NCBI RefSeq assembly: GCF_044324785.1
Contig: NZ_CP172127.1
DNA length: 64,000 nucleotides
Source: Escherichia coli
Lineage (GTDB): Bacteria > Pseudomonadota > Gammaproteobacteria > Enterobacterales > Enterobacteriaceae
Direction: 5' to 3' (one strand)
Part shown: positions 1 to 64,000 of the stretch, one piece after another
Layout of the letters: every line of letters begins with the position of its first letter
Position numbering within the stretch: the stretch's first letter is position 1
The notes under the pieces: generated by a model
The model's input: only the letters and a program-made list of their open reading frames with translations
What the model was told of the DNA's origin: nothing
Databases searched by the model: none
Position numbers and translations under genes: made by a program

Positions 1-78
1 CCGAAGAATGCTCCGGGATGTTTATCCACGCCCGGTCGTGCTACCTTTTATGTCCTCACAACAAAAAAGGATATTTTC

Positions 79-297
79 ATGTCAGAGATAGCCGAACTTA
101 AAGAAGAATTAGCTAAAGTTAGAGCTGAATTACATACCCACAAGGCATTGCTCTTAACCATTCTTCGTGATCTTCCTCCTCAAAAAGATAAATTTCTCTT
201 GAGAATTGGAGCGTCCGTTAACGATCTGAACCGCCCAGATATTCAGGAGTTAGGCACACTCATTCAATTTTTGCGGTTGCTAAATAACCGCAAATAG
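79..297 (+). CDS. Hypothetical small coiled-coil-like protein (72 aa)
   Basis: ORF with AAGGA ~9 nt upstream of the ATG. Its 3-prime end overlaps the convergent ORF 260-634 by 38 nt. No recognisable motif. Confidence 0.3.
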   Translation: MSEIAELKEELAKVRAELHTHKALLLTILRDLPPQKDKFLLRIGASVNDLNRPDIQELGTLIQFLRLLNNRK

Positions 298-634
298 CAT
301 CAACATTAAGCCGGGTGCCGTCATGTTTATTGGCGGCATCAGTAGCTATTTGTAATATTTTTCTGACGTCATCAATACTTGTTCCCCGGGTTGTTTCGCA
401 CAGACTTTTGTCAATTGCGCAGAAAACTTCAAAAACTCCCGTAGCCAATTTTTCCCGTTCATCTGCTTTCAGAGTGATGACCGGAGAATATAGCGTAGTA
501 AAGGCTTCTCTGATTTCCTGCGCCATAGCTACTGGTGATTTTGTTTCGCAAAGCTGGGTGCTGAACTGCATCCGGTCACTCAGTAGATGAGCGGCGATCA
601 CCTGAATTTGTTGCGGTAAAGATTTAAATTCCAT
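260..634 (-). CDS. Hypothetical acidic protein (124 aa), first gene downstream of the predicted leftward early promoter
   Basis: ATG at 634 preceded by GGAG (minus strand ...gtcaGGAGtaccaaacgATG). Lies ~100 nt downstream of the PL-like promoter at 737-765. No Arg-rich N-type motif seen. Confidence 0.55.
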   Translation of the reverse strand: MEFKSLPQQIQVIAAHLLSDRMQFSTQLCETKSPVAMAQEIREAFTTLYSPVITLKADEREKLATGVFEVFCAIDKSLCETTRGTSIDDVRKILQIATDAANKHDGTRLNVDAICGYLATAKIE

Positions 635-736
635 CGTTTGGTACTCCTGACACACTGGTCTGGGTTGCCCTTATCGCCGGGTAGCGGAACGTGTTTCTGA
701 ACAACTGCCGCTGGGTAAGCGTTGTTGATGAAAGCG

Positions 737-765
737 ACTTTACAATTTGTATTTGTAATGGTCAA
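737..765 (-). promoter_or_regulatory. PL-like leftward early promoter (TTGACC-17 nt-TAAAGT)
   Basis: Minus strand reads TTGACC (765-760), a 17-nt spacer, then TAAAGT (742-737). The spacer is filled by the operator-like inverted repeat at 740-758. Confidence 0.55.
740..758. promoter_or_regulatory. OL-like operator, TTACAA-N7-TTGTAA
   Basis: ttacaa tttgtat ttgtaa. Same 19-bp inverted-repeat architecture as the two sites at 1333-1370. Confidence 0.55.
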
Positions 766-884
766 TGTATTTTTAAAAAATAATTTGTAGTTAGGGGCAA
801 AAAAATATTCACTGTGTAAAGGTGTTTTTGTGTTAGGGGGAAAGTTGCATGCCAGCAGCGGCTGGCCTGGAAATTTGAACTGAA

Positions 885-1298
885 CTATTTTGTCTGGTTT
901 TTGGCTTCAAGTAGTTCTTTTAGCAGTAGATCGAAGTGCTCTCTTTTTTCTTTTAGCTCATTGATTAGTTTATTTTTTTCGCTCTCAGGCAGTCCTCTGA
1001 ATAGTTGCAGTAGAGCCTGTTCTTGTGGGGTTAGTTCTTGATTGTAATTACCGGGGTGTAGCGTGGATTCATCCAAATATTCTCCTTCATTCATGAAGAA
1101 AAAATGAACAGGGTATCCGGTCACTTTTGCTAGCTTGTCTAATTTATCTTTTCTTGGCGTTACCCCATTACACCATGCCTGAACTGATTGAGCTGTAACC
1201 CCAATATGGCGAGCTAACTCAGATTGAGACCAGCCTAAGTCTTTTAGAATCCGTTGTAGTCGGCTAGCAAAAGCCATGTTTTTCGTTTTTGTGTTCAT
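885..1298 (-). CDS. Prophage repressor, XRE/HTH_3 family (CI-like), no S24 autopeptidase domain
   Basis: HTH segment WSQSELARHIGVTAQSVQAWCNG. Divergent from a cro-like gene across operator repeats. C-terminal heptad-like tail. The ORF opens at a TTG (1313); ATG 1298 (MNTKTKN) or 1277 (MAFAS) are more likely starts. Confidence 0.8.
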   Translation of the reverse strand: MNTKTKNMAFASRLQRILKDLGWSQSELARHIGVTAQSVQAWCNGVTPRKDKLDKLAKVTGYPVHFFFMNEGEYLDESTLHPGNYNQELTPQEQALLQLFRGLPESEKNKLINELKEKREHFDLLLKELLEAKNQTK

Positions 1299-1332
1299 AC
1301 CGTAAGGATACAAGGTTTAATTGTAGGGAGCA

Positions 1333-1370
1333 TTGCAAATATAATTTGTAATTACAGTTATGATTTGTAA
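1333..1370. promoter_or_regulatory. OR-like operator pair (two abutting TTRCAR-N7-TTGTAA sites) within the divergent repressor/cro promoter region
   Basis: 1333-1351 is ttgcaa atataat ttgtaa. 1352-1370 is ttacag ttatgat ttgtaa. Both lie in the 83-bp gap between the divergent HTH genes. Confidence 0.6.
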
Positions 1371-1396
1371 TGATGGCGCGGACACAAGGAGTCCAT

Positions 1397-1627
1397 ATGG
1401 ATAAACAACTGCAAGACAAAATTCTTTCCGTAATGAGTCAATCAGAGTTAGGTCGGCGATTAGGGAAAAAACCACAAACTGTGAGCCTCTGGTTCAAAGG
1501 ACGGGTTCCCGGTGAAGAGGTTTTGCGCACATCTGAAGCTCTTGAATGGCGCGTGACCCCTCATGATCTTAGACCGGATCTTTACCCAAACCCAGATGAC
1601 AGCTTGCCTAAAACGGAAGCAGCTTAA
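1397..1627 (+). CDS. Cro-like / YdaS-family HTH protein
   Basis: AAGGAG 7 nt upstream of ATG 1397. Motif SQSELGRRLGKKPQTVSLWFKGRVP resembles Rac YdaS/Cro-type proteins. Position is divergent from the repressor. Confidence 0.75.
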   Translation: MDKQLQDKILSVMSQSELGRRLGKKPQTVSLWFKGRVPGEEVLRTSEALEWRVTPHDLRPDLYPNPDDSLPKTEAA

Positions 1628-1685
1628 CTGTTGGTGAGCCCCAAATCTGATTAAGCGTAATCAATTTTTAGCGACAGGAGACGCT

Positions 1686-2162
1686 ATGGAAAACCCAGAG
1701 GAATTACAAAAAGAGATTTTGACCTGGGCGGCAAGGGCAGGGCAGGAACTCGTCACGATTGAAATCTGCCGGGCCTGGTTCAGTCAGGGACGCAATGATG
1801 AGTTGAGACTACATGAATTTGAGGACGCGGACGGCAACGTGGACTGGAGAGCCATCAACAACAATCGGCAGAAAATCTTTCGCTGGTTACGTGGCGAGAC
1901 AACGGCGGCGCGCCGAAAAACTCAGGTGCTGGCCAGTGTGATGAAAGCCGTGCTACCCGCAGAACGGCGTGCGCGTCTGGAGTCGCCGGGCGATCCTGTT
2001 TTGCTGGCAACGCTGGCGGCAAAAGAAGGGGTGGAAGCGATTAACGCTGTACATCTCCACTTCGCGCCAGAGATAACTATTCAGGAAATTGACGAAGCAA
2101 TAGCGGCGCTGGTAGCGACGCGAGGGGCAGTGATAAGCACTGCGCAAGGCCATCATGCATGA
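1686..2162 (+). CDS. YdaT-like protein (CII-position regulator)
   Basis: Segment NRQKIFRWLRGETTAARRKTQVLASVMKAVLPAERRARL parallels Rac YdaT (NIYHRWLKGETKTQREKIQKLIPAILAILPRELRHRL). Immediately follows the cro/ydaS-like gene. Confidence 0.7.
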   Translation: MENPEELQKEILTWAARAGQELVTIEICRAWFSQGRNDELRLHEFEDADGNVDWRAINNNRQKIFRWLRGETTAARRKTQVLASVMKAVLPAERRARLESPGDPVLLATLAAKEGVEAINAVHLHFAPEITIQEIDEAIAALVATRGAVISTAQGHHA

Positions 2163-2201
2163 GCGCCTGACCAGCGTTTAACTTATACCGAGGAAAGACC
2201 G

Positions 2202-2426
2202 ATGTTAAGACATATTGACCGCATTACCTGGCGTAACGGCTGGCACCTGAATGGACGCCCGGCACATGTTGCAGAGATCCGCCCCATATTCGATGGCCGC
2301 GTCGCAGCTGCACGTTCTGTATGGGAAAAGTACGAAGAAGAAAAAGCGAAACTGCGTGAGCAAAATCTCTCTGGCGCTGCCTATGAGGCTGGCTGTCGCG
2401 TTCTCTCAGAGGCTTTGGGCATATGA
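2202..2426 (+). CDS. Hypothetical phage protein (74 aa)
   Basis: ORF with GAGGAAAG RBS supplied by a conserved 40-bp junction sequence. Stop overlaps the next start (ATGA). Confidence 0.55.
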   Translation: MLRHIDRITWRNGWHLNGRPAHVAEIRPIFDGRVAAARSVWEKYEEEKAKLREQNLSGAAYEAGCRVLSEALGI

Positions 2427-3190
2427 ACATCCTCCCGTTACTTGATAGACCCATAGCCTTCCAGAGAAGTTTTATCCGTCTTGAAATTGGCGTGACTGCC
2501 GCATTGTTTCTGTCGCAGTTGACGTACTGGACAAACAGAACAACTGACGACGGCTGGGTGTATAAAACCCAGGATGAGTGGGAAGAGGAAACAGGGCTTT
2601 CACGATACGAGCAGGAGGGCGCCCGCAAAAAACTACGTGGTCTCGGCGTCTTGCTGGAACGTAAACAGGGCTTGCCTGCCAGGCTGTACTACAAAATCGA
2701 TAATGATGTGTTGTGCCAGCTACTTACGTCCGCATACAAGGATGCGGAAAAACCACATACAGGTGAGGGGAAAACCACCAGGCCTGTACGTGGAAAACCA
2801 ACAAACATTCTTACAGAGAATACAACAGAGATTACTACAGAGATTATTACTGATGGTGAATCGGCTGACGCCGACACCCAACAACCTGCCGACCAGAGAA
2901 TAAATTATCAGGTGATACTCGATACCTATCACGAGATTTTGCCAGAGATGCCACCAGTGAAAATCCTCACTGACGGCAGAAAAAAACACCTTCGCACTTT
3001 CTGGAAAAAATTCAATTTCAATGAGTCCCGTTGGCGGGCCTATCTGGAATTTATCGGTGGCAATTGTCGCTGGATGCTGGAGGACAGGCCAAATGGCAGG
3101 GGAGGATTCTGGCGGCGTAAAAATCTTGATTATCTGATTACCGAACGCTGCTACGTTTCGGTTAAGGAAGAACGCGCAAATGATAAATAA
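2423..3190 (+). CDS. Replication initiator, lambda O-like position (N-terminal winged-helix-like region, internal iterons)
   Basis: Sits directly upstream of, and overlaps, the DnaB-like helicase gene. Contains three 12-bp direct repeats mid-gene, as in ori-within-O arrangements. Family assignment by context only. Confidence 0.6.
   Translation: MNILPLLDRPIAFQRSFIRLEIGVTAALFLSQLTYWTNRTTDDGWVYKTQDEWEEETGLSRYEQEGARKKLRGLGVLLERKQGLPARLYYKIDNDVLCQLLTSAYKDAEKPHTGEGKTTRPVRGKPTNILTENTTEITTEIITDGESADADTQQPADQRINYQVILDTYHEILPEMPPVKILTDGRKKHLRTFWKKFNFNESRWRAYLEFIGGNCRWMLEDRPNGRGGFWRRKNLDYLITERCYVSVKEERANDK
2813..2848 (+). repeat. 3 x 12-bp direct repeats ACAGAGAWTAYW (candidate ori iterons)
   Basis: acagagaataca / acagagattact / acagagattatt at 2813, 2825 and 2837. 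They encode TENTTEITTEII. Confidence 0.45.
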
Positions 3191-4595
3191 CGCGATTGCA
3201 CTGTACAGCGTTGACGCAGAACAGGCTGTTCTGGGCTGTCTGATGCTGAATACCGACCACGACAGAACCAATGCGGTATTTGCGTTACTGAAACCGGAAA
3301 CGTTTTATATCAATGCGCATCAGGTTATCTACCGGGAGATCAAAGGATTATTTCAAGCTGATAAACCAACTGACCTGATAACACTGACCGAACTGATGGA
3401 ATCGAAGGGGCTGTATGAGCGCGTGGGGGGATTCGCATACCTGGCTGAAATGAGTAAGGCGGCGATACCGGCCTCAATGGTCAACTACGCGAAAATTGTA
3501 CGTGAAAAAGCCATTCTTCGTTACGCCGTGGAAAAGTTGAATTCTTGTCTGGAGATTATGACCCAGCCTGCAGATATGACTGCTACTGACAGGATCAGCA
3601 CCGTTCAGCAAGTGATTGGACAGGTAGCTGAACATGCCCGTACCGGGCATAAGGGCGGTTTGCGTCCGGCAAGTGAAGTCGTCGATGACTGGATAGATGA
3701 CCTTGATCGCCGTTTCAATGATCCAGCACATGCAGCCGGACTAACGCTCGGAATCGAAAGCCTTGATCGCTTAATGGCACCAAAGCAGGCGTTAAGAGGC
3801 TCATTGGTCGTTATTGGTGCCCGGCCAAAAATGGGCAAGACAGCCGCGTTTAATAAAATTGCGGTGCATTTTGCTCTGAATCATCGTTTGCCGACGCTGG
3901 TATTTAGCCTGGAAATGACTGACAGAAGTCTCATTGAACGCATGGTTGCGCAGGAAGCAAAGGTCAATTCGGAGATTTTTTATCTTGGCCCTAACGATGA
4001 ATCTGAATTGAGTCTCGCAATAGCAAAGGCGGGGGAGATTGCCGAATCCAACATGATGATTGACAGCACGGCAGGCGTAACCCTTGCGCATATTGTCGCT
4101 GAATGCCGAAAGGTTAAGCGGATGCATGGCTCGGTTGGCCTGGTGGCAATTGACTATTTGACGCTGATGAAAACCGAAGCGGCAGAACGTCGGGATATTG
4201 CGTATGGCGATATCACAACCGGTTTGAAGAACCTGGCAAAAGAGCTGGATTGTGTTGTGGTCCTGCTGACGCAACTCAACCGAAAACTTGAAGAACGAGC
4301 AGATAAGCGGCCTAACCCGAGCGACAGTAAAGATACCGGGCAGATCGAACAAGATTGCGATGTCTGGATTGGCCTCTATCGTGATGCTGTTTATAACGAA
4401 AATGCCGACCCAAATCTCATGGAAATGTTGCTACGTCTGAACCGCGAAGGACCATCGGGAACAGCCTACGCCCTGATGAAAAATGGCTCAGTTATTGATA
4501 TCAGCGATGAGGAGGTTTATCGCCGTACCAACTACCGCTCAGAAAAAAATAAACGTTATTCCCGTAGCGATAATTCTCGCACAAATGAATTTTAA
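3180..4595 (+). CDS. Replicative DNA helicase, DnaB family
   Basis: 471 aa. N-terminal AEQAVLGCLM motif, Walker A GARPKMGKT, and the IDYLTLM and LLTQLNR motifs typical of DnaB. Confidence 0.9.
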   Translation: MINNAIALYSVDAEQAVLGCLMLNTDHDRTNAVFALLKPETFYINAHQVIYREIKGLFQADKPTDLITLTELMESKGLYERVGGFAYLAEMSKAAIPASMVNYAKIVREKAILRYAVEKLNSCLEIMTQPADMTATDRISTVQQVIGQVAEHARTGHKGGLRPASEVVDDWIDDLDRRFNDPAHAAGLTLGIESLDRLMAPKQALRGSLVVIGARPKMGKTAAFNKIAVHFALNHRLPTLVFSLEMTDRSLIERMVAQEAKVNSEIFYLGPNDESELSLAIAKAGEIAESNMMIDSTAGVTLAHIVAECRKVKRMHGSVGLVAIDYLTLMKTEAAERRDIAYGDITTGLKNLAKELDCVVVLLTQLNRKLEERADKRPNPSDSKDTGQIEQDCDVWIGLYRDAVYNENADPNLMEMLLRLNREGPSGTAYALMKNGSVIDISDEEVYRRTNYRSEKNKRYSRSDNSRTNEF

Positions 4596-4633
4596 CCACG
4601 CCTGACCAGCGTGAAATAACCGAGGAAAGACCA

Positions 4634-5044
4634 ATGACCACCACTCCAGGCAAATTAGAGTACCCGTCGGACAAAGGACACATAGACGACGGTAAAAACT
4701 ATCTCGACGTCATTTTGTGGAATATGAACGTCGGGCCACGTGCGCGCACTCGCGCGGTTTTTGTGCCAAGACCTAAAGCAGGCAATTTTTCAACCCCTGC
4801 TAAGCCTGCCCGTCAGGCATCCGTAGCCGCAGCGCCAGCAGTGAAACGTAAGGGCAAAACGCACACCGGGATCGCGATTCGCAGAAATGGTGAGCGGCAA
4901 GTAAAACTCCACGAAACAGCGACAACCTGGTGTGCTTCACCGCATGAAACTTACGACAAGATAACCGGGCAGCGCATTGGTGCGCCTGGTCGCTGTCGCC
5001 TGCTGTTGAGTTCCATCACTCCGATAGCAAAGAAAGGGGCGTGA
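4634..5044 (+). CDS. Hypothetical phage protein (136 aa, basic)
   Basis: ORF preceded by the second copy of the conserved junction/RBS sequence. Confidence 0.5.
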   Translation: MTTTPGKLEYPSDKGHIDDGKNYLDVILWNMNVGPRARTRAVFVPRPKAGNFSTPAKPARQASVAAAPAVKRKGKTHTGIAIRRNGERQVKLHETATTWCASPHETYDKITGQRIGAPGRCRLLLSSITPIAKKGA

Positions 5045-5045
5045 T

Positions 5046-5282
5046 ATGGCCGGGCAATCAGATTACCTGCCGCCCGGCTTACCACACAACCGCGCCAAAT
5101 GGCCCCAGGAATACCAGCTTAAAGAGCACTACGACATGCGAGCGGCGACGCTGATCCGCCAACTCTTTGAGAAACGTATTCCGAGGGGAAGCGTGATTGA
5201 GCAAATCGGAATGACGCCGGATACGTACCGGGAATTTTTCAGAGAGCGTCTGAACTACTGGAGAGGGGTGATGGAGCAATGA
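5046..5282 (+). CDS. Hypothetical phage protein (78 aa)
   Basis: ORF packed 1 nt after the previous stop; its stop overlaps the next start. Confidence 0.5.
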   Translation: MAGQSDYLPPGLPHNRAKWPQEYQLKEHYDMRAATLIRQLFEKRIPRGSVIEQIGMTPDTYREFFRERLNYWRGVMEQ

Positions 5283-5590
5283 AATACAAACGGTGGGTGC
5301 GTGCGGAAGTCGTAATCATCAAACAATGTGCGGGCAGCATGACAGTTGAACGTATAGGGCAGCTTATTGGAAGAACCGGTGCAGCGGTACGCACAAAAGC
5401 GCGCGAGCTGAAAATCTGTATGTATCTGCGGGGTAATTATCACCAGTCAGCAAAATACTGCCAGGAGGATATCGAGCTGGCAAGGGAATTACATCAGTCG
5501 GGTATTAATCGCCAGGATATCGCAGAAAAACTCGAAATGCCGATCGGAGCGGTGAATCAGTTTGTTTATTTTGAGCGGAGGATTTCATGA
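5279..5590 (+). CDS. Putative DNA-binding protein with two HTH-like repeats (103 aa)
   Basis: Two helix-turn-helix-like segments (TVERIGQLIGRTGAAVRTKAREL and NRQDIAEKLEMPIGAVNQFVY). Translationally coupled on both sides. Confidence 0.5.
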   Translation: MKYKRWVRAEVVIIKQCAGSMTVERIGQLIGRTGAAVRTKARELKICMYLRGNYHQSAKYCQEDIELARELHQSGINRQDIAEKLEMPIGAVNQFVYFERRIS

Positions 5591-5811
5591 AAGAACTTTT
5601 TCTGGCATTTGTGCCCCGGTTTATTAATGACCAGATCGCACTGACTGATAATGGTGAACAATATGAAATTGCCTGCAGCATGGTGGATGTGAATCCGGGC
5701 GAACGGTATGACGCGATGTGTGACCTGAAAATATTCACCTGGCTGGGTTGGGCCATTCCGTGTGGAGAACCAACAAATATTCGCCCGTTTGAGGGCAGGG
5801 AGGCTGTATGA
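5587..5811 (+). CDS. Hypothetical phage protein (74 aa)
   Basis: ORF with ATGA overlaps at both ends. Confidence 0.45.
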   Translation: MKELFLAFVPRFINDQIALTDNGEQYEIACSMVDVNPGERYDAMCDLKIFTWLGWAIPCGEPTNIRPFEGREAV

Positions 5812-5924
5812 GTGAATTGAAAATACGTCGCAAGGCAATAGCACGCGTTAAAAATCCATTACCAGTGCCCGCCGAATGCCATTTTTGTGGTGGGAATGTA
5901 CGGATTGGTACGTATGTATGGTGA
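5808..5924 (+). pseudogene. 38-codon ORF with a single CxxC (possible truncated zinc-ribbon gene)
   Basis: ATGA-coupled start. MSELKIRRKAIARVKNPLPVPAECHFCGGNVRIGTYVW then a stop; only half of a Cys4 ribbon is present. Confidence 0.3.
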
Positions 5925-5998
5925 TTGCGGAGTGACGTAAAACGAATCGTTGTGGGTGTAATATCGTCAATATCATTGGTTTCCCGGAGGGAAAGGAC

Positions 5999-6220
5999 AT
6001 GTTTGGCGATAAACTGGAGTTACCACGGAACGGGCGGATAGTGCTCTATATTTCAGATTACAAAGTAACCAGGGCTGAGGTGTTGGAACCGGAAAAACAT
6101 CTGGTCACGTTACCGGACATTATTGAGTTGTATAAGCGGGTCGGATATGTGGACTTGCATCGCGATGATGTTCCCGTTGAGTGTATGGAATGTGAACACC
6201 GGAGGTTTGAAGTTGATTGA
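5999..6220 (+). CDS. Hypothetical phage protein (73 aa)
   Basis: ORF with GGAGGGAAAGG upstream of the ATG. Confidence 0.5.
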   Translation: MFGDKLELPRNGRIVLYISDYKVTRAEVLEPEKHLVTLPDIIELYKRVGYVDLHRDDVPVECMECEHRRFEVD

Positions 6221-6310
6221 ATTGACTTAGAAAAAGCCCGGGGCTATAGTTTCCGCGCAGCCGCAAAATCGGTTGCCGGGATTGGCGTCCCGGATATCTA
6301 AGTGACGCAT

Positions 6311-6331
6311 AGCCGCGTTAGCGGTTTTTTT
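6311..6331 (+). terminator. Weak intrinsic terminator-like hairpin with a T7 run
   Basis: agccgc-gtta-gcggtt followed by ttttttt. Confidence 0.35.
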
Positions 6332-6430
6332 ATGTGTTAGGCACGGCCACATTCGCATTATGGTGGGCTGTGTGGGGGCTTCTGCGGAAGCGCCGGGTTC
6401 ACTTAGCCGGTTACGCCAACCCTGCACAGT

Positions 6431-6463
6431 TCACCACCAGATGATTGGCGTCGCTGGTGGTGA
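6431..6463 (+). promoter_or_regulatory. 10-bp perfect stem-loop abutting the start codon of the Ant-like gene
   Basis: tcaccaccag (6431-6440) pairs with ctggtggtga (6454-6463), with a 13-nt loop. The right arm carries the only SD-like GGTGG and ends at ATG 6463. Confidence 0.5.
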
Positions 6464-7137
6464 TGAAAAAAACACTAAGTGAGGCCACTGCGATGACAAT
6501 CCAAATATCTGCGGAATCCCTTTCTCCGCTACATCATAACCAACTTCCCGTCATCACTACTGAATTGCTTGCCAGTTTGTATGGCACGGAAGTAAATGGT
6601 ATCCAGCAAAACTTCAAGCGCAACATCGCCAGATTTGTCGTAGGAAAGCATTTTTTTAAGCTGGAAGGTAATGAATTACGCGACTTCAAAAACAGACTGA
6701 CAGATAGTCAGTCAGTTGCTAAACATACCCGATCCCTCATTCTCTGGACAGAACGCGGCGCAGCTCGCCATGCCAAAATGCTGGAAACAGAACAGGCCTG
6801 GGAAGTTTTCGAAAAGCTGGAAGATTGTTATTTTAGCCAGCGTCCAGAGAGGCGGAGTACAACTACCGATGACCGTACTCCCTTACGTGATGCCGTTAAT
6901 ATGCTGGTCGGTAAGAAAGGCATGATGTATCCCGATGCCTACACCATGATTCATCAACGCTTCGCCGTCTCTCACATAGAACAACTGTCACAGACGCAAA
7001 TGTTAGAGGCGATTGAATACATCCACTGCCTGCTACTCGATGAAAATCAACCAACCATTCCAGATCACCACTATCAAAAATGGAAAAGTGACCAGAATGC
7101 GCCATGTTGCCAAAGGCGAACATCTGATGACCTTTGA
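6463..7137 (+). CDS. Antirepressor-like protein with N-terminal ORF6N domain
   Basis: LPVITTELLASLYGTEVNGIQQNFKRNIARFVVGKHFFKLEGNELRDFKN matches the ORF6N pattern. Start is uncertain (6445 TTG, 6463 or 6493 ATG). The last ~30 codons overlap another frame. Confidence 0.7.
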   Translation: MKKTLSEATAMTIQISAESLSPLHHNQLPVITTELLASLYGTEVNGIQQNFKRNIARFVVGKHFFKLEGNELRDFKNRLTDSQSVAKHTRSLILWTERGAARHAKMLETEQAWEVFEKLEDCYFSQRPERRSTTTDDRTPLRDAVNMLVGKKGMMYPDAYTMIHQRFAVSHIEQLSQTQMLEAIEYIHCLLLDENQPTIPDHHYQKWKSDQNAPCCQRRTSDDL

Positions 7138-7270
7138 CGCTTTCAAAGAGATCGCTGAGCGGGCAGGGTATCTGGTGATCCACAGCGACAATCTGCGAAG
7201 TATGACACTGGATAAATTGATGGTAATGGGGAAAAAGTCTGCTGTATCCGTTGCTGATTCAGCATTTTGA
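7040..7270 (+). CDS. 76-aa ORF overlapping the Ant-like gene by 98 nt in another frame (separate gene or frameshifted C-terminus)
   Basis: MKINQPFQITTIKNGKVTRMRHVAKGEHLMTFDAFKEIAERAGYLVIHSDNL... looks protein-like. The overlapped tail of 6463-7137 (QKWKSDQNAPCCQRRTSDDL) looks like out-of-frame read-through. Confidence 0.4.
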   Translation: MKINQPFQITTIKNGKVTRMRHVAKGEHLMTFDAFKEIAERAGYLVIHSDNLRSMTLDKLMVMGKKSAVSVADSAF

Positions 7271-7298
7271 CAGGTTGAATGTTTGGCGCGGTTATACT

Positions 7299-7385
7299 CT
7301 ATTTGCGCTTAAAAAGGTATTTAGTCACAACCAGCACGAGGCCGAATACTCTGTCAAAGTACCGCCCATGTAAAACTGTAACGTA
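7299..7385 (-). pseudogene. Decayed 3-prime remnant (~28 codons) of a second copy of the two-TM gene found at 10899-11504
   Basis: ~90% identical to 10899-10986 (same orientation, offset ~3600 bp). It has a 1-nt deletion that breaks the frame. Similarity stops at 7385. Confidence 0.75.
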
Positions 7386-7447
7386 TGTACTTGATGACTA
7401 AGCTGGCACCAGGTTAACACCAGGCGCCAGCTTGAAGGAAACTTCAG

Positions 7448-8371
7448 TTATTGGTTTCTGAGGAAAGCGATTCTTGAAAGGGTCATTTGCGTCTGGCAGT
7501 CGACCATTTTCTTGACTTCAGCATCTGTTCCCTGCATTGAAACTTTACCGCACATAGCATCCTTAGTTTTGATCCACTGACGCTGAGAAGGCAGCAAATC
7601 TTTTTTCTTCGCCGGGGTTAACTTGCTCCAGACGGTACTCAAATCAGAGTCGGCATTCGCAAATGCCATTCGGGACTGATCAAGGCTGTCAGCTTTTTGT
7701 GGCTGAAGTTGTGCCTGTCTCTCTATTTGCTTCTCCGCCTCATACTTAGCCTGTTCCTGCGCCCTGAGTTGCACCTGTTGTTCCGCTTCAATTTGGCTCT
7801 GTTGGGCATCCTTAGCCTGCTGGATTTTCTGCTGCTCAACGATCGGGTTGATAATAGAAAGTGATGTCAGTAAAGCGGCGCCCACTGATATCGGATTATC
7901 AGAAGAGGTTTTTACAAAAACGTTTTTCTGATCGTCGGTCGCCTGCACGGTGTAGGTGATACGTTTGGAAAAGGCGTTTGCGTTGTTCTCCAAAAACAGG
8001 CTTTCCATTTGCTTGTCGAGATTACGATTAAAATTCTTTCTGTAATCATCAGAAAGCTGGACGTATTCGTTCGCAGGTAGAGTCATCGTCACGGTCCCTT
8101 CACAAGTTTTCATTGTGCTGCCCGTGTCACTTGATGTTGTGGAGATTTCAGAGATGGCTAGTTTGATCTTGTCCAATGTGCTTCGTTTGGTCTGATTAGT
8201 GACATCAGGGTATTTATCGACCTGTTCAGAGAGTCCTTCATAAGCAGATTTTTTTAATAAATCCATAAGCGCTGACTGGGTTATTTCCGAAGAACAACCG
8301 ATCACATCTTTTTTGTTATCACAGCCTGTAAGGGCAATGGCGAGTAAGAGTACTGAGTATTTTAATCTCAT
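7448..8371 (-). CDS. Lipoprotein with Q-rich coiled-coil and C-terminal DUF1311/LprI-like domain
   Basis: Signal peptide plus lipobox LLLAIALTGC. Central EQQKIQQAKDAQQSQIEAEQQVQLRAQEQAKYEAEKQIERQAQ. C-terminal QRQWIKTKDAMCG...VDCQTQMTLSRIAFL resembles DUF1311. Opposite strand to the phage early genes. Confidence 0.75.
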   Translation of the reverse strand: MRLKYSVLLLAIALTGCDNKKDVIGCSSEITQSALMDLLKKSAYEGLSEQVDKYPDVTNQTKRSTLDKIKLAISEISTTSSDTGSTMKTCEGTVTMTLPANEYVQLSDDYRKNFNRNLDKQMESLFLENNANAFSKRITYTVQATDDQKNVFVKTSSDNPISVGAALLTSLSIINPIVEQQKIQQAKDAQQSQIEAEQQVQLRAQEQAKYEAEKQIERQAQLQPQKADSLDQSRMAFANADSDLSTVWSKLTPAKKKDLLPSQRQWIKTKDAMCGKVSMQGTDAEVKKMVDCQTQMTLSRIAFLRNQ

Positions 8372-8996
8372 GAATTCCCTTTAGAGTAAGGATTGGTTTT
8401 TAAGACGCGGTCTGTAATCAGTTCCGAGAGCTACAGTAAACAACGCTGAGCACTGAACGCATCACAGGCAAGGTAAAGGCGATATCGGCAAAGGCTGTGA
8501 AACCTTTAATTCAACAGATGGAAACGGTATGCGCAGGATCCTGTAACGACGCTCCCAAAACCGGAAACCTGTAAGGCATGTTTTCGCTGCTGAACTTAAT
8601 ATACGAACCTGCACTATCATGAACATATTTTATATCGTTATACCCCGAGTGATTGTGCCCGGCAATGGATAGTGTCCTGGAGGAACTATTTCTACTGTAA
8701 AAGGTAGACATTTAATTTCAGTGTGGAATTATTCCCTGCTGTTAATAACCATGGCTCTATATGGCACCGAGCGGACTAGTTAACTTGCCTGAAAGCCGCT
8801 ATGAGTGAGGAGCGAATATTGGCACGAGAGGATACCTGAACCATTTTTTGGACATGCGCTAAAAGCGAATGATTAGTTTTATCGGAATATTTACAGTATA
8901 CTTACAAGGCAAGCTTGGCGTGCCGTCTTGGGCGAGATTGCTTAAATTATTTTGTGGATATATCATTCAAACAAAAGATAATAAAATGAGGTTGTT

Positions 8997-9194
8997 ATGT
9001 CATATATTCGCGTAGAGAAAGATGGCCTTCAGTATGAAGCAGAATACTTCCGTAAAGAGGATATGGTCACAGTCTTTGGGGTTAGAGGAGGGCATTCCAG
9101 CGTGGTTCTAAATGGAATGACAGAAGTCGCGGCTGCTCGTACTGCGTTACGAAATCTTATTAGAGAAAATCAGGTTGATCCTCTAACTGATTAA
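8997..9194 (+). CDS. Hypothetical small protein (65 aa)
   Basis: ORF in AT-rich DNA with GAGG 7 nt upstream of the ATG. Confidence 0.45.
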   Translation: MSYIRVEKDGLQYEAEYFRKEDMVTVFGVRGGHSSVVLNGMTEVAAARTALRNLIRENQVDPLTD

Positions 9195-9398
9195 AAATAA
9201 GCCATCTTAACTGAGAGCATATTTTGATATAATTTAGATTAAATCTATTTTGAAGGTTAGTTTGGGATGAGAAGATTACATCAAAACCGTTATTACTAGC
9301 AATAAGTTGTGTAAATCAAATAATACATAATCATGTGGTAACATATACTAAGCGTAGTAAAGTTTTTATATATTCCTGTAACTTTGTGAGAAACTTCC

Positions 9399-10064
9399 AT
9401 GAAAGCCGACAACTTAAGAATTATAGAGAATGGCAAATATGTTTTCGATATGTTCTTGGATACTGGTGAATTTTACTATACAAGTCATGCCTTTGACACG
9501 AGAGAAGATGCAAAAAGCTGGATGGAAGAATGGCAGATTTGGGCAAATAATGTATCGAGTGGGAAAGTAAGTAGTATTTATTATATTTTACAAGTGCCTG
9601 ATACTTGGGCCGGTTCTTCAGATAAAAATAACCCTTACTCGGGACTTTATGTGAAAATAGGGCGTTCCAATAATGTGCTAAAAAGGTTGTCTAACCTGCA
9701 GACAGGTGCATTTGGTCAATTAATATTACACGCTTTGGAACCTGGTGGTTCAGAAAAAGAAAACTATCTTCATGAAAAATTTAGCAACGAAAGACGTCAA
9801 GGTGAATGGTTTGTTTGTACTAAGGAACTTACCAAGCATATATTTACAACATGGTTTAAAAACAAAATGCTCCCACCAGAACATCAAATAAAAATAATGC
9901 AGCTCGCAGAAAGAATAGGTATTTATTCGCATGTTCATACACTAATGGGGGGGAAGCCAGACTTAGTAAACCCATCTATTAGTGAACCTTGGGAATGCGA
10001 AAAATATGTTTTGGTTGATATGATTTATAGCTCTTTAGCAAAGCAAGTTAATCATAAAAAATAA
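9399..10064 (+). CDS. T5orf172 (GIY-YIG-superfamily) domain protein with YegP/DUF1508-like N-terminus
   Basis: Core YVKIGRSNNVLKRLSNLQTGAFGQLILHALEP...ENYLHEKFSNERRQGEWF fits the T5orf172 pattern (KIG.S.N...RL..LQTG...E..LH..F...R..GEWF). The N-terminal YVFDMFLDTGEFYYTSHAFDTREDAKSWMEEW resembles YegP repeats. Confidence 0.75.
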   Translation: MKADNLRIIENGKYVFDMFLDTGEFYYTSHAFDTREDAKSWMEEWQIWANNVSSGKVSSIYYILQVPDTWAGSSDKNNPYSGLYVKIGRSNNVLKRLSNLQTGAFGQLILHALEPGGSEKENYLHEKFSNERRQGEWFVCTKELTKHIFTTWFKNKMLPPEHQIKIMQLAERIGIYSHVHTLMGGKPDLVNPSISEPWECEKYVLVDMIYSSLAKQVNHKK

Positions 10065-10384
10065 AGTGTTACATTTTAACCATACAATTATTGATTCACT
10101 AATGAAGAGGTGATTTAAACGTATGAAGTTTTAATAAGCTCCAAGAATATTTTGTCATACATGGGTTAAAGAGTTATATAATAATATCTGCTTCTGGAAT
10201 ACAGCAGACAAGCACCTGCAGATAAAGGTCTGCTGAGAGCGAGAAGCGGATCATACGTTGGAAGTTGTTTAGGCAAATACGTTATAAACGTATTTGATTA
10301 AATTTACTTGGATCATAGTCTTCAATAACGCTTTATTATATTGTTTTTCATGCAGCAAACAGGTTTACAGGTAGGTAATAAGCT

Positions 10385-10789
10385 ATGAGTGGATGGAAAG
10401 AGTCTTTTACATTAGCAGAACAGATACAATTAGCATTAAATTTAGGTTATGAGGCTGTACCAGATGAAGAGGCATATACTGGGGCATACTTCATTAAAGG
10501 TGGTAAGAAGTGGATCTTTAACATCATCGGTCTCAAAAAGACATTGAATATATCTTCAGATGATGAACTAAGAGGGCAGGATTATGATGTTGATATGTAT
10601 TTCGAAATTCGCCAAAATTGGGCACAATACCAAGATATGATCTTTGGAAGCGAAGATATCACTCCTTCACCTAAAAATGAACTTACTTCAATTTACCATG
10701 ACCTGCAGGTAACGGATGAACCCAGGGAAATGGTGTATCTTTCTGATGGGATGTGGCTGGATCCCAACGGACGAATTGTACAACGATAG
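10385..10789 (+). CDS. Hypothetical acidic protein (134 aa)
   Basis: ORF with AGGTAGG upstream. D/E-rich. No recognisable motif. Confidence 0.5.
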   Translation: MSGWKESFTLAEQIQLALNLGYEAVPDEEAYTGAYFIKGGKKWIFNIIGLKKTLNISSDDELRGQDYDVDMYFEIRQNWAQYQDMIFGSEDITPSPKNELTSIYHDLQVTDEPREMVYLSDGMWLDPNGRIVQR

Positions 10790-10898
10790 CACTCGAACAC
10801 ACTCAGTAATCGTCTATAAGGCCAGCACTTGTTACTTGGTCATTTGGGGTTGCTGGTCTTCTCCATTAAATCGACTAAAGTCTGTTCCATAGAGAGAG

Positions 10899-11504
10899 TT
10901 ACTTGCGTTTAAAAAGGTATTTTGTCACGACCAGCACGAGGCCGAATACCTCTGTCAAAGTACCGCCCATGTACAACTGGAGCGTTAAGTCTTTAAATAC
11001 AAGCCATTCAGCACCAGTGGCAAAAAATACACCATTCATTATCAAAAGCTGGCAAGCAAGGATAATAAGGAACCATTTGCCATAGCGTTTTTTTAGATCG
11101 ATTTCAGCTTCAAAATCTTTGTTGTTGAGTTGTTTGCGCTCATGCTCAGTATCAAGTGAATTCACCTGTTTCACAGATGTGAACTCGGTCAAGATTTTAC
11201 TCTCAGTACGGGTGACTTGTTGAGAGGGGGTAGGAATTGGAATTCTTTTGATTGACGCAGCTACAGCCATTTTGCGAGCTTCGGCAGCTCTTTTTCTGGC
11301 TATTCCGTGAATACGGGCAGACGGTTTTTTTGGAGCATGCGAAACCTTTGTCTGAGGTGAAGTTTCGTCAGGAGACTGAACCGGAGTTTCATCCTCCTCC
11401 GGCTCAACCTCTTCTGCTAACTGACGGTGTAGGTTGAGGGAATCCTTCAGTCGGCGTGCAACTTCCTGTTTGAAACGGCTGTTAAAATCGTCATCCGATG
11501 GCAT
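10899..11504 (-). CDS. Orphan membrane protein: ~140-aa charged/Pro-rich N-terminal region plus two C-terminal TM helices
   Basis: Start is 9 nt after the ImmA-like stop. Hydrophobic segments WFLIILACQLLIMNGVFFATGA and LTEVFGLVLVVTKYLF. The N-terminal part is low-complexity with a K/R patch (KKPSARIHGIARKRAAEARK). Confidence 0.7.
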   Translation of the reverse strand: MPSDDDFNSRFKQEVARRLKDSLNLHRQLAEEVEPEEDETPVQSPDETSPQTKVSHAPKKPSARIHGIARKRAAEARKMAVAASIKRIPIPTPSQQVTRTESKILTEFTSVKQVNSLDTEHERKQLNNKDFEAEIDLKKRYGKWFLIILACQLLIMNGVFFATGAEWLVFKDLTLQLYMGGTLTEVFGLVLVVTKYLFKRK

Positions 11505-11513
11505 TCTAAAGCG

Positions 11514-12002
11514 TTACCCCAACCTCAAGTTCTTTAAACGATAAGTCATCGCATCGTCAGATACGCCAAAATGATGCGCCATTATATAACTTGGTTGGCC
11601 GTCAGCGTGCAGTTTTCTGACCTCATCTACCGGCATCAGAAGTTCTGCTGCGAACTTGTTCGCAAAAATTTCATCAGGATGCGTTCCGGCGCTTGCGGTT
11701 TCGCCACGTAAATCAACGTACTCATATTCATCGCTATGCGATGCTTGCCGGGCGATGTAATGCCCCAACTCATGCCCACATGAAAAACGTTGACGAACTT
11801 TGTTGTCATCACTGTTTAGAAAGATCGCTGGATCTTGATCTTTTTGTTTAATCAGTGCGCCAGAAACTTTCCCAGGAAGATCGGTAATAAAAACATCTAA
11901 TCCCATGTCGTGAGCAATTTTCGCTGGATCAACAGGGAAACCACGCCCGCACCAGAACGTGTCCAGCACTCGCCGGGCGTGCTCTCTTGGGTTGGTAGCC
12001 AT
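11514..12002 (-). CDS. ImmA/IrrE-family (M78, DUF955) zinc metallopeptidase
   Basis: HEXXH as SCGHELGHYI, plus the downstream family motif DEIFANKFAAELLMP. GGAGG 7 nt upstream of the ATG. Confidence 0.85.
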   Translation of the reverse strand: MATNPREHARRVLDTFWCGRGFPVDPAKIAHDMGLDVFITDLPGKVSGALIKQKDQDPAIFLNSDDNKVRQRFSCGHELGHYIARQASHSDEYEYVDLRGETASAGTHPDEIFANKFAAELLMPVDEVRKLHADGQPSYIMAHHFGVSDDAMTYRLKNLRLG

Positions 12003-12074
12003 AGCTCCTCCAGTTACTGCATTACGATTATTGGTCGAAATATAGACAACATGTTCCGTACCACATTCCTGTAA

Positions 12075-12093
12075 AAGTGCAAATTCTGCACTT
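12075..12093. promoter_or_regulatory. Perfect inverted repeat AAGTGCA-aattc-TGCACTT upstream of the ImmA-like operon
   Basis: 7-bp arms with a 5-bp spacer, ~75 bp upstream of the ImmA-like start. A related site lies at 12929-12947. Confidence 0.45.
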
Positions 12094-12435
12094 CTGGTAC
12101 GATATTAACTGTTAGTAGTAAAGTCTTCCAGATAAATCACTTTAAAATCGTGTGAATTGCTTGCTTTTTACGCTGCATTGTGGATGGCTCAATGTTTCCA
12201 GTAAAAACATACATGATAATCATGACATTAGTGGTTTTTTAGGCGTCCATCTGTTTCTTAAAAAAATGGATGCCACAAGCGCCCGGATGAGAACAGGAAG
12301 GGAAGGCTATTACATGTGTGATTTATTACATCTGTAAAAAAATACAGATCTAACCTGATCTTTTCATTGAAGTTTTTCTTGGTCCTGGATAGGATCTGGA
12401 GGTTGCGAAGATTTTAGAGTCGCATCAAAGGGAAA

Positions 12436-12461
12436 GCCCTGACAGCGCCAACTGTCAGGGC
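12436..12461 (-). terminator. 10-bp GC-rich hairpin, terminator-like on the minus strand
   Basis: gccctgacag-cgccaa-ctgtcagggc. On the minus strand it is followed by tttcccttt. Confidence 0.4.
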
Positions 12462-12537
12462 CATACAAAAACATCGGTTAATGCTTTCGTTGAGATCTCG
12501 GTTTGGGAGATTACCTCAACCGGGATCCCGTGTAAAG

Positions 12538-12572
12538 CATTCATTGCCGAAAATGATATAGGTCAATGAATG
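12538..12572 (+). promoter_or_regulatory. 9-bp inverted repeat whose right arm contains the start codon of the 92-aa gene
   Basis: cattcattg (12538-12546) and caatgaatg (12564-12572) with a 17-nt spacer. The ATG is at 12570. Confidence 0.4.
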
Positions 12573-12848
12573 AAACACATCTGTAAAAAGTCACATCGTC
12601 ACGACAGTATGTTTGATGTTCTTTCCGCAAATCAGGGGAACGTTGGGCGGCACAAATGTTGTGGATGTGCCTATGATAAAGGTATGTGGCACGCATTAAT
12701 TGGCGTTCCACGTGCGGTTGATGACTCTGTTTTAGGTGATTTGCCCGAAAGCCAGGCCGGGCATGTACGTCATAAAGATGCTTTTGAAGCATATAACATG
12801 GGATATGACCATGGGATGCATAAAAAAGCCTACGGCATGGCCTCATAA
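12570..12848 (+). CDS. Cys/His-rich small protein (92 aa), putative metal-binding
   Basis: ORF followed by a strong intrinsic terminator. Sequence contains GRHKCCGCAYDKG and many His. No family recognised. Confidence 0.6.
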   Translation: MKHICKKSHRHDSMFDVLSANQGNVGRHKCCGCAYDKGMWHALIGVPRAVDDSVLGDLPESQAGHVRHKDAFEAYNMGYDHGMHKKAYGMAS

Positions 12849-12868
12849 CCAGGTGTAACTTATTAACT

Positions 12869-12896
12869 AACCCGCTTCGGCGGGTTTTCTTTTTTA
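12869..12896 (+). terminator. Intrinsic terminator
   Basis: aacccgc-ttcg-gcgggtt followed by ttctttttt. Confidence 0.8.
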
Positions 12897-12928
12897 TAGA
12901 ACCCTGCGATGTGAAAACGAATAATAAA

Positions 12929-12947
12929 TTGTGCAAATAGTGCAGTT
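12929..12947. promoter_or_regulatory. Imperfect inverted repeat TTGTGCA-aatag-TGCAGTT, related to the 12075-12093 site
   Basis: Shares GTGCAAAT..TGCA.TT with site 12075-12093 (15 of 19 positions). ~20 bp upstream of ATG 12967. Confidence 0.4.
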
Positions 12948-12966
12948 TTTATTATTCGAGGTAATT

Positions 12967-13608
12967 ATGAAAACCTTCTATGAGGGCTGGCCTGAAACTT
13001 TCGTTAGCCGGTTAGATATGTTACGGGCGTTGGATGATCGCGGTTCGACCCGGAGGCTCTATCTTGAGCGGACCGGAGCAATATTTGGCGCTCTGGCAGA
13101 AGAGATACGTACAGCCGTTGCCGGGCATCCTGAAACTGACGCGAGTGAACTTGATATCGGGCCGCTATATCGCTATTACAAACGTGGAGAAAAGGGGGAT
13201 CCGCTGGCTGACTTACTTATTAAATTGGCTCCACCAACCTGTGAACGGGTTCGTATATCTCCTGAAGTGTACACAATCCCGTATCTGTTTTTTGCACTGT
13301 TGATAGCGCAAGGCGCTGACAACGATGCCCGAGATTTTTTCAATATGATGATGCGACCGTTGATCATCGCCTACCGCTTCAAACAACTGGCGCGCTACCT
13401 TGGCACGAAGGGCGGAGGACGACCACAGCACAGATTAAAAAGTGAAGCCATTGAACTGGCTGATCGTTTTTTTACTGAAAACCCGACTGCGCCATTATCG
13501 CGTGGTGTGCAATACATATCCGGTATTTTTGTGGCGAAATACTCCGATCCACCTGCAGCCTCGACGATTAGAAAATGGTTAATTTCAATTTACAGGAGTG
13601 ATAAATAA
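12967..13608 (+). CDS. Hypothetical protein (213 aa)
   Basis: ORF with GAGG upstream of ATG 12967 (the track ORF opens at GTG 12931). No recognisable motif. Confidence 0.55.
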   Translation: MKTFYEGWPETFVSRLDMLRALDDRGSTRRLYLERTGAIFGALAEEIRTAVAGHPETDASELDIGPLYRYYKRGEKGDPLADLLIKLAPPTCERVRISPEVYTIPYLFFALLIAQGADNDARDFFNMMMRPLIIAYRFKQLARYLGTKGGGRPQHRLKSEAIELADRFFTENPTAPLSRGVQYISGIFVAKYSDPPAASTIRKWLISIYRSDK

Positions 13609-13719
13609 TGACCATAAACGGTTTAATCCCCTATAAAACCGTTTAATAAAATTCACGACGTGAATATAATTGTTCATTATTCCCTCATTGTATCTGGCGT
13701 TATGACAAATGCCATAAAA

Positions 13720-13739
13720 TACTGTATAAATGTACAGGC
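13720..13739. promoter_or_regulatory. LexA (SOS) box
   Basis: TACTGTATAAATGTACAGGC versus consensus TACTGT(AT)4ACAGTA, with CTGT-N8-ACAG intact. Overlaps a candidate -10 TATAAA (13725-13730) placed 17 nt after ATGACA (13702-13707). Confidence 0.75.
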
Positions 13740-13759
13740 GGTGGCGTTAGGGGGAAGAC

Positions 13760-13939
13760 ATGAATATTCAAGAATCTATAGGCGAACTACCGGAAACATG
13801 CCGGGCTGTTATCAAGCGTAAGGACGGACACATCGTTGGTGTGCGTGTTCTGACTGATGATGAACGGATTGCCAGCCTGATGGCGTTTCTCGAGTTGGCA
13901 GAAATAGCTGGATATACTATTACACCCCCTGACGCGTAA
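13760..13939 (+). CDS. Small protein (59 aa) under the LexA box; candidate SOS-controlled antirepressor
   Basis: ATG 13760 preceded by GGGGGAAG. MNIQESIGELPETCRAVIKRKDGHIVGVRVLTDDERIASLMAFLELAEIAGYTITPPDA. Below the 60-aa cutoff of the ORF track. Confidence 0.6.
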   Translation: MNIQESIGELPETCRAVIKRKDGHIVGVRVLTDDERIASLMAFLELAEIAGYTITPPDA

Positions 13940-14016
13940 AACACGGTATAATATCGGTGCTGGATTGAACACCCGGCACCATTTTCTGAACACTGCCGCG
14001 CCACCTGGAGTTAACC

Positions 14017-14613
14017 ATGGCGCAGCATTCATTTATCAGGGTATCCGGCGGTTCGCTAATACCCGCGACACCAGACACGCAACGCTGGTTGACTGAACGA
14101 GTCAAACCAGGTGCTGTTGTGTATGCAGATTTCAAACAGGCGCGTAATCCCGCGTTTCATCGTAAATTTTTCTCACTTCTCAACCTGGGCTTTGATTACT
14201 GGCATCTCTCCGGAGGGGCTATTTCTCCTGCAGAGCGCGAACTGGTTCACGGCTACGTTAAGTTACTGGCTTATTACGGTGGGCATGGTGATGTCATGGC
14301 TGAGCTGGCTGATCAGTATCTTCTCGATGAGTCGGAAAAGCGCGCGGGGAATATCAGTGCGGTTAAGTCGTTCGAGGCGTTTCGCGCCTGGGCGACTATG
14401 GAAGCTGGATTTTATGACGTTCATCAGATGCCAGACGGCAGTGTGATGCGCGTACCTCGTTCAATCTCGTTTGCTGCGATGGACGATCTTGAGTTCGGTC
14501 AACTGTATTCAGCCGTTTTAGATGTGCTGTGGAATTATATTTTGTTCCGCACGTTTGCCTCTCAGGAGGCCGCTGAAAATGCCGCCGCGCAGCTGCTGGA
14601 TTACACATCATGA
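14017..14613 (+). CDS. DUF1367-like nin-region protein
   Basis: Pattern FKQARNPAFHRKFFSLLNLGFDYW and its position just before a YbcO-like gene, as in lambdoid nin regions. Confidence 0.6.
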   Translation: MAQHSFIRVSGGSLIPATPDTQRWLTERVKPGAVVYADFKQARNPAFHRKFFSLLNLGFDYWHLSGGAISPAERELVHGYVKLLAYYGGHGDVMAELADQYLLDESEKRAGNISAVKSFEAFRAWATMEAGFYDVHQMPDGSVMRVPRSISFAAMDDLEFGQLYSAVLDVLWNYILFRTFASQEAAENAAAQLLDYTS

Positions 14614-14903
14614 AAAAAATCGACCTGAGAAAAGCTGCACGCGGTCGCGCTTGTACTGTGCGTATCCCCGGTGTGTGCAATCACAATCCTGAAACCAGTG
14701 TACTGGCTCACTACCACCTCGCCGGAACATGCGGAACAGCAATCAAACCACACGATATGCAGGGCGCTATCGCCTGCAGTGCGTGTCACGATGCTATCGA
14801 CGGACGTACAAAAACAGATTACGAGCGTGATTCCTTATTACTGATGCACACAGAGGGCGTTTTAAGGACGTTGGCCATCTGGCGTAACGAGGGATTCATC
14901 TGA
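14610..14903 (+). CDS. YbcO-like protein (DUF1364, putative nuclease)
   Basis: DLRKAARGRACTVRIPGVCNHNPETSVLAH...ACSACHDAIDGR closely parallels DLP12 YbcO. Confidence 0.8.
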   Translation: MKKIDLRKAARGRACTVRIPGVCNHNPETSVLAHYHLAGTCGTAIKPHDMQGAIACSACHDAIDGRTKTDYERDSLLLMHTEGVLRTLAIWRNEGFI

Positions 14904-15574
14904 TGAGTAACGAGTATTTGTTGGAATATACCCGCATAAAACTGCGCGCTGCATTGCGGGATTTGTCTGGTGGTTCTAAGGGGCAGCTGGAAGCATTGTG
15001 TGAGCACCCGCCGGCAGACAAAAACGCATATCCACGCAAACATATTCATCGTGTGCAACTGGAGGACCGGACCGTTGATGCTCTGGTTACGCCAGTTTAC
15101 GCCCTGGAAAGTTTCAGCAGACGTCGTCCCGCGCCGCCGATGAATGATTTTGAATTCGCTGATTCATCGTGGCGCCGCGCCGTGAATTCGCTCGACGTTA
15201 GCCAGCAGGCGTGGTTGCGCTATTGCTACGGTGGTCACCTGGCGTTCAAACACCAAACAGCTATTTGTGAGGCTGTCTGGAGTCGCTATAAAGGACACAT
15301 CCCCGCGTCAACTCAGAGAAAAGTAGCTAAGCGCCTGCTTTCGTTGGTGTGGTTGTCCGTGCAGGCGGTTGCAGCAGCAAATAAACGCGAGGATTTTAAG
15401 GAGATGGCTGGATCTGCGCTAGCTGGAATGTTGTCTGTTTCTCGTTCCACCTGGTGCGAAACATACTCCCCGCACTGGGTAGGAATGAAAGAGGCGGTGA
15501 GAGCACTTGATGAAATGGCACTTCTTGCAACTTTGCATCATTATCAAAACCATTTAGACGACGTTTGCGTATAA
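14903..15574 (+). CDS. Late-gene antiterminator Q (phage 21/933W type)
   Basis: Motifs DLSGGSKGQLEA, SSWRRAVNSL..QAWLRYCYG, LVWLSVQAV and W.ETYSPHW. Followed by a promoter/terminator leader and then lysis genes. Confidence 0.85.
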   Translation: MSNEYLLEYTRIKLRAALRDLSGGSKGQLEALCEHPPADKNAYPRKHIHRVQLEDRTVDALVTPVYALESFSRRRPAPPMNDFEFADSSWRRAVNSLDVSQQAWLRYCYGGHLAFKHQTAICEAVWSRYKGHIPASTQRKVAKRLLSLVWLSVQAVAAANKREDFKEMAGSALAGMLSVSRSTWCETYSPHWVGMKEAVRALDEMALLATLHHYQNHLDDVCV

Positions 15575-15610
15575 TGCTTGCAAAACCGAACAAAACAGGC
15601 CATATTAAAC
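15565..15610 (+). promoter_or_regulatory. Candidate late promoter (PR-prime) region
   Basis: TTGCAA (15578-15583), 17 nt, CATATT (15601-15606). A perfect TATAAT also occurs at 15570-15575. The exact start site is not resolvable by eye. Confidence 0.4.
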
Positions 15611-15642
15611 GCTAATTTGGTATGTTGCCAAATTTCTAAGAA

Positions 15643-15669
15643 CCTCGCCACGGCGGGGTTTTGTCGTTT
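15643..15669 (+). terminator. tR-prime-like intrinsic terminator between the late promoter and the lysis genes
   Basis: cctcgcc-ac-ggcgggg followed by ttttgtcgttt. Confidence 0.7.
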
Positions 15670-15686
15670 CTGAATCAGGAAAAATC

Positions 15687-15844
15687 ATGTCTGAACCTCT
15701 AACCGCTGGCGTTGCTGCTGGCTCGGCGGGGGTGACGTTTGCTGCGTTATTTCCTGAGGCAACACCTGCAGTGATGATCTGTGCGCTGGCAGGCGCAGCT
15801 CTCTATGTGTTGTCGTCCGGGCAGCATCGATTCTGGAAGCAGGT
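15687..15844 (+). pseudogene. Holin-like gene, 5-prime part (52 codons), interrupted by IS2
   Basis: [52 protein letters not shown] then IS2. The frame continues at 17181 once IS2 and one copy of CAGGT are removed. Confidence 0.8.
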
Positions 15845-15935
15845 TAGACTGGCCCCCTGAATCTCCAGACAACCAATATCACTTAAATAAGTGATAGTCT
15901 TAATACTAGTTTTTAGACTAGTCATTGGAGAGCAG

Positions 15936-16301
15936 ATGATTGATGTCTTAGGACCGGAGAAACGCAGACGGCGTACTACACAGGAAAAGATCGCTATTGT
16001 TCAGCAGAGTTTTGAACCGGGAATGACGGTCTCCCTTGTTGCCCGGCAACACGGTGTGGCAGCCAGCCAGTTATTTCTCTGGCGCAAGCAATACCAGGAG
16101 GGAAGTCTTACTGCTGTGGCCGCAGGAGAGCAGGTCGTTCCTGCCTCTGAACTTGCTGCTGCCATGAAGCAGATTAAAGAACTCCAGCGCCTGCTCGGCA
16201 AAAAAACGATGGAAAATGAACTCCTTAAAGAAGCCGTTGAATACGGGCGTGCAAAAAAGTGGATAGCGCACGCGCCCTTATTGCCCGGGGATGGGGAGTA
16301 A
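15936..16301 (+). CDS. insC: IS2 transposase OrfA (InsC)
   Basis: [56 protein letters not shown]..., recognised as IS2 InsC. Confidence 0.95.
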
Positions 16302-17164
16302 GCTTAGTCAGCCGTTGTCTCCGGGTGTCGCGTGCGCAGTTGCACGTAATTCTCAGACGAACCGATGACTGGAAAGATGGTCGCCGCAGCCGTCACTCAG
16401 ATGATACGGATGTGCTTCTCCGTATACACCATGTTATCGGAGAGCTGCCCACGTATGGTTATCGTCGGGTATGGGCGCTGCTTCGCAGACAGGCCGAACT
16501 TGATGGTATGCCTGCGATCAATGCCAAACGTGTTTACCGGATCATGCGCCAGAATGCGCTGTTGCTTGAGCGAAAAACCGCTGTACCGCCATCGAAACGG
16601 GCACATACTGGCAAAGTGGCCGTGAAAGAAAGCAATCAACGATGGTGCTCTGACGGGTTCGAGTTCCGCTGTGATAACGGAGAAAAACTGCGAGTCACGT
16701 TCGCGCTGGACTGCTGTGACCGTGAGGCACTGCACTGGGCAGTCACTACGGGCGGCTTCGACAGTGAAACAGTACAGGACGTAATGCTGGGAGCGGTGGA
16801 ACGCCGCTTCGGCAACGAGCTTCCGGCGTCTCCAGTAGAGTGGCTGACGGATAATGGTTCATGCTACCGGGCTAATGAAACACGGCAGTTTGCCCGGATG
16901 TTGGGGCTTGAACCGAAGAACACGGCGGTGCGGAGTCCGGAGAGTAACGGCATAGCAGAGAGCTTCGTGAAAACGATAAAGCGTGACTACATCAGTATCA
17001 TGCCTAAACCAGACGGGTTAACGGCAGCAAAGAACCTTGCAGAGGCGTTCGAGCATTATAACGAATGGCATCCGCATAGTGCACTGGGTTATCGCTCGCC
17101 ACGGGAATATCTGCGGCAGCAGGCCAGTAATGGGTTAAGTGATAACAGGTGTCTGGAAATATAG
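16259..17164 (+). CDS. insD: IS2 transposase OrfB (InsD; made as an InsCD fusion by -1 frameshift)
   Basis: 301-aa [33 protein letters not shown]... with a DDE region. Overlaps insC in the -1 frame at AAAAAAG. Confidence 0.95.
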
Positions 17165-17180
17165 GGGCAAATCCACAGGT

Positions 17181-17406
17181 TATTTTCGCACTCATTTCGT
17201 TTGTTGGCGGTGTGTATTGCGCTGAGACAGCATCAGCCATCATTACCGGTATTCTGAACGCGGTGCTGAGTCACCTGAACCCTCCCGTAACAGTAAAAGT
17301 CTCTCCCGCCATTGGTGCACTGGTTGCATCAGTAATCAGCGTTACATCACTGTTGCGGATCATGTCACAAGCTCGTTTATGGAAATCAGATAAGGGGATG
17401 AAATAA
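17181..17406 (+). pseudogene. Holin-like gene, 3-prime part (74 codons)
   Basis: ...VIFALISFVGGVYCAETASAIITGILNAVLSHLNPPVTVKVSPAIGALVASVISVTSLLRIMSQARLWKSDKGMK. Hydrophobic helices and a charged C-terminus. The reconstructed gene would be 127 aa. Confidence 0.75.
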
Positions 17407-17678
17407 TGACCCTGCACTCTGTCCTCATTAATGCCAATGCAATTATCTGTCTGATGCTGGCACTGCGGTTGATGTTTTTTCAAAAAACAGGCCGCTATCG
17501 TTTTTTCATCTCACTAACTGCTTACCTGGCGATTCTGTCTGCTGCGTGGATAGCCCTACGAATTTTTTATGGGAAATATACGCAGGTTGATCCCGCAGAG
17601 TTCTTTCTCAACCTCACCATCTGTATTGCTGTCTGGCGGGCACGAGGGAATATTTCAAAAATAACAGGAGACAGGTAA
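17406..17678 (+). CDS. Three-TM small membrane protein (holin/antiholin-like)
   Basis: 90 aa with three hydrophobic segments. ATGA-type coupling between the holin-like gene and the endolysin gene. Confidence 0.6.
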   Translation: MTLHSVLINANAIICLMLALRLMFFQKTGRYRFFISLTAYLAILSAAWIALRIFYGKYTQVDPAEFFLNLTICIAVWRARGNISKITGDR

Positions 17679-18160
17679 TGACGGATCCTAAATGGCTAAT
17701 TGAGGCTCGAAAAAACCTCGGCATTCGGGAAATGAAAGGGAAGCAACATGCTGCAGAAATTGTGCAGTACTGGAAAGATATCAAACGCGGCGGCATTAAG
17801 GATGACGAAACACCGTGGTGCTCCGCCTTCACAGGAGCAATGCTGGAACGTGCAGGTATTCGCTCAACGCGTTTTGAGTCTGCGAATTCTTATCTCGATT
17901 GGGGTAATGAACTGAAGGAACCCGCCTATGGATGCATTGCTATTCTGTCTCGGTCTGGCGGTGGTCACGTCGGCTTTGTTGTCGGGAAAAATGCCGCCGG
18001 GGATTTAATGATTTTGGGGGGCAACCAGGCAGATGAAGTAAATATCAAAGCTTTTCCGAGCTCACGAGTTACCGGCTATCGCTGGCCTGTTGATGTGCTG
18101 GATGTGCCGTCAACCTTGCCGCTGCTGATGGGAGGTGAATTATCAACTTCGGAGCAGTAA
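17678..18160 (+). CDS. Endolysin, NlpC/P60-CHAP-like cysteine peptidase (TIGR02594-type)
   Basis: PKWLIEARKNLGIREMKG...DDETPWCSAF...GGHVGFVVG...ILGGNQADEVN...GYRWP follows the TIGR02594 phage peptidase pattern. Lysis-cassette position. Confidence 0.8.
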   Translation: MTDPKWLIEARKNLGIREMKGKQHAAEIVQYWKDIKRGGIKDDETPWCSAFTGAMLERAGIRSTRFESANSYLDWGNELKEPAYGCIAILSRSGGGHVGFVVGKNAAGDLMILGGNQADEVNIKAFPSSRVTGYRWPVDVLDVPSTLPLLMGGELSTSEQ

Positions 18161-18162
18161 CC

Positions 18163-18354
18163 ATGAAAAAGTTCTTTCTACTGGCAGCGTTGGTGCTTGC
18201 GGGTTGCTCAAACACGACGTACACGGAAGCAACGCATCCCAACGGCACGACCGTAAAGCACATTTCTATCGCACCGGGTACGAAGATCACAACCGCAAGT
18301 GGTGGCTGTATCGACTCTGCCGGGGCTGCGGCTTCATGCCCATTGGATCAATGA
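18163..18354 (+). CDS. Small lipoprotein (63 aa), possible o-spanin
   Basis: MKKFFLLAALVLAGC lipobox, immediately after the endolysin gene. No i-spanin partner ORF recognised. Confidence 0.5.
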   Translation: MKKFFLLAALVLAGCSNTTYTEATHPNGTTVKHISIAPGTKITTASGGCIDSAGAAASCPLDQ

Positions 18355-18553
18355 GGGTAATTGGCATAGGCAATTTAACCGTATAAGTGCGCCTTCACCG
18401 GCTTCCTGCAAATAAGTGCATTTCGTAATTTATAAAGTTCTAAGAAGCAAGTCCATAAGCTTAACATTACAGCACAAACGATCTGTTTTTAGTTCTATGG
18501 GTGTTCTCTTTTTTCGGGAATATATTTTAGTAACCAGAATTAAATTCTAAAAG

Positions 18554-18577
18554 GCCTCGCAACTGCGGGGCTTTTTT
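18554..18577 (+). terminator. Intrinsic terminator after the lysis cassette
   Basis: gcctcgc-aact-gcggggc followed by tttttt. Confidence 0.8.
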
Positions 18578-18730
18578 ATATCCGTATTTCGCTGCGCACC
18601 GCATGCGCATATCAACCACCGAACCAAACCCTTTGGAATGAGCCGTTGAGGATGTCAGTTAGTGCTGGCGAGCCTCGGTGGGCTGACTTCCTATGCGGCA
18701 ACGGTTCATCTCAAAGAGTAGGTACACGCT

Positions 18731-19228
18731 ATGAAATCATTAACCCTCTTCAATCAACCAATCCGCGTCGGGGATGATGGCATGATCTGCCTCACCGACA
18801 TGTGGAAAGCCAGCGGCAAAAGTGACGCTGAATCGCCGTACCACTATCTGCGAAACAAGCAGACCAAAGAGTTCCTTGTCGAGCTGGAGAAAAACCACGA
18901 ATCTGTGGTTTTCACTGCCCGCGGCGTACACGGCGGAACCTATGGCGGGAAGTTTGTTGCTTACGATTATGCGGCTTGGTTAAACCCAGGGTTCAAGTAT
19001 GCAGCCTATAAAGTACTCGATGACTACTTCACCGGAGAGCTTCGGCATCGTAATAGCTTAAGTGCGCAGCTCAACATGAAGTGTTATGAGTTTGACCAGA
19101 AGAAAGACATGGCGAGCTTCTGTGGGCAAGGACTCGCGGCATGGCGTTATACAAAGCCTGTGCTGATCGCTGAGATGAACACCTTGGCAAACCAACTGCA
19201 GATTACGCTCCCTGGACTTCCTGGATGA
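18731..19228 (+). CDS. KilA-N domain protein
   Basis: ICLTDMWKASGK...KQTKEFLVELEK...GGTYGGKFVAYDYAAWLNPGF fits the KilA-N pattern. Confidence 0.75.
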   Translation: MKSLTLFNQPIRVGDDGMICLTDMWKASGKSDAESPYHYLRNKQTKEFLVELEKNHESVVFTARGVHGGTYGGKFVAYDYAAWLNPGFKYAAYKVLDDYFTGELRHRNSLSAQLNMKCYEFDQKKDMASFCGQGLAAWRYTKPVLIAEMNTLANQLQITLPGLPG

Positions 19229-19467
19229 GTAATCGCGTCATCGAATGCGCCTCCAGAGCGGGGCGTGACTTCTCAGAGTTCATGAAAGGCGAGAAGGGTA
19301 TGGAGGACGCGCTGTCCTCGGTGAATCAGTTTGGCGAGCAGATTCGACTCAACGGCTGCGTCAATCATCACTTTGTCAGTTACATGATGCGTAACGCGAT
19401 CATGCAGGCATTCATGGACATGGCAAGCACTGAGAAAAAAGAAGAGCGCCGACGTAAACGAGCGTAA
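19225..19467 (+). CDS. Hypothetical protein (80 aa)
   Basis: ORF overlapping the KilA-N stop (ATGA); basic C-terminal tail. Confidence 0.5.
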   Translation: MSNRVIECASRAGRDFSEFMKGEKGMEDALSSVNQFGEQIRLNGCVNHHFVSYMMRNAIMQAFMDMASTEKKEERRRKRA

Positions 19468-19617
19468 GCAAAAGCTGAGTAGTCATTCCAAAGCTCATCC
19501 CCGGGCGGGCTTGATAATGGATAGTCATCACAGATTTAAAATGTGGCAATGAAGTCTCTTTAATAAGCCAATTCTTAGCATTATTCTGACCTCTCCAATT
19601 GAAAAGGAGGTTGAGTA

Positions 19618-19809
19618 ATGTCAGATGAAATCCGTCGCTGTAAAATCGTCAGTATGTATGAACAACCCGAGGGAACGTTCATTAAGTTCGCTCCAGTGAA
19701 ATTCTATGACGAAGGCAACAACCCTCATGTCGGCGAGCAAGCAATCGTAGAGATGGATAACGGCAAAGTGATTACCGTAAACCCGGGTGAGATTCACTTT
19801 ATTAAATAG
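19618..19809 (+). CDS. Hypothetical small protein (63 aa)
   Basis: Strong RBS AAGGAGG and its own terminator. Confidence 0.6.
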   Translation: MSDEIRRCKIVSMYEQPEGTFIKFAPVKFYDEGNNPHVGEQAIVEMDNGKVITVNPGEIHFIK

Positions 19810-19830
19810 TGACAAAACTGATTGTGATGA

Positions 19831-19852
19831 AACCCACTGCGGTGGGTTTTTT
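19831..19852 (+). terminator. Intrinsic terminator
   Basis: aacccac-tgcg-gtgggtt followed by ttttt. Confidence 0.8.
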
Positions 19853-19883
19853 ATTGCCATCACCATGGGCAGACCCATCGTAA

Positions 19884-19913
19884 TGGCAAAAGCAGGGCGA
19901 GGTTATCGCCCTG
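19884..19913 (-). terminator. Intrinsic terminator for the minus-strand two-gene unit
   Basis: Minus strand cagggcga-taacc-tcgccctg followed by cttttgcc. Confidence 0.6.
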
Positions 19914-19917
19914 TGTC

Positions 19918-20187
19918 TTAACCGCGTGCCTCACGACCCTCCTCGTCCTCAGGTACACGATATCGCCAGTATTTGTCCGGCCTAACCCAAACAACATCCC
20001 CGCCGCTATCAACTCTGAACTTATTTATGACTTTTGTTGAAAGTGCTTGGTTGCCGTCTGCATTTTCCTTCAAATGTTGCTCATTACCAACTTTGACCAA
20101 ATAATCAACGACGTCCTGCTGGTATAAGCATCCATCTTTTTGCAGTGCAGATAACATCCAATTTGATACATCTGCAACATCTAACAC
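19918..20187 (-). CDS. Hypothetical protein (89 aa), partner of the DUF2158 gene
   Basis: ORF 14 nt downstream of the DUF2158 gene on the minus strand, followed by a terminator. Confidence 0.55.
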   Translation of the reverse strand: MLDVADVSNWMLSALQKDGCLYQQDVVDYLVKVGNEQHLKENADGNQALSTKVINKFRVDSGGDVVWVRPDKYWRYRVPEDEEGREARG

Positions 20188-20201
20188 AGTGGTTGATTGG
20201 G

Positions 20202-20420
20202 TTATGGCTTTGGGATGAATTTATCTAACGACTCTTCTGGGAAATTACCACTGTCTAATTTCCTTCCTGCAAACCATTGGCAACGGTAGTTACCATTGAA
20301 GGTATCCGATAAGGTAGTAAGTGGTTTTTCAACAGTCATTGCTGGGCCACCTGATTTCAATACGACTAGCTCCCCTTTATTAAATTTTGCAACTGGAGTT
20401 TGTGAAGGTGCTTTAGCCAT
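20202..20420 (-). CDS. DUF2158 (YodC-like) small protein
   Basis: FNKGELVVLKSGGPAMTV...YRCQWFAG parallels host YodC (VTVKEGGPRMIV...VECRWYDG, 57562-57744). AAGGA RBS. Confidence 0.7.
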   Translation of the reverse strand: MAKAPSQTPVAKFNKGELVVLKSGGPAMTVEKPLTTLSDTFNGNYRCQWFAGRKLDSGNFPEESLDKFIPKP

Positions 20421-20527
20421 TTTATGTCCTTAAAAGTTAGTGATATGACAATGATTAGATGGCGACAATAGGTATAAATTTCAATAATAACAACTTGACT
20501 TAGCTCACAAAATTTAAAGGAAATCTT

Positions 20528-20653
20528 ATGGCAAAACCGGACTGGGGAGCACTGCAACACCAGTTCCTCGCCGTCCATGCCAAAACGGGTATATCACCGA
20601 AAGAATGGTGTGACGCGTAGGGACTGAGCTTCGCAACAGCCGCCGACGTATAA
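20528..20653 (+). pseudogene. N-terminal remnant of a small-terminase-like gene (in-frame stops)
   Basis: MAKPDWGALQHQFLAVHAKTGISPKEWCDA*GLSFATAADV* resembles the HTH N-terminus of some phage small terminase subunits. Broken after 30 codons; no downstream continuation. Confidence 0.4.
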
Positions 20654-20757
20654 AAAACAATTGCGCAATGTGCCAAAGAGCTGGTGCCTGATGTAAGAGA
20701 CGTTTTACTTAAACGAGAGGCCGCCTTTTTGTTTTAAGACGGCACACCTTCAACAGG

Positions 20758-21003
20758 TTAAGGTAACCGATTTGACCATTTAGTTGCGCGCCAGTTGTTC
20801 TGAATCATAATCTCCTCGAGTATCTCATCTGAAGGCTCTGCTTCGCCGCTTAACCATTCTCTTAAAGTTGGACAATGCAGGTAAGAGGAGTTCGCACGAT
20901 AAAAAGATACGATGGTTTCCTCTGATAACTTCTCAGGAAATTTTTTGGGGTCAGCTTCTTTTAATATTACGCTCATTAAGGCTTCGATTTTTTCTTTGTT
21001 CAT
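20758..21003 (-). CDS. Hypothetical protein (81 aa)
   Basis: Minus-strand ORF between the lysis and packaging modules. No motif recognised. Confidence 0.45.
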   Translation of the reverse strand: MNKEKIEALMSVILKEADPKKFPEKLSEETIVSFYRANSSYLHCPTLREWLSGEAEPSDEILEEIMIQNNWRATKWSNRLP

Positions 21004-21265
21004 TTTTTTGTGTGCTCATGGTTGTTGCTTTTCTGTAAGAATATCAATAATTTCAAGATATATACACATAGGGAAAACTTTGTTCGGTAGTCTATCGATA
21101 CAGCGCAAAAGGATGGCTCGCTGCCAAAGTGAAAGCTTACGCTGATAATGAGATACACAAAGCTGATGTATGCAAACAAGTACGCCGCGAGGCTACAGTC
21201 GAGTTTGATGAACCTGATGCGAGCCCCCGATTCCTGTCCTGAAAGGGATATAGCCCCCCTGGTCG

Positions 21266-21310
21266 CGGGTCCTTTCCGAAATTCAAAACACCGAGGGTCG
21301 GTAGACGCGC
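21266..21310. promoter_or_regulatory. cos-like region (candidate cosQ/cosN)
   Basis: CGGGTCCTTTCCG (21266-21278) is identical to the string 18 nt left of the lambda cosN nick. Lies ~100 bp upstream of the Nu1-like gene. The cohesive-end sequence itself is not conserved with lambda. Confidence 0.35.
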
Positions 21311-21374
21311 AAAAACTCACTCGTTTTTAGTATTTTTTCATTTTGGGTATTTCCGGTTCCGGTGAGGATTTTTA

Positions 21375-21941
21375 ATGGCAAGTCAGGCTGAGGTCGCAGC
21401 ACATTTACTGCTATCTGATCGTCGTCTGCGCGATCTTGCAAAACTTCCGGGAGCCCCAGTCCCCCAAGGACGTGGCGATTGGGAACTTGACGCATGGCGC
21501 CATTTTTATATTCGTTATCTCCGGAGCAATAGACGCGACACAACTAGTAATGACGAACCGGAAGCTGGGGACAATTCTCCCGAAAAAAATCGCGAGCAGT
21601 GGTTGAAAAATGAGGAACGGCAGGAGCGAATCCTGATGGCTCGCGTGAAACGCCGCATTCTTGCTAAACGCTACGCGCCAATTGAATTAATCAGCGTATC
21701 TGTATCTCGCGTCGCAGTTGAATTACGTACCCGTGTCGAATCGTGGCCACCACGGTTAAAAAAGGTGTGGCCGGAAATGCCGCAGGAGGCGAGCAGTGTA
21801 TTACGAGAGGAGCTGGCAATAGCCCTGAATGAACTGGCAGACATACGAATCGACTTCAGCGATTACGATGTCAGCGATATCGAACGCGATCTCGACAGGG
21901 TTGAATCCCTTGCGCGTGACGATACCGATGACGGGGGTTGA
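21375..21941 (+). CDS. Terminase small subunit, lambda Nu1-like
   Basis: N-terminal HTH-like SQAEVAAHLLLSDRRLRDLAKLPGAPV...DAWRHFYIRYL, acidic C-terminus. Precedes and overlaps the gpA-like gene. Confidence 0.75.
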   Translation: MASQAEVAAHLLLSDRRLRDLAKLPGAPVPQGRGDWELDAWRHFYIRYLRSNRRDTTSNDEPEAGDNSPEKNREQWLKNEERQERILMARVKRRILAKRYAPIELISVSVSRVAVELRTRVESWPPRLKKVWPEMPQEASSVLREELAIALNELADIRIDFSDYDVSDIERDLDRVESLARDDTDDGG

Positions 21942-23790
21942 GTGGGCTGATAAACATTTTTATCTTCCCGAAGGCTCAAGCCATATTGCTGGCCACTGGA
22001 CGACTCAGCCGGTCCAGGTAGTGATGTTAAATATGATGACTAACGACGCGATAAAAATCGTGTCTGTTCGCAAATCAGCTCGTCTCGGTTATACAAAAAT
22101 ACTCGTCGCGGCGCTGCTCTATTTCGCTGAGCACAAAAAACGTAGTGCCGTGGTCTATCAGCCTATCGATGACGAATCGGATGGATTTGTCGCCGACGAG
22201 GTTGACCCCGCTATCGCCGAAATGCCGGTGATTCAGAAAATTTTCCCAGACTGGGATAAAAGCAACGAGCGTAACAATCTCCAGCGCAAAGAGATGAGCG
22301 GCGCAATTATTGATTTTCGCGGCGCGAGTACGCCGGGGAATTTTCGTCGACTGACGAAACAGGTTGTCGAAGGTGACGAGGTCGACGGCTGGCCGCTGGA
22401 GGTCGCTAAAAAAGGTAAAGGCGAAGGCTCGCCAATTGAGCTGGCGCTCGTTCGAATTAAGGGCGCAGCATACCCGAAAGCGATTTTTGGTTCGACGCCG
22501 ACCGTTACTGGCAAAAGCCATATAGAAATGTTGGAAGACGCGGCTGATCTGACGTTTCGTTTTTACCTGAAGTGTCCGCATTGTGGCGAGGAGCAGGTCC
22601 TGGTATTTGGTTTCGACGGTATCGAATACGGTCTCAAGTGGGATGACAGCCTGCAGACCAACGAGTCGAAATCGTCGTCCGCGTATTACCAGTGCTGCCA
22701 CTGCCCGGAGCATTTTTACTATCGCGATCTCGAAAAAATGGAGCTCGGGGGGCGCTGGATAGCCGAGGACTGCACCTGGACCCGAGACGGAATCCATTTT
22801 TTTGATCATGACAGTGGCGTCGTTCGCGCGCCGAAACACGCGGCGATCGTGATAAACGCCCTGTATTCACTAAACCTTGATGGATGGGGCGAGATTGTCA
22901 GCGAGTGGCTGAAAGCGAAGGGCGACCCACTCAAAGAAAAAACGTTTCATAACACGACGCTCGGCGAGCTTTGGAGCGACGTGGCCAGCGAGCAGCTGGA
23001 GCACGATATTCTGGTTAATCGCCGGGAAAAATACGCCAGCCAGGTTCCTGACGGTGTTGTTTATATAACCGGCGGCATCGACTCTCAGACGTCCGGGCGC
23101 TACGAGTGTTACGTGTGGGGCTGGGGAGCTGAGGAAGAGTGCTGGCTGATTGATAAAACAATCGTCCTCGGTCGCTACGACGAAGAGGACACGCTGCAGC
23201 GTGTCGACGGAGTGATTCGCAAACAATACCGGCGCAGCGACGGGACCACAATCGGCGTCAGCCGCTGGGCGTGGGATACCGGCGGTATAGATGCGCAGGT
23301 TGTTTATAACCGCTCGCTGAAACTCGGTCCGCTGTGGGTCATTCCAATTAAAGGCGCAAGCTCATACGGCCAGCCAGTCGTAAATATGCCGCGTACACGT
23401 AACGCGAATAAAGTTTATTTGTCGTTAATCGGTACTGACACAGCAAAAGATTTGCTCGCGATGCGCCTGCCACTGGAACCAGACCCAAAATCAGCGACAC
23501 CGGGTGCAATTCATTTTCCAAACGACGACGAAAAATTCGGCACAACAGAGGCAAAACAGCTCGTCTCTGAAGTTCTGATCCCGAAACTCATTAACGGTCG
23601 CGTCGTTTACCGCTGGGACAACCAGGGGCGGCGAAATGAGGCGCTCGACTGCTGGGTATACGGGCTGGCAGCGCTGCGTATCAGTAAAATTCGTTTCCAG
23701 CTCAATCTCGAGACGCTCGCTGAGCAACGGAAAAAATCACAAAACAAACTGTCTCTCGAGGAGATGGCGAGAATGCTCGGAGGGAGCTAA
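21829..23790 (+). CDS. Terminase large subunit, lambda gpA family
   Basis: VEWADKHFYLPEGS..., KSARLGYTK, CPHCGEEQ, TTLGELW, DTGGID, IKGAS.YGQPV, GTDTAKD and RRNEALDC track lambda gpA along its length. Start uncertain (21829 or 21868). Confidence 0.9.
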   Translation: MNWQTYESTSAITMSAISNAISTGLNPLRVTIPMTGVEWADKHFYLPEGSSHIAGHWTTQPVQVVMLNMMTNDAIKIVSVRKSARLGYTKILVAALLYFAEHKKRSAVVYQPIDDESDGFVADEVDPAIAEMPVIQKIFPDWDKSNERNNLQRKEMSGAIIDFRGASTPGNFRRLTKQVVEGDEVDGWPLEVAKKGKGEGSPIELALVRIKGAAYPKAIFGSTPTVTGKSHIEMLEDAADLTFRFYLKCPHCGEEQVLVFGFDGIEYGLKWDDSLQTNESKSSSAYYQCCHCPEHFYYRDLEKMELGGRWIAEDCTWTRDGIHFFDHDSGVVRAPKHAAIVINALYSLNLDGWGEIVSEWLKAKGDPLKEKTFHNTTLGELWSDVASEQLEHDILVNRREKYASQVPDGVVYITGGIDSQTSGRYECYVWGWGAEEECWLIDKTIVLGRYDEEDTLQRVDGVIRKQYRRSDGTTIGVSRWAWDTGGIDAQVVYNRSLKLGPLWVIPIKGASSYGQPVVNMPRTRNANKVYLSLIGTDTAKDLLAMRLPLEPDPKSATPGAIHFPNDDEKFGTTEAKQLVSEVLIPKLINGRVVYRWDNQGRRNEALDCWVYGLAALRISKIRFQLNLETLAEQRKKSQNKLSLEEMARMLGGS

Positions 23791-24023
23791 TGACCGCGCG
23801 CGAGGTTTTAACAGAACGGCTGCTGGAAGCGGAAATCGCTCTGCACAAATTATTAACGGGTAAATCGACCGTGTCGCTGTCTCACGGCGATTCAGCGGGA
23901 AATAACCGGAGCTATCAGTACTCCCAGGCGAGTATTGAACAGCTCCGAACGTACATTATCGAGCTGAAATCACAGCTCGGTCTGAGTACGGGACGCCGCC
24001 GTCCCGTGGGAGTTCGATTATGA
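23790..24023 (+). CDS. Head-tail joining protein, lambda gpW-like
   Basis: 77 aa. LHKLLTGKS...IEQLRTYIIELKSQLG...RRRP parallels lambda W. Confidence 0.75.
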   Translation: MTAREVLTERLLEAEIALHKLLTGKSTVSLSHGDSAGNNRSYQYSQASIEQLRTYIIELKSQLGLSTGRRRPVGVRL

Positions 24024-25594
24024 CTGCTCCACAGCAGCTGCTCGGGCCTGACGGTAAAACGCCACTACGCCGTTTTGCGGGGTATAACGGCGGCGGTCCC
24101 GGTTTCGGTGGCCAGCTGATTGACTGGAATGCGCCACAGCAAAGCGCCGATGCGGCACTGCTGCCTAATTTTTATCGCGGTAACGCGCGAGCAGACGATC
24201 TCGTTCGCAATAACGGTGTCGCGTCGAACGCCGTGCAGCTGCACCAGGATCATATTGTCGGCAATCTGTTTAAATTGAGTTATCGCCCTAACTGGCGTTA
24301 CCTAGGGATATCTCGCGAGGACGCCAGGGCGCTGGCGCGTGACGTTGAGGTCGCGTGGACTGAATACGCTGAGGACCCTCACTGCACGATTGATATCGAG
24401 CGGAAACGGACGTTCACAATGATGATCCGCGAGGGTGTGGCCACTCACGCGTTTAACGGTGAAACCTGCGTACAACCGGTCTGGGAAAGCAGTACCGGTA
24501 GCGTTTTTCGGACGCGATTCAAAATGGTTTCGCCGAAACGGATTCGAAATCCGGGTTACGCAGCTGACACCCGATTTCGCCGCGCCGGTGTTGATATCGA
24601 TAAAAATGGAGCCGCAGTGGGCTACTGGATAGCCGAGGACACCTATCCACTCGGTGGAATCGGCAAGTGCCGGCGTATACCAGCGCAGCTCAGCAGCGGC
24701 AGACACGCATTCATTCACATATTCGAGCCGCTCGAGGACGGACAGACCCGCGGAGATAACATTTTCTACAGCGTCATGGAGCGCCTGAAAATGCTCGACA
24801 CACTGCAGCAAACACAGCTGCAGAGCGCGATTGTTAAGGCCATGTACGCCGCGACAATCGAATCAGAGCTCGATAGTCAGCAAGCGTTTGAATATATCGC
24901 CGGCGCGGGTACTGATATCGACTCGAACCCACTGAATTCGTTTATTCAGAGTTACGTGACGTACTACAACGGCGCAAATATCAAGCTCGGTGGTGTGAAA
25001 GTTCCTCATCTGCATCCCGGCGACAAACTCAGTTTACAGACCGCTCAGAATGCTGATGCTGGTTTTAGTTCACTGGAAAAATCACTCCTGCGTTACGTTG
25101 CAGCTGGCGTTGGCGCGTCATACGAAGAACTTAGCCGGGACTACAGCCAGGTCAGTTACTCCAGCGCCCGGGCCAGTGCTAACGTCAGCTGGCGATTTTT
25201 CATGGGGCGTCGACGTTTTATCGCCGCGCGACAGGCTTCGCTGATGTTCTGCTGCTGGTTTGAGGAGGCGCTGGCGCGCGGGATTATCACTCTGCCCCGC
25301 TCCGCGGTTCGGTCGTTTTACGAGGCGCGGAACTCCTGGACGAATGCCCTCTGGATCGGCGCTGGACGTATGGCCATCGATGGGCTGAAGGAGGTTCAGG
25401 AGAGCGCCATGAGAATCACGACCGGCCTCAGCACGTATCAGAACGAACTGGCGCTGCAGGGACAGGATTACGAGGAGGTTATGGAGCAACAGGAATACGA
25501 AATTCAGCGCCGGCGTGAAATGGGGCTGAGCGAACCGTCATGGTCTGTATCTCACTCCTCAAATACCAACGATAACGGCTGGGGAGGTAACTGA
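24020..25594 (+). CDS. Portal protein, lambda gpB family
   Basis: 524-aa ORF in the position and of the size of lambda B, between W-like and C-like genes. Confidence 0.85.
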   Translation: MTAPQQLLGPDGKTPLRRFAGYNGGGPGFGGQLIDWNAPQQSADAALLPNFYRGNARADDLVRNNGVASNAVQLHQDHIVGNLFKLSYRPNWRYLGISREDARALARDVEVAWTEYAEDPHCTIDIERKRTFTMMIREGVATHAFNGETCVQPVWESSTGSVFRTRFKMVSPKRIRNPGYAADTRFRRAGVDIDKNGAAVGYWIAEDTYPLGGIGKCRRIPAQLSSGRHAFIHIFEPLEDGQTRGDNIFYSVMERLKMLDTLQQTQLQSAIVKAMYAATIESELDSQQAFEYIAGAGTDIDSNPLNSFIQSYVTYYNGANIKLGGVKVPHLHPGDKLSLQTAQNADAGFSSLEKSLLRYVAAGVGASYEELSRDYSQVSYSSARASANVSWRFFMGRRRFIAARQASLMFCCWFEEALARGIITLPRSAVRSFYEARNSWTNALWIGAGRMAIDGLKEVQESAMRITTGLSTYQNELALQGQDYEEVMEQQEYEIQRRREMGLSEPSWSVSHSSNTNDNGWGGN

Positions 25595-26901
25595 TGCCGT
25601 GGAACAATTTTCCGCACCTCGCCGCCAGGGCGTTCAATCAACCGCTTTTGCTGGAGCCCGCCTACGCGCGGGTGTTTTTTTCAGCGCTGAGCGACCGGTT
25701 CGGTACCGGGCGACTGATTGATACAGCGTCCGGAGAGGTAATGAACAGCGACGAAATGAACGCGCTCGCGATGGGGTGGGACAGCAGCGAGCGAACACGC
25801 CAGAAATCGTATCGCGTGGAGCGTGGTATAGCCGTTCTGCCTGTTACCGGGACGCTGGTTCATAAATTGGGTTATATCAATCCGGTCAGCGGGATGAGCG
25901 GTTACGACGGAATCGCAAAACGTCTGCAGCAGGCGATTTCTGATCCCGATGTTAAGGGGGTCTTGCTGGATATTGACTCCCCTGGCGGTGAGGTCGCCGG
26001 CGCGTTTGATACCGCTGATCTAATCGCCCGGGCGCGAGAGCAAAAACCGGTGTGGGCGCTGGCCAGCGATACGGCCTGCAGCGCCGCCTATTTGCTGGCG
26101 TCAGCGTGCTCGCGCAGGCTGATAACGCAGACCGGCACGGTTGGTTCAATCGGTGTCCTGATGGCTCACCGCTGCGTCGAAAAAGCGCTGGAGATTGCTG
26201 GCGTTGACGTGACGCTGATTTACGCCGGTGCACGCAAGGTCGACGGAAATCCTTACTCACAGCTGCCCGACGACGTTCGCGACGAATTCCAGCTGAGTAT
26301 TAACAGCACGCGCGAGCAGTTCGCGCAAAAAGTCTCGGATTATACCGGGCTGAAAAAATCCAGGGTGCTGGCCACTGAGGCCGCAGTATTTATCGGCGCG
26401 GACGCGATTAAATCTGGTCTCGCTGATCAACTCGTTAATTACGCGGACGCTATTGCAGTGATGGCCGACGCACTGAAACCAAAAATGGAGCGATTTATGC
26501 CAGGTACAGAAACCACGGCGGAGACCACGACCACAGAACAAACCGCGGCCACGACTACGGTCGCGCAGATTGAGTTCAACGAGAAACAGATTCGCGCTGA
26601 CGCTGTGTCGAGCGAACTGGCGCGCGTGATGGCCATCATCAATTGTCCCGAGGCCGTCGGGCGCGAGGCGCAGGCAAAAGCGCTCGCCGGCGTCCCCGGG
26701 ATGACCGTCGAGCAGGCGCAGCTGGTCCTCGCGGCAGCACCGCAAACGGCGCAGGCGCGGACAGAAACGGCGCTCGATACACTAATGAGCACTGAATCAC
26801 CGGCGACTATTCAGGATGCCGGCAGCATTACGGCAACAGGAACAACCGCAAACGTCTCGATGCTTGTCGCGGCAGGGCGTTCAATTTTAGGGGATGAATG
26901 A
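25594..26901 (+). CDS. Head maturation protease / scaffold, lambda gpC-like (S49/ClpP family)
   Basis: VLLDIDSPGGEVAGAFD...SAAYLLASA...GSIGV serine-peptidase S49 motifs. C-terminal Ala/Thr-rich scaffold-like part. Confidence 0.85.
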   Translation: MPWNNFPHLAARAFNQPLLLEPAYARVFFSALSDRFGTGRLIDTASGEVMNSDEMNALAMGWDSSERTRQKSYRVERGIAVLPVTGTLVHKLGYINPVSGMSGYDGIAKRLQQAISDPDVKGVLLDIDSPGGEVAGAFDTADLIARAREQKPVWALASDTACSAAYLLASACSRRLITQTGTVGSIGVLMAHRCVEKALEIAGVDVTLIYAGARKVDGNPYSQLPDDVRDEFQLSINSTREQFAQKVSDYTGLKKSRVLATEAAVFIGADAIKSGLADQLVNYADAIAVMADALKPKMERFMPGTETTAETTTTEQTAATTTVAQIEFNEKQIRADAVSSELARVMAIINCPEAVGREAQAKALAGVPGMTVEQAQLVLAAAPQTAQARTETALDTLMSTESPATIQDAGSITATGTTANVSMLVAAGRSILGDE

Positions 26902-27230
26902 TGACCACAGAAACGTATAGCCCGGATGATTTTATTCTGGGACCTGATCTCGTTGTGACGACCGTCGGTCATTTTCAGGGTGGGATCAACGTACCCCGGC
27001 TGACACCGATTATGCTAGACGCTACCGCCGGCACGTTTAAAGTCTGGGACGGTTCAGTCGGTAAGGCCATTGGCCTCACAGCCACCGCAGTTAATACGGG
27101 TTCCAGTTCTGCAGACTGCTCGTACTACAAATCAGGCTCGTTCCGTTACACGGCGATCAATTGGGGTACGGTTACCGACGTAGCTAAACGCAAATCAGCG
27201 TTTGCTGGTACGCCAGTCAGCGTCGGCTGA
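26898..27230 (+). CDS. Head decoration protein, lambda gpD-like
   Basis: TPIMLDATAGTFKVWDG...YYKSGSFRY...KRKSAFAGTPVSV parallels lambda D. Confidence 0.85.
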   Translation: MMTTETYSPDDFILGPDLVVTTVGHFQGGINVPRLTPIMLDATAGTFKVWDGSVGKAIGLTATAVNTGSSSADCSYYKSGSFRYTAINWGTVTDVAKRKSAFAGTPVSVG

Positions 27231-27250
27231 TGGCAAAAAAACTCAAAACA

Positions 27251-27273
27251 AGCCGCCTCCGGGCGGTTTTTTT
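27251..27273 (+). terminator. Terminator-like hairpin with T7 run upstream of the capsid gene
   Basis: agccgcc-tccg-ggcggtt followed by ttttt. Confidence 0.5.
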
Positions 27274-27288
27274 ATACAGGATATCTAA

Positions 27289-28323
27289 ATGAGCGATTCG
27301 TTTACTACGTCAGAACTCATTACCGCGACACAGCAGGTATTTAAGTTCAATCCGTTATTTTTAAGACTTTTTTTTCGTGAGACATACACGTTTACGAGCG
27401 AAGAGGTTTTTCTGGATAAAATCCCGGGAAAAGTGAACATGGCCGTGTACTGCGCGCCGATGATCACCGGCAAAGTTGACCGCACTCGCGGCTATTCAAC
27501 GAACCATTTCAAACCGGGTTACACGAAGCCGAAACACACGATCAATCCGAATATGAGCATCAAGCGCGCCGCAGGTGAGCAGATTGGCCAGCCGGAAACG
27601 CCGGTCGAACGTCGTGCAAAAATTATCATGCAGAACCTGCTCGACGAGGAGCTCAGCATCAGTCAGCTCGAAGAGTTCCAGGCAGTGCAGGCGGTTCTGT
27701 ACGGTAAATACACCGTCTCTGGCAGCAATATCGAGACCTATGAGATCGATATGAGCCGCAGCGCGACGAATAACGTCACTCAGTCCGGTTCGACAGCTTG
27801 GTCGACTCAGGACGCAGAAACGTATGACCCGAGCGACGATATCGAATCCTATGCGGACCTCGCCTCCGGTGCTGTTAACGTGATAATTATGGACGGTAAA
27901 GCCTGGAAGCAGTTGAAGCGCTTTAAAAAATTCTGGACGACACTGGATACGCGCCGTGGCTCAAACAGCCAGCTCGAAGTCGCGCTGAAAAACCTGGGCG
28001 ATGTCGTTAGCTTTAAGGGCTATTACGGCGACACGGCGCTGTTCGTTTACAAGGGGCAATATATTGACCCTGTAACAGGCACTGAAACGCGTTATATGCC
28101 GGATAACACGATGATCCTGGGCAACACAAAAAATCGCGGACTCCGCACCTATGGCGCGATCCAGGACGAGGACGCGCTGAAAGAGGGTATCTGCGAGGCC
28201 ACGCGTTATCCAAAAGTCTGGACTACGACCGGCGATCCGGCAGTGACGCAGACAATGACCCAATCCGCGCCAGCGATGGTCCTCACCGACGCCGACGCGT
28301 TTGTCGTCGTAAAAATCGCGTAA
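27289..28323 (+). CDS. Major capsid protein, lambda gpE family
   Basis: FKFNPLFLRLFFRETYTFTSEEVFLDKIPGKVNMAVY...KPGYTKPKH is near-collinear with lambda E. Confidence 0.9.
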   Translation: MSDSFTTSELITATQQVFKFNPLFLRLFFRETYTFTSEEVFLDKIPGKVNMAVYCAPMITGKVDRTRGYSTNHFKPGYTKPKHTINPNMSIKRAAGEQIGQPETPVERRAKIIMQNLLDEELSISQLEEFQAVQAVLYGKYTVSGSNIETYEIDMSRSATNNVTQSGSTAWSTQDAETYDPSDDIESYADLASGAVNVIIMDGKAWKQLKRFKKFWTTLDTRRGSNSQLEVALKNLGDVVSFKGYYGDTALFVYKGQYIDPVTGTETRYMPDNTMILGNTKNRGLRTYGAIQDEDALKEGICEATRYPKVWTTTGDPAVTQTMTQSAPAMVLTDADAFVVVKIA

Positions 28324-28344
28324 GAGCCGAAAGGCTCTTTTTTT
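28323..28344 (+). terminator. Terminator-like hairpin with T7 run downstream of the capsid gene
   Basis: agagcc-gaaa-ggctct followed by ttttttt. Confidence 0.6.
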
Positions 28345-28355
28345 AGGGAATTAGC

Positions 28356-28769
28356 ATGAGCACAAAAACAGAATTGCTGGCGCGCATTGACGATTTGAGC
28401 GCCCAGCTCGGTCGCGAATTGCCGCGCAGCGGGACTATTGCTGAACTGGAATCAATCGTCGCTGGCGCTGAGTCAGAGCTCGATATTCTGAACGAGCAAT
28501 CCGGTGACGCGAGTGATGCCAACATTAATGCGAACGCATCAGATGAAACTGATGATGACAGCGCAGAACAACCGTCAATCGCGAGCACGACGTCACAACC
28601 AGAACTGTCTCCCGCTACGCGCCGCGTTAAGCTGCGTAACACGCTGGATGTATATCACTACGTGAACGGGCGTCGCGTTCGCGAGATTGTTGCCGCTGGC
28701 CGTGAAATTGTTGTTGATTCACCAGAGGTTGCAGACCTCATCGCAGCTGATCACGTTTACGCTCTATGA
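28356..28769 (+). CDS. DNA-packaging protein FI-like
   Basis: MSTKTELLARIDDLSAQLGRELPRSGTIAELE parallels lambda FI (MTKDELIARLRSLGEQLNRDVSLTGTKEELA). Acidic middle region. Confidence 0.65.
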   Translation: MSTKTELLARIDDLSAQLGRELPRSGTIAELESIVAGAESELDILNEQSGDASDANINANASDETDDDSAEQPSIASTTSQPELSPATRRVKLRNTLDVYHYVNGRRVREIVAAGREIVVDSPEVADLIAADHVYAL

Positions 28770-29146
28770 GCTACTACGATGACCTCCGGGCCGGCGATGA
28801 GGAGATGATTCTGGAGTGGGGACGGCCCGTTAAATTACGCGGTAAAACCGCCCCCATTATCGCTATTTTCAACGAGCCTTACGCGCGCGTTGACGTTCCT
28901 CACGCTGGTTTTATTACCGGTACAGTAACGAGCCTGACGGCGCTCTCAGACGACGTCGCTGGCATTGTTGCGCGTGACGTCGTCCAGGTTCCAAAGCAGC
29001 GCAGTATCGCTGATGACGGCTCAGTTACCTGGTCTTGTTGGACCGATTACGTTGTTAAAGAGCCTCAACCTGATGGCACAGGGCTCACGAATATTTTTTT
29101 AGAGCCTCACACGTCCAGCGAAAACAGCGAGTATTCAAAATACTAA
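28766..29146 (+). CDS. Head-tail connector, FII-like position
   Basis: 126-aa ORF following the FI-like gene; the last gene of the lambda-like head block. Assignment by position and size. Confidence 0.5.
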   Translation: MSYYDDLRAGDEEMILEWGRPVKLRGKTAPIIAIFNEPYARVDVPHAGFITGTVTSLTALSDDVAGIVARDVVQVPKQRSIADDGSVTWSCWTDYVVKEPQPDGTGLTNIFLEPHTSSENSEYSKY

Positions 29147-29167
29147 GTGGGACCGCGGTCCCACTTA
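29144..29167. repeat. 24-bp perfect palindrome at the head/tail module junction
   Basis: TAAGTGGGACCG|CGGTCCCACTTA. Includes the TAA stop of the FII-like gene. No T-run follows. Confidence 0.9.
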
Positions 29168-29177
29168 AGGGGGAACC

Positions 29178-29858
29178 GTGGCCGATTTACGTAGTAACGC
29201 GCAGATGTTCGATATCGATGTTTCGGCGCTGGAGCAGCTCAGAGTCGAAATCAGCGCGACGCAACATCAGATGCTGATGGCATACAACAGAGCGCTGAAC
29301 CGAACTGCAAAGCATATGCACCGAATTTCAGCAGGAATTATTTTGACTGCACTGGCAGCTAAAAATCATAAGGCCGTAAATAAACGAATCAAACCGTTCA
29401 TTAAGCGCCGCAATTTTACGAAAGAAGGGGCAGGAGATCTGAGTAGCGTAAAACTCTGGTACGGCCTGAACGATTTCCGTGTATCTGAGCTAAAGGGGCG
29501 ATTACAAAATCCCAGGAAGCAGAAGCAGCCTCGCAATCCAGAGACCGGTCAATTTTTGAAAACAAAAAAAGGCGCTCGAGGGGCAACTTTTACGCCCAAA
29601 AGTGCAGGGCTGGCGATGATTAGTTGGCCAGATTCATTCGTAGCGAAACGCTACGGTGCGAAAAGCGTCTGGATTCGACTGGCTCGCGGAGGAATCGAAG
29701 AGGCTCGCGTACCTGTGCACGACGCGCTTGAGGATGCTATCGATGATTATATTTTTGAAAACATTGGCCCTGTTTTCATGGACTTTTTTGAGAAAGATTT
29801 GCGCGGTCGAGTGAAAGGACGCGTTCACGTAGACCCTAAAACAGGTAAACGATTATGA
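29178..29858 (+). CDS. Hypothetical virion-assembly protein in the P2 gpR position (226 aa, GTG start)
   Basis: GGGGGA RBS plus GTG. First gene of the tail block. Function inferred from position only. Confidence 0.45.
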   Translation: MADLRSNAQMFDIDVSALEQLRVEISATQHQMLMAYNRALNRTAKHMHRISAGIILTALAAKNHKAVNKRIKPFIKRRNFTKEGAGDLSSVKLWYGLNDFRVSELKGRLQNPRKQKQPRNPETGQFLKTKKGARGATFTPKSAGLAMISWPDSFVAKRYGAKSVWIRLARGGIEEARVPVHDALEDAIDDYIFENIGPVFMDFFEKDLRGRVKGRVHVDPKTGKRL

Positions 29859-30391
29859 GCGGACTGGATGCATTTGACGAATATCTTGATCGCGTTAAAG
29901 GCGCGGTTTTACAAATACCGTTCATCAAAACATTCGGAATTTATCCAGAAATTCCGGCAGGATTTGAAACGCCAGCTCTGTTCCTGGAAATCAGCAACTG
30001 GTCACAGAGTGACGAATCGGTTCCAGGCTCAATTCAGTCAGTCGAGCTGTCGTGTAATTTGTATTTGCTGCGTGAGTTTGCTGCGGATCGGTACGGACTG
30101 AAATCGCAGAATGCAGCGCTCTATATGACGAGCTGGATTAATGGGCGAATGTTTGGTGCCGGAACTAAACCAGCAAAATTCAGCGACGCGGAACCGTGTG
30201 ACTGGATTAAAAACGGGCAGTCAGTCGGCTCGCATTCAGTTCAGTGCGTGTCGTTCACGCAGGTTGTCGGCGTTGGTCCCGATATTTTCGATTATCCCTC
30301 ACAGGGAACACTGAAAAATATATACGTCGGAATAGCGCCAGATATCGGCGCAGAACACGAGAGCGACTACTATGGCCCAATCGGACGATGA
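29855..30391 (+). CDS. Hypothetical tail-completion-position protein (P2 gpS position, 178 aa)
   Basis: ORF coupled to flanking genes, directly upstream of the gpV-like gene. Confidence 0.45.
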   Translation: MSGLDAFDEYLDRVKGAVLQIPFIKTFGIYPEIPAGFETPALFLEISNWSQSDESVPGSIQSVELSCNLYLLREFAADRYGLKSQNAALYMTSWINGRMFGAGTKPAKFSDAEPCDWIKNGQSVGSHSVQCVSFTQVVGVGPDIFDYPSQGTLKNIYVGIAPDIGAEHESDYYGPIGR

Positions 30392-31277
30392 TGAGTATGC
30401 GGCAGCGGAGAACGCGCGCCGGCTGCGTGACGCAGTTAAACGCGGCACTATAGCTGCAGTTAAAATGAATCCTCCTCGCTGCCGCGTCTCATTTGGCGGC
30501 GAGCACCAGTCAGGCTGGCTGCAGTGGTTCACGCACGCGACATCGGAACGAGTGGACTGGAGCGCTCCATCAGTGGGTGATCCCGTTACCGTTGTTTCTG
30601 AGGGCGGGGACACGCGAAATGGGGTTGTCATGCTCGGATTACATATTGACAACAAAGCACCGCCCAGCACTGACCCTCACGACCACGTCACCGCATACTG
30701 TGACGGCGCAACGCTAACCTATAACACAGAAAACCACACGCTCATCTGGCAAGGAGTACCGGACGGCGTAGTAAAAATACTCGGTGAGTCTGAAATAGAA
30801 ATATTCGGACGTGCAGACGTTACTATTAATAGCGAAAACGTTGTCAATATTCACGGTGGAAAATTAATTAACGCAGACGCTGACATTATTAATGTGACAG
30901 CAACAGACACAATTAACGCACATGCTGATTTAGTGAACGTTATAGCAACGAGTTCTGTTAGTGTTACTGCTGCGAACAGAATATCGCTGACAGCTCAAAC
31001 AATCAGTGCGTGGGCTCCGGGTGGGATAACACTAGCTGGTCCAACGCATATCACCGAGACATTAATTGTAGATAAATTAGCGACATTCCGTAACGATATT
31101 TCTGTCACTGGAGATAACGGTGGAACAGGTAATATCACAACTCGCGGTAGTGTGTTAGCAGGACAAGAGGTGCAGGATCGGCAAGGCACAATAACTGAAG
31201 TCCGCACAACGTATAACGGACACACTCATACATACCCGGACGGGGAAACACAACAACCGAACCAACCGATGGCGTAA
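30372..31277 (+). CDS. Baseplate assembly protein V (central spike)
   Basis: N-terminal RRLRDAVKRGTIAAV...RCRVSFGG..SGWLQW...GDPVTVVSEGGD..NGVVMLG fits the P2 gpV pattern. C-terminal beta-helix-like repeats. Confidence 0.8.
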   Translation: MAQSDDDEYAAAENARRLRDAVKRGTIAAVKMNPPRCRVSFGGEHQSGWLQWFTHATSERVDWSAPSVGDPVTVVSEGGDTRNGVVMLGLHIDNKAPPSTDPHDHVTAYCDGATLTYNTENHTLIWQGVPDGVVKILGESEIEIFGRADVTINSENVVNIHGGKLINADADIINVTATDTINAHADLVNVIATSSVSVTAANRISLTAQTISAWAPGGITLAGPTHITETLIVDKLATFRNDISVTGDNGGTGNITTRGSVLAGQEVQDRQGTITEVRTTYNGHTHTYPDGETQQPNQPMA

Positions 31278-31279
31278 AT

Positions 31280-31621
31280 ATGCTTGGAATGGACCGTAAC
31301 ACTGGTAAACCTTTATCCGGGGTTGACCATATTCGTCAGTCTATCGTTGATATTTTAACGACTCCGCTGGGAACACGTGTAATGCTGCCGGAATATGGAA
31401 GCAAATTATTTGACCTCGTTGATAATCCCACAGATCCATCGCTTGCTATGCGAATAATTATGGAAAGCGCTGGCGCAATAGCACGCTGGGAGCCACGCGT
31501 CAGAATTGACAGAATAAATGTGTTAGCAGTGGATATCGGGAAAATAACAATATTAATTATCGCAACAGATATCGAAACACAACAGCGATTAGAGTTTAAT
31601 AATATGGAGCTGATATTTTGA
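31280..31621 (+). CDS. Baseplate protein W (GPW/gp25 family)
   Basis: GVDHIRQSIVDILTTPLGTRVMLPEYGSKLFDLVD...ARWEPRV is the gp25/gpW signature. Confidence 0.85.
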   Translation: MLGMDRNTGKPLSGVDHIRQSIVDILTTPLGTRVMLPEYGSKLFDLVDNPTDPSLAMRIIMESAGAIARWEPRVRIDRINVLAVDIGKITILIIATDIETQQRLEFNNMELIF

Positions 31622-32538
31622 TAACATCAACAGTTCAGAATTCGATAGTGAAAACTATTGATATGAGTCTGCTGCCGCCGCCAGCATTCGTTAAAACCCC
31701 GTTATTTTCAGATGTTAAATCTAAGCTACTGTCAGATCTGCAGATATTATATCCACAATTTAACGCACTCCTGGAGTCAGACCCGGCAGTTAAACTGCTG
31801 GAAATAGTTGCATACAGAGAAATCATTATTACAGCTCGGGTAAATCAGGGGATGTTCGCGGTGTTACTCGCGTTTGCAAAAGGGAGTGACCTCGACCAGA
31901 TTGGCGCTAATTTTGACTGTCTGCGGCTGTTGATAACGCCAGCTAATCCTGACGCAATCCCCCCGACTGAGGCGGTTTACGAGAGTGACGACGAGTATCG
32001 TCATCGCATACAGCTATCATGGTATGCGCGGAATACTGCTGGCAGTACGAACGCGTATAACTATTTCGCGCTATCGAGTGATCCAGACGTTTTGTCTGCT
32101 CAGGCATACGGCCCCCCCGTGACCCAACCTGGATACGTCGATATGTATGTCCTGTCGCGAACCGGCGACGGCACTCCGCCTCAATCACTACTGAATACAG
32201 TTAATGCAGCGCTGTCTCCTGATGACACCCGACCGCTAACCGATTTCGTTACAGTAAAACCTGCGTCGAACCTGAATTACCGGGTTGAGGCCGTTATCGT
32301 AGCGGGGCTCGGTCCCGACCAGAACGTGTTGCTCGACGGTGCTCAGAGCGATTTAGCTATATACGTGGCTACACAACATAAAATCGGGGCGACGGCAGCT
32401 CTGTCGGGAATTTACGATGCGATACACCGTGACGGCACTGAGCGTGTGATTCTGATATCGCCAACAGAGGATGTGATCGCTGGCGTCGGACAGGCCCCGC
32501 ACTGCACAGAAATCAAACTCAGCGTGCAAATGGGGTAG
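31618..32538 (+). CDS. Baseplate protein J
   Basis: 306 aa following gpW. SDPAVKLLEIVAYRE and later motifs fit the baseplate J-like family. Confidence 0.8.
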   Translation: MITSTVQNSIVKTIDMSLLPPPAFVKTPLFSDVKSKLLSDLQILYPQFNALLESDPAVKLLEIVAYREIIITARVNQGMFAVLLAFAKGSDLDQIGANFDCLRLLITPANPDAIPPTEAVYESDDEYRHRIQLSWYARNTAGSTNAYNYFALSSDPDVLSAQAYGPPVTQPGYVDMYVLSRTGDGTPPQSLLNTVNAALSPDDTRPLTDFVTVKPASNLNYRVEAVIVAGLGPDQNVLLDGAQSDLAIYVATQHKIGATAALSGIYDAIHRDGTERVILISPTEDVIAGVGQAPHCTEIKLSVQMG

Positions 32539-32540
32539 CC

Positions 32541-33167
32541 ATGACAAGTCAAAGCGTACTGCCTCCGAACGCAATAACCCCCGAGAGAGCGCTGGAATCT
32601 GTTTTATCTCACGTTGGCGATCTGCCTGGCGATATTCGAATTATTAAAAATCCCGATTTGTGTCCTGCAAATCTGTTGCCGTGGCTGGCGTGGGAATACG
32701 CCGTCACCTACTGGAACCCCGACTGGAGCGAGCAGCAAAAACGCGAAATTATTAAAGCAGCTGCGTGGCAGAACAAGCACCGCGGAACGCGTGGAGCTGT
32801 TGAACGAGCGTTATTAACAGTTGGATTTGAGAGCAAAATGAGAGAGTGGTTTGAAGCCACGCCGAGGGACGACCCGTATACATTCGCAATTAAAATATAT
32901 CTGCTAAAAAGTATAGGGTTAGATTTAGAGCTATTGAATACATTTATAGCGCAAATATTTGATGCAAAAAATTGTCGTTCATTATTAAAGGAAATAAATT
33001 TCGAAACGGGTGTCGATGGTGAGTTTTTTATAGCCGGTACACCTTACGCGAAAATAGACGTAAACGTCCCAGCAGACGGCGACGGCGGTGTAAAAATTAA
33101 CGGCGGGCTATATATATCGGGCTCACCAATTGTTAGTTTAAATGTGGAGATAGGGCCAAATGGCTGA
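32541..33167 (+). CDS. Tail protein I
   Basis: LLPPNAT-type N-terminus (VLPPNAITPERALE), LLPWLAWEY...W...W.E..KR fits P2 gpI. Confidence 0.8.
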   Translation: MTSQSVLPPNAITPERALESVLSHVGDLPGDIRIIKNPDLCPANLLPWLAWEYAVTYWNPDWSEQQKREIIKAAAWQNKHRGTRGAVERALLTVGFESKMREWFEATPRDDPYTFAIKIYLLKSIGLDLELLNTFIAQIFDAKNCRSLLKEINFETGVDGEFFIAGTPYAKIDVNVPADGDGGVKINGGLYISGSPIVSLNVEIGPNG

Positions 33168-34284
33168 AAATAAAATTTACGCAGTACTGACAGACCGTGG
33201 CGCACAACTCGAGGCCGCTGCCCTGGCGTCAGGCGTTCCAGTGGTGCTGAACAAATTTGTTATCGGTGACGCGAACGGAAACGACGATGTAACACCAGAC
33301 CCTGCACGAACAGCATTAATTCACGAGACGTATCGCGGTGATATTAAATCGTCAGAAAATAGCGGTAATCAGGTTATTTTTACGCTATACGTACCACCGG
33401 AAACCGGCGGCTATACTATCCGCGAAGTGGGAATACTGACAGATAAAGGTGAACTGTACTCTGTAGCGCGTTCGCCGGATATTTTAAAACCCACGGACAG
33501 TAACGGCGCGCTGATTTCAATCACGTATAAATACACTCTCGCGGTGTCCAGCACCTCTACAGTTAATGTTGTAGTATATGACAACTACGTAACTCCCGAA
33601 GCAGCTGACAAAAAATATTTGCAGATAAGTAAAAACTTATCTGAAATTTCCGCAAATGGTGAAACTGCTCAGCAGGCTGCGCGGAAAAATATTGGTATAG
33701 ATGGGGATGTTGCATATAGAGATAAGAGTAATACATTTACAACTCAAAACACTTTCAAAGACGATGTTTTTTTTGAAGATATTTTGATTTCTAAAAAACA
33801 AATAAATATAAATAAACCAGATACCAACTTGACATTATTTTCGCTTGCGGGCTGGTCAGATGTGAGCGGTGATTATTTAGAAGTGTCGACGCGGGGGGGA
33901 AATAATCAAAACGTTTTTTATAGATTACGCGGAATTCACTATGACGGCCTGGTGTTACTGTGCGGCGGGCAGACGTATAAATATTGGAATGAGGGAAATC
34001 TTAAACCGGTTAAAACGATTAACGGGAAGTCCCCAGACGCTAACGGGAACGTCGCAATAACAGTAAGTAGCTCAGGGATACAGAACGTCCAGCTTGGCGC
34101 AGAGGTTGCTCACACACCGGCGAGTAATGAGGTTACGTGGGACTTTAAATGTCCGACCGGCTGTGTTCTTACTGGGATATATGTTCAGGAAACCGGCGAC
34201 AGCTCAGCTGATAATATCGGCGGTGTTTATTATAAACCGATCCAAAAATACATTAATAATGTATGGACTACGATTTCCGGATGA
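33160..34284 (+). CDS. Tail fibre protein (P2 gpH-like N-terminus)
   Basis: YAVLTDRGAQLEAAALASG..V.LNKFVIGDANG...IREVGILTDKGELYSV is the conserved gpH/tail-collar N-terminal domain. The C-terminal half is AT-rich and divergent. Confidence 0.8.
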   Translation: MAENKIYAVLTDRGAQLEAAALASGVPVVLNKFVIGDANGNDDVTPDPARTALIHETYRGDIKSSENSGNQVIFTLYVPPETGGYTIREVGILTDKGELYSVARSPDILKPTDSNGALISITYKYTLAVSSTSTVNVVVYDNYVTPEAADKKYLQISKNLSEISANGETAQQAARKNIGIDGDVAYRDKSNTFTTQNTFKDDVFFEDILISKKQININKPDTNLTLFSLAGWSDVSGDYLEVSTRGGNNQNVFYRLRGIHYDGLVLLCGGQTYKYWNEGNLKPVKTINGKSPDANGNVAITVSSSGIQNVQLGAEVAHTPASNEVTWDFKCPTGCVLTGIYVQETGDSSADNIGGVYYKPIQKYINNVWTTISG

Positions 34285-34287
34285 GTT

Positions 34288-34866
34288 ATGCAAAATTTAA
34301 AATCATTTAAGCTTGTAAAACCTAAAACGAAATTACTTAAACTTAGCGAGTCTGACGGACAAAATGTTTTGTATCTTCAGTCCGAAGACGGCCTGGATTG
34401 GTATGAATGCCAGTCACTGTATCGCGATGACACAGTAAAAATAATGTACGACAAAGAAAACATTATTCGATCAGTTGTTGATCGCCCGGTCCCGGAGCGA
34501 GGAAATACCTATTCTGTGAGCATGTTTTTCCCGATTGATATGAGTGTTACGGAGGTTGAGTTGAGCACATATCCTTCTGAGCTAACTCTCGACGGATCGT
34601 GGAAATTTGTTGACGGTGATGTATATCAAGATGAGCTCATTGTAAATGAGCGTATTTACAAAGAAAACTCCAAAAAAATTAATGAATTAGTCCGAGAGGC
34701 TCAGTCAGCAATTCTAAATTTACAAACGGCCATAGAGATTGATATTTCATCAGATGGTGATGAGGAAAAATTAATAGAATGGCGACGGTACCTGTGCGCG
34801 CTGAATAAAATAACAGCCACGGATCTGAGTCAGTCCCCACTTAACACGCCTTTACGACCAGCATAA
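34288..34866 (+). CDS. Tail fibre assembly chaperone (gpG/Tfa-like)
   Basis: 192-aa ORF directly after the fibre gene. C-terminal ...KLIEWRRYLCALNKI motif typical of Tfa proteins. Confidence 0.7.
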   Translation: MQNLKSFKLVKPKTKLLKLSESDGQNVLYLQSEDGLDWYECQSLYRDDTVKIMYDKENIIRSVVDRPVPERGNTYSVSMFFPIDMSVTEVELSTYPSELTLDGSWKFVDGDVYQDELIVNERIYKENSKKINELVREAQSAILNLQTAIEIDISSDGDEEKLIEWRRYLCALNKITATDLSQSPLNTPLRPA

Positions 34867-34878
34867 ATAGGGTACCTA

Positions 34879-36384
34879 ATGAGCACTAATTTTTTACACG
34901 GTATTCGCACGCTCGAATACGACGACGGCACAAAAGAGATTAGCACGGTAGATATTTCAGTTATCGGGATTGTTGGTACTGCACCGGATTCCGCGCAATC
35001 AACCAGTTCCGAGTTAATAACAGGGAGTGCTATTTTAAAAAACCGCCTGAAATTCACGGCGACGGGACAGGGGGTGAACGGCAATTCATGGAGCGTAGAG
35101 ATTCTCGAAACCGATCCGGACGGCTGCACGGCACTGTGGAGTGATATGCCCGACGGGAGTCGACGTTTATCAATATCAGTCGCACCGGCATCCGGCTCGC
35201 ACGGATACACCCCAGCAGAAATCGTGCAGGCAGTCACAATAGCAAACCCGCCTCCGGACCAATTATTTTTAACAATTACGGCAGTAGATGTCGAGGAGGA
35301 CGCGGGAAATGTGACTGCCTCACCGTTGCAATATTTAAGCGGCGGCAGTGATGAGGCGTTCCCAATTAATACCCCCGTACTTGTTGCCGGGAGTCCAAAA
35401 AAATCCGCTTTACTGGGTGAGCGCGGCACGTTGCCGAAAGATATTGCCGATATTTTCAATCAGGACAACGCCTTGCTTGTTGTTGTACGAGTAAAAGATG
35501 ACAAAGACACAACAAAACAACAGCAAAATATTATCGACGGTGTCAAGCAGCTGGAAAAATCGAAACAGTTAACCGAAGTCACACCGCGTATTATTATTGC
35601 ACCAGATTTTAGCGCAATTGATGCGATAGCCGCTCAGCTTGAGGTGGCCGCAAATAAACTCCGGGGGGTGTGTTATATAGACTCTCCGCGCGCTGCTACC
35701 CCTGCAGACGTTGTGAATCGCCGGCAAAAACTCGGCGGACGTGCTGAGTTGTTGCGTCCCCGTGTTTATTCAACTAGCGACGTCGGGGGGCAATCAAGAC
35801 CGTATTCTGCCATCGCTGCTGGTTTACGAGCCAGAATTGATAATGAAAAAGGGTTTTGGTGGAGTAAGTCGAATCAAAATATTTATGGAATAACAGGGCT
35901 TGAGCAGGTTGATGATTTCATTATTGGCGAGACAAACTGCACAGCGAACCTGCTGAACGCTAGTCAGGTCAGCACCATCATTCGCTATGACGGATTCCGA
36001 CATTGGGGTAACTATCTGTGCAGCCTGGATCCGCAATGGTCGTTTGAATGCGTTCGTCGAACAGCTGACGTAATTGAGGATTCTATAGCCCGGGCAATGA
36101 TGACCGATTTTATTGATCGCCCGATAGACCTGCATCTCGGAACAGACGTTGTCGAGTCGATAAACGCGTATCTGCATAAATTAGAGGAGCAGGGTGCGAT
36201 TAACGGAGGGCGTGCGTGGTTAGACGGTGAGCTGAATACAAAAGAAAGTCTGGCCGCTGGCAATCTTTATATTAATGTTGATTTTGGTCCGAAATCTCCG
36301 GCACAAACAATTACGTTAATGTACCGCATTAATAATGACTATACAGTTGAAGCACTAGCCTCACTTTTTAAAGAAACAGCCTGA
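34879..36384 (+). CDS. Contractile tail sheath protein (P2 FI-like)
   Basis: 501 aa, starting MSTNFLHGIRT.E....T..I......SVIGIVGTAP as in myovirus sheath proteins. Followed by a tube gene. Confidence 0.85.
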   Translation: MSTNFLHGIRTLEYDDGTKEISTVDISVIGIVGTAPDSAQSTSSELITGSAILKNRLKFTATGQGVNGNSWSVEILETDPDGCTALWSDMPDGSRRLSISVAPASGSHGYTPAEIVQAVTIANPPPDQLFLTITAVDVEEDAGNVTASPLQYLSGGSDEAFPINTPVLVAGSPKKSALLGERGTLPKDIADIFNQDNALLVVVRVKDDKDTTKQQQNIIDGVKQLEKSKQLTEVTPRIIIAPDFSAIDAIAAQLEVAANKLRGVCYIDSPRAATPADVVNRRQKLGGRAELLRPRVYSTSDVGGQSRPYSAIAAGLRARIDNEKGFWWSKSNQNIYGITGLEQVDDFIIGETNCTANLLNASQVSTIIRYDGFRHWGNYLCSLDPQWSFECVRRTADVIEDSIARAMMTDFIDRPIDLHLGTDVVESINAYLHKLEEQGAINGGRAWLDGELNTKESLAAGNLYINVDFGPKSPAQTITLMYRINNDYTVEALASLFKETA

Positions 36385-36401
36385 TAATTCGGAGAGTAAA
36401 T

Positions 36402-36914
36402 ATGTCAGACAGCAACGCTTACCGCGCGTTTGCGCTATTCGTGCAGGGCGAACGGGTTTTAAATTGTACTGAATATACTCCTGTCGATATGAAAATAATC
36501 GAGGACGAGTTTAAAACAGGCGCGATGGATACAGCTATCACATTAGATGGCGGTATGGAGAAAATGTCAGCCAGTTTTAAAGTTTCGGGTTCTGATTCTG
36601 GTGTTATGAGCTATTTCGGGTTAATACCGGGAGTCAAGACGCGGTTTGAAATTCGTAGTGCGTACACAGACTCCTATGGAATAAATTTTGAGCGTATTGA
36701 TACCTACGAGGGACTTATTACGGCAATCACTGATGACGCTCAGGGGACTGATTCAAAATCGTCAGTGGGGCAATCAGTAACGATTGCGCCGAGCTATTAT
36801 AAACGAGTTCAAAATGGACGAATTATTTACGAAATTCATCCTGCAAAAATGAAACGCGTTATCAACGGTGTTGATGTTCTTGCGGGCGTCGCTCGAATCC
36901 TTCATGTATATTAA
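36402..36914 (+). CDS. Tail tube protein (P2 FII-like)
   Basis: 170-aa ORF after the sheath gene. Size and order are as in P2. Confidence 0.8.
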   Translation: MSDSNAYRAFALFVQGERVLNCTEYTPVDMKIIEDEFKTGAMDTAITLDGGMEKMSASFKVSGSDSGVMSYFGLIPGVKTRFEIRSAYTDSYGINFERIDTYEGLITAITDDAQGTDSKSSVGQSVTIAPSYYKRVQNGRIIYEIHPAKMKRVINGVDVLAGVARILHVY

Positions 36915-36926
36915 AAGGTAAGTAAA

Positions 36927-37208
36927 ATGGAATCCTTATTAGACAGTATGACTATTACGCTCTCTCGACCGTTTATTATTAAGGGCGAGAGCTGCGATAC
37001 AATTACTATTCGCGAACCCAAATTACGCGACCGCATTATGTTCAGTAACGATAAAAGCAGTCTTGAAGAGCGGACAGCGACAATGCTGGCGCGCCTGGCA
37101 AATCTGGAAAGAGAGGATTTATATGCGCTCCCCGCGTGCGATTACGATCAACTGGAGGCCGCGTTTAACGAACTGGTAAAGCACCCGAAAGACCGACATC
37201 AGATATAG
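36927..37208 (+). CDS. Tail assembly chaperone (P2 gpE-like)
   Basis: 93-aa ORF between the tube and tape-measure genes, with an overlapping -1 frame extension. Confidence 0.75.
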   Translation: MESLLDSMTITLSRPFIIKGESCDTITIREPKLRDRIMFSNDKSSLEERTATMLARLANLEREDLYALPACDYDQLEAAFNELVKHPKDRHQI

Positions 37209-37339
37209 TTATTCTGATTCCGTTTATTGCGAAAAAACTTGCCATCCCGCCTGATACGCAAATGGACCTGCCGTATCGGGTTTTTAATTTCTATGTAGAC
37301 GAGGTCATGAAAACCGATGGCTATTTCTCAAAACTTTAA
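37169..37339 (+). CDS. -1 frame extension of the chaperone gene (gpE+E'-like frameshift product, C-terminal part)
   Basis: The -1 frame is open from 37169 to the TAA at 37337-37339. It encodes ...ILIPFIAKKLAIPPDTQMDLPYRVFNFYVDEVMKTDGYFSKL and runs into the tape-measure start. The slip site is not canonical by eye. Confidence 0.55.
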   Translation, partial: RTGKAPERPTSDIVILIPFIAKKLAIPPDTQMDLPYRVFNFYVDEVMKTDGYFSKL

Positions 37340-38957
37340 AACGCAGGTTGTATTCGGGGGGCGAATAGACCCGTCGTTTCGGCGCGGTACAACAGAACTC
37401 AACGACGCCATTCGGCAGACGTCGTCTACTGTCGGAAAATTAACGAAAAGCCAGGATAAATTAAAAGACAAAATCGCAGCAATGAAACTGGCAGGTAAAG
37501 ATGTCTCTGATTTATCTGCTCAATATCAAAAGCTGGACCGTCGGATAAAGGCGACAACGCAGGACCAGGAGGCGCTGAATACCCAGCTTGCTAAAAAACA
37601 GCGGCTGGAGAAGTGGACGGGGCGCGCAAAAGGTGCTGCAAAATGGGGCGGACGAGCCGCCGCAGGTGCGGTGAGGGCCACGGGACGGGGTATCAAATGG
37701 GGGACGCTGGGGGCCGTGGGTCTGCTCGGCGGCGCGGCTGCTGGCGCGCTGGCAATGAATGCAGAGACGTCAGAAAAACTCGGTCTGGCGAAGTCCTACG
37801 GTGTTGGCATCGAAAAATACGCTGCGTGGGAAAATATTGGTAAAGCTGCGGGCCTGAACGGCGAAAATGTTGGTGACCTGTCAGAAGAACTTACAAATAA
37901 AATCGGCGAAATCGGAAACGAAAAAAACCTGAACCCCATGTTGTTTCAAATTGGCTTGACAAAAAAACGGATGGCTAAATGGGATCGAGAAAAACAGTTC
38001 AATGAAGTTATGCGGCGTATCTCTGAAATGAAGGATGATCAACAGGCGGCGAGTCTGGCTGATCAGCTAATGGGGGGAGAGGCTAATAAAATAATGACCT
38101 ATATGCGGGCGACTGGTAAAAGCTGGGAGCAGACTATGTCGGACGCTCAAAAATCAAACCTGCTAACGAAAGAAGGGGCTGAGGGTGCAGCGCGCGCGCA
38201 CGTATCCGTCACGAATCTGTGGGGGGCAATCACATCGGGGCTGGCAGATACTCTCGGCAAAATCGGAGGGGAACTCGCGCCGACGTTTGACGCTATGCGA
38301 GACGGGCTGGCATCCTGGTTTAAAGAGAATCAAGGGGGGGTTGTTGATAGTATTAAAGAATGGGTTAAGCCAGAAAATATGAAAAAACTTTGGGAGGGGA
38401 TAGTCAGTTTTGGCGAGGCGTGCGTTAAATTCGGAAAAATAATTTGGGCAGTCGTAAAAAAACTGGAGTGGTTAATCCCGGACGAGAAAACAGACGAGGA
38501 ACAGCGCGTATATAACGAAGAATATAATAAAGCGTATCAGGAATTCATGGATAGTGGTGGTAAATATTCACCGAACCCAGGACTGGCAGCAGATAATGTA
38601 GCAAAAGCAAAAGCCGACGAAGCCGTGGATAATATGCGACACCCTGAACGTCTTGCTCGTGCAAAATCACAGGCTGAATCAATGCTCTCGTTTGCTAACC
38701 CGTTTACTGGATTAATAAATAAAGACTCAACGCCTGAATCACAAAACTCAGCAACGTTGAATATTGACGCGCTGAGACAGGCAGTCGCAACTCCAGCGCC
38801 AGAGCAAAACAATAAAATTGAAATCAATATTATCGGAGCAGCAGATCCACAATCAACACAGCAGGCTGCCGCATCGGGTGTGCTCGACGGGCTGAGACAG
38901 GTTGCGAGTTCGTACAATCGTGGTGCAATGTTTGATAAACCAGCGGCGGCGGGGTGA
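37317..38957 (+). CDS. Tail tape measure protein
   Basis: 546 aa, helical, with a Gly/Ala-rich hydrophobic stretch (GAVGLLGGAAAGALAM). Position after the chaperones. Confidence 0.85.
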   Translation: MAISQNFKTQVVFGGRIDPSFRRGTTELNDAIRQTSSTVGKLTKSQDKLKDKIAAMKLAGKDVSDLSAQYQKLDRRIKATTQDQEALNTQLAKKQRLEKWTGRAKGAAKWGGRAAAGAVRATGRGIKWGTLGAVGLLGGAAAGALAMNAETSEKLGLAKSYGVGIEKYAAWENIGKAAGLNGENVGDLSEELTNKIGEIGNEKNLNPMLFQIGLTKKRMAKWDREKQFNEVMRRISEMKDDQQAASLADQLMGGEANKIMTYMRATGKSWEQTMSDAQKSNLLTKEGAEGAARAHVSVTNLWGAITSGLADTLGKIGGELAPTFDAMRDGLASWFKENQGGVVDSIKEWVKPENMKKLWEGIVSFGEACVKFGKIIWAVVKKLEWLIPDEKTDEEQRVYNEEYNKAYQEFMDSGGKYSPNPGLAADNVAKAKADEAVDNMRHPERLARAKSQAESMLSFANPFTGLINKDSTPESQNSATLNIDALRQAVATPAPEQNNKIEINIIGAADPQSTQQAAASGVLDGLRQVASSYNRGAMFDKPAAAG

Positions 38958-39382
38958 CAATGAGTGATGCAATAAACGGTGCTGAGGATATCATGCTCGG
39001 TTTGGGTGATTTCATTTTTGCTATATCAACAGTAGCGTACAACAAACTGCAACGTAGTGACGCCTGGCGCTGGGCTCAGCAAACACGATTCGGGAAAAAC
39101 GACGCATTGCAGATAACCGGACGACCGAACCCCACAATCACGATCGATGGGAAAATAAACGCGTTATTCCTTGATGGGTGCGGCATTGGCTTGTTAACAG
39201 ATTTGCGGGCACTGGGGAACTCGGGAGAACCCCAGCAACTGGTGCTGGGGACCGGGGAGGTGAAGGGGTACTGGGTTATCAGGGAGTTAACAGAAACGCA
39301 AAACAGTTTTCTGAAAGGAGGGACCCCAAAATCGCAGGACTTTTCACTCACGCTCGAATATTATGGAGCTTCGCTAGATTAA
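38954..39382 (+). CDS. Tail protein U
   Basis: 142 aa. MLGLGDFIF...Y..L.R...WRW..Q.R fits P2 gpU. Confidence 0.8.
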   Translation: MTMSDAINGAEDIMLGLGDFIFAISTVAYNKLQRSDAWRWAQQTRFGKNDALQITGRPNPTITIDGKINALFLDGCGIGLLTDLRALGNSGEPQQLVLGTGEVKGYWVIRELTETQNSFLKGGTPKSQDFSLTLEYYGASLD

Positions 39383-39544
39383 TACAAAATCAAGCGCTAC
39401 CAGAGCACTTAACAAGTATAAAAATAATAAAAAAAACTACGAGCATAAATGTAAAACAACCTGATGGTATTTTTTTTTGACGCCGAAATACTAATACCTC
39501 TCCGACTACTAAAATTAATTCTCATTATGAAATCCTTTTAATTA

Positions 39545-39769
39545 ATGGGGCCCCAAATGATTACATACACTACACGGGACGGTGACCGTCTCGATCAGAT
39601 CTGCCTTGCTGTCTACGGGAGAACAGCAAAAACGACAGAAACCGTGTTATATCAGGTTTTAAATTACGGCGTAACGGATATGTGTGCCGTGTTTCGTGCA
39701 GGAGAAAAAATTGTTTTACCAGAAATCGACCCCGAACCGGCTAAAAAAGAAACGCAATTATGGGATTGA
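39545..39769 (+). CDS. Tail protein X
   Basis: TRDGDRLDQICLAVYG......VLYQVLN.N......VFRAGEKIVLPEI fits the gpX (LysM-like) pattern. The start may be 39557. Confidence 0.75.
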   Translation: MGPQMITYTTRDGDRLDQICLAVYGRTAKTTETVLYQVLNYGVTDMCAVFRAGEKIVLPEIDPEPAKKETQLWD

Positions 39770-39772
39770 TGA

Positions 39773-40816
39773 ATGAGTGATTACGTAAATACTGGCGTGG
39801 AAGCATGGAAGCCCAATTTTTATATATCTGCTGATAATGAAAACATCACGGATAAAATAAGAAAAGGTTTGATCAATATCACGCTCACAGATTATGGTGG
39901 TTCGAGTAAACAGACAGACGAATTACGCGTAGCAATCGTTTCTGAAACTCTGAAAATTCCGGCCCGCGGAGTAAAAATCAGTATTGGGCTCGGTTTCGGT
40001 AATCAGATAATTGATAAGGGTGTATACATCGTTGATGGTGCGAGCAGTGGCGGTGAACCCCGGGTAGTTGATTTCACAGCAAAAGCAGCTCCGATGAACG
40101 CATCAAAAGGCTCTCCGACAGTTCAGAGCAAAAAAACTCGCTCCTGGAGCGACGTCACTGTCAGCAATATCGTTGCAACAATAGCGAGCGATAACGGGCT
40201 AAAACCTCGCGTATCAAAGCGGTTTGCAGACAACATTATCACGCAGCTCGATCAAGTCGGCGAGTCAGATATGCACCTGATGTCGCGGCTCGCAACGAGA
40301 TTCGATGCGGTGAGTAAACCCGCGGGCGGGTACTGGATATTCCTGCCGCGCGGCGCGGGCGAATCTGTTAGCGGAGCACCGCTTCAGCACTACACGCTCA
40401 CGCGTCGTGATAACTCAAGCTGGGGTTATTCGAGAAATGGACAAAACGGTGATAGTGGCGGAGGTGGCGAAAATGCGGAGCCAACGTATTTGATCAAATA
40501 TCACGATACAGCAACGGGGCAGATCAAAGAATTGCGTACGGGCAGTGGCGGCGATCCTGTAATCGAGTGGCCGGCAGTGGAGCCGTCGCTTGATGCAGCG
40601 AAAGAAGCTGCGCCAGGACTCAAGGGCGGTGCAGCTAAAAAAGAGTTCTCCATGACTTACACGACGCCCGCGACGCTCGATTTAGTATCGCTGACTGCAG
40701 AATGCAAAGTCACAACACAAGGATTCGGGACAGAGGAGGACCGAGACTGGACAATCAATACGTTGACGCTGACGCTGGCTGAAAACGGATTCTCTGCGCG
40801 ACTGTCGCTGGAGTAA
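39773..40816 (+). CDS. Tail/late control protein D
   Basis: 347 aa. PNFYISADNENIT..I...L.NITLTD..G...D.L and its position after X/U fit P2 gpD. Confidence 0.8.
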   Translation: MSDYVNTGVEAWKPNFYISADNENITDKIRKGLINITLTDYGGSSKQTDELRVAIVSETLKIPARGVKISIGLGFGNQIIDKGVYIVDGASSGGEPRVVDFTAKAAPMNASKGSPTVQSKKTRSWSDVTVSNIVATIASDNGLKPRVSKRFADNIITQLDQVGESDMHLMSRLATRFDAVSKPAGGYWIFLPRGAGESVSGAPLQHYTLTRRDNSSWGYSRNGQNGDSGGGGENAEPTYLIKYHDTATGQIKELRTGSGGDPVIEWPAVEPSLDAAKEAAPGLKGGAAKKEFSMTYTTPATLDLVSLTAECKVTTQGFGTEEDRDWTINTLTLTLAENGFSARLSLE

Positions 40817-40821
40817 ATGAA

Positions 40822-42648
40822 ATGGCAATAATATCGGGTGTATACGCAAATGGGGTCGGCGAGCCCGTTGTCGGCGTTCAGTTAGTATTAACAGCACGGG
40901 TCACGAGTTCACGCGTAGTAATGACCACTGTTGTAGAGCAAGAAACAGGCGCGGCGGGTGAGTACAAATTTGATATGAAGCCCGGAGTTTACGTTGTCAC
41001 TGCTAGTGCGGCATATCTCGGCGTGATTAACGTTAACCCGGACAGTGTTGACGGCACGTTAAACGACTATTTGACTAATTTTAGCGCAGACGAACTGACG
41101 CCAGCTGCGTTGGCGGAGATCCAGGAACTCGTTGCCACAGCACAAGCCGCTGCCAGTGTTGCCAGCGCCGCCGCAACGGAGGCCAGGCAGAATGCCGCCG
41201 CCGCCGCTGCTGCTGCGCAGATTTCGACGGCAGCGGCAGGGAGCGCCAGATTTGAGAATTTTGACGAAATTATCAATGTCAATACAACAGCAATGCTGGA
41301 GCTGGAAAAACCGGAGGTGTTAGATCCGGATATTGCAATAACTATCACAGAGACGATTAATTATAACTATATTGGCCCGGTAAACGGATTTTGCGACGTT
41401 ACTAGCCCGCTTGAATATAAAATTCAAATGTACGCCTACACAACAGGCGAATATTTTAACGGCGAAACAAATTTAACAGCGGACGGGAAGTTTTCTTTTA
41501 AACGTTCCTGGGCTGGTGCAAAACAATTCAGATTGGTGCGCGTAGCAGATAGTAAATGGATCACTACGCTGGAATACCCGCTGTGTATTCGCAGTTACTG
41601 GATGCCCGCTGACGCCGATCCCGAGGTAGTCAGCGTCATGAAAGACCGTTGCTACACATATGATCAGGCGTGCGCGGCGCTGGCTCTCATGGCGCAGAAT
41701 CACGAGGCGGTAGAGCGTTATGTTACGGGTCTGTGCGCCCTGGTGGGTGAAAACGGCGGCATTAAATTTTTTGTTAACCGGCTGTCCGCACAGTCCTCCC
41801 GCGAATATTACCGCACGGGTAACGCGGCGTGGGTGTTGTACGCCCTGGCATTCTATCTGAGCAAATACCCTACCGGCAGTAACGCTGAGTTAGCGCGCGC
41901 GAAATTAAACGCCGGGCTAACCTGGCTGGACGGTCTGAAGGTTGACGCCAGCGGCGACCCGCGCCACGGCTTATACATGGGCGGCAACGGTAAATATCTG
42001 GAGGACGGATCATTTGATCCGAATTATGTTGCGACCTGGTGCGCGCTCGAGCACAACGTTGATATTTATTTTTTATTCGAACTCGTTGGACGGTTAACCG
42101 ATTTTACCGGATACGAACTGCGAGCCACCACGCTGGCTGCAAATATCGTGGAAAAATTCTGGATTGAGAGCGAGGGGCGATTCCGGCAGGGCGTGCACAT
42201 TGACGGCCCGGACAACGCCGCAGCGCTGGATCAATCGAGTTGGGGCGGGATATTCGCAGTAAAAGCCGCGCCGGAGTTGGCGGAAAAATGCCGCCGTTAT
42301 ATGGAAAGATTCCGGTTCGGCACACTGGAGAGCACCGGTTATACACCGTATCACCCGGACTACGGATACAGCGGCCATAGCCGTGGCGTGTGGACCGAGG
42401 GTACAGCGGGTGTAGCACTATTCGAACGTGCGCTAGGGAACGAGCAGAGAGCTACCGATCTGATCGCGGGATTAAAACCACTGCGTAATGAATACGGCTA
42501 TCGCGACTCATGCGACGATAAAAAATACGACACACTGCCGGACTGGCCGTCGACTACAAACACCGCTTGGGTTATTTTAACATGCAAGCCGGCGGGGTTT
42601 TGGTGCGTAGATTTCCCGGTATTGGACGTTGGTATCGTCAGGTACTGA
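40822..42648 (+). CDS. Second fibre/tailspike-like protein: Stf-type N-terminal domain, Ala-rich coiled linker, C-terminal (alpha/alpha)6-glycosidase-like domain
   Basis: MAIISGVYANGVGEPVVGVQLVLTARVTSSRVV...GEYKFDMKPGVYVV...GTLNDYL parallels the lambda Stf N-terminal domain. The C-terminal 350 aa has repeated aromatic helix motifs (GNAAWVLYALAFY, WCALEHNVDIYFLF, SSWGGIF, WTEGTAGVALF). Confidence 0.65.
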   Translation: MAIISGVYANGVGEPVVGVQLVLTARVTSSRVVMTTVVEQETGAAGEYKFDMKPGVYVVTASAAYLGVINVNPDSVDGTLNDYLTNFSADELTPAALAEIQELVATAQAAASVASAAATEARQNAAAAAAAAQISTAAAGSARFENFDEIINVNTTAMLELEKPEVLDPDIAITITETINYNYIGPVNGFCDVTSPLEYKIQMYAYTTGEYFNGETNLTADGKFSFKRSWAGAKQFRLVRVADSKWITTLEYPLCIRSYWMPADADPEVVSVMKDRCYTYDQACAALALMAQNHEAVERYVTGLCALVGENGGIKFFVNRLSAQSSREYYRTGNAAWVLYALAFYLSKYPTGSNAELARAKLNAGLTWLDGLKVDASGDPRHGLYMGGNGKYLEDGSFDPNYVATWCALEHNVDIYFLFELVGRLTDFTGYELRATTLAANIVEKFWIESEGRFRQGVHIDGPDNAAALDQSSWGGIFAVKAAPELAEKCRRYMERFRFGTLESTGYTPYHPDYGYSGHSRGVWTEGTAGVALFERALGNEQRATDLIAGLKPLRNEYGYRDSCDDKKYDTLPDWPSTTNTAWVILTCKPAGFWCVDFPVLDVGIVRY

Positions 42649-42676
42649 CAATTATAATTTTTGGAGTTTTTTATAC

Positions 42677-43096
42677 ATGGTCGTTAAAAATATTCTTGCC
42701 TTTGGGATTATGTGTGCGCTTGCTGGTTGTGCAACCAAGCCAGTCTCAAACGAGCAGGCTACTCCCGTTCCAGAAAAACAGGTAATCAATAGCGCAATAC
42801 TCGAAAAAAGAGATGGGACAGGAGAGGTGATCATCAAGCGTGATTCGGGTTTCTTTGGGAGCGCGTGCTTTTCCCGTGTTTATGTTGATGGTAAAGAGGT
42901 GGCAGATTTAGGTACAGCTCAGAAAGTCGTTGTATACCCAACGATTGGTGATCATGTCTTCAGCGCGTGGCCAAAAGGAGTATGTGGTGGTGGCATGAGT
43001 GAGCAGGCGGGCAAGGTGACAACAGATCGTACTTTGATGTATCGCATAGGTTACGGTTCAAACGGTGAATATGGCATTCACCCAACTGCGTTTTAA
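42677..43096 (+). CDS. Lipoprotein (139 aa), DUF2846-like
   Basis: MVVKNILAFGIMCALAGC lipobox. GEVIIKRDSGFFGSACFSRVYVDGKEVADLGTAQKVVVYPTIGDHVF resembles the DUF2846 pattern. Last gene before attR. Confidence 0.65.
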   Translation: MVVKNILAFGIMCALAGCATKPVSNEQATPVPEKQVINSAILEKRDGTGEVIIKRDSGFFGSACFSRVYVDGKEVADLGTAQKVVVYPTIGDHVFSAWPKGVCGGGMSEQAGKVTTDRTLMYRIGYGSNGEYGIHPTAF

Positions 43097-43253
43097 CTGT
43101 GTTGGGTATGCGATTTTATTCGCATACCCCTTAGGGCAATTGACGATACTTCCAAATGACCATTATTTTACGTGTGGCCTCGATGTTGCGCACATGAGAG
43201 TTCTATATTCTTTCAAACAGGATTATCCCATTGATTTAATTATACTTTCGTAT

Positions 43254-43314
43254 GGTCTCGAAAACCGGAGTAGGGGCAACTCTACCGGGGGTTCAAATCC
43301 CCCTCTCTCCGCCA
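43254..43314 (+). other. attR: displaced 3-prime 61 nt of a tRNA-Ser(CGA) (serU-type) gene
   Basis: GGTCTCGAAAACCGGAGTAGGGGCAACTCTACCGGGGGTTCAAATCCCCCTCTCTCCGCCA is anticodon loop, long variable arm, T-arm and acceptor end with CCA. The 5-prime half of the tRNA is absent (preceded by unrelated ...ctttcgtat). Confidence 0.85.
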
Positions 43315-43861
43315 CTTTATCAATGACTTATCTCCCGACTTCCCGCCTTGCTTTTCCTAAACAGAACAATCGTAGAATATTCTTGAAGGGTTAGATCGTC
43401 ACTGTTTTCTGTTCGATACTGTGACATTCAGCACTTGATTCGCTATGGATCTGACAGGAAGGTTTCGAGCGAAAATCTGCAGTTATTCAGTCGTTTTCTT
43501 ATCGCTCACCATTATTCTTTTAGACATTCATCCTATGAAACTGCCGCAAAGTTGGTGGTGGGAACTGAAGTTGCGTAGAGAAGGGGGCAATAATTGAGCC
43601 AAAAAAGGAACGCGGCCGTCAGATTAAAGCCGCGGGACAAAGTCCATAATTTCCAAGAGTTGTTGAATTTCCCAGCTTTTTTGAAAGCCTTTGTATCATA
43701 CTAACAAGTAAAAAAGGTTTAAATACCAAAATTAACCTATATTTCTGGTTAGCTTTACCATGACAGATGACTTGCTTCTGGAGACATTGGCGCTGCCAGT
43801 CTGTATTGGTGAGTTGTGTATTTATTGTTCGCCGCTTTCTCGGTTTTTTTCTACAGACATA

Positions 43862-43894
43862 ATAAAAAAGACACGTCTCAAGCATGAGCGTGTC
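43862..43894 (-). terminator. zinT intrinsic terminator
   Basis: Minus strand agacacg...cgtgtct hairpin (43868-43894) followed by ttttttat. Confidence 0.7.
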
Positions 43895-43983
43895 TGAGTT
43901 TGTTTTATTTATTTGTCTTGGTAAATTATTGTCGTTACTACCAGGCACTGTTCTGTTAAATAATTGAAGTCAGCGCAAAAAAA

Positions 43984-44634
43984 TCAATGAGACATCATCT
44001 CCTCGACCACTTCTTCGCTACTCAACTGATAGGGATAATACGTTGGCCAGTTTTCCATTTCATTTAATAAAGATTGCTGTGAATCATTACCCATAAAAAT
44101 GTGAAAATGAGATGATTTTCGTGGTGCAATTATATGATCGCTAAATTGAATATATTTAGGGGCTTTGCTTTCAGGATCTTTACATTCGAATAAGTAACGA
44201 ACGCCTTTCTTGCCTGATTTATAGGTGAGTATTTTGTATCCATCATAATCATATTTACAGGATGTTGTTTCATTATTTCTATGGAATTCAACAATGCCGT
44301 CCTCAATGCCAATCATCTCGATATCTGTCACATAACCTTTGCGATAATAATCTTTAATTTCAGCAAATGTTTTAGTTTTATCTGCATCCGCTTTCTTCTG
44401 AAAGACGGGGTCAAGTTTGCCACTTTGCAGTAAAGGATAAACGGATTGCCAGACTCCATCCCAGTCACTGAGCGTTCGGTTTTGTACATTGGCATCATCA
44501 AAAACACCATTAGCAGCTTTTTGTTCGACCTCTGTTAAGGGTTTGCCGTGTGAGTGATGACCATGCGAAAAGGCAGGAGCGCTAACAATAAAGACACCTA
44601 AAGCAACAGCCAGTTTATGAAGACGAATCGCCAA
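43984..44634 (-). CDS. zinT: Periplasmic metal-binding protein ZinT (YodA)
   Basis: 216 aa, [43 protein letters not shown]..., recognised as ZinT. Confidence 0.95.
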
Positions 44635-44666
44635 AACAGTTTCCTCCAGAGTTAATGTATATGATG

Positions 44667-44689
44667 TGTAATGTTATATTGTAACATAT
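44667..44689. promoter_or_regulatory. Zur box in the zinT promoter
   Basis: tgtAATGTTATATTGTAACATat palindrome, ~35 bp upstream of the zinT start. Matches the Zur consensus core. Confidence 0.8.
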
Positions 44690-44821
44690 AACAAAATGCA
44701 ACAACTCTTAGGAGACAAGAGAATAGTTATCTCAGGTGTGCTTATCTATCTTATTGAAATAAAATAAATTATGTCGATGATTTGAGGTTGATGACAAACG
44801 AAACATAACTTGATGTGATCT

Positions 44822-44860
44822 GCGTAGGCCGGATAGGGCGCTCGCGCCGCATCCGGCAGG
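44822..44860. repeat. REP (repetitive extragenic palindromic) element
   Basis: gcgtaggccggatagggcgctcgcgccgcatccggcagg between zinT and msrQ. Confidence 0.8.
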
Positions 44861-44890
44861 GATAACGCGTACTTTGTCGGCAATATGAAG

Positions 44891-45526
44891 TTATACAGAT
44901 AATTTGTTGTGAACCTGCTTGCGTAACCGGTTAAAAAGGGAACGCAACTTCTTATACCGTAAGGCTAAAAGCAGTACAGCCAGCCCAGCGTAGATGAGTG
45001 GCTGCGGTGAAATAATCTTCACTGACCACAGATAATGTACTGGGGCAAGGATCGCGACAAGATAGACGAAGTTATGCAACTGTTGCCAGTTTTTGCCGAG
45101 TTTTCGCTGCATCGCCTGGGTTGAAGTGAACGCTAAAGCAAGCAAAATTATCCAGCTGATAATACCTAACGTTAAATAAGGCCGGGTAATTAACTCCTTG
45201 CCTAATAACGCCAGATTATTCACGCCCAGCTCCAGTAATGCGTAACTGGTTAAATGCAGTGTCGCCCAGGCAAAGCACCATAAGCCTAACAGGCGGCGAG
45301 TGCGTATCAATAACGGCTGTTTTGCGTAGCGTGCCAGAGGTGTGATTAACAAGGTCGCCAGCAAAAATTTCAGTGCAGTGCGACCAGTAAAATGCTGAAT
45401 ATCTTTCACCGGATCGGCACCCAATCCACCGTGATTAATCGCCCAGACCAGCCAGAGAAACGGCAACAATCCGGCAAGATGCAGGCAAACTTTCAGCCAT
45501 GTCACCTGTTTTGCTGTCAGACGCAT
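44891..45526 (-). CDS. msrQ: Methionine sulfoxide reductase heme-binding subunit MsrQ (YedZ)
   Basis: 211 aa, [35 protein letters not shown]..., recognised. Confidence 0.95.
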
Positions 45527-46537
<1,011 letters not shown>

Positions 46538-46639
46538 TCACACTTTTTTGTCTTTAGCCAGCAAGAGCCGTTTACTGTTAATCTGTCAGGGAGTCACCTC
46601 CCTAACAGTAGCAGAGATCTGCTTTTACATATTTATGCA

Positions 46640-47053
46640 TTAACTGCCACGATAGGTTGAATACCCATATTGGCTAAGTAATAAAGGCACATGATAATGC
46701 TCGTTCACTTTATTAATATGAAATTCAACGGGGATCTCAGGGAAGAAACTTTCAAGATTTTGTTTCTTGAAATAGTCCCCGGTTTTAAATACGACACGGT
46801 AATCGCCCGTAGTTGCAGTTTGCTCGGGCCACAGTGCCTTAATTCGTCCATCCTTATCTGTTTTGGCGGTATTAAGTTGTAACCAGCCGTTATCCGCTTT
46901 CTTTTCAAGAGTGACTGTCACGTCGGCAGCGGGTTTTCCTGTTTGCTGGTTCAAAATGTGCACGCTAAGAATGTTTTGTTGTGCAGCATAGACCAAAGAA
47001 GGTAATGAAAATGCAGCCGTTACTACGGAGAGTACTAAATAACGCTTTAACAT
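46640..47053 (-). CDS. hiuH: 5-hydroxyisourate hydrolase (transthyretin-like) HiuH (YedX)
   Basis: 137 aa ending ...[19 protein letters not shown]; recognised. Confidence 0.95.
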
Positions 47054-47122
47054 GTTTATATCCTTGTCATGTGAATGAGTTTTGAGGATAGCGAAAAAGC
47101 GTCCAGGGTAACCTTACAGAAG

Positions 47123-47140
47123 CATTACAATTTTGTAATG
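47123..47140. promoter_or_regulatory. HprR/CusR-type box in the hiuH-hprR intergenic region
   Basis: CATTACAATTTTGTAATG, a perfect palindrome between the divergent hiuH and hprR genes. Confidence 0.7.
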
Positions 47141-47185
47141 AACCAGGCTGTTTCTATAACATATGATTTATGGCATATTATTTTC

Positions 47186-47857
47186 ATGAAGATTCTACTT
47201 ATTGAAGATAATCAAAGGACCCAGGAATGGGTAACGCAGGGGCTTTCCGAAGCGGGTTATGTCATTGATGCCGTTACTGATGGCAGAGATGGGCTTTATC
47301 TTGCGCTGAAGGATGATTATGCATTGATCATTCTGGATATTATGCTTCCGGGTATGGATGGCTGGCAGATCTTACAAACGTTAAGAACGGCAAAGCAAAC
47401 TCCTGTTATTTGCCTTACTGCAAGAGATTCTGTCGATGACAGAGTCAGAGGGCTGGACAGTGGGGCAAATGATTATCTGGTAAAACCTTTTTCATTTTCT
47501 GAGTTGCTGGCAAGGGTTCGGGCACAATTAAGGCAACATCACGCTTTGAATTCAACATTAGAAATCAGCGGCTTAAGAATGGACTCTGTTAGTCAAAGTG
47601 TGAGCAGGGACAATATCAGTATTACACTGACGCGCAAGGAGTTTCAGTTACTTTGGCTACTGGCCTCCAGAGCTGGCGAAATTATACCCAGAACGGTTAT
47701 TGCGAGTGAAATTTGGGGAATCAACTTTGATAGTGATACCAATACGGTGGATGTCGCCATTCGCAGGCTCCGCGCAAAAGTTGATGATCCTTTTCCTGAA
47801 AAGCTAATCGCCACAATCCGGGGGATGGGCTATTCATTCGTAGCGGTAAAAAAATAA
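47186..47857 (+). CDS. hprR: OmpR-family response regulator HprR (YedW)
   Basis: MKILLIEDNQRTQEWVTQGLSEAGYVIDAV... 223 aa. The ORF track extends upstream, but ATG 47186 matches the known start. Confidence 0.95.
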   Translation: MKILLIEDNQRTQEWVTQGLSEAGYVIDAVTDGRDGLYLALKDDYALIILDIMLPGMDGWQILQTLRTAKQTPVICLTARDSVDDRVRGLDSGANDYLVKPFSFSELLARVRAQLRQHHALNSTLEISGLRMDSVSQSVSRDNISITLTRKEFQLLWLLASRAGEIIPRTVIASEIWGINFDSDTNTVDVAIRRLRAKVDDPFPEKLIATIRGMGYSFVAVKK

Positions 47858-49215
47858 TGAAAAGATTATCTATAACCGTCCGTTTAACCTTGCTTTTTAT
47901 ATTGCTGCTGTCTGTTGCTGGCGCTGGAATTGTCTGGACTCTCTATAATGGCCTGGCAAGTGAGTTGAAATGGCGCGATGATACAACACTCATTAACCGG
48001 ACAGCGCAGATCAAGCAGTTGTTAATTGATGGGGTAAATCCAGATACGTTACCTGTGTACTTTAACCGGATGATGGATGTTAGTCAGGATATCTTGATCA
48101 TTCATGGTGATGGCATCAATAAAATTGTTAACCGGACGAATGTCAGTGATGACATGTTAAATAACATACCTGCTACTGAGACAATCAGCGCAGCTGGCAT
48201 TTACAGAAGCATTATTAATGACACTGAGATAGATGCTTTACGAATTAATATTGATGAAGTTTCGCCATCATTAACGGTTACTGTGGCTAAATTGGCTTCA
48301 GCCAGACATAACATGCTTGAACAGTATAAAATTAATAGCATTATAATTTGCATTGTCGCCATTATACTGTGCTCAGTATTAAGTCCGTTGTTAATCAGAA
48401 CGGGGTTACGAGAGATCAAAAAGTTGAGTGGTGTAACGGAAGCGCTGAATTATAACGATAGCCGAGAGCCTGTTGAGGTTAGCGCATTACCGAGAGAACT
48501 AAAACCTCTTGGGCAGGCGTTGAATAAAATGCACCAAGCCTTAGTCAAAGATTTTGAACGCCTAAGTCAATTTGCTGACGATCTCGCTCATGAACTTAGA
48601 ACGCCAATTAATGCATTACTGGGTCAGAATCAGGTTACGCTCAGTCAAACCAGAAGTATCGCTGAATATCAAAAAACAATTGCCGGAAACATTGAAGAGC
48701 TGGAAAATATTTCGCGGTTAACAGAGAACATACTGTTTCTTGCCAGGGCAGATAAAAACAATGTTTTGGTGAAACTGGATTCGCTTTCTCTCAATAAGGA
48801 AGTCGAAAATTTGTTGGACTATCTTGAATACCTTTCAGACGAGAAAGAGATTTGCTTTAAGGTCGAGTGCAATCAGCAAATCTTTGCGGATAAAATTTTA
48901 CTGCAACGAATGTTATCGAATCTTATTGTTAACGCTATTCGATATTCACCAGAAAAATCGCGCATTCAGATAACCAGTTTTCTTGATGCCAACGGCTCTC
49001 TTAATATTGATATCGCCAGCCCTGGAACGATAATTAATGAGCCTGAAAAACTCTTCCGTAGATTTTGGCGGGGAGATAATTCGCGTCATTCCGTAGGTCA
49101 GGGACTTGGTCTTTCTTTAGTCAAAGCGATTGCCGAATTGCATGGGGGAAGTGCTACGTATCACTATCTCAATAAGCATAACGTGTTCCGAATTACGTTA
49201 CCGCAAAGAAATTAA
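47857..49215 (+). CDS. hprS: Sensor histidine kinase HprS (YedV)
   Basis: 452 aa, with H-box LSQFADDLAHELRTPIN and a C-terminal ATPase domain; recognised. Confidence 0.95.
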   Translation: MKRLSITVRLTLLFILLLSVAGAGIVWTLYNGLASELKWRDDTTLINRTAQIKQLLIDGVNPDTLPVYFNRMMDVSQDILIIHGDGINKIVNRTNVSDDMLNNIPATETISAAGIYRSIINDTEIDALRINIDEVSPSLTVTVAKLASARHNMLEQYKINSIIICIVAIILCSVLSPLLIRTGLREIKKLSGVTEALNYNDSREPVEVSALPRELKPLGQALNKMHQALVKDFERLSQFADDLAHELRTPINALLGQNQVTLSQTRSIAEYQKTIAGNIEELENISRLTENILFLARADKNNVLVKLDSLSLNKEVENLLDYLEYLSDEKEICFKVECNQQIFADKILLQRMLSNLIVNAIRYSPEKSRIQITSFLDANGSLNIDIASPGTIINEPEKLFRRFWRGDNSRHSVGQGLGLSLVKAIAELHGGSATYHYLNKHNVFRITLPQRN

Positions 49216-49322
49216 TATATGTCTTCAGTACGCCTTAAATTAACCATGAAAAAACGCAGCTACGTCGTGAGTATTAACGTGGCTGCGATTGATTATGCGC
49301 TTACATTACAATGTAACAGGGA

Positions 49323-50174
49323 TTAACTCGAGTAAGCGGCCAGCATTTCCTGCGCCGCCAGTTTACCCAACGCATTCGCTGCGAAAGGACTGTCGCCGGT
49401 GAGAACTTTACGGTCCTTATGTACTCGTCCGGTGATGTCGTCATTAATGATGTTCATGCCCATTTTCTTCAGCTCTTCGCCGAAGTACCAGGTGAGATGA
49501 CCCGGCATATAGCCTATCTCTGGCGTTTGTTTGTCTGCGGCGTCTGGGAATGCGCAAATGGAATAACCATTCAGTGGGTTATCGCCGTGGCGAAGCGCCA
49601 GAAAAGCCGCCGGGCCGTGGCAAAGGGAGATAACAAAACGGTCATTTTTGATTGCCCACTGTAAAGCGGCAGCTACGTCCTGGCTTTCAGGTAAACCAAT
49701 AAGTGCGCCATGACCACCAGGAACAAAGATTGCTGCATATTCGCTGTCAGCGTTGAGGCTGGCGACAACATCCGCGAGTTTCTTCGGATTGCGGAACAAC
49801 GATTTATGCTGCTCAAAGAATGGCATTACTTTTTCATCTTTGTGCGGCATAGCCCAGTATTCAAACTTGGTCATCAGACCGGAAATGGTCGCCACTTCGA
49901 ATTCGAAACCTGCAGCATGGAGATGATACAACGGCAGCAACGTTTCAATCGGATGGTTACCGGTCGAGAACAGTTTTCCGTTATCGGTCGGCAAATAACG
50001 TTCGTCCGCGGCGATCACCAGAATTTTATGTTTACCGCGATACGGTTTTGGATAGTCCACGCCATCAAGATCAGAGACAGGACTGGTATATTGGCTAAGC
50101 GAATATTCTGAAGGGAAGAATGCATTATCTTCAGCAATATCGACCTGCGGATTTTTACTTGTTTGAACAGTCAT
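49323..50174 (-). CDS. hchA: Hsp31 glyoxalase/chaperone HchA
   Basis: 283 aa, MTVQTSKNPQVDIAEDNAFFPSEYSLSQYTSPVSDLDG..., recognised. Confidence 0.95.
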   Translation of the reverse strand: MTVQTSKNPQVDIAEDNAFFPSEYSLSQYTSPVSDLDGVDYPKPYRGKHKILVIAADERYLPTDNGKLFSTGNHPIETLLPLYHLHAAGFEFEVATISGLMTKFEYWAMPHKDEKVMPFFEQHKSLFRNPKKLADVVASLNADSEYAAIFVPGGHGALIGLPESQDVAAALQWAIKNDRFVISLCHGPAAFLALRHGDNPLNGYSICAFPDAADKQTPEIGYMPGHLTWYFGEELKKMGMNIINDDITGRVHKDRKVLTGDSPFAANALGKLAAQEMLAAYSS

Positions 50175-50765
50175 AGTGTATTCCTTATTGTTGCTTAGTT
50201 AGGGTAGTCACTATATTTGCGACTGAGCTGGTCGCTATTTTTAACCAGGCTGGAAAATTGAGTCAATATATCGAAAGCGGTAGTCGGCGGGTGTAAGTAT
50301 GTAATGATGATGCTGCACTGGTGTTGAATATTATTCACGCCAAATTTTCCTTATTGAGCTACGTCGTCGCAAGTGGCCTCAATGATTTTAGACCATTATC
50401 AAAGGTACGGGGCGGCGGGGAGAGATTTAGTTATGTGGAATATTATGGTACTGATGAATATTTATATCCCGGATTGGCAGAGAAAAAGCTTTTTTCATGC
50501 ACTATTTTTGCAAATATTTCTATATGGGAGGCGGTTTTGTTGCGGATTAATTCATAAAGAAATGCATTTGGGTGTTGGCTGGAAGAGACGCTAGTAGATT
50601 TTATTGAGCCAGGAGGGGCGGGGTAATGTGCTGTATCGATATGCTTTGGCAATTGCGTGTGCCGCAGATGGAGATGAAATGCCAATAAAAAAGCCTGAGT
50701 TCGATGAGGGACGAACTCAGGCTATTGTTATGTTTTACAGTAACACGCCGCAGCGCGTTGGCTGA

Positions 50766-51881
50766 TTAGAACTGGTAGACGATACCAACTGCAAACTGGT
50801 CATCAGCTGCTGCGCCAGTAATGGCGGCGTCATCTTTATCCAGCATGTTGAATTTGTATGCAGTATAAACGTTCATGTTCTTATTGAAGTAGTACCAGGT
50901 ACCAACTTCAATGTAGTTCACACGGTCAGCGTCAACATATCTATGTCCAGGTACACCTTTGATATCTTTACCTTTAGAATACACATAACCTAAGGACGGA
51001 CGCAGACCAAAGTCGAATTGATACTGAACAACCGCTTCAAAGTTCTGGGTTTCATTGATAAGTTGATCACGCATTATTGTATTGCCTTCTCGATCGGCAA
51101 CACCTGTATCAATAGAACCCGGAGTCATATTACGAGTTTCACCGTACATTACAGCTGCGTAGACATTGTTCGCGTCATACTTTGCAGCCAATGACCACAG
51201 TTCAGCATTTGAACCGTTTCCATCGGCAACTTGATCGTTGGTGCGATCAGATTTGCTATATGCACCAACGATACCAAAACCATTGATGTTATAGTCTACA
51301 GACAACGCATAGCCGTCACCATTTTGTTTCTTAGTGCTACGGTTGCTGTTTTTGCCTTGGTACTGAATCGCAAAATCAAGACCATCAACCAGGCCAAAGA
51401 AATCATAGTTACGGTAGGTTGCAACACCGTTGGTACGACCATTCATGAAGTTGTCAGCGGAAGCCCAGGAATCGCCACCCCATTCAACTAACATATCGGT
51501 ATAAGCTGCGGCATCATAAGCAACACCGTAGTTACGGCCATAGTCAAATGATCCTAACTCGTTATATTTCAAACCGGCGAAGGTTAAACGGGTTTTTTCC
51601 TGGTTTTCACCTTCAGGTTTGCTGGCGTCGAGGTTGTATTCAAACTGACCGAAACCAGTCAGTTCGCTGGTGATTTGGGTTTCACCTTTAACACCGAAAC
51701 GAGCATAGGAGGTATCTTCGTTTTCGCTGTTATTATCATCAGTATTTGACCAGATGCGTTCGCCAACCATCTTGCCGTAGAAATCAACTTTATTGCCATC
51801 TTTATTATAAATTTCAGCCGCATTTGCTGCGCCAGCAACTAATAACGCCGGGACCAGCATTGCCAGAACTTTTCTTTTCAT
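50766..51881 (-). CDS. yedS: OmpC/OmpF-family general porin, intact YedS-type
   Basis: Signal peptide [32 protein letters not shown]-terminal ...VGIVYQF. Occupies the yedS position between hchA and yedR. Confidence 0.8.
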
Positions 51882-52447
51882 TATGTATTCCCTTGTGATT
51901 ATAATCTTCATGAATATATCAATAAGTGCCGTTATCCAAAAAAAAGCACATTTGGATACTATTCTATGAAGTTCATTTTATTTTAAGGATTACATGTAAC
52001 AAATGTATTTAAAAGATTTCAAAATGTTTCTAATCTATTTAATATAATTCAGAATTATGAATTCTAGATATAAATATTCATGATAATTATGAATATATAT
52101 CAATATGTTATGAGTTGATTGGAAAGATAGGAAGTATCAATGATTGCGGCGCTAAACGGCTGATGTGATCACGCGCACATTAATGAAGGCATAAAAAAAA
52201 GCCGGCATCATGCCGGCCCAAAAAATATAAACAAGACGATAAAAGGCTAATAACGGGGTTATCATGACACAGAAATCAAAAAAGGTATAATTGAATTCGC
52301 TGCTAATATATTGTTTAGGTGAATTAATAAAACCATTACCATAGATAATAATAAATCTTCATTGCTGTTTTTCCGGTAATTATTGCCGTTGCGCAAAAAT
52401 TATCTATTTGTTCAAAAAATGATTGAGTCTTGACTGGCTCATCCAAT

Positions 52448-52813
52448 GTGGAAAAATGTGACTTTTATCACATAATAGTACTAAGTCTGAATTTTCCGGG
52501 TTATCTCAAAATGGAATACGGTTCGACAAAGATGGAAGAGAGACTCTCTCGCAGCCCTGGCGGCAAATTGGCTTTGTGGGCTTTCTATACATGGTGTGGC
52601 TATTTTGTCTGGGCAATGGCGCGTTACATCTGGGTGATGAGCCGGATCCCCGAAGCCCCCGTGTCGGGATTTGAAAGCGATTTAGGCTCTACCGCGGGAA
52701 AGTGGTTAGGGGCACTGGTCGGCTTTTTATTTATGGCACTGGTCGGGGCATTGTTAGGCAGCATTGCCTGGTACACCCGACCTCGTCCCGCACGTAGCAG
52801 ACGCTATGAATAA
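52448..52813 (+). CDS. yedR: Inner membrane protein YedR
   Basis: Two TM segments. A GTG start at 52448 gives the 121-aa K-12 length; ATG 52511 is an alternative. Confidence 0.8.
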   Translation: MEKCDFYHIIVLSLNFPGYLKMEYGSTKMEERLSRSPGGKLALWAFYTWCGYFVWAMARYIWVMSRIPEAPVSGFESDLGSTAGKWLGALVGFLFMALVGALLGSIAWYTRPRPARSRRYE

Positions 52814-52852
52814 AAACTGCTAAGGTTGCGACTCTTTGGCAACGGAGCGCGT

Positions 52853-53548
52853 ATGGACGTACAACACTGGCAGGCACAGTTCGAAAACTGGTTGAAAAAC
52901 CATCATCAGCACCAGGACGCGGCCCATGACGTATGTCATTTTCGCCGTGTCTGGGCTACGGCACAGAAGCTGGCGGCAGATGACGATGTCGATATGCTGG
53001 TGATTTTAACCGCCTGTTATTTTCACGATATTGTGATCCTGGCGAAAAATCATCCACAACGGCAGCGTTCTTCAATCCTGGCGGCAGAAGAAACGCGTCG
53101 CCTGCTCCGTGAAGAGTTCGTGCAATTTCCGGCGGAGAAAATTGAGGCCGTTTGTCATGCCATTGCCGCGCACAGTTTCAGCGCGCAAATCGCCCCCTTA
53201 ACAACGGAAGCTAAAATCGTCCAGGATGCGGATCGGCTGGAAGCCCTGGGGGCGATTGGCCTGGCGCGCGTGTTTGCCGTTTCAGGGGCATTGGGCGTGG
53301 CGCTGTTTGATGGCGAAGATCCGTTCGCACAGCATCGCCCGCTGGATGATAAACGCTACGCGCTGGATCATTTCCAGACTAAGTTGCTGAAGCTACCGCA
53401 AACCATGCAAACCGCAAGAGGCAAGCAGCTGGCGCAGCACAACGCGCAATTTTTAGTCGAGTTTATGGCGAAGCTCAGTGCCGAACTGGCGGGGGAGAAT
53501 GAAGGTGTCGATCACAAGGTGATAGATACGTTTTCACCCGTGGGCTGA
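52853..53548 (+). CDS. yedJ: HD-domain phosphohydrolase YedJ
   Basis: [33 protein letters not shown]...YFHDIV...; 231 aa; recognised. Confidence 0.9.
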
Positions 53549-53614
53549 GCGCGTGGCCCTAAATGGCTGTAATTATGTTAACCTGTCGGCCATCTCAGAT
53601 GGCCGGTTAAATCT

Positions 53615-55033
53615 ATGCAGGAAAATATATCAGTAACCGATTCATACAGCACCGGGAATGCCGCACAGGCAATGCTGGAGAAACTGCTGCAAATTTATGA
53701 TGTTAAAACGCTGGTGGCGCAGCTTAATGGTGTGGGTGAGAATCACTGGAGCGCGGCAATTTTAAAACGTGCGCTGGCGAATGACTCGGCATGGCACCGT
53801 TTAAGTGAGAAAGAGTTCGCCCATCTGCAAACGTTGTTACCCAAACCACCGGCACATCATCCGCATTATGCGTTTCGCTTTATCGATCTATTTGCCGGAA
53901 TTGGCGGCATCCGTCGCGGTTTTGAATCGATTGGCGGACAGTGCGTCTTTACCAGCGAATGGAACAAACATGCGGTTCGCACTTATAAAGCCAACCATTA
54001 TTGCGATCCGGCGACGCATCATTTTAATGAAGATATCCGCGACATCACCCTCAGCCATAAAGACGGCGTGAGTGATGAGTCGGCGGCAGAACATATTCGT
54101 CAACACATTCCTGAACACGATGTATTACTGGCCGGTTTTCCTTGTCAGCCATTTTCGCTGGCTGGCGTATCGAAAAAGAACTCGCTCGGGCGGGCGCACG
54201 GTTTTGCCTGCGATACCCAGGGCACGCTGTTCTTTGATGTGGTGCGCATTATCGACGCGCGTCGTCCGGCGATGTTTGTGCTCGAAAACGTCAAAAACCT
54301 GAAAAGTCACGATAAAGGAAAAACGTTCCGCATCATCATGCAGACGCTGGACGAACTGGGCTATGACGTGGCTGATGCAGAAGATAACGGGCCAGACGAT
54401 CCGAAAATCATCGACGGCAAACATTTTCTGCCGCAGCACCGTGAACGCATCGTGCTGGTGGGTTTTCGTCGCGATCTGAATCTGAAAGCCGATTTTACCC
54501 TGCGTGATATCAGCGAATGTTTTCCTGCGCAGCGAGTGACGCTGGCCCAGCTGCTGGACCCGATGGTCGAGGCGAAATATATCCTGACGCCGGTGCTGTG
54601 GAAGTACCTCTATCGATATGCGAAAAAACATCAGGCGCGCGGTAACGGCTTCGGTTATGGAATGGTTTATCCGAACAATCCGCAAAGCGTCACGCGTACG
54701 TTGTCTGCGCGTTATTACAAAGATGGCGCAGAAATTTTAATCGATCGCGGCTGGGATATGGCAACGGGTGAGAAAGACTTTGACGATCCGCTGAATCAGC
54801 AACATCGCCCACGTCGGTTAACGCCTCGGGAATGCGCGCGTTTAATGGGGTTTGAAGCGCCGGGAGAAGCGAAATTCCGCATTCCGGTTTCGGACACTCA
54901 GGCCTATCGCCAGTTCGGTAACTCGGTGGTCGTACCGGTCTTTGCCGCGGTGGCAAAACTGCTTGAGCCAAAAATCAAACAGGCGGTGGCGTTGCGTCAG
55001 CAAGAGGCACAACATGGCCGACGTTCACGATAA
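53615..55033 (+). CDS. dcm: DNA-cytosine C5 methyltransferase Dcm
   Basis: 472 aa with [17 protein letters not shown] and QFGNSV motifs; recognised. Confidence 0.95.
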
Positions 55034-55484
55034 GGCCACACGCAGCAAAAATATGCGCGCGATTGCCACGCGTGATACGGCGATTGAGAAGCGCCTCGCC
55101 AGTTTGTTAACCGGGCAGGGACTGGCGTTTCGCGTTCAGGACGCGGATCTCCCCGGACGCCCGGATTTTGTCGTTGATGAATATCGCTGCGTGATATTTA
55201 CCCACGGCTGCTTCTGGCACCATCATCACTGCTATCTGTTTAAAGTGCCTGCGACTCGAACCGGGTTCTGGCTGGAGAAGATAGGTAAAAATGTTGAGCG
55301 CGATCGCCGCGATATCAGTCGCTTGCAGGAACTCGGCTGGCGCGTATTGATTGTCTGGGAGTGTGCGTTACGTGGGCGCGAGAAGCTGACGGATGAAGCG
55401 CTTAGCGAGCGTCTGGAAGAGTGGATCTGCGGCGAAGGAGCCAGCGCGCAGATCGACACGCAGGGGATTCATTTACTCGCTTGA
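55014..55484 (+). CDS. vsr: Very-short-patch repair endonuclease Vsr
   Basis: [32 protein letters not shown]... 156 aa. Start overlaps the dcm 3-prime end by 20 nt in another frame, as known for dcm-vsr. Confidence 0.95.
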
Positions 55485-56393
55485 TGCGTCCTGAATAACG
55501 GGCGCAACTACGGGTTTGGCCGGGAAGAGATATTTTCCCAACGTGACCAGTACCACCGCGAAGACAATCACGCCGAGCGCCAGCCATTCAATCTTCGACA
55601 GCGTCTCTCCGCCCAGTCCCGTACCCAGCAAGACCGCGACCACAGGGTTAACGTAGGCGTAGCTGGTGGCGAGAGCCGGACTGACGTTGCGGATTAAATA
55701 CATATAAGCGTTAATGGCGATAATCGAACCAAACAGCGCCAGATAGCCGACCGCAAGGAAGCCTGAAAGGGAAGGGAGCGCCGTCAGTTTTTCACCCGCA
55801 ATCATCGACGCGATCATTAACACCACGCCTGCCGCAAGCATCTCAATCGCACCCGCCATCATCCCTACAGGTAAGGTAATGCGCGAGCCATAAACTGAGC
55901 CAAACGCCCAGCTAATCGAGCCGATTAAAATCAGAATCGCGCCCCACGGATTGCCGCTTAAATTTCCACCGCTATTGAGCATGATGATTCCGGCAAGTCC
56001 AATGGCGATACCCACCCATTCCAGTTTGCGCGTTTTAATGCCAAACAGGCGGCTGAAGCACAGGGTAAAGAGGGGCACGGTTGCAACCACTACGGCGGCG
56101 ATGCCGGAAGGAACATTTTGATGTTCGGCAACCGTTACCATGCCATTACCGACAGCCAGCAATAACAGGCCAATCAGCGCGGCATTGAGCAGCGGACGTA
56201 GCGGGGGGAGCTTGTGTCCGCGCAGTAGCAAAAATGCCAGCAATAAAATACCGGCTGCCAGGAATCGCACGCCCGCCATCATTAACGGCGGCCAGCTTTC
56301 CACGCCAATCCGAATGACAAAATAGGTTGAGCCCCAAATGATATACAACGCAAACAGCGCGCCAAAAAGCGGTAACAACTGGCGGAAACGCAT
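55473..56393 (-). CDS. yedA: EamA-family transporter YedA
   Basis: 306 aa, multi-TM, MRFRQLLPLFGALFALYIIWGSTYFVIR...; recognised. Confidence 0.95.
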   Translation of the reverse strand: MRFRQLLPLFGALFALYIIWGSTYFVIRIGVESWPPLMMAGVRFLAAGILLLAFLLLRGHKLPPLRPLLNAALIGLLLLAVGNGMVTVAEHQNVPSGIAAVVVATVPLFTLCFSRLFGIKTRKLEWVGIAIGLAGIIMLNSGGNLSGNPWGAILILIGSISWAFGSVYGSRITLPVGMMAGAIEMLAAGVVLMIASMIAGEKLTALPSLSGFLAVGYLALFGSIIAINAYMYLIRNVSPALATSYAYVNPVVAVLLGTGLGGETLSKIEWLALGVIVFAVVLVTLGKYLFPAKPVVAPVIQDASSE

Positions 56394-56565
56394 AATCCCT
56401 CACGGTGGAAATAAAAAGGTGGTTCATAGTAAACGTGAAAATCATTCTGCTGGCGAGAGATATAATTGCACTTGATTGTTAAAAAAATGTTGACCTGTGA
56501 AGCAAGTATCAGAGCTGCCGTTTTTGCTTCATACTTACACCCTTCAACAATAAAAATGAGAGGGA

Positions 56566-57483
56566 ATGCTTTTGGCCGGGAGTAGTTTACTGACGTTGCT
56601 CGATGATATCGCCACACTGCTGGACGATATTTCCGTGATGGGCAAACTGGCGGCGAAGAAAACCGCCGGTGTATTAGGGGATGACTTATCGCTCAATGCG
56701 CAACAAGTTTCAGGCGTGCGGGCCAACCGGGAACTTCCCGTGGTCTGGGGCGTGGCGAAAGGATCGCTGATCAATAAAGTGATTCTGGTGCCGCTGGCGC
56801 TGATCATCAGTGCGTTTATCCCGTGGGCGATTACGCCACTGTTGATGATTGGCGGCGCGTTTCTCTGCTTTGAAGGGGTAGAGAAAGTGCTGCATATGCT
56901 GGAGGCGCGTAAACATAAAGAAGATCCGGCGCAGAGTCAGCAGCGTCTGGAGAAGCTGGCGGCGCAGGATCCGCTGAAGTTTGAAAAGGACAAAATAAAA
57001 GGGGCGATTCGTACCGATTTTATATTGTCTGCGGAAATCGTCGCCATCACGCTGGGGATTGTGGCAGAAGCGCCGTTGCTTAATCAGGTGCTGGTGCTTT
57101 CAGGCATCGCGCTGGTAGTGACCGTGGGCGTCTACGGTCTGGTAGGGGTTATCGTTAAGATTGATGACCTGGGGTATTGGTTGGCGGAAAAATCCAGCGC
57201 GCTGATGCAGGCATTAGGTAAAGGGTTATTGATTATCGCGCCCTGGTTGATGAAAGCGTTATCGATTGTCGGCACGCTGGCGATGTTCCTCGTCGGCGGC
57301 GGGATTGTGGTACATGGTATTGCGCCGCTGCATCACGCCATTGAACATTTCGCCGGGCAGCAAAGTGCAGTGGTGGCGATGATATTACCGACTGTTTTAA
57401 ATCTGATTCTTGGATTTATCATCGGCGGCATCGTGGTGCTGGGAGTGAAAGCAGTAGCGAAAATGCGCGGTCAGGCACATTAA
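56566..57483 (+). CDS. yedI: DUF808 inner membrane protein YedI
   Basis: 305 aa, [27 protein letters not shown]...; recognised. Confidence 0.95.
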
Positions 57484-57561
57484 TACTCGCACTGGCTATT
57501 ATGCAAAATTCGCCATCTTCAACTAAGGTGAACAAGTTTCACTCGAAAAAAGGAGGCGAGT

Positions 57562-57744
57562 ATGAGCTTTATGGTTAGTGAGGAAGTTACGGTTAAAGAG
57601 GGCGGCCCGCGGATGATTGTCACCGGATACTCCAGCGGTATGGTTGAGTGTCGTTGGTATGACGGTTACGGGGTCAAGCGGGAAGCTTTTCATGAAACCG
57701 AGCTTGTTCCAGGGGAGGGGAGTCGTCCTGCGGAAGAAGTTTGA
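57562..57744 (+). CDS. yodC: DUF2158 small protein YodC
   Basis: MSFMVSEEVTVKEGGPRMIVTGYSSGMVECRWYDGYGVKREAFHETELVPGEGSRPAEEV; recognised. Confidence 0.9.
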   Translation: MSFMVSEEVTVKEGGPRMIVTGYSSGMVECRWYDGYGVKREAFHETELVPGEGSRPAEEV

Positions 57745-57914
57745 AAGGGTATCATTAACACCAGGCCGGATCACATCCGGCCTGGTGTGCCAATGCCTGC
57801 AATGAATGATAGTCGCGTCTTATCATGCCACCATTATAAAATTATCGCTGTTTTGCGGTACGTTATCGCCGGGTTATGCCAGAATCATAAAAAAGCAGGT
57901 TGGGAGTCGTCAGG

Positions 57915-60439
<2,525 letters not shown>

Positions 60440-60618
60440 TTACCAGGATGATTCTCAAAACAGCACAAATTATCAAAGATGATTTTTTCGGGAGCGATCC
60501 CGTTGACGCCAGAGCCACCAAGGGGTGACGCGCGTCACATTTCTATTCATAAGTAGCGTTAATCATTCATATCACGAATATTTTCTTGTCAGCGAAAAAA
60601 ATTGCGGATAAGGTGATG

Positions 60619-60706
60619 AACACATCAGATTTCCTGGTGTAACGAATTTTTTAAGTGCTTCTTGCTTAAGCAAGTTTCATCCCGACCCCCTCAGGGTCGG
60701 GATTTT
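60619..60706 (+). ncRNA. dsrA: DsrA small regulatory RNA
   Basis: AACACATCAGATTTCCTGGTGTAACGAATTTTTTAAGTGCTTCTTGCTTAAGCAAGTTTCATCCCGACCCCCTCAGGGTCGGGATTT matches DsrA, including its terminator hairpin. Confidence 0.95.
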
Positions 60707-60718
60707 TTTATTGTGCAT

Positions 60719-60946
60719 TCAACGATTCACTTCAGAGACGCTGAAGTCATGAATATCCAGTTCGAAGGCATCCGCCAATTCACGCCATGTATGATATTCA
60801 CGTCCATCGACGCTAACGTGTTCAGAATCGTTCTGGCTGCGATGAACTTCGCTTTCGCTAATTTCATTGATCGCCGCCAGCAGGGCATCGACATCGACGC
60901 TGACCTCACGTTTTGCGGTATCGCTGTACTCTTTTGCGGTTTTCAT
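60719..60946 (-). CDS. yodD: Stress-induced small protein YodD
   Basis: MKTAKEYSDTAKREVSVDVDALLAAINEISESEV... 75 aa; recognised. Confidence 0.9.
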   Translation of the reverse strand: MKTAKEYSDTAKREVSVDVDALLAAINEISESEVHRSQNDSEHVSVDGREYHTWRELADAFELDIHDFSVSEVNR

Positions 60947-61018
60947 CATCTTTCCTCGCAACCGTTACTCTGTTGTTGCCGCCAGTCGTTAAGTCCGCCT
61001 GGCATCTCTTAAGTATAG

Positions 61019-61297
<279 letters not shown>

Positions 61298-61340
61298 TCT
61301 AATTCAGCCTGACTGGTGGGAAACCACCAGTCAGAATGTG

Positions 61341-61964
61341 TTAGCGCATGTTGACAAAAATACCATTAGTCACATTATCCGTCAGTCGGACGACATGGTA
61401 GATAACCTGTTTATTATGCGTTTTGATCTTACGTTTAATATTACCTTTATGCGATGAAACGGTCTTGGCTTTGATATTCATTTGGTCGGAGATTTGAATG
61501 GTACCCTGACCTGCCATCCACATTCGCAACATACTCGATTCGGTTCGGCTCAATGATAACGTCGGCATATTTAAAAACGAGGTTATCGTTGTCTCTTTTT
61601 TCAGAATATCGCCAAGGATATCGTCGAGAGATTCCGGTTTAATCGATTTAGAACTGATCAATAAATTTTTTCTGACCAATAGATATTCATCAAAATGAAC
61701 ATTGGCTATTGCCATAAAAACGATAAATAACGTATTGGGATGTTGATTAATGATGAGCTTGATACGCTGACTGTTAGAAGCATCGTGGATGAAACAGTCC
61801 TCATTAATAAACACCACTGAAGGGCGCTGTGAATCACAAGCTATGGCAAGGTCATCAACGGTTTCAATGTCGTTGATTTCTCTTTTTTTAACCCCTCTAC
61901 TCAACAGATACCCGGTTAAACCTAGTCGGGTGTAACTACATAAATCCATAATAATCGTTGACAT
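61341..61964 (-). CDS. rcsA: Capsule synthesis co-activator RcsA (LuxR-type HTH)
   Basis: 207 aa, [34 protein letters not shown]...; recognised. Confidence 0.95.
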
Positions 61965-62253
61965 GGCATACCCTCACTCAATGCGTAACGATAATTCCCC
62001 TTACCTGAATATTTCATCATGACTAAACGGAACAACATGGGTCACCTAATGCGCCACTCTCGCGATTTTTCAGGCGGACTTACTATCCCGTAAAGTGTTG
62101 TATAATTTGCCTGGAATTGTCTTAAAGTAAAGTAAATGTTGCGATATGTGAGTGAGCTTAAAACAAATATTTCGCCGCAGGAGTATCCTGGAAGATGTTC
62201 GTAGGTATTATTTTTCGGATAATCCTTAGGATAACATGATAAACGTTACGGAA

Positions 62254-63039
62254 TTATATTAATGGCAATTCACTAATAATATCAGCCAGCAAATTAAACA
62301 TCTCACTGAATAAATGTTCGCAAAAAGGCGCAATTAACGGCATTAATGCCGCCATTAAAGAGATACCGACAGTCAGAGTTAATGGAAATCCAATAACAAA
62401 AATGGATAATTGCGGAGCCATACGATTAAGTAAACCTAATGCCAGATTCAGGGTCAGCAGCAGAGTAATGAGCGGTAACGCCAGCATCAGCCCGTTAAGG
62501 AAAATCAAACTCCCTGCTTTGGTGAGTGCCAGAAACGCATTGCTGTTCAACGGTTCGCCACCAATTGGCAGGGTGTGAAAGGTATCGACCAGCAGTGAAA
62601 TCAACCATAAATGACCGTTAAATGTCAGGAACAGCAGTAACGCCAGCATATCCATGATACGCGCTAAAACGGGCATATTGAGATGGCTGGCCGGATCGAC
62701 AAACGTCGCAAATGACAGCCCCATTTGCAGACCGATAATTTCACCAGCGGTTCGCACAGCGGCAAAGGCAAATTGCATGGTAAAACCAAGCGCAATGCCG
62801 ATCAGGATCTGCTGCACGGCCAGCCACAGAGCAAAGAACGAAAAAACAGGAACATCGTTGGCAGGTAATGATGGGGCAATAGCGAACGTGATCATCATTG
62901 CCAGACCCAGTTTTACCCGTTTCGGCACGCTGCGTTCGCTCAGAATTGGCGCGGTAGAAATGAGCGCCAGCACGCGCAGTAACGGCCAGAAGTACAGACT
63001 TAGCCAGGAAAGCCATTGATCGCTTGTCACCTGCAACAT
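62254..63039 (-). CDS. fliR: Flagellar export apparatus protein FliR
   Basis: 261 aa, multi-[35 protein letters not shown]...; recognised. Confidence 0.95.
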
Positions 63040-63047
63040 TGTACGGG

Positions 63048-63317
63048 CTACCCGATGATATACGGCAGGTTAGTGAACAAGGTGCGGACGTAATCCAGCA
63101 ACAGATTGAGCATCCACGGTCCGGCAATAATAATGGCGATAAATACGGCGATGATTTTCGGAATAAACGACAGCGTCATTTCGTTGATCTGCGTGGCGGC
63201 CTGCAAAATACTGATGATAAGGCCCGTGACCAGCGCCACCAGCAACAGTGGGGCAGCCAGTGCCAGCGCGACTTTCATCGCTTCAGTCCCCATCATCATG
63301 ACCGATTCAGGTGTCAT
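63048..63317 (-). CDS. fliQ: Flagellar export apparatus protein FliQ
   Basis: 89 aa, [33 protein letters not shown]...; recognised. Confidence 0.95.
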
Positions 63318-63326
63318 TTTGCCTCT

Positions 63327-64000
63327 CTAGCTGTAAAAGCTCTGCGCCAGCGAACCGACCAGCAATTGCCAGCCATCCACCAGTACAAACAGCATCAGTT
63401 TAAAGGGCAGAGCAATGGTGGCTGGGGGAACCATCATCATCCCCAATGCCATCAACACGCTGGCAATCACCAGGTCGATAATCAAAAACGGAATGAAGAT
63501 CGTGAAGCCTATCTGAAATGCGGTTTTCAACTCGCTGGTCACGTAGGCTGGGAGCAAAATGCGCATCGGCACGGCTTCAGGTCCCTGCAACGGGCCGGTA
63601 TTCGCTAGTCTGGCAAACAACCCTAAATCCGCCTCACGGGTCTGACGCAGCATAAACTCACGTAGCGGCTGCGCCCCTTTTTCCAGCGCCTCCTGCATTG
63701 AGATTTTCTCTTCGCTGAATGGCTGGTACGCATCGACATAAATTTTGTCGATCACCGGTGACATAATAAAAAAGGTCAAAAACAGTGCCAGCCCCAGCAA
63801 TACCTGGTTAGGTGGCGCGGAGGGCGTTCCCAGCGCGTTACGCAATAAACCAAAAACAATGATGATGCGGGTGAAACTGGTCATCATCAGTAAAATTGCC
63901 GGAATAAACGTCAACGAGGTGATGAACACCAGCGTCTGCACCGGGAGCGACCAGCTTTGTCCACCGCCAGGCAGCGGCTGGCTGGTGATACCCGGCAGTT
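63327..64000 (-). CDS. fliP: Flagellar export apparatus protein FliP (5-prime end beyond the window)
   Basis: The frame stays open to the window edge (...[42 protein letters not shown]...). The N-terminal ~20 codons are missing. Confidence 0.95.

Follow-up and report, generated by a model that had tools for sequence, protein, structure and literature searches.

Small antirepressors under SOS control have been demonstrated in the Salmonella Gifsy prophages, and in Escherichia coli, to our knowledge, only Rem, which is not SOS-responsive, has been tested. Tum of coliphage 186 and AntC of N15 are LexA-repressed and inactivate non-cleavable repressors. Work on the Gifsy prophages showed that a repressor bound by an antirepressor came off operator DNA and that the two proteins together behaved as an A2B2 tetramer; GftA and FsoA inactivated GtgR, and GfoA/GfhA inactivated GfoR/GfhR (PMC3121763). 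Repressor binding and operator release were shown for GfoA, GftA, and FsoA only (PMC3121763), and Rem, which antagonises DicA, was characterised genetically (PMC10448788).

Herein, we analysed a prophage in a 64,000-nucleotide stretch of E. coli DNA (contig NZ_CP172127.1; the whole 64-kb stretch is referred to as the window), in which a 59-aa gene lies behind a predicted LexA box. The first-pass annotation of this DNA had proposed a LexA-repressed small antirepressor directed against a repressor that cannot cleave itself, and the computational results, namely membership of PHROG 340, a Gifsy-like position, and a GtgR/DicA-type repressor, support that proposal. We consider it probable that the gene, which LexA would silence in the lysogen, codes for a GfoA/GfhA/FsoA-type small antirepressor that would act on the DicA-type repressor. 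The mechanism is a known one, and the locus would be a fresh example of it with two variations, the lack of dinI and the minimal length of the protein.

A predicted LexA box overlaps the putative promoter of a 59-codon gene

The following elements were located at and upstream of the gene.

13702..13707, + strand: putative -35 hexamer ATGACA, read directly and invariant across three allele groups
13720..13739, no strand: predicted LexA (SOS) box TACTGTATAAATGTACAGGC, the best LexA-like site in the window
13725-13730: putative -10 element TATAAA, inside the LexA box, with a 17-nt spacer from ATGACA
13750..13757, + strand: ribosome-binding site GGGGGAAG, read directly
13760..13939, + strand: 59-aa gene, GfoA/FsoA-family (PHROG 340) predicted small antirepressor, N-terminally short

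The box is composed of CTGT and ACAG half-sites with eight AT-rich bases between them, and it covers both the putative -10 element and the expected transcription start, near 13737. The first-pass annotation had described this box with both of its half-sites, a TATAAA element that overlaps it and is placed 17 nt after ATGACA, and a 59-codon ORF whose start codon lies 20 nt from the box, after a ribosome-binding site. The coordinates of the box were exact, those of the two promoter elements were right, and the position of the ORF was confirmed. The promoter ATGACA-17 nt-TATAAA is itself a plausible prediction; the consensus promoter scan passed over it, as the sixth base of its -10 hexamer TATAAA is not a T.

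The heterology index, which the first-pass annotation had named as a check, was computed with a substitute matrix derived from a set of 25 E. coli LexA sites and not with the published Lewis matrix, so its scale is approximate and matches published values just roughly. On this approximate index, the site at 13720-13739 scored 7.3-8.1, which lies within the range of the 25 training sites (0.5-10.2), and it ranked first among the LexA-like sites on both strands of the 64-kb window. Of 300 dinucleotide-shuffled versions of the window, 1.3-4.7% contained a LexA-like site as good as this one. The pattern CTGT-N8-ACAG occurred twice in the window, compared to 0.65 expected, and 14 of 100 shuffles reached two occurrences.

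Other E. coli genomes carry two diverged allele groups of the gene, with 73-76% amino-acid identity and the 59-codon length kept. In both groups the CTGT/ACAG half-sites and ATGACA were unchanged, and the boxes, TACTGTATATATATACAGTG and TGCTGTATAAATACACAGGA, were nearer to the consensus, the box of the window being the weakest among the three alleles. A GGGGG run before the ATG was present in all alleles, and also in the dinI leaders of Gifsy-2, mEp237, and an Enterobacter prophage (L020). The conservation of the box and the -35 hexamer among the alleles is consistent with a function but is not proof of it. We considered box conservation as a sign of selection and rejected it: the box was 75-80% identical across alleles, compared to 79-81% for the flanks, so that conservation alone is weak evidence. 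An upstream hairpin at 13615-13645 (z=-4) was also considered, as a Gifsy-type terminator preceding the box, and was dismissed because the diverged alleles do not preserve the base pairing between its two arms.

At the level of the whole window, six sites had an approximate LexA index of 11 or less, compared to 0.87 expected from shuffles; these include the sites at 13720, 12330, 51725, 27262, 34799, and 50723. The one at 12330-12349 is a second LexA-like palindrome, ATCTGTAAAAAAATACAGAT, with an approximate index of 10.7. It is intergenic, located between the ImmA-like operon and a 92-aa gene, has no obvious gene attached to it, and is identical in two further loci (L012 and L013).

The 59-aa protein belongs to PHROG 340 and is N-terminally short

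The ORF starts with the ATG at 13760 and its stop codon ends at 13939, giving 59 codons. Between the window allele and the diverged alleles, dS was about 0.75-0.84 and dN about 0.12, with a dN/dS of 0.15-0.16; a ratio of about 0.15 between alleles indicates that the ORF is a real gene and that the short form is under purifying selection. The locus was present in 444 of 5426 complete E. coli genomes (about 8%). In the E24377A and ETEC1738 records (two annotations) the gene is annotated as 'hypothetical protein', and among the 15 matches listed, all show two hypothetical proteins and DUF1367 under the match.

The identity of the validated relatives was taken from Table S1 of Lemire et al. 2011 (PMC3121763), which gives the primers used to clone or tag fsoA and gfoA. 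The fsoA primers encode MNSQQMM... and ...EAGIRFEEISNVG, which are both ends of STM0898.2n of Fels-1, so that the identity of FsoA is fixed. The gfoA primers encode MSNSALQK... and ...RRLGYRVTPPSDI, which match the ORFs of mEp237 and SEN34 and protein P0008 almost exactly, so that the identity of GfoA is settled as well.

The 59-aa protein matched the phrog_340 profile with E=1.6e-20 over profile positions 13-70 of 85, while FsoA matched it with E=1.1e-26 and the GfoA-like mEp237 gp49 with E=1.4e-20. In BLASTP, it showed 41% identity to FsoA over 39 residues (E=3e-8) and 33% identity to mEp237 gp49 (E=4e-10), and it has a C-terminal GY-x-[IV]-TPP motif in common with the latter. A tblastn search of phage genomes with the 59-aa protein gave weak matches to the Fels-1 ORF, mEp237, and SEN34. 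When 42 family sequences were aligned, seven residues, P11, G23, R29, L31, E35, F43, and G51, proved near-invariant (conserved in 90% or more of the sequences), and all seven are present in the 59-aa protein. FsoA is the closest validated relative by pairwise identity and belongs to the same PHROG; it has 78 aa, it inactivates GtgR, to which the repressor in the window is 33% identical over its full length, and its gene sits in the early-left operon and is controlled by the repressor of Fels-1 rather than by LexA.

The full-length family architecture of about 73-87 aa with an N-terminal segment is not that of the 59-aa protein: in alignments, it lacks the 20-25 or so N-terminal residues that all validated members have, so its activity is not guaranteed. 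A search with the family profile retrieved about 500 clusters across Enterobacteriaceae, nearly all of 73-87 aa and labelled hypothetical. The AlphaFold model of the 59-aa protein consists of a beta-hairpin plus a helix (pLDDT 83). In structural and domain searches, Foldseek of this model against PDB gave nothing below E=1 and no informative structural homologue, a PDB sequence search gave nothing at E<=10, and Pfam assigned no family to the 59-aa protein, FsoA, the GfoA-like protein, GftA, or Rem. PF27490 appeared as a precomputed annotation on Rem-like matches from the family profile search.

The gene occupies the Gifsy antirepressor position without dinI

Two features were located downstream of the gene.

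13956..13980, + strand: hairpin with an 8-bp stem and a 9-nt loop, followed by AUUUUCU (-14.4 kcal/mol, z=-2.25)
14017..14613, + strand: DUF1367 gene, homologue of Gifsy irsA (STM1020) (Pfam DUF1367 E=5.5e-77; 56% identity to STM1020)

The 59-aa gene is located directly upstream of the DUF1367 gene, and DUF1364 and then Q come next. In Gifsy, irsA is the STM1020 homologue and encodes a DUF1367 protein (primer pp644). The order in Gifsy-2 is LexA box, dinI, gftA, and STM1020, and the same order, with a gfoA-like gene, was found in mEp237, SEN34, and Lelliottia and Enterobacter prophages. The locus in the window resembles the Gifsy GfoA/GfhA operon (PMC3121763) in its PHROG 340 gene, in the slot upstream of irsA/DUF1367 in the nin region, in the predicted LexA box at the start of the transcription unit, and in the short DicA-family repressor without an S24 domain. 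The Gifsy operon has dinI ahead of the antirepressor gene, whereas the gene in the window has no dinI and a box 20 nt from its own start; the Gifsy antirepressor has about 80 aa and a non-canonical start, whereas the protein in the window, in an E. coli host, has 59 aa, an ATG start, and no N-terminal segment, being reduced to the conserved beta-hairpin-plus-helix core.

No DinI-like sequence was found anywhere in the window (tblastn, best E=1.7). In Gifsy, deletions of dinI left induction unaffected (PMC3121763). In the Enterobacter prophage L020 (2624-2745), the LexA box is followed by a decayed dinI gene with a premature stop after about 27 codons, whereas the gfoA-like gene is intact, which fits with dinI being dispensable. 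As the leaders are similar and the proteins begin with MNIQE and MRIEL, we have the impression, and only that, that the 59-aa gene might have originated by an in-frame deletion fusing a dinI start to a gfoA core.

A strong LexA box was present at the operon start in every nin-region locus scanned. Four family members lie in early-left operons; three of them have no strong LexA box, and the fourth, in Fels-1, has one elsewhere. This only strong LexA box of Fels-1, TACTGTAAATAAATACAGTG, is located at 829-848 of its locus (L002), inside the region of the repressor gene (fsoR).

The hairpin at 13956..13980 was missed by the terminator scan because its loop exceeds 8 nt. It is a possible leaky terminator after the 59-aa gene, and the DUF1367 gene is possibly co-transcribed with the latter.

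Relationship to GftA, Rem, and Tum

GftA of Gifsy-2 has the same slot, from LexA box/dinI to irsA, and the same regulatory logic and repressor class as the gene in the window. It belongs, however, to a different PHROG (4847), with a weak profile link only via GfoA-like proteins (E=0.009), and BLASTP gave no alignment of the 59-aa protein with GftA or with Rem. Rem of Qin in E. coli K-12 is likewise a small antirepressor and antagonises a repressor of the DicA family. It can be aligned with PHROG 340, and the search with the family profile recovered proteins like Rem. The 230 nt upstream of rem showed no LexA box, and mitomycin C did not induce dicBp (PMC10448788).

The first-pass annotation had drawn an analogy to Tum of phage 186. 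With Tum and AntC, which are LexA-repressed antirepressors of non-cleavable repressors, the likeness is one of regulatory logic, and to this extent the analogy holds. It does not extend to sequence ancestry: a tblastn search against 50,697 phage records gave no 186-type match at E<=1, and no sequence similarity to Tum, whose C-terminal half is DinI-like, or to DinI was found.

The prophage repressor is of the GtgR/DicA type

The immunity region includes the following genes.

885..1298, - strand: prophage repressor, 137 aa long or 130 aa if it starts at the second Met, with HTH_3 as the sole Pfam domain
1370-1627: YdaS-like cro gene, flanking the repressor
1686-2162: YdaT/CII-like gene, flanking the repressor

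Pfam detected HTH_3 only and no S24 domain in the repressor, which is a full-length homologue of GtgR of Gifsy-2 (33% identity, E=6e-23) and of DicA of Qin (32% identity, E=1e-17). The earlier statement that it lacks an S24 domain is thus borne out. By analogy with these systems, the repressor is the presumed target of the 59-aa protein. The two genes are 12.5 kb apart, so the antirepressor gene lies outside the immunity region.

Three prophages of this group all have short HTH repressors of 130-137 aa, and comparing them revealed that antirepressor and repressor alleles assort independently among related E. coli prophages. E24377A has an identical 59-aa gene and a repressor (L021 2425-2832) that is only 33% identical to that of the window, and ETEC1738 has an identical repressor (L022 4834-5226) and an antirepressor allele that is 76% identical. 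A strict cognate pairing of the 59-aa protein with the repressor is therefore not demonstrated, and the independent assortment fits with the cross-reactivity reported for GfoA/GfhA.

Proposed mechanism and alternative readings

In the lysogen, LexA would bind 13720-13739, where the box covers the gene's own promoter at the -10 region and the transcription start. Upon DNA damage, RecA would become active and LexA would cleave itself, allowing the 59-aa gene to be transcribed. The small protein would then bind the repressor (885-1298), a protein of the DicA/GtgR type without a domain for self-cleavage, and take it off its presumed operators (1299-1396), so that the early promoters would be freed; this interaction is extrapolated from the Gifsy work (PMC3121763). 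The 59-aa gene is most likely the SOS switch of this prophage, an explanation that we favour because of the rank of the box, PHROG 340, synteny, purifying selection, and the type of repressor. If so, recognition of the locus would account for the ability of a widespread group of E. coli prophages with DicA-type repressors to respond to antibiotics that damage DNA, and the minimal 59-residue form would offer a way to map the repressor-inactivating part of the family.

Three other readings are less likely than this one. It is unlikely that the LexA-controlled antirepressor mainly hits the repressors of co-resident prophages, with the prophage's own induction relying on a 73-aa paralogue or another route. 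Independent assortment of antirepressor and repressor alleles among E. coli prophages speaks for such a trans-acting role, as does the presence of a second family-340 paralogue in the prophage; but each prophage of the group that was examined has a linked repressor of the short DicA-family kind, without any other evident SOS input, and in Gifsy the antirepressors found at this position do act on the repressor of their own prophage. The gene could also be a decaying remnant, truncated and inactivated when a deletion removed dinI along with the 5ʹ part of a gfoA-like gene, with the box as a fossil of the dinI promoter. A length of 59 aa compared to 73-87 aa for other family members, the missing N-terminal segment, the decay of dinI in another locus (L020), and a leader behind the box that is similar to those of dinI (15-20 nt long, GGGGG preceding the ATG) would all be expected from this. 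We nevertheless regard a remnant as quite improbable, as a dN/dS of 0.15 at a dS of about 0.8 indicates purifying selection on the short form, the 59-aa length is constant in all allele groups, the locus occurs in about 440 of 5426 complete E. coli genomes, and the near-invariant residues are all retained along with a confidently modelled core.

The last of these readings concerns the site itself, which could be LexA-like by chance or unbound in vivo, in which case the gene would be expressed only within the delayed-early PR transcript. We hold this to be very improbable: the site lies at the exact position of the LexA box of relatives, better boxes are found there in the diverged alleles, and a LexA box was present in all nin-region homologous operons examined, although 1-5% of shuffled windows had an equally good site, the box is conserved no more than its flanks, and the promoter is imperfect. 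The SOS-controlled antirepressor thus remains the preferred reading of the 59-aa gene.

Further PHROG-340 modules in the prophage

Additional family members and control elements were located in the early-right region and next to it.

5999..6220, + strand: second PHROG-340 paralogue, 73 aa, early-right region (phrog_340 E=3.5e-21)
6244..6441, + strand: c4-a1b1 targets, isrK, and C4 antisense RNA (Rfam RF03163, RF01394, RF01695, above gathering score)
6445..7270, + strand: ORF6N-type Ant gene (Pfam ORF6N; phrog_4792 and phrog_340 matches)

The first-pass annotation had counted up to three alternative routes of derepression, through the small gene, an ORF6N Ant-like gene, and an ImmA-like protease. 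Both of the extra genes are indeed there, but the count needs revision. It was incomplete with respect to antirepressor candidates, since it missed the paralogue at 5999-6220, which was found by tblastn with FsoA (E=0.003) and is conserved in E24377A. No strong LexA-like site lies beside this paralogue; the nearest ranked one is at 6558, with a score of 12.06, inside the ORF6N gene. The ORF6N Ant gene is present, as noted earlier, but compared with E24377A it has lost 11 bp, which shifts the frame and splits it, and a C4/IsrK antisense-RNA element precedes it. The C4 and isrK elements upstream of it indicate a control unit like P1 immI or Gifsy-1 IsrK.

The C-terminal 45 or so residues of the ORF6N Ant are a PHROG-340 module (E=4e-13). 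This module is all that the 59-aa protein has in common with the ORF6N Ant at 6445-7270, as Pfam detected no ORF6N domain in the 59-aa protein. From these profile matches, one and the same module seems to be shared by the large ORF6N antirepressors and the small ones, and the two further family-340 modules in the prophage could do the antirepressor job. It is conceivable, though we are doubtful, that the prophage has three copies of one antirepressor module of about 45 residues, a beta-hairpin with a helix, each with a different input. LexA would then act on the 59-aa gene, early transcription on 5999-6220, and the C4/IsrK antisense switch on the C-terminus of the ORF6N Ant. In that case, the module would be a portable 'warhead' of broad specificity, aimed at the C-terminal half that is conserved in DicA-family repressors; the 59-aa protein would be its minimal free-standing form, and the large ORF6N Ant proteins would use it as well.

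The ImmA-like protease and other features of the prophage

Two other features of the prophage were located.

11514-12002, - strand: M78/ImmA-like peptidase (best PADLOC match CapP, E=1.6e-25)
~15846-17176: IS2 (insC/insD ORFs 15891-17164), interrupting the Phage_holin_8 gene that directly follows Q

In this prophage copy, IS2 probably prevents late transcription and lysis. With the holin gene interrupted, derepression may not yield phage, and the copy may be lysis-defective.

The region 10899-12002 (- strand) contains the M78 peptidase gene and then a 201-aa ORF whose function is unassigned. The M78 gene proposed as a further route of derepression does exist, but its best match is CapP. No HTH gene adjoins it, so it does not form an obvious ImmR/ImmA pair for the repressor at 885-1298. 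CapP belongs with the regulators of defence systems. A palindrome, GTGCAGAATTTGCAC, is located near 12080, in the upstream region of the M78 peptidase gene.

Follow-up and report, generated by a model that had tools for sequence, protein, structure and literature searches.

A recent IS2 insertion has very probably created a null allele of the first gene in a two-gene holin module of an Escherichia coli prophage, with the partner gene and the 24 other late genes compared left intact. The affected gene stands at the head of the late operon and was identified in a window of 64,000 nucleotides (contig NZ_CP172127.1), by which we mean the whole stretch of DNA that was analysed. All positions given here count from the first letter of this window, and the genes mapped below, from Q to the lysis genes, lie on its plus strand.

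The inserted element occupies positions 15845-17175 (TAGACTGG...GGGGCAAATCCA, exactly 1331 bp); it is the sole IS2 copy in the window, and its transposase is co-directional with the late operon. Its terminal sequences (TAGACTGG...CAAATCCA) are the same as the ends of K-12 IS2A, and it is flanked by a 5-bp target duplication, CAGGT, with the left copy at 15840-15844 and the right copy at 17176-17180. The T at 17181, just past the right copy, equals base 1 of IS2, giving a 6-base match on each side; we nevertheless set the duplication at 5 bp because of the canonical IS2 ends and the length of the element. An earlier note on this DNA had described an intact 1331-bp IS2 with a CAGGT duplication, and its coordinates and counts were all correct.

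Over its full length, the element is 100% identical to IS2 copies carried by numerous chromosomes and plasmids of E. coli. Alignment with IS2A of K-12 MG1655 yielded 95.7% identity over all 1331 bp (57 mismatches, no gaps), so that it passes the usual isoform criterion of ISfinder practice, under which an isoform and the reference IS2 share ≥95% of their nucleotides. An inverted-repeat search located the 42-bp IRL at 15845-15886 and the 41-bp IRR at 17135-17175. The two repeats are imperfect, matching at 31 of 42 positions with the known 1-bp offset, and the 1-bp gap of their alignment, at position 9, agrees with the published description of IS2 (PMC3219604). Internally, orfA (InsC, 121 aa; 15936-16301) matched NCBIfam NF006928 ‘IS2 repressor TnpA’ with 276 bits over positions 1-121 of 121, and orfB (InsD, 301 aa; 16259-17164) matched NF006918 ‘IS2 transposase TnpB’ with 706 bits over positions 1-301 of 301. 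The two frames, which carry the Pfam domains HTH_Tnp_1 and rve (DDE catalytic), overlap in the −1 frame, and the A6G programmed −1 frameshift window (AAAAAAG), a slip motif known from IS2 (PMC3299598), was found at 16253-16259. Judged by its sequence, the element is intact, comprising canonical ends, orfA, the A6G slip site and orfB; the architecture of IS2, with its A6G window, PIRL and Pjunc, has been described (PMC3299598, PMC3219604). K-12 IS2A has the same length, ends, 42/41-bp repeats and A6G window, is itself flanked by a 5-bp duplication (ATTAC) and encodes an OrfA whose amino-acid sequence (InsC1) is identical to the present one; what sets the two elements apart, besides the mismatched nucleotides, are 11 of the 301 OrfB (InsD1) residues, and the present isoform is itself widespread.

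The gene hit by IS2 is now represented by two fragments. The 5′ fragment (15687-15844) holds codons 1-52 plus 2 nt, while the 3′ fragment (17181-17406) extends from the last base of codon 53 to the stop codon; joined together, they form a 384-nt ORF of 127 codons. The earlier note had proposed that removal of the IS and one repeat restores this ORF, and had suggested a comparison with IS-free homologous prophages. That comparison returned an identical intact allele, confirming the restoration: the joined gene is 100% nucleotide-identical to the uninterrupted gene of strain YZMc3-1, and the restored protein differs at 0 of 127 amino acids from the ‘putative holin’ WP_001294589.1, which is encoded by E. 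coli RM10042; CAGGT is present once in the empty site of that strain. Taken separately, the 5′ fragment has perfect (100%) matches among the intact copies of many genomes, and the 3′ fragment is 100% identical to an intact copy.

Profile searches assigned the restored protein to Pfam PF16931 (Phage_holin_8; 44.4 bits against a cut-off of 26.4, model positions 1-107 of 121) and to phrog_198 (E 2.7e-34), so that the first holin-like gene after the Q/late-terminator region is indeed the one that is split, as had been claimed. Hydrophobic segments span residues ~5-45, 51-70 and 89-115 and are followed by the C-terminal tail RIMSQARLWKSDKGMK. With its small size, transmembrane (TM) segments, charged C-terminal tail and an endolysin gene two genes downstream, the restored gene fits the holin-class architecture. 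In the interrupted allele, the 5′ frame runs to a TGA at 15858-15860 within IS2, corresponding to a 57-aa product that ends in VRLAP. We also considered a C-terminal fragment translated from a GTG at 17149, which is unlikely as no Shine-Dalgarno sequence precedes it. For annotation purposes, the ORF fragments 15687-15860 and 17149-17406 should be treated as one IS-disrupted gene.

We also searched 5,426 complete E. coli genomes. All 443 full-length copies of the gene in this set were uninterrupted; of the 446 matching records, the remaining three span <80% of its length, and inspection of one of these showed a CRISPR spacer. Neither IS2 junction had a match in the 5,426 genomes, nor did the left junction in the GTDB species representatives. 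The perfect duplication, the identity of the IS to other copies, the 0 substitutions in the split gene and the absence of the junction from the sets searched bear out the earlier suggestion of a recent event, and a recent insertion is well supported. IS-free sister prophages (in E. coli RM10042, YZMc3-1 and ST131 strains, e.g. EC958) and phage vB_EcoM-705R4 share Q, the holin pair and the endolysin with the present prophage at 98-100% identity, and their late regions are collinear with it. They differ in being free of IS2, and mosaicism affects the replication module as well as the post-lysis and tail-fibre regions. For the chromosomal flank of the prophage (zinT, hprRS, msrPQ), the highest identity to E. 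coli was 99.3%.

The same comparison bears on whether the insertion matters at all. Prophages are common IS landing sites, and the window begins inside the prophage, its integrase end not being visible; the insertion might be neutral, having struck dispensable DNA of a prophage already defective outside the window, for example through loss of int/xis or the attachment sites. We consider this quite improbable. Measured against the IS-free prophage of RM10042, none of the 24 other late genes compared is shortened (alignment of the tail-fibre gene, in a mosaic region, is partial), and the early genes in the window form long open frames collinear with the RM10042 relative, save for a replaced replication module. 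Apart from the IS, the split gene itself is free of decay, and a record with the same cassette has been deposited as a phage genome, vB_EcoM-705R4.

Upstream of the split gene lies the late antiterminator gene Q (14903-15574; 223 aa; Pfam PF06323 Phage_antiter_Q, E 9e-39), the product of which is 99.6% identical to Q of the IS-free RM10042 prophage. A TATAAT hexamer read from the sequence at 15570-15575, overlapping the Q stop codon, is by its position a candidate −10 element of a pR′-like late promoter; a consensus promoter scan made no call at this hexamer, as a good −35 is absent. Between Q and the lysis genes, a tR′-like intrinsic terminator (15639-15672) was predicted, with a 10-bp GC-rich stem, a 4-nt loop and a U-rich tail, and its hairpin also appeared in the minimum-free-energy fold. 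IS2 starts about 173 bp past this terminator, close to the ~180 bp given in the earlier note, which had correctly placed the insertion at the head of the late operon. A search for known RNA families returned nothing at the insertion site; the only matches, at 18420-18596, stayed below threshold.

Directly after the split gene follows its partner (17406-17678), encoding a holin of 90 aa with 3 TM segments that belongs to PF05449 (DUF754; Pfam E 9e-19; phrog_217 ‘holin’). The split gene's stop codon and the partner's ATG overlap in the sequence TAATG, and this ATG is preceded by an AAGGGG Shine-Dalgarno sequence 8 nt upstream. Next comes an endolysin candidate of 160 aa (17678-18160), which matched NCBIfam TIGR02594 (137 bits) and the lysozyme part of phrog_1259, with a sub-threshold CHAP match and no N-terminal hydrophobic segment. 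A predicted 63-aa lipoprotein (MKKFFLLAALVLAGC...; 18163-18354) is encoded where relatives carry spanin genes; it matched no family among the Pfam, PHROG and NCBIfam profiles, yet related viral contigs encode it with 57-63% identity. Up to about 43.1 kb, every lysis and morphogenesis gene is on the plus strand. As read from these genes, the locus fits the lambdoid layout of a Q-dependent late operon, its putative promoter being taken from the TATAAT only.

IS2 could conceivably act as a mobile promoter that drives holin and endolysin without Q, either through an outward-reading −35 or by read-through from its own promoter. The right end of IS2 faces the lysis genes with no terminator between, and its IRR holds an outward −35 (described in PMC3219604) of a kind known to give rise to fusion promoters, as at ampC (PMC3219604, PMC9330008); we assigned this element to TGGAAA (17154-17159) by counting the mandatory 17-bp spacer. 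The flanking hexamer at 17-bp spacing, AGGTTA, agrees with TATAAT at 0 of 6 positions, and spacings of 16 and 18 bp give two and three of six matches, respectively, with the key A at position 2 missing. Selection should moreover act against constitutive expression of holin and endolysin, given its expected toxicity, and we regard this as an extremely improbable effect of the insertion. As for a fusion promoter at the right end of IS2 in particular, no usable −10 lies at 16-18 bp, the promoter scan was empty across the junction, and we rejected this candidate.

We next turn to the consequences for late transcription and lysis. Q-loaded RNA polymerase resists both intrinsic and Rho-dependent terminators. 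A terminator scan returned no intrinsic-terminator-like site on the plus strand inside IS2, and Q-modified polymerase should largely read through the terminators that the element contains. On such a read-through transcript, orfB is probably mostly untranslated, and therefore some polarity may persist even in the presence of Q. The earlier note had envisaged polarity over roughly 25 kb of the operon. One part of this stands: IS2 does contain Rho-dependent terminators, as established with the galEP3 (gal3) reporter (PMC3737525). In galEP3, the classic polar IS2 mutation, the element is inserted at the start of the gal operon and, as here, separates a promoter from the operon behind it. The other part is weakened, as the present promoter, unlike that of galEP3, is served by the Q antiterminator, which should suppress polarity.

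The strongest form of this scenario—the split gene is the holin, lysis is abolished, termination in IS2 silences the greater part of the late operon (roughly 27 kb), and no virions are made or released—strikes us as rather unlikely. The databases do label the split gene ‘holin’ (PF16931, phrog_198), it is the first gene past the late terminator, in the galEP3 reporter IS2 did silence the operon behind it (PMC3737525), and the endolysin, having neither a signal nor a SAR segment, needs a hole-forming holin. On the other hand, the expected indifference of Q-antiterminated polymerase to either type of terminator, together with a plus strand of IS2 free of intrinsic ones, argues against silencing. 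That lysis is abolished, as the earlier note had stated, is not established either: the very next gene is an intact class-I-like 3-TM holin gene of PF05449 that has a Shine-Dalgarno sequence of its own, and published annotations list homologues of the split gene under ‘putative antiholin’ (PMC3091744, PMC5247547).

The note had further proposed that the prophage is locked in the chromosome. For excision, a prophage relies on the early functions int/xis rather than on the late operon. The proposed locking is unsupported because excision is independent of the late genes, and this independence also speaks against a lysis-abolished or shutdown reading; what a lysis defect prevents is release, while excision can proceed. 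The window does not extend to the int/xis end of the prophage.

What the lost protein does is best approached through the conservation of the gene pair. In 79 of 80 viral loci found by the first gene, the second gene lay directly downstream, the one exception stopping at a contig edge; conversely, all 80 loci found by the second gene had the first directly upstream. Phages of lambdoid, epsilon15-like, N4-like and P2-like type all carry the pair ahead of their endolysin gene, the same Pfam pair being present in HK639, SPN1S, Pollock and AP3, and at least four endolysin types come after it. We tentatively propose, as one possible reading, that PF16931 and PF05449 form an obligate two-protein lysis-timing module, in which case the insertion would be a natural knock-out of the first gene with the second intact.

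The Burkholderia P2-like phages KS5 and AP3 share the order of this cassette, with PF16931 and then PF05449 directly upstream of the endolysin. Both homologies were confirmed: the profile of the split gene matched AP3 gp13 (‘putative antiholin’) with 97.8% probability, and the partner matched AP3 gp14 (‘putative holin’) with E 9e-8. Amino-acid identity amounts to about 36% for PF16931 and 30% for PF05449. The cassettes differ in that the KS5/AP3 endolysin consists of PG_binding_1 and DUF3380, as opposed to TIGR02594 in the present prophage, and in that KS5/AP3 carry Rz/Rz1 spanins, whereas here the 63-aa lipoprotein follows the endolysin. In KS5/AP3, the PF16931 homologue is annotated as a putative antiholin and its PF05449 partner as the holin, both calls being predictions from topology and gene order (PMC3091744, PMC5247547). 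A literature search for experiments on PF16931, PF05449, DUF754, TIGR02594 and SPN1S holin genes returned in-silico annotations only. The literature searched holds no experiment on any member of the pair; the split gene may encode a holin or an antiholin, and ‘the holin’ is not a safe name for it.

P2 LysA, a separately encoded 4-TM antiholin, offers a further point of comparison. Like the product of the split gene, it is a small multi-TM protein of a lysis cassette, encoded beside a 3-TM class I holin; its annotation describes it as non-essential, with an effect on when lysis occurs. The two have no detectable sequence relationship, and gene order differs, lysA coming after the endolysin; homology of the split gene to P2 LysA was rejected (hhalign probability 0.5%).

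Returning to the preferred reading of a null allele in the first gene of the holin module, with the partner and the other late genes compared intact, the course of events would be as follows. Copy-out/paste-in transposition would have brought the IS2 isoform, in late-operon orientation, to about codon 53 of the 127-codon gene in an Escherichia prophage of lambdoid-early, P2-like-tail type, whose Q-dependent late operon opens with the module. Translation now ends five codons into IS2, leaving a 57-aa fragment with the first two hydrophobic segments only; the remainder of the protein, with its final hydrophobic segments and basic C-terminal tail, is severed and lacks a credible ribosome-binding site. 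After induction, Q-modified RNA polymerase would pass IS2, and the downstream late genes would be expressed, perhaps at a lower level. Excision would be unaffected by the insertion, and the phenotype would then be limited to disturbed lysis control.

How this disturbance plays out would depend on the role of the lost protein. Loss of an antiholin would advance lysis and not block it. If the protein acts as antiholin or regulator, in keeping with the annotation of its homologues, it is quite plausible, if slightly short of probable, that lysis would occur but be mistimed. If both proteins instead make up an obligate two-component holin, lysis might be blocked and virions trapped, an outcome that we put forward with some reserve. 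The TAATG overlap also suggests translational coupling between the two genes, which the insertion removes, and therefore expression of the partner holin could drop.

As an event, the insertion is real but ordinary and of low novelty, one more case of IS-mediated prophage erosion, and the prophage is to be flagged as a lysis-module mutant, not as dead. Its wider interest lies in the PF16931/PF05449 module, which is very widely conserved and whose division of labour has been assigned by prediction only. Should the two proteins indeed act as an obligate lysis-timing module, this natural knock-out would be a ready test strain for deciding whether PF16931 is an antiholin or an essential co-holin.

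The interrupted gene contains a complete IS2. Bounded by direct CAGGT repeats read from the sequence (left copy, 15840-15844; right copy, 17176-17180), the element starts with TAGACTGGCCCCCTGAATC... directly after the left repeat and ends with ...ATATAGGGGCAAATCCA at 17175, giving a span of exactly 1331 bp (15845-17175). Its inverted repeats of 42/41 bp are imperfect and carry a 1-bp offset close to the tip of the left repeat, a feature of IS2 that has already been described (PMC3219604). Both orfA (15936-16301) and orfB (16259-17164) were matched end to end by the NCBIfam IS2 models, and with the AAAAAAG slip site at 16253 they reproduce the published IS2 architecture (PMC3299598). Alignment to the annotated IS2A of K-12 MG1655—likewise flanked by 5-bp repeats—revealed 95.7% identity (57 mismatches, 0 gaps), with identical OrfA and 11 differing residues among the 301 of OrfB. 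Across 5,426 complete E. coli genomes, many chromosomes and plasmids harbor a full-length IS2 100% identical to this one, and 4,899 of the genomes contain an IS2-like match of some kind. No second copy was found within the window.

Joining 15687-15844 to 17181-17406 restores a 384-nt ORF of 127 codons. We rebuilt the uninterrupted locus in silico (1165 nt) and used it as a query against the same genomes, of which 443/5,426 returned one unbroken match, annotated as ‘bacteriophage antitermination protein Q’, ‘putative holin’, ‘phage holin family protein’ and ‘TIGR02594 family protein’. A deposited phage genome, vB_EcoM-705R4, matched as well. ST131 genomes, EC958 among them, often carry this same lysis cassette. 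In E. coli RM10042, which carries an IS-free sister prophage, the empty site reads ...TGGAAGCAGGTTATTTTCGC..., with CAGGT present once, and the encoded protein (WP_001294589.1) equals the restored ORF at 127/127 residues; the restored gene is also 100% nucleotide-identical to that of strain YZMc3-1. Neither the left nor the right IS2/holin junction occurred in the complete E. coli genomes, and the left one was likewise absent from the GTDB species representatives. The earlier note's observation of an IS2 with target duplication splitting a restorable ORF is thus confirmed in full, and its proposal of a recent event is borne out: the insertion is well supported as recent and private to this strain.

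The split gene is preceded by genes for a DUF1367 protein, a YbcO-like protein and a 223-aa Q antiterminator (PF06323), which we take to be of the phage-82 type. A TATAAT hexamer overlaps the Q stop codon, a GC-rich 10-bp hairpin with U tract (15639-15672) stands ~65 nt further on, and the split gene begins 15 nt past it. The split gene itself scored above threshold against PF16931 (Phage_holin_8, ‘putative phage holin’) and also matched phrog_198 ‘holin’. In a hydropathy analysis, the restored protein was hydrophobic at about 5-45 (two segments parted by PEATP), 51-70 and 89-115, with a basic tail thereafter; IS2 landed directly 3' of the basic loop HRFWKQ. A promoter-like match at the end of the gene (17380-17407, +; TGGAAA, 16-nt spacer, AATAAT, upstream TG) is probably due to chance, since its start would fall at or after the ATG of the downstream gene. 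A CRISPR-array spacer of E. coli ES6 (NZ_CM184335.1) equals 34 nt of the split gene (17299-17332) at 100% identity, so at least one strain of E. coli has gained immunity to this family of prophages.

Downstream on the plus strand follow genes for a 90-aa 3-TM protein (PF05449/phrog_217), a 160-aa peptidoglycan hydrolase without signal sequence (TIGR02594, CHAP-like) and a predicted 63-aa lipoprotein with lipobox LAGC (18163-18354, +). The latter, 57-63% identical in sister prophages, sits 3' of the endolysin gene, where related cassettes have Rz/Rz1 spanin genes; it had no matches in Pfam, PHROG or NCBIfam, and no i-spanin-like ORF was evident. The gap between this gene and a KilA-N/antirepressor-like gene (18731-19228) yielded sub-threshold Rfam matches (18420-18596, +; Phe_leader, 34.8 bits versus 55; AbsR28; RsmY; Leu_leader), probably reflecting merely a structured, terminator-like region.

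The PF16931-PF05449 pair shows very broad conservation. In IMG/VR, searching with the split-gene protein gave 80 loci, 79 of which have a PF05449-type gene directly 3' (the lone exception ends at a contig edge); searching with the PF05449 protein also gave 80, each with a PF16931-type gene directly 5'. The pair is kept while the endolysin varies among at least four types (TIGR02594, a 180-aa protein, a 209-aa protein and a lysozyme with an N-terminal hydrophobic segment), the latter three being, on reading by eye, putative GH108-like, GH19-like and SAR enzymes; Rz/Rz1-like genes usually come after. The same pair precedes the endolysin gene in four unrelated lineages: lambdoid (HK639), epsilon15-like (SPN1S, Uetakevirus), N4-like (Pollock) and P2-like (AP3 of Burkholderia). 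Both AP3 genes are homologous to those found here (first gene, hhalign 97.8%; second, BLASTP E 9e-8).

In the Burkholderia phages AP3 and KS5, the first gene (AP3 gp13, KS5 gp35) is annotated as ‘putative antiholin’ and the DUF754/PF05449 gene as holin, calls based on gene order and predicted topology (PMC3091744, PMC5247547, PMC5674055); other annotators use ‘holin or antiholin’. The PF16931 profile showed no detectable homology to LysA, the antiholin of P2, and our literature search turned up no experiments on either family. The comparisons support the split gene as the conserved partner of a class-I-like 3-TM predicted holin, and its loss would disturb lysis control. Mistimed lysis has somewhat less than an even chance of being the outcome; blocked lysis, as the earlier note had suggested, is somewhat less likely again.

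Polarity over the late operon, also raised there, is a legitimate concern, reduced here on three counts. The operon would be transcribed by Q-modified polymerase, which in lambdoid phages passes both intrinsic and Rho-dependent terminators; our scan found no intrinsic-terminator-like site on the plus strand inside IS2; and the partner holin gene has its own AAGGGG Shine-Dalgarno sequence. As residual risks, orfB would be mostly untranslated on a read-through transcript, and the two lysis genes have lost their TAATG stop/start overlap, a possible means of translational coupling. IS2-made fusion promoters are on record (PMC9330008), and in the IS2 minicircle the outward -35 of the right end pairs with a left-end -10 across a mandatory 17-bp spacer (PMC3219604). 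Counting back from the IS2 end placed this -35 at TGGAAA (17154-17159). We rejected an outward fusion promoter here: 17-bp spacing leads to AGGTTA in the flank (0/6 versus TATAAT; 16 and 18 bp were little better), and the promoter scan returned nothing across the right junction.

Terminase, portal, protease, capsid and P2-type tail genes (+) extend from ~3 kb beyond the lipoprotein gene to about 43.1 kb, and the late region otherwise looks intact. All 24 other late genes compared with RM10042 are full length; the tail-fibre gene aligned only partially because that region is mosaic. Between RM10042 and the window, which starts inside the prophage, the IS2 insertion is the sole visible lesion. 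Non-collinear segments at 2336-5587 (replication module), 18087-20589 (post-endolysin) and 33648-35800 (tail-fibre/sheath-start) are typical mosaicism, and the sheath proteins of the two prophages share only 69% identity. The right end (~43100-43260) adjoins chromosomal zinT, hprRS and msrPQ, from about 43.25 kb; this flank shares 95-99% identity with most E. coli genomes (best 99.3%), and in strain JNE151685 the same site holds another prophage. The early-right region (7448-12002) contains likely accessory genes, all shared with RM10042, encoding an LprI-like lysozyme-inhibitor-domain protein (7448-8371, -), a GIY-YIG/T5orf172 protein (9399-10064, +), a 201-aa protein (10899-11504, -) and the neighboring ImmA/IrrE metallopeptidase (11514-12002, -). 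The suggestion that the insertion locks the prophage into the chromosome found no support: excision relies on early genes that lie beyond the window, and defects in lysis or late genes stop particles from being released but do not stop excision.

Taken together, the IS2 insertion is real, cleanly defined and recent, and inactivates the leading gene of a conserved holin module of two genes. Element and type of event are already known. The sole by-product of mild interest is the conservation of the PF16931-PF05449 pair, whose roles are predicted and for which this natural mutant could serve as a test.

Follow-up and report, generated by a model that had tools for sequence, protein, structure and literature searches.

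The collar of lambda Stf clamps the gpV/gpM junction of a noncontractile tail (PMC12617516), and lambda Stf anchors functionally bear the enzymatic heads K1F, K5, and KL106 (PMC11338833). Of the depolymerases predicted so far, about 1% belong to the α/α-toroid class (PMC11326577, PMC12491483), which was omitted from the training of current depolymerase predictors (PMC11326577). Here we describe a 608-aa protein that carries a Stf-type collar and a predicted (α/α)6 head and is encoded at the end of an Escherichia coli prophage. The gene lies in a stretch of 64,000 nucleotides of contig NZ_CP172127.1 (RefSeq assembly GCF_044324785.1), which is referred to below as the window. We show how the protein is built from domains, its fold, the shuffling of its modules, and the place of its gene in the operon. 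We suggest, with somewhat better than even confidence, that it encodes an accessory modular receptor-binding protein that binds, and probably cleaves, a host surface polysaccharide. The layout is plausibly a fairly common host recognition add-on and not a new type of system.

The prophage is that of a temperate E. coli phage whose early region is lambdoid, whose head is lambda-like, and whose tail is contractile and of the P2 type; it is integrated at serU. The P2-type tail genes upstream of the 608-aa gene encode Phage_base_V, GPW_gp25, Baseplate_J, and Tail_P2_I proteins, a gpH-like fiber (33160 to 34284), its Tfa (34288 to 34866), and further the sheath, the tube (36402 to 36914), GpU, tail X, and gpD. 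In relatives, the gpD-like gene is annotated as "late control protein" or "VgrG/Pvc8 family." At the other end, a 3′ fragment of serU follows the lipoprotein gene, where an earlier note on this DNA had placed attR. The attR core is present in a single copy within the window; attL is located outside it, past its left end. The window contains no intact tRNA; an intact tRNA at attR was considered and rejected, as there is a 61-nt fragment only. An IS2 element separates Q from the lysis genes. Therefore, this particular prophage may be impaired. The features of the locus are collected in Table 1.

Table 1. Coordinates of features at the attR end of the prophage and of the primary tail fiber region (positions in the window)
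Feature	Coordinates	Strand	Evidence
Primary gpH-like tail fiber (374 aa) and Tfa chaperone (192 aa)	33160..34866	+	PF12571, E 3e-30; PF02413, E 5e-17
gpD-like protein, last P2-type tail gene	39773..40816	+	phrog_52, E 1e-92; weak PF05954
Shine-Dalgarno GGAG of the 608-aa ORF	40810..40813	+	Direct sequence reading
Probable accessory receptor-binding protein, 608 aa (Stf-type collar, coiled linker, β-sandwich, (α/α)6 barrel)	40822..42648	+	
Stf collar domain, residues about 1 to 92, presumed tail anchor	40822..41097	+	PF08400; Ur-lambda collar match
Ala-rich helical linker, residues about 94 to 142	41101..41247	+	AF2 model; alignment
β-Sandwich domain, residues about 145 to 255, N-terminal to the barrel	41254..41586	+	AF2
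(α/α)6 barrel, residues about 265 to 600; putative glycan-binding or glycan-cleaving head	41614..42621	+	
Lipoprotein, 139 aa, outer membrane type, phrog_890; moron	42677..43096	+	phrog_890, E 4e-52; lipobox
Stable hairpin, terminator-like, without U-tract, just 3′ of the lipoprotein stop	43104..43129	+	Centroid −18.1 kcal/mol
attR core, 61-nt 3′ fragment of tRNA-Ser(CGA) serU	43254..43314	+	100% match to serU region, phage records

The 608-aa ORF begins 5 nt after the stop codon of the gpD-like gene. Its GGAG lies 8 nt 5′ of the ATG and directly ahead of the gpD stop codon, a placement that points to coupling of the ORF to the late tail operon. In PHROG, the protein matched the "tail fiber protein" families 13714, 7032, and 4128. 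PF08400 (phage_tail_N) matched residues 3 to 126 (E 5e-25; 88.5 bits against a cutoff of 26.6), and the solved Ur-lambda Stf collar (9e7m, chain entry 9e7m_Ta) matched residues 4 to 85 (E 6.5e-9). The protein has no signal peptide, and its N terminus is the Stf collar. The collar is divergent: it is about 30 to 40% identical to lambdoid collars, and the best identity to any of 50,697 phage records is 41%. The linker forms a single long helix (residues 94 to 138) with a pLDDT below 50 in the AF2 monomer model, whose overall pLDDT is 86.9. It is likely to be a trimeric coiled-coil stalk. An ORF beyond the gpD end of the tail cluster, a lambda Stf-type N terminus, and an Ala-rich coiled linker, all claimed in the earlier note, were each recovered here, the linker as a predicted helix of low model confidence.

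The region that follows the linker is about 465 aa long and comprises a β-sandwich and a barrel, so the C-terminal region of about 350 aa proposed earlier was too short. AF2 gave a pLDDT above 90 across residues 145 to 600, including the β-sandwich strands at residues 173 to 251. The predicted head contains the twelve helices of an (α/α)6 barrel, and the glycoside hydrolase-type fold suspected from the sequence was thus predicted with high confidence. The β-sandwich and the barrel travel together in all homologues. Among 63 homologues of 25 to 46% identity, Y280, E410, D470, and E526 are invariant in the barrel, and D281, R331, H411, D414, and W474 are nearly so. Each of these residues falls within the first turn of one of the alternating helices, with E410, D470, and E526 at helix N termini. 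These three carboxylates are candidate catalytic residues in the model.

Sequence searches did not lead from the barrel to any curated glycoside hydrolase (GH) family in Pfam, NCBIfam, or the PDB. The barrel of the 608-aa protein had no Pfam match even at E ≤ 10, and 4 of the 63 homologues gave stray weak Pfam matches (E ≥ 0.0016). There was no PDB sequence match by phmmer or with the 63-sequence profile, no match in NCBIfam or PADLOC, and no useful match when the family was compared with E. coli YihS by hhalign. The clusters of distant homologues are named "hypothetical protein," with one "lanthionine synthetase-like." Because these searches gave nothing, sequence does not allow the barrel to be placed in any GH family. 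It has no sequence link to a characterized glycosidase family, and we therefore infer catalysis from its fold and its conservation only. A literature search found no biochemical or virion study of any member of the barrel family. Our prediction for the C-terminal head is an enzyme that cuts sugars and belongs to an uncharacterized family.

The modules of the protein have been shuffled, in a pattern typical of receptor-binding proteins. Prophages of this contractile-tail lineage occupy three integration sites and have collars that are about 90 to 98% identical, yet this one collar type carries three unrelated C termini. In the alignment, the exchanges fall at the linker or just past it, and the C termini diverge from there. 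Conversely, the barrel module is fused to N termini that contain PF08400, PF12571, PF18668, PF25613, or PF03406, which makes at least five anchors. Therefore, the anchor is conserved and the head is exchangeable: one collar bears three heads, and one head is borne by at least five anchors. The barrel module is found in contractile-tail and long-tail prophages, in phiSTEC1575-Stx2k, where it occupies the lambda stf position (J-lom-stf), in the jumbo phage ph0011, and in minor tail proteins of Microbacterium phages; nonphage proteins are present among its distant homologues. The barrel, possibly a new glycoside hydrolase family, thus occurs in Enterobacterales prophages, an Stx2k phage, a jumbo phage, and actinobacteriophages. 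Its subtypes form clusters of 100%, 77%, and 60% identity. In the lambdoid serU prophage JNE151685, the barrel protein comes after J. In two other contractile-tail lineages, it is the second fiber after a fiber-Tfa pair. The earlier proposal of a fiber plus a second, enzyme-headed receptor-binding protein thus describes a layout that recurs in independent phage lineages, with the enzymatic head predicted, and a Stf-anchored protein in addition to the gpH-like fiber and Tfa is supported.

We propose that the Stf-type collar anchors a trimer of the protein on the tail and that the Ala-rich segment makes a short coiled-coil stalk; we infer both trimerization and attachment to the contractile tail. 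The β-sandwich and barrel may then bind host O-antigen, capsule, colanic acid, or ECA as the presumed substrate, and the barrel probably cleaves the bound polysaccharide. Such binding and cleavage would give a fast, reversible first adsorption and would clear the path for the gpH fiber and the baseplate. The combined proposal, that the barrel is a new glycoside hydrolase family serving as a widely shuffled depolymerase head and that a divergent Stf collar docks it on a P2-type contractile tail, is a tentative one, to which we give somewhat less than an even chance.

It is unlikely, in our assessment, that the gene is a recombination passenger. In that scenario, a stf-like gene, the lipoprotein gene, and the attR arm were taken from lambdoid serU prophages, and the protein is expressed late, cannot assemble on a contractile tail, and is either functionless or a free enzyme at lysis. 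Positions 41344 to 43761 of the window are indeed 95% DNA-identical to the right end of the lambdoid serU prophage JNE151685. However, this identity begins only at about residue 175 of the protein, and the collar ahead of it is lineage-specific, at the low identity to lambdoid collars given above. Among 453 complete E. coli genomes with this gpD, only 23 have the fiber gene behind it; its absence from the other approximately 95% speaks for a passenger. Yet the collar is conserved at three sites, coupled to gpD and with three heads, which is the pattern expected of a working anchor, and a PF08400-barrel protein is likewise found at the end of another contractile-tail lineage, integrated at the Rac site. 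The siphovirus-specific gpV/gpM to which the lambda collar binds (PMC12617516) argue for a passenger, as does the outcome of our search of phage records for an isolated contractile-tail phage with a PF08400 fiber, which found none, the closest gpD relatives included. The isolated phages closest by gpD, Hafnia yong2 and Citrobacter Chris1, differ in gene order and lack the PF08400 fiber. The "vB_EcoM-...R" records include host flanks and lack the fiber.

A noncatalytic lectin head, with the barrel binding a glycan or protein receptor without cleaving it, is quite improbable. The barrel belongs to no GH family by sequence, and binding or structural roles are also known for (α/α)6 barrels, as in complement TED-like matches and in the SSV19 tail protein VP4; epimerases, cyclases, and binding domains have such barrels as well. 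Against this, the barrel mouth has three carboxylates together with Tyr, Arg, His, and Trp that are strictly conserved in very distant homologues, nonphage proteins among them, which is typical of active enzymes. We regard as very improbable the suggestion in the earlier note that the enzyme and the lipoprotein are a lysogenic-conversion pair that jointly modifies or guards the receptor polysaccharide in the lysogen. Both the window and JNE151685 have the two genes next to each other at the end of the prophage, and a promoter-like site (42629 to 42658) precedes the lipoprotein gene, but such sites are no more frequent than in shuffled sequence. The 608-aa protein starts with a virion anchor domain in place of a signal peptide. 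Moreover, the lipoprotein is missing beside the barrel protein at the icd site, at the Rac site, and in phiSTEC1575-Stx2k. Conversely, about 95% of the related E. coli prophages have the lipoprotein and not the fiber, and the lipoprotein also occurs without it inside siphophage-type tail clusters in Klebsiella and Salmonella prophages. This independent distribution led us to reject a functional pair. The accessory receptor-binding protein is our preferred explanation.

The lipoprotein ORF itself, as predicted in the earlier note, is real. It matches phrog_890 over 135 of 136 profile positions and has a conserved LAGC lipobox, Ala at position +2, and two conserved Cys residues. Its assignment as DUF2846-like fared less well: the protein of the window had no Pfam match even at E ≤ 10, and 6 of 38 homologues touched PF11008 (DUF2846), the best at 29 bits against a cutoff of 34.3 bits. 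The model is a β-sandwich (pLDDT 89), and a fold search with it returned generic transthyretin/TssJ-like β-sandwich matches only. The hairpin behind the gene has a z-score of −3.66 against shuffles, and scans for promoter and terminator consensus sequences were no richer than in shuffled sequence. The lipoprotein is a very common cargo gene in enterobacterial prophages; its Klebsiella variant alone accounts for 1,326 collection blocks among those listed. A literature search found no study of the family. Given its occurrence in other genomic contexts, we take the gene as independent cargo (a moron) and not as a functional partner of the fiber. The putative lipoprotein would reach the periplasm or outer membrane in the lysogen, where it probably helps to modify the surface or to exclude superinfecting phages.

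An active depolymerase barrel, if confirmed, would add a sequence-orphan family of the rare α/α-toroid fold class to the known phage enzymes. Hundreds of E. coli assemblies carry the barrel, which therefore, if active, would be useful for predicting the host range of temperate phages. An active barrel could also serve as a source of new heads in engineered Stf chimeras, which are already in use for delivery vehicles (PMC11338833). Docking of the collar on a contractile tail, if true, would show how accessory fibers move between tail architectures.

Compared with known systems, the lipoprotein resembles lambda Bor, phi80 and N15 Cor, and T5 Llp as a small lipobox add-on protein encoded in or near temperate-phage tail genes at variable insertion points, but it has no sequence similarity or convincing structural similarity to them. 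The head resembles the GH15-like, GH76, and MmpH (α/α)6 hydrolases. It shares the β-sandwich ahead of the barrel with bacterial GH15, GH78, and GH116, and candidate catalytic carboxylates, conserved in its own family, lie at its barrel mouth. However, sequence identity is just 7 to 15%, with no Pfam, NCBIfam, or PDB sequence match even with the 63-sequence profile. Like the tailspikes and depolymerases P22, Sf6, the CBA120 TSPs, and K1F endosialidase, the protein joins a conserved anchor to an exchangeable, polysaccharide-directed C-terminal domain, and one barrel relative uses the TSP1/gp66-type anchor PF18668. These proteins also coexist with a second receptor-binding protein in one virion, an arrangement that the genes suggest here as well. 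However, their heads are β-helices or β-propellers, whereas the head of the 608-aa protein is a predicted (α/α)6 barrel.

Compared with lambda Stf, which follows J and lom of a noncontractile tail, the 608-aa gene comes after gpD in a contractile tail module of the P2 type. Its collar is only about 40% identical to that of lambda, and a globular β-sandwich and (α/α)6 head is predicted in place of the gp37-like distal fiber. In lambda, the Tfa chaperone gene lies downstream, whereas here the next gene encodes the lipoprotein and not a PF02413 protein. Because the lambda collar clamps an exposed tube/tip junction, docking on a contractile tail would be an undescribed attachment geometry. In other respects, the protein agrees with lambda and Ur-lambda Stf (9e7m and 9mgh): a linker and a helical stalk come after a homologous N-terminal collar, and close barrel-bearing relatives occupy the stf position behind J and lom. 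By analogy, the protein may likewise be a dispensable accessory adsorption fiber encoded where the tail genes end.

The 608-aa ORF looks like the final gene of the late tail operon, because a GGAG can be read 8 nt 5' of its ATG and its start lies directly behind the gpD-like stop. It is preceded by a full set of P2-type contractile tail genes (Phage_base_V, GPW_gp25, Baseplate_J, Tail_P2_I, sheath, tube, tape measure, GpU, tail X and gpD). The lipoprotein gene is followed by a stable hairpin, a serU fragment and the host genes zinT, msrQ and msrP. No intact tRNA was found within the window. A lambdoid early region fills the left 21 kb, which places attL outside the window. A further prophage gene for a lipoprotein (307 aa, MRLKYSVLLLAIALTGC...), probably cargo as well, lies in this early region. 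The window lacks yodB (a cytochrome b561 homologue), a host gene that separates serU from zinT in strains JNE151685 and C41: at 43761-43984, about 223 nt stand in place of about 1 kb. The lipoprotein gene and zinT are 888 nt apart, as they also are in draft genomes of identical context.

Coordinates of the features discussed, in window positions
Feature	Position	Strand	Remark
Second lipoprotein gene	7448-8371	-	lambdoid early region
Q antiterminator gene	14903-15574		
IS2-type element	15854-17167		between Q and lysis genes
IS2 inverted repeats (33 nt)	15854-15886, 17135-17167		
IS2 orfA	15891-16301		
IS2 orfB	16259-17164		
Endolysin gene	17678-18160		lysis genes
PF12571 fibre	33160-34284		within P2-type tail set
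PF02413 Tfa	34288-34866		within P2-type tail set
gpD-like gene	39773-40816		stop 5 nt before 608-aa ORF start
608-aa ORF	40822-42648	+	ORF calling
Sigma-70-like site	42629-42658		overlaps 608-aa ORF end
139-aa lipoprotein ORF	42677-43096	+	ATG-started version of longer TTG ORF
Stable hairpin	43104-43129		z -3.66
tRNA-Ser serU 3' fragment (61 nt)	43254-43314		

The N terminus of the 608-aa protein is a Stf-type collar: residues 3-126 match PF08400 (E 5e-25), and residues 4-85 align with the solved Ur-lambda Stf collar domain (9e7m, E 6.5e-9). In an AlphaFold2 model built from 29 homologues (mean pLDDT 86.9), an N-terminal beta domain is followed by a single long, low-confidence helix over the Ala-rich stretch (94-138), a beta-sandwich (about 145-255) and a twelve-helix barrel (about 265-600, pLDDT >90). 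The model thus contains the (alpha/alpha)6 barrel that the earlier note had suggested, and the beta-sandwich is an addition to that note's list of parts. In fold searches, including Foldseek, the barrel grouped firmly with carbohydrate enzymes of the (alpha/alpha)6 type, at only 7-15% sequence identity to the matches.

The barrel has an (alpha/alpha)6 glycosidase fold yet is a member of no curated family. It had no match in Pfam at E up to 10, in NCBIfam or in PADLOC, nor did a profile of the family match any PDB sequence. Pfam searches with 63 distant homologues gave only stray weak matches. An hhalign comparison with E. coli YihS also returned nothing. The exhaustive HMMER search for homologues yielded 558 cluster representatives (E<=1e-3), of which we aligned 63 (25-46% identity). 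Y280, G333, E410, L469, D470 and E526 were invariant, and D281, R331, H411, D414, D464, W474, W524 and W583 were nearly so. By predicted secondary structure, the conserved polar residues fall within the opening turn of helices 279-291, 332-348, 409-422, 474-482, 525-537 and 578-588, which alternate along the barrel. We take these first turns to be the catalytic-funnel end of the inner helices, as in (alpha/alpha)6 glycosidases. Because the conserved polar residues cluster there, we infer that E410, D470 and E526 are the carboxylates of a putative active site.

Relatives with the same gpU-X-D genes showed four arrangements after gpD. A 608/609-aa collar-barrel protein is found at serU, as in the window, and at the icd/e14 site; at least 345 collection blocks have an identical copy of the serU version. 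Next to yecA, the collar belongs to a 307-aa protein whose head differs, and the lipoprotein accompanies it. A third head is found at serU, in a 336-aa collar protein. In the fourth arrangement the fibre is absent and the lipoprotein gene comes directly next. Across the fibre-bearing variants, about 110 N-terminal residues align at 90-98% identity, and the C-termini are unrelated. Signs of decay accompany some of these loci. In C41 (L004 4819-6023), only the final ~98 nt of the lipoprotein gene survive behind the 336-aa gene. The tape-measure gene is in two pieces there, as it is in one carrier (L008 6497-8136) whose 608-aa protein is identical to that of the window. In the icd-site relatives (L023-L026 5472-5714, minus strand), the gpU-gpX interval holds an additional gene of opposite strand, encoding an 80-aa PF14373 (Imm_superinfect) protein; window 39383-39544 contains no equivalent ORF.

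Conversely, the beta-sandwich and barrel occur on other anchors. In phage phiSTEC1575-Stx2k they sit on a lambda-type collar after J-lom (59% identity overall), and in the lambdoid serU prophage of JNE151685 they follow J with a different collar and extra domains (95% DNA identity to the window from 41344 to 43761). A Rac-site baseplate-J prophage mounts them on another PF08400 subtype after fibre and Tfa, and an HP1/P2-like prophage carries them on a PF12571 (gpH-type) anchor, which makes a second fibre there, again behind fibre and Tfa. In Citrobacter the anchor is a PF18668 tailspike type, after J. The module also occurs in jumbo phage ph0011 and in Microbacterium phage minor tail proteins. 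In none of the other-anchor contexts examined was the barrel gene followed by a chaperone of Tfa type. Because one collar bears unrelated C-termini and the barrel is joined to other anchors, the barrel carries the signature of a putative exchangeable host-recognition head on lineage-specific anchors. To judge from these sequences, the layout of a classical fibre with Tfa, then a barrel-headed second receptor-binding protein, has arisen repeatedly. Its recurrence supports the dual-RBP virion proposed in the earlier note. The JNE151685 Stf (L001 4555-7302, 915 aa) concatenates a collar, long Ala/Ser/Asn-rich repeats, a domain that in C41 makes up the entire head of the 336-aa protein, and the beta-sandwich with barrel; by this example, heads seem not only to be exchanged but also to be stacked.

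The same note's alternative, a lysogenic-conversion pair of enzyme and lipoprotein, was rejected because the 608-aa protein has no signal peptide and the lipoprotein gene is distributed independently of the fibre. The lipoprotein matches phrog_890 end to end (E 4e-52) and has two conserved cysteines. Its lipobox, LAGC, is conserved too and is followed by Ala at +2, a residue that by the Lol rule implies predicted sorting to the outer membrane. The DUF2846 label proved weak, with sub-threshold matches in 6 of 38 homologues and none for the window protein. Homologues lie between a K-like gene and the I/J genes in Klebsiella prophages, between the T and tape-measure genes in Salmonella prophages, and directly after gpD, with no fibre, in most E. 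coli relatives. These varied contexts, often lacking a fibre, mark an independent cargo gene, with a plausible role in the lysogen envelope (exclusion or surface modification). Just 5' of its start is a sigma-70-like site (TTGGTA-18-TATAAT, 10/12 matches), from which the predicted transcript start would coincide with the lipoprotein's GGAG; such sites are no commoner here than in shuffled sequence.

Several observations bear on whether the fibre enters the virion. Ur-lambda uses twelve collar domains to clamp gpV, the tube protein, where it meets gpM (PMC12617516). A P2-type tail does not present that surface in a comparable manner. No entry among 50,697 phage records is more than 41% identical to the collar subtype of the window; such divergence would be compatible with adaptation to another platform, and is not proof of it. 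Among the phages examined, we found no isolated contractile-tail phage with a PF08400-type fibre. Of the 453 complete E. coli genomes that have this gpD, just 23 carry the fibre gene. The gene is dispensable, as is lambda Stf. The IS2-type element between Q and the lysis genes may impair late transcription, and this copy may not be fully inducible. Because of these caveats, the rival reading of the gene as a passenger of recombination keeps a small but real share of the probability, although we consider it unlikely.

The preferred reading remains a second receptor-binding protein, whose Stf-type collar may dock on a contractile tail. Its barrel may represent a candidate sequence-orphan depolymerase family. 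Heads of the alpha/alpha-toroid type are a recognised but rare class that accounts for about 1% of predicted phage depolymerases; the DepoScope training set omits them (PMC11326577, PMC12491483). Lambda Stf anchors engineered to carry enzymatic heads do function (PMC11338833). By its anchor, the 608-aa protein belongs to the PF08400 fibre family, but it differs from canonical Stf in position, tip and chaperone. By its predicted head, it resembles a tailspike or depolymerase RBP, here mounted on a lambda Stf anchor.
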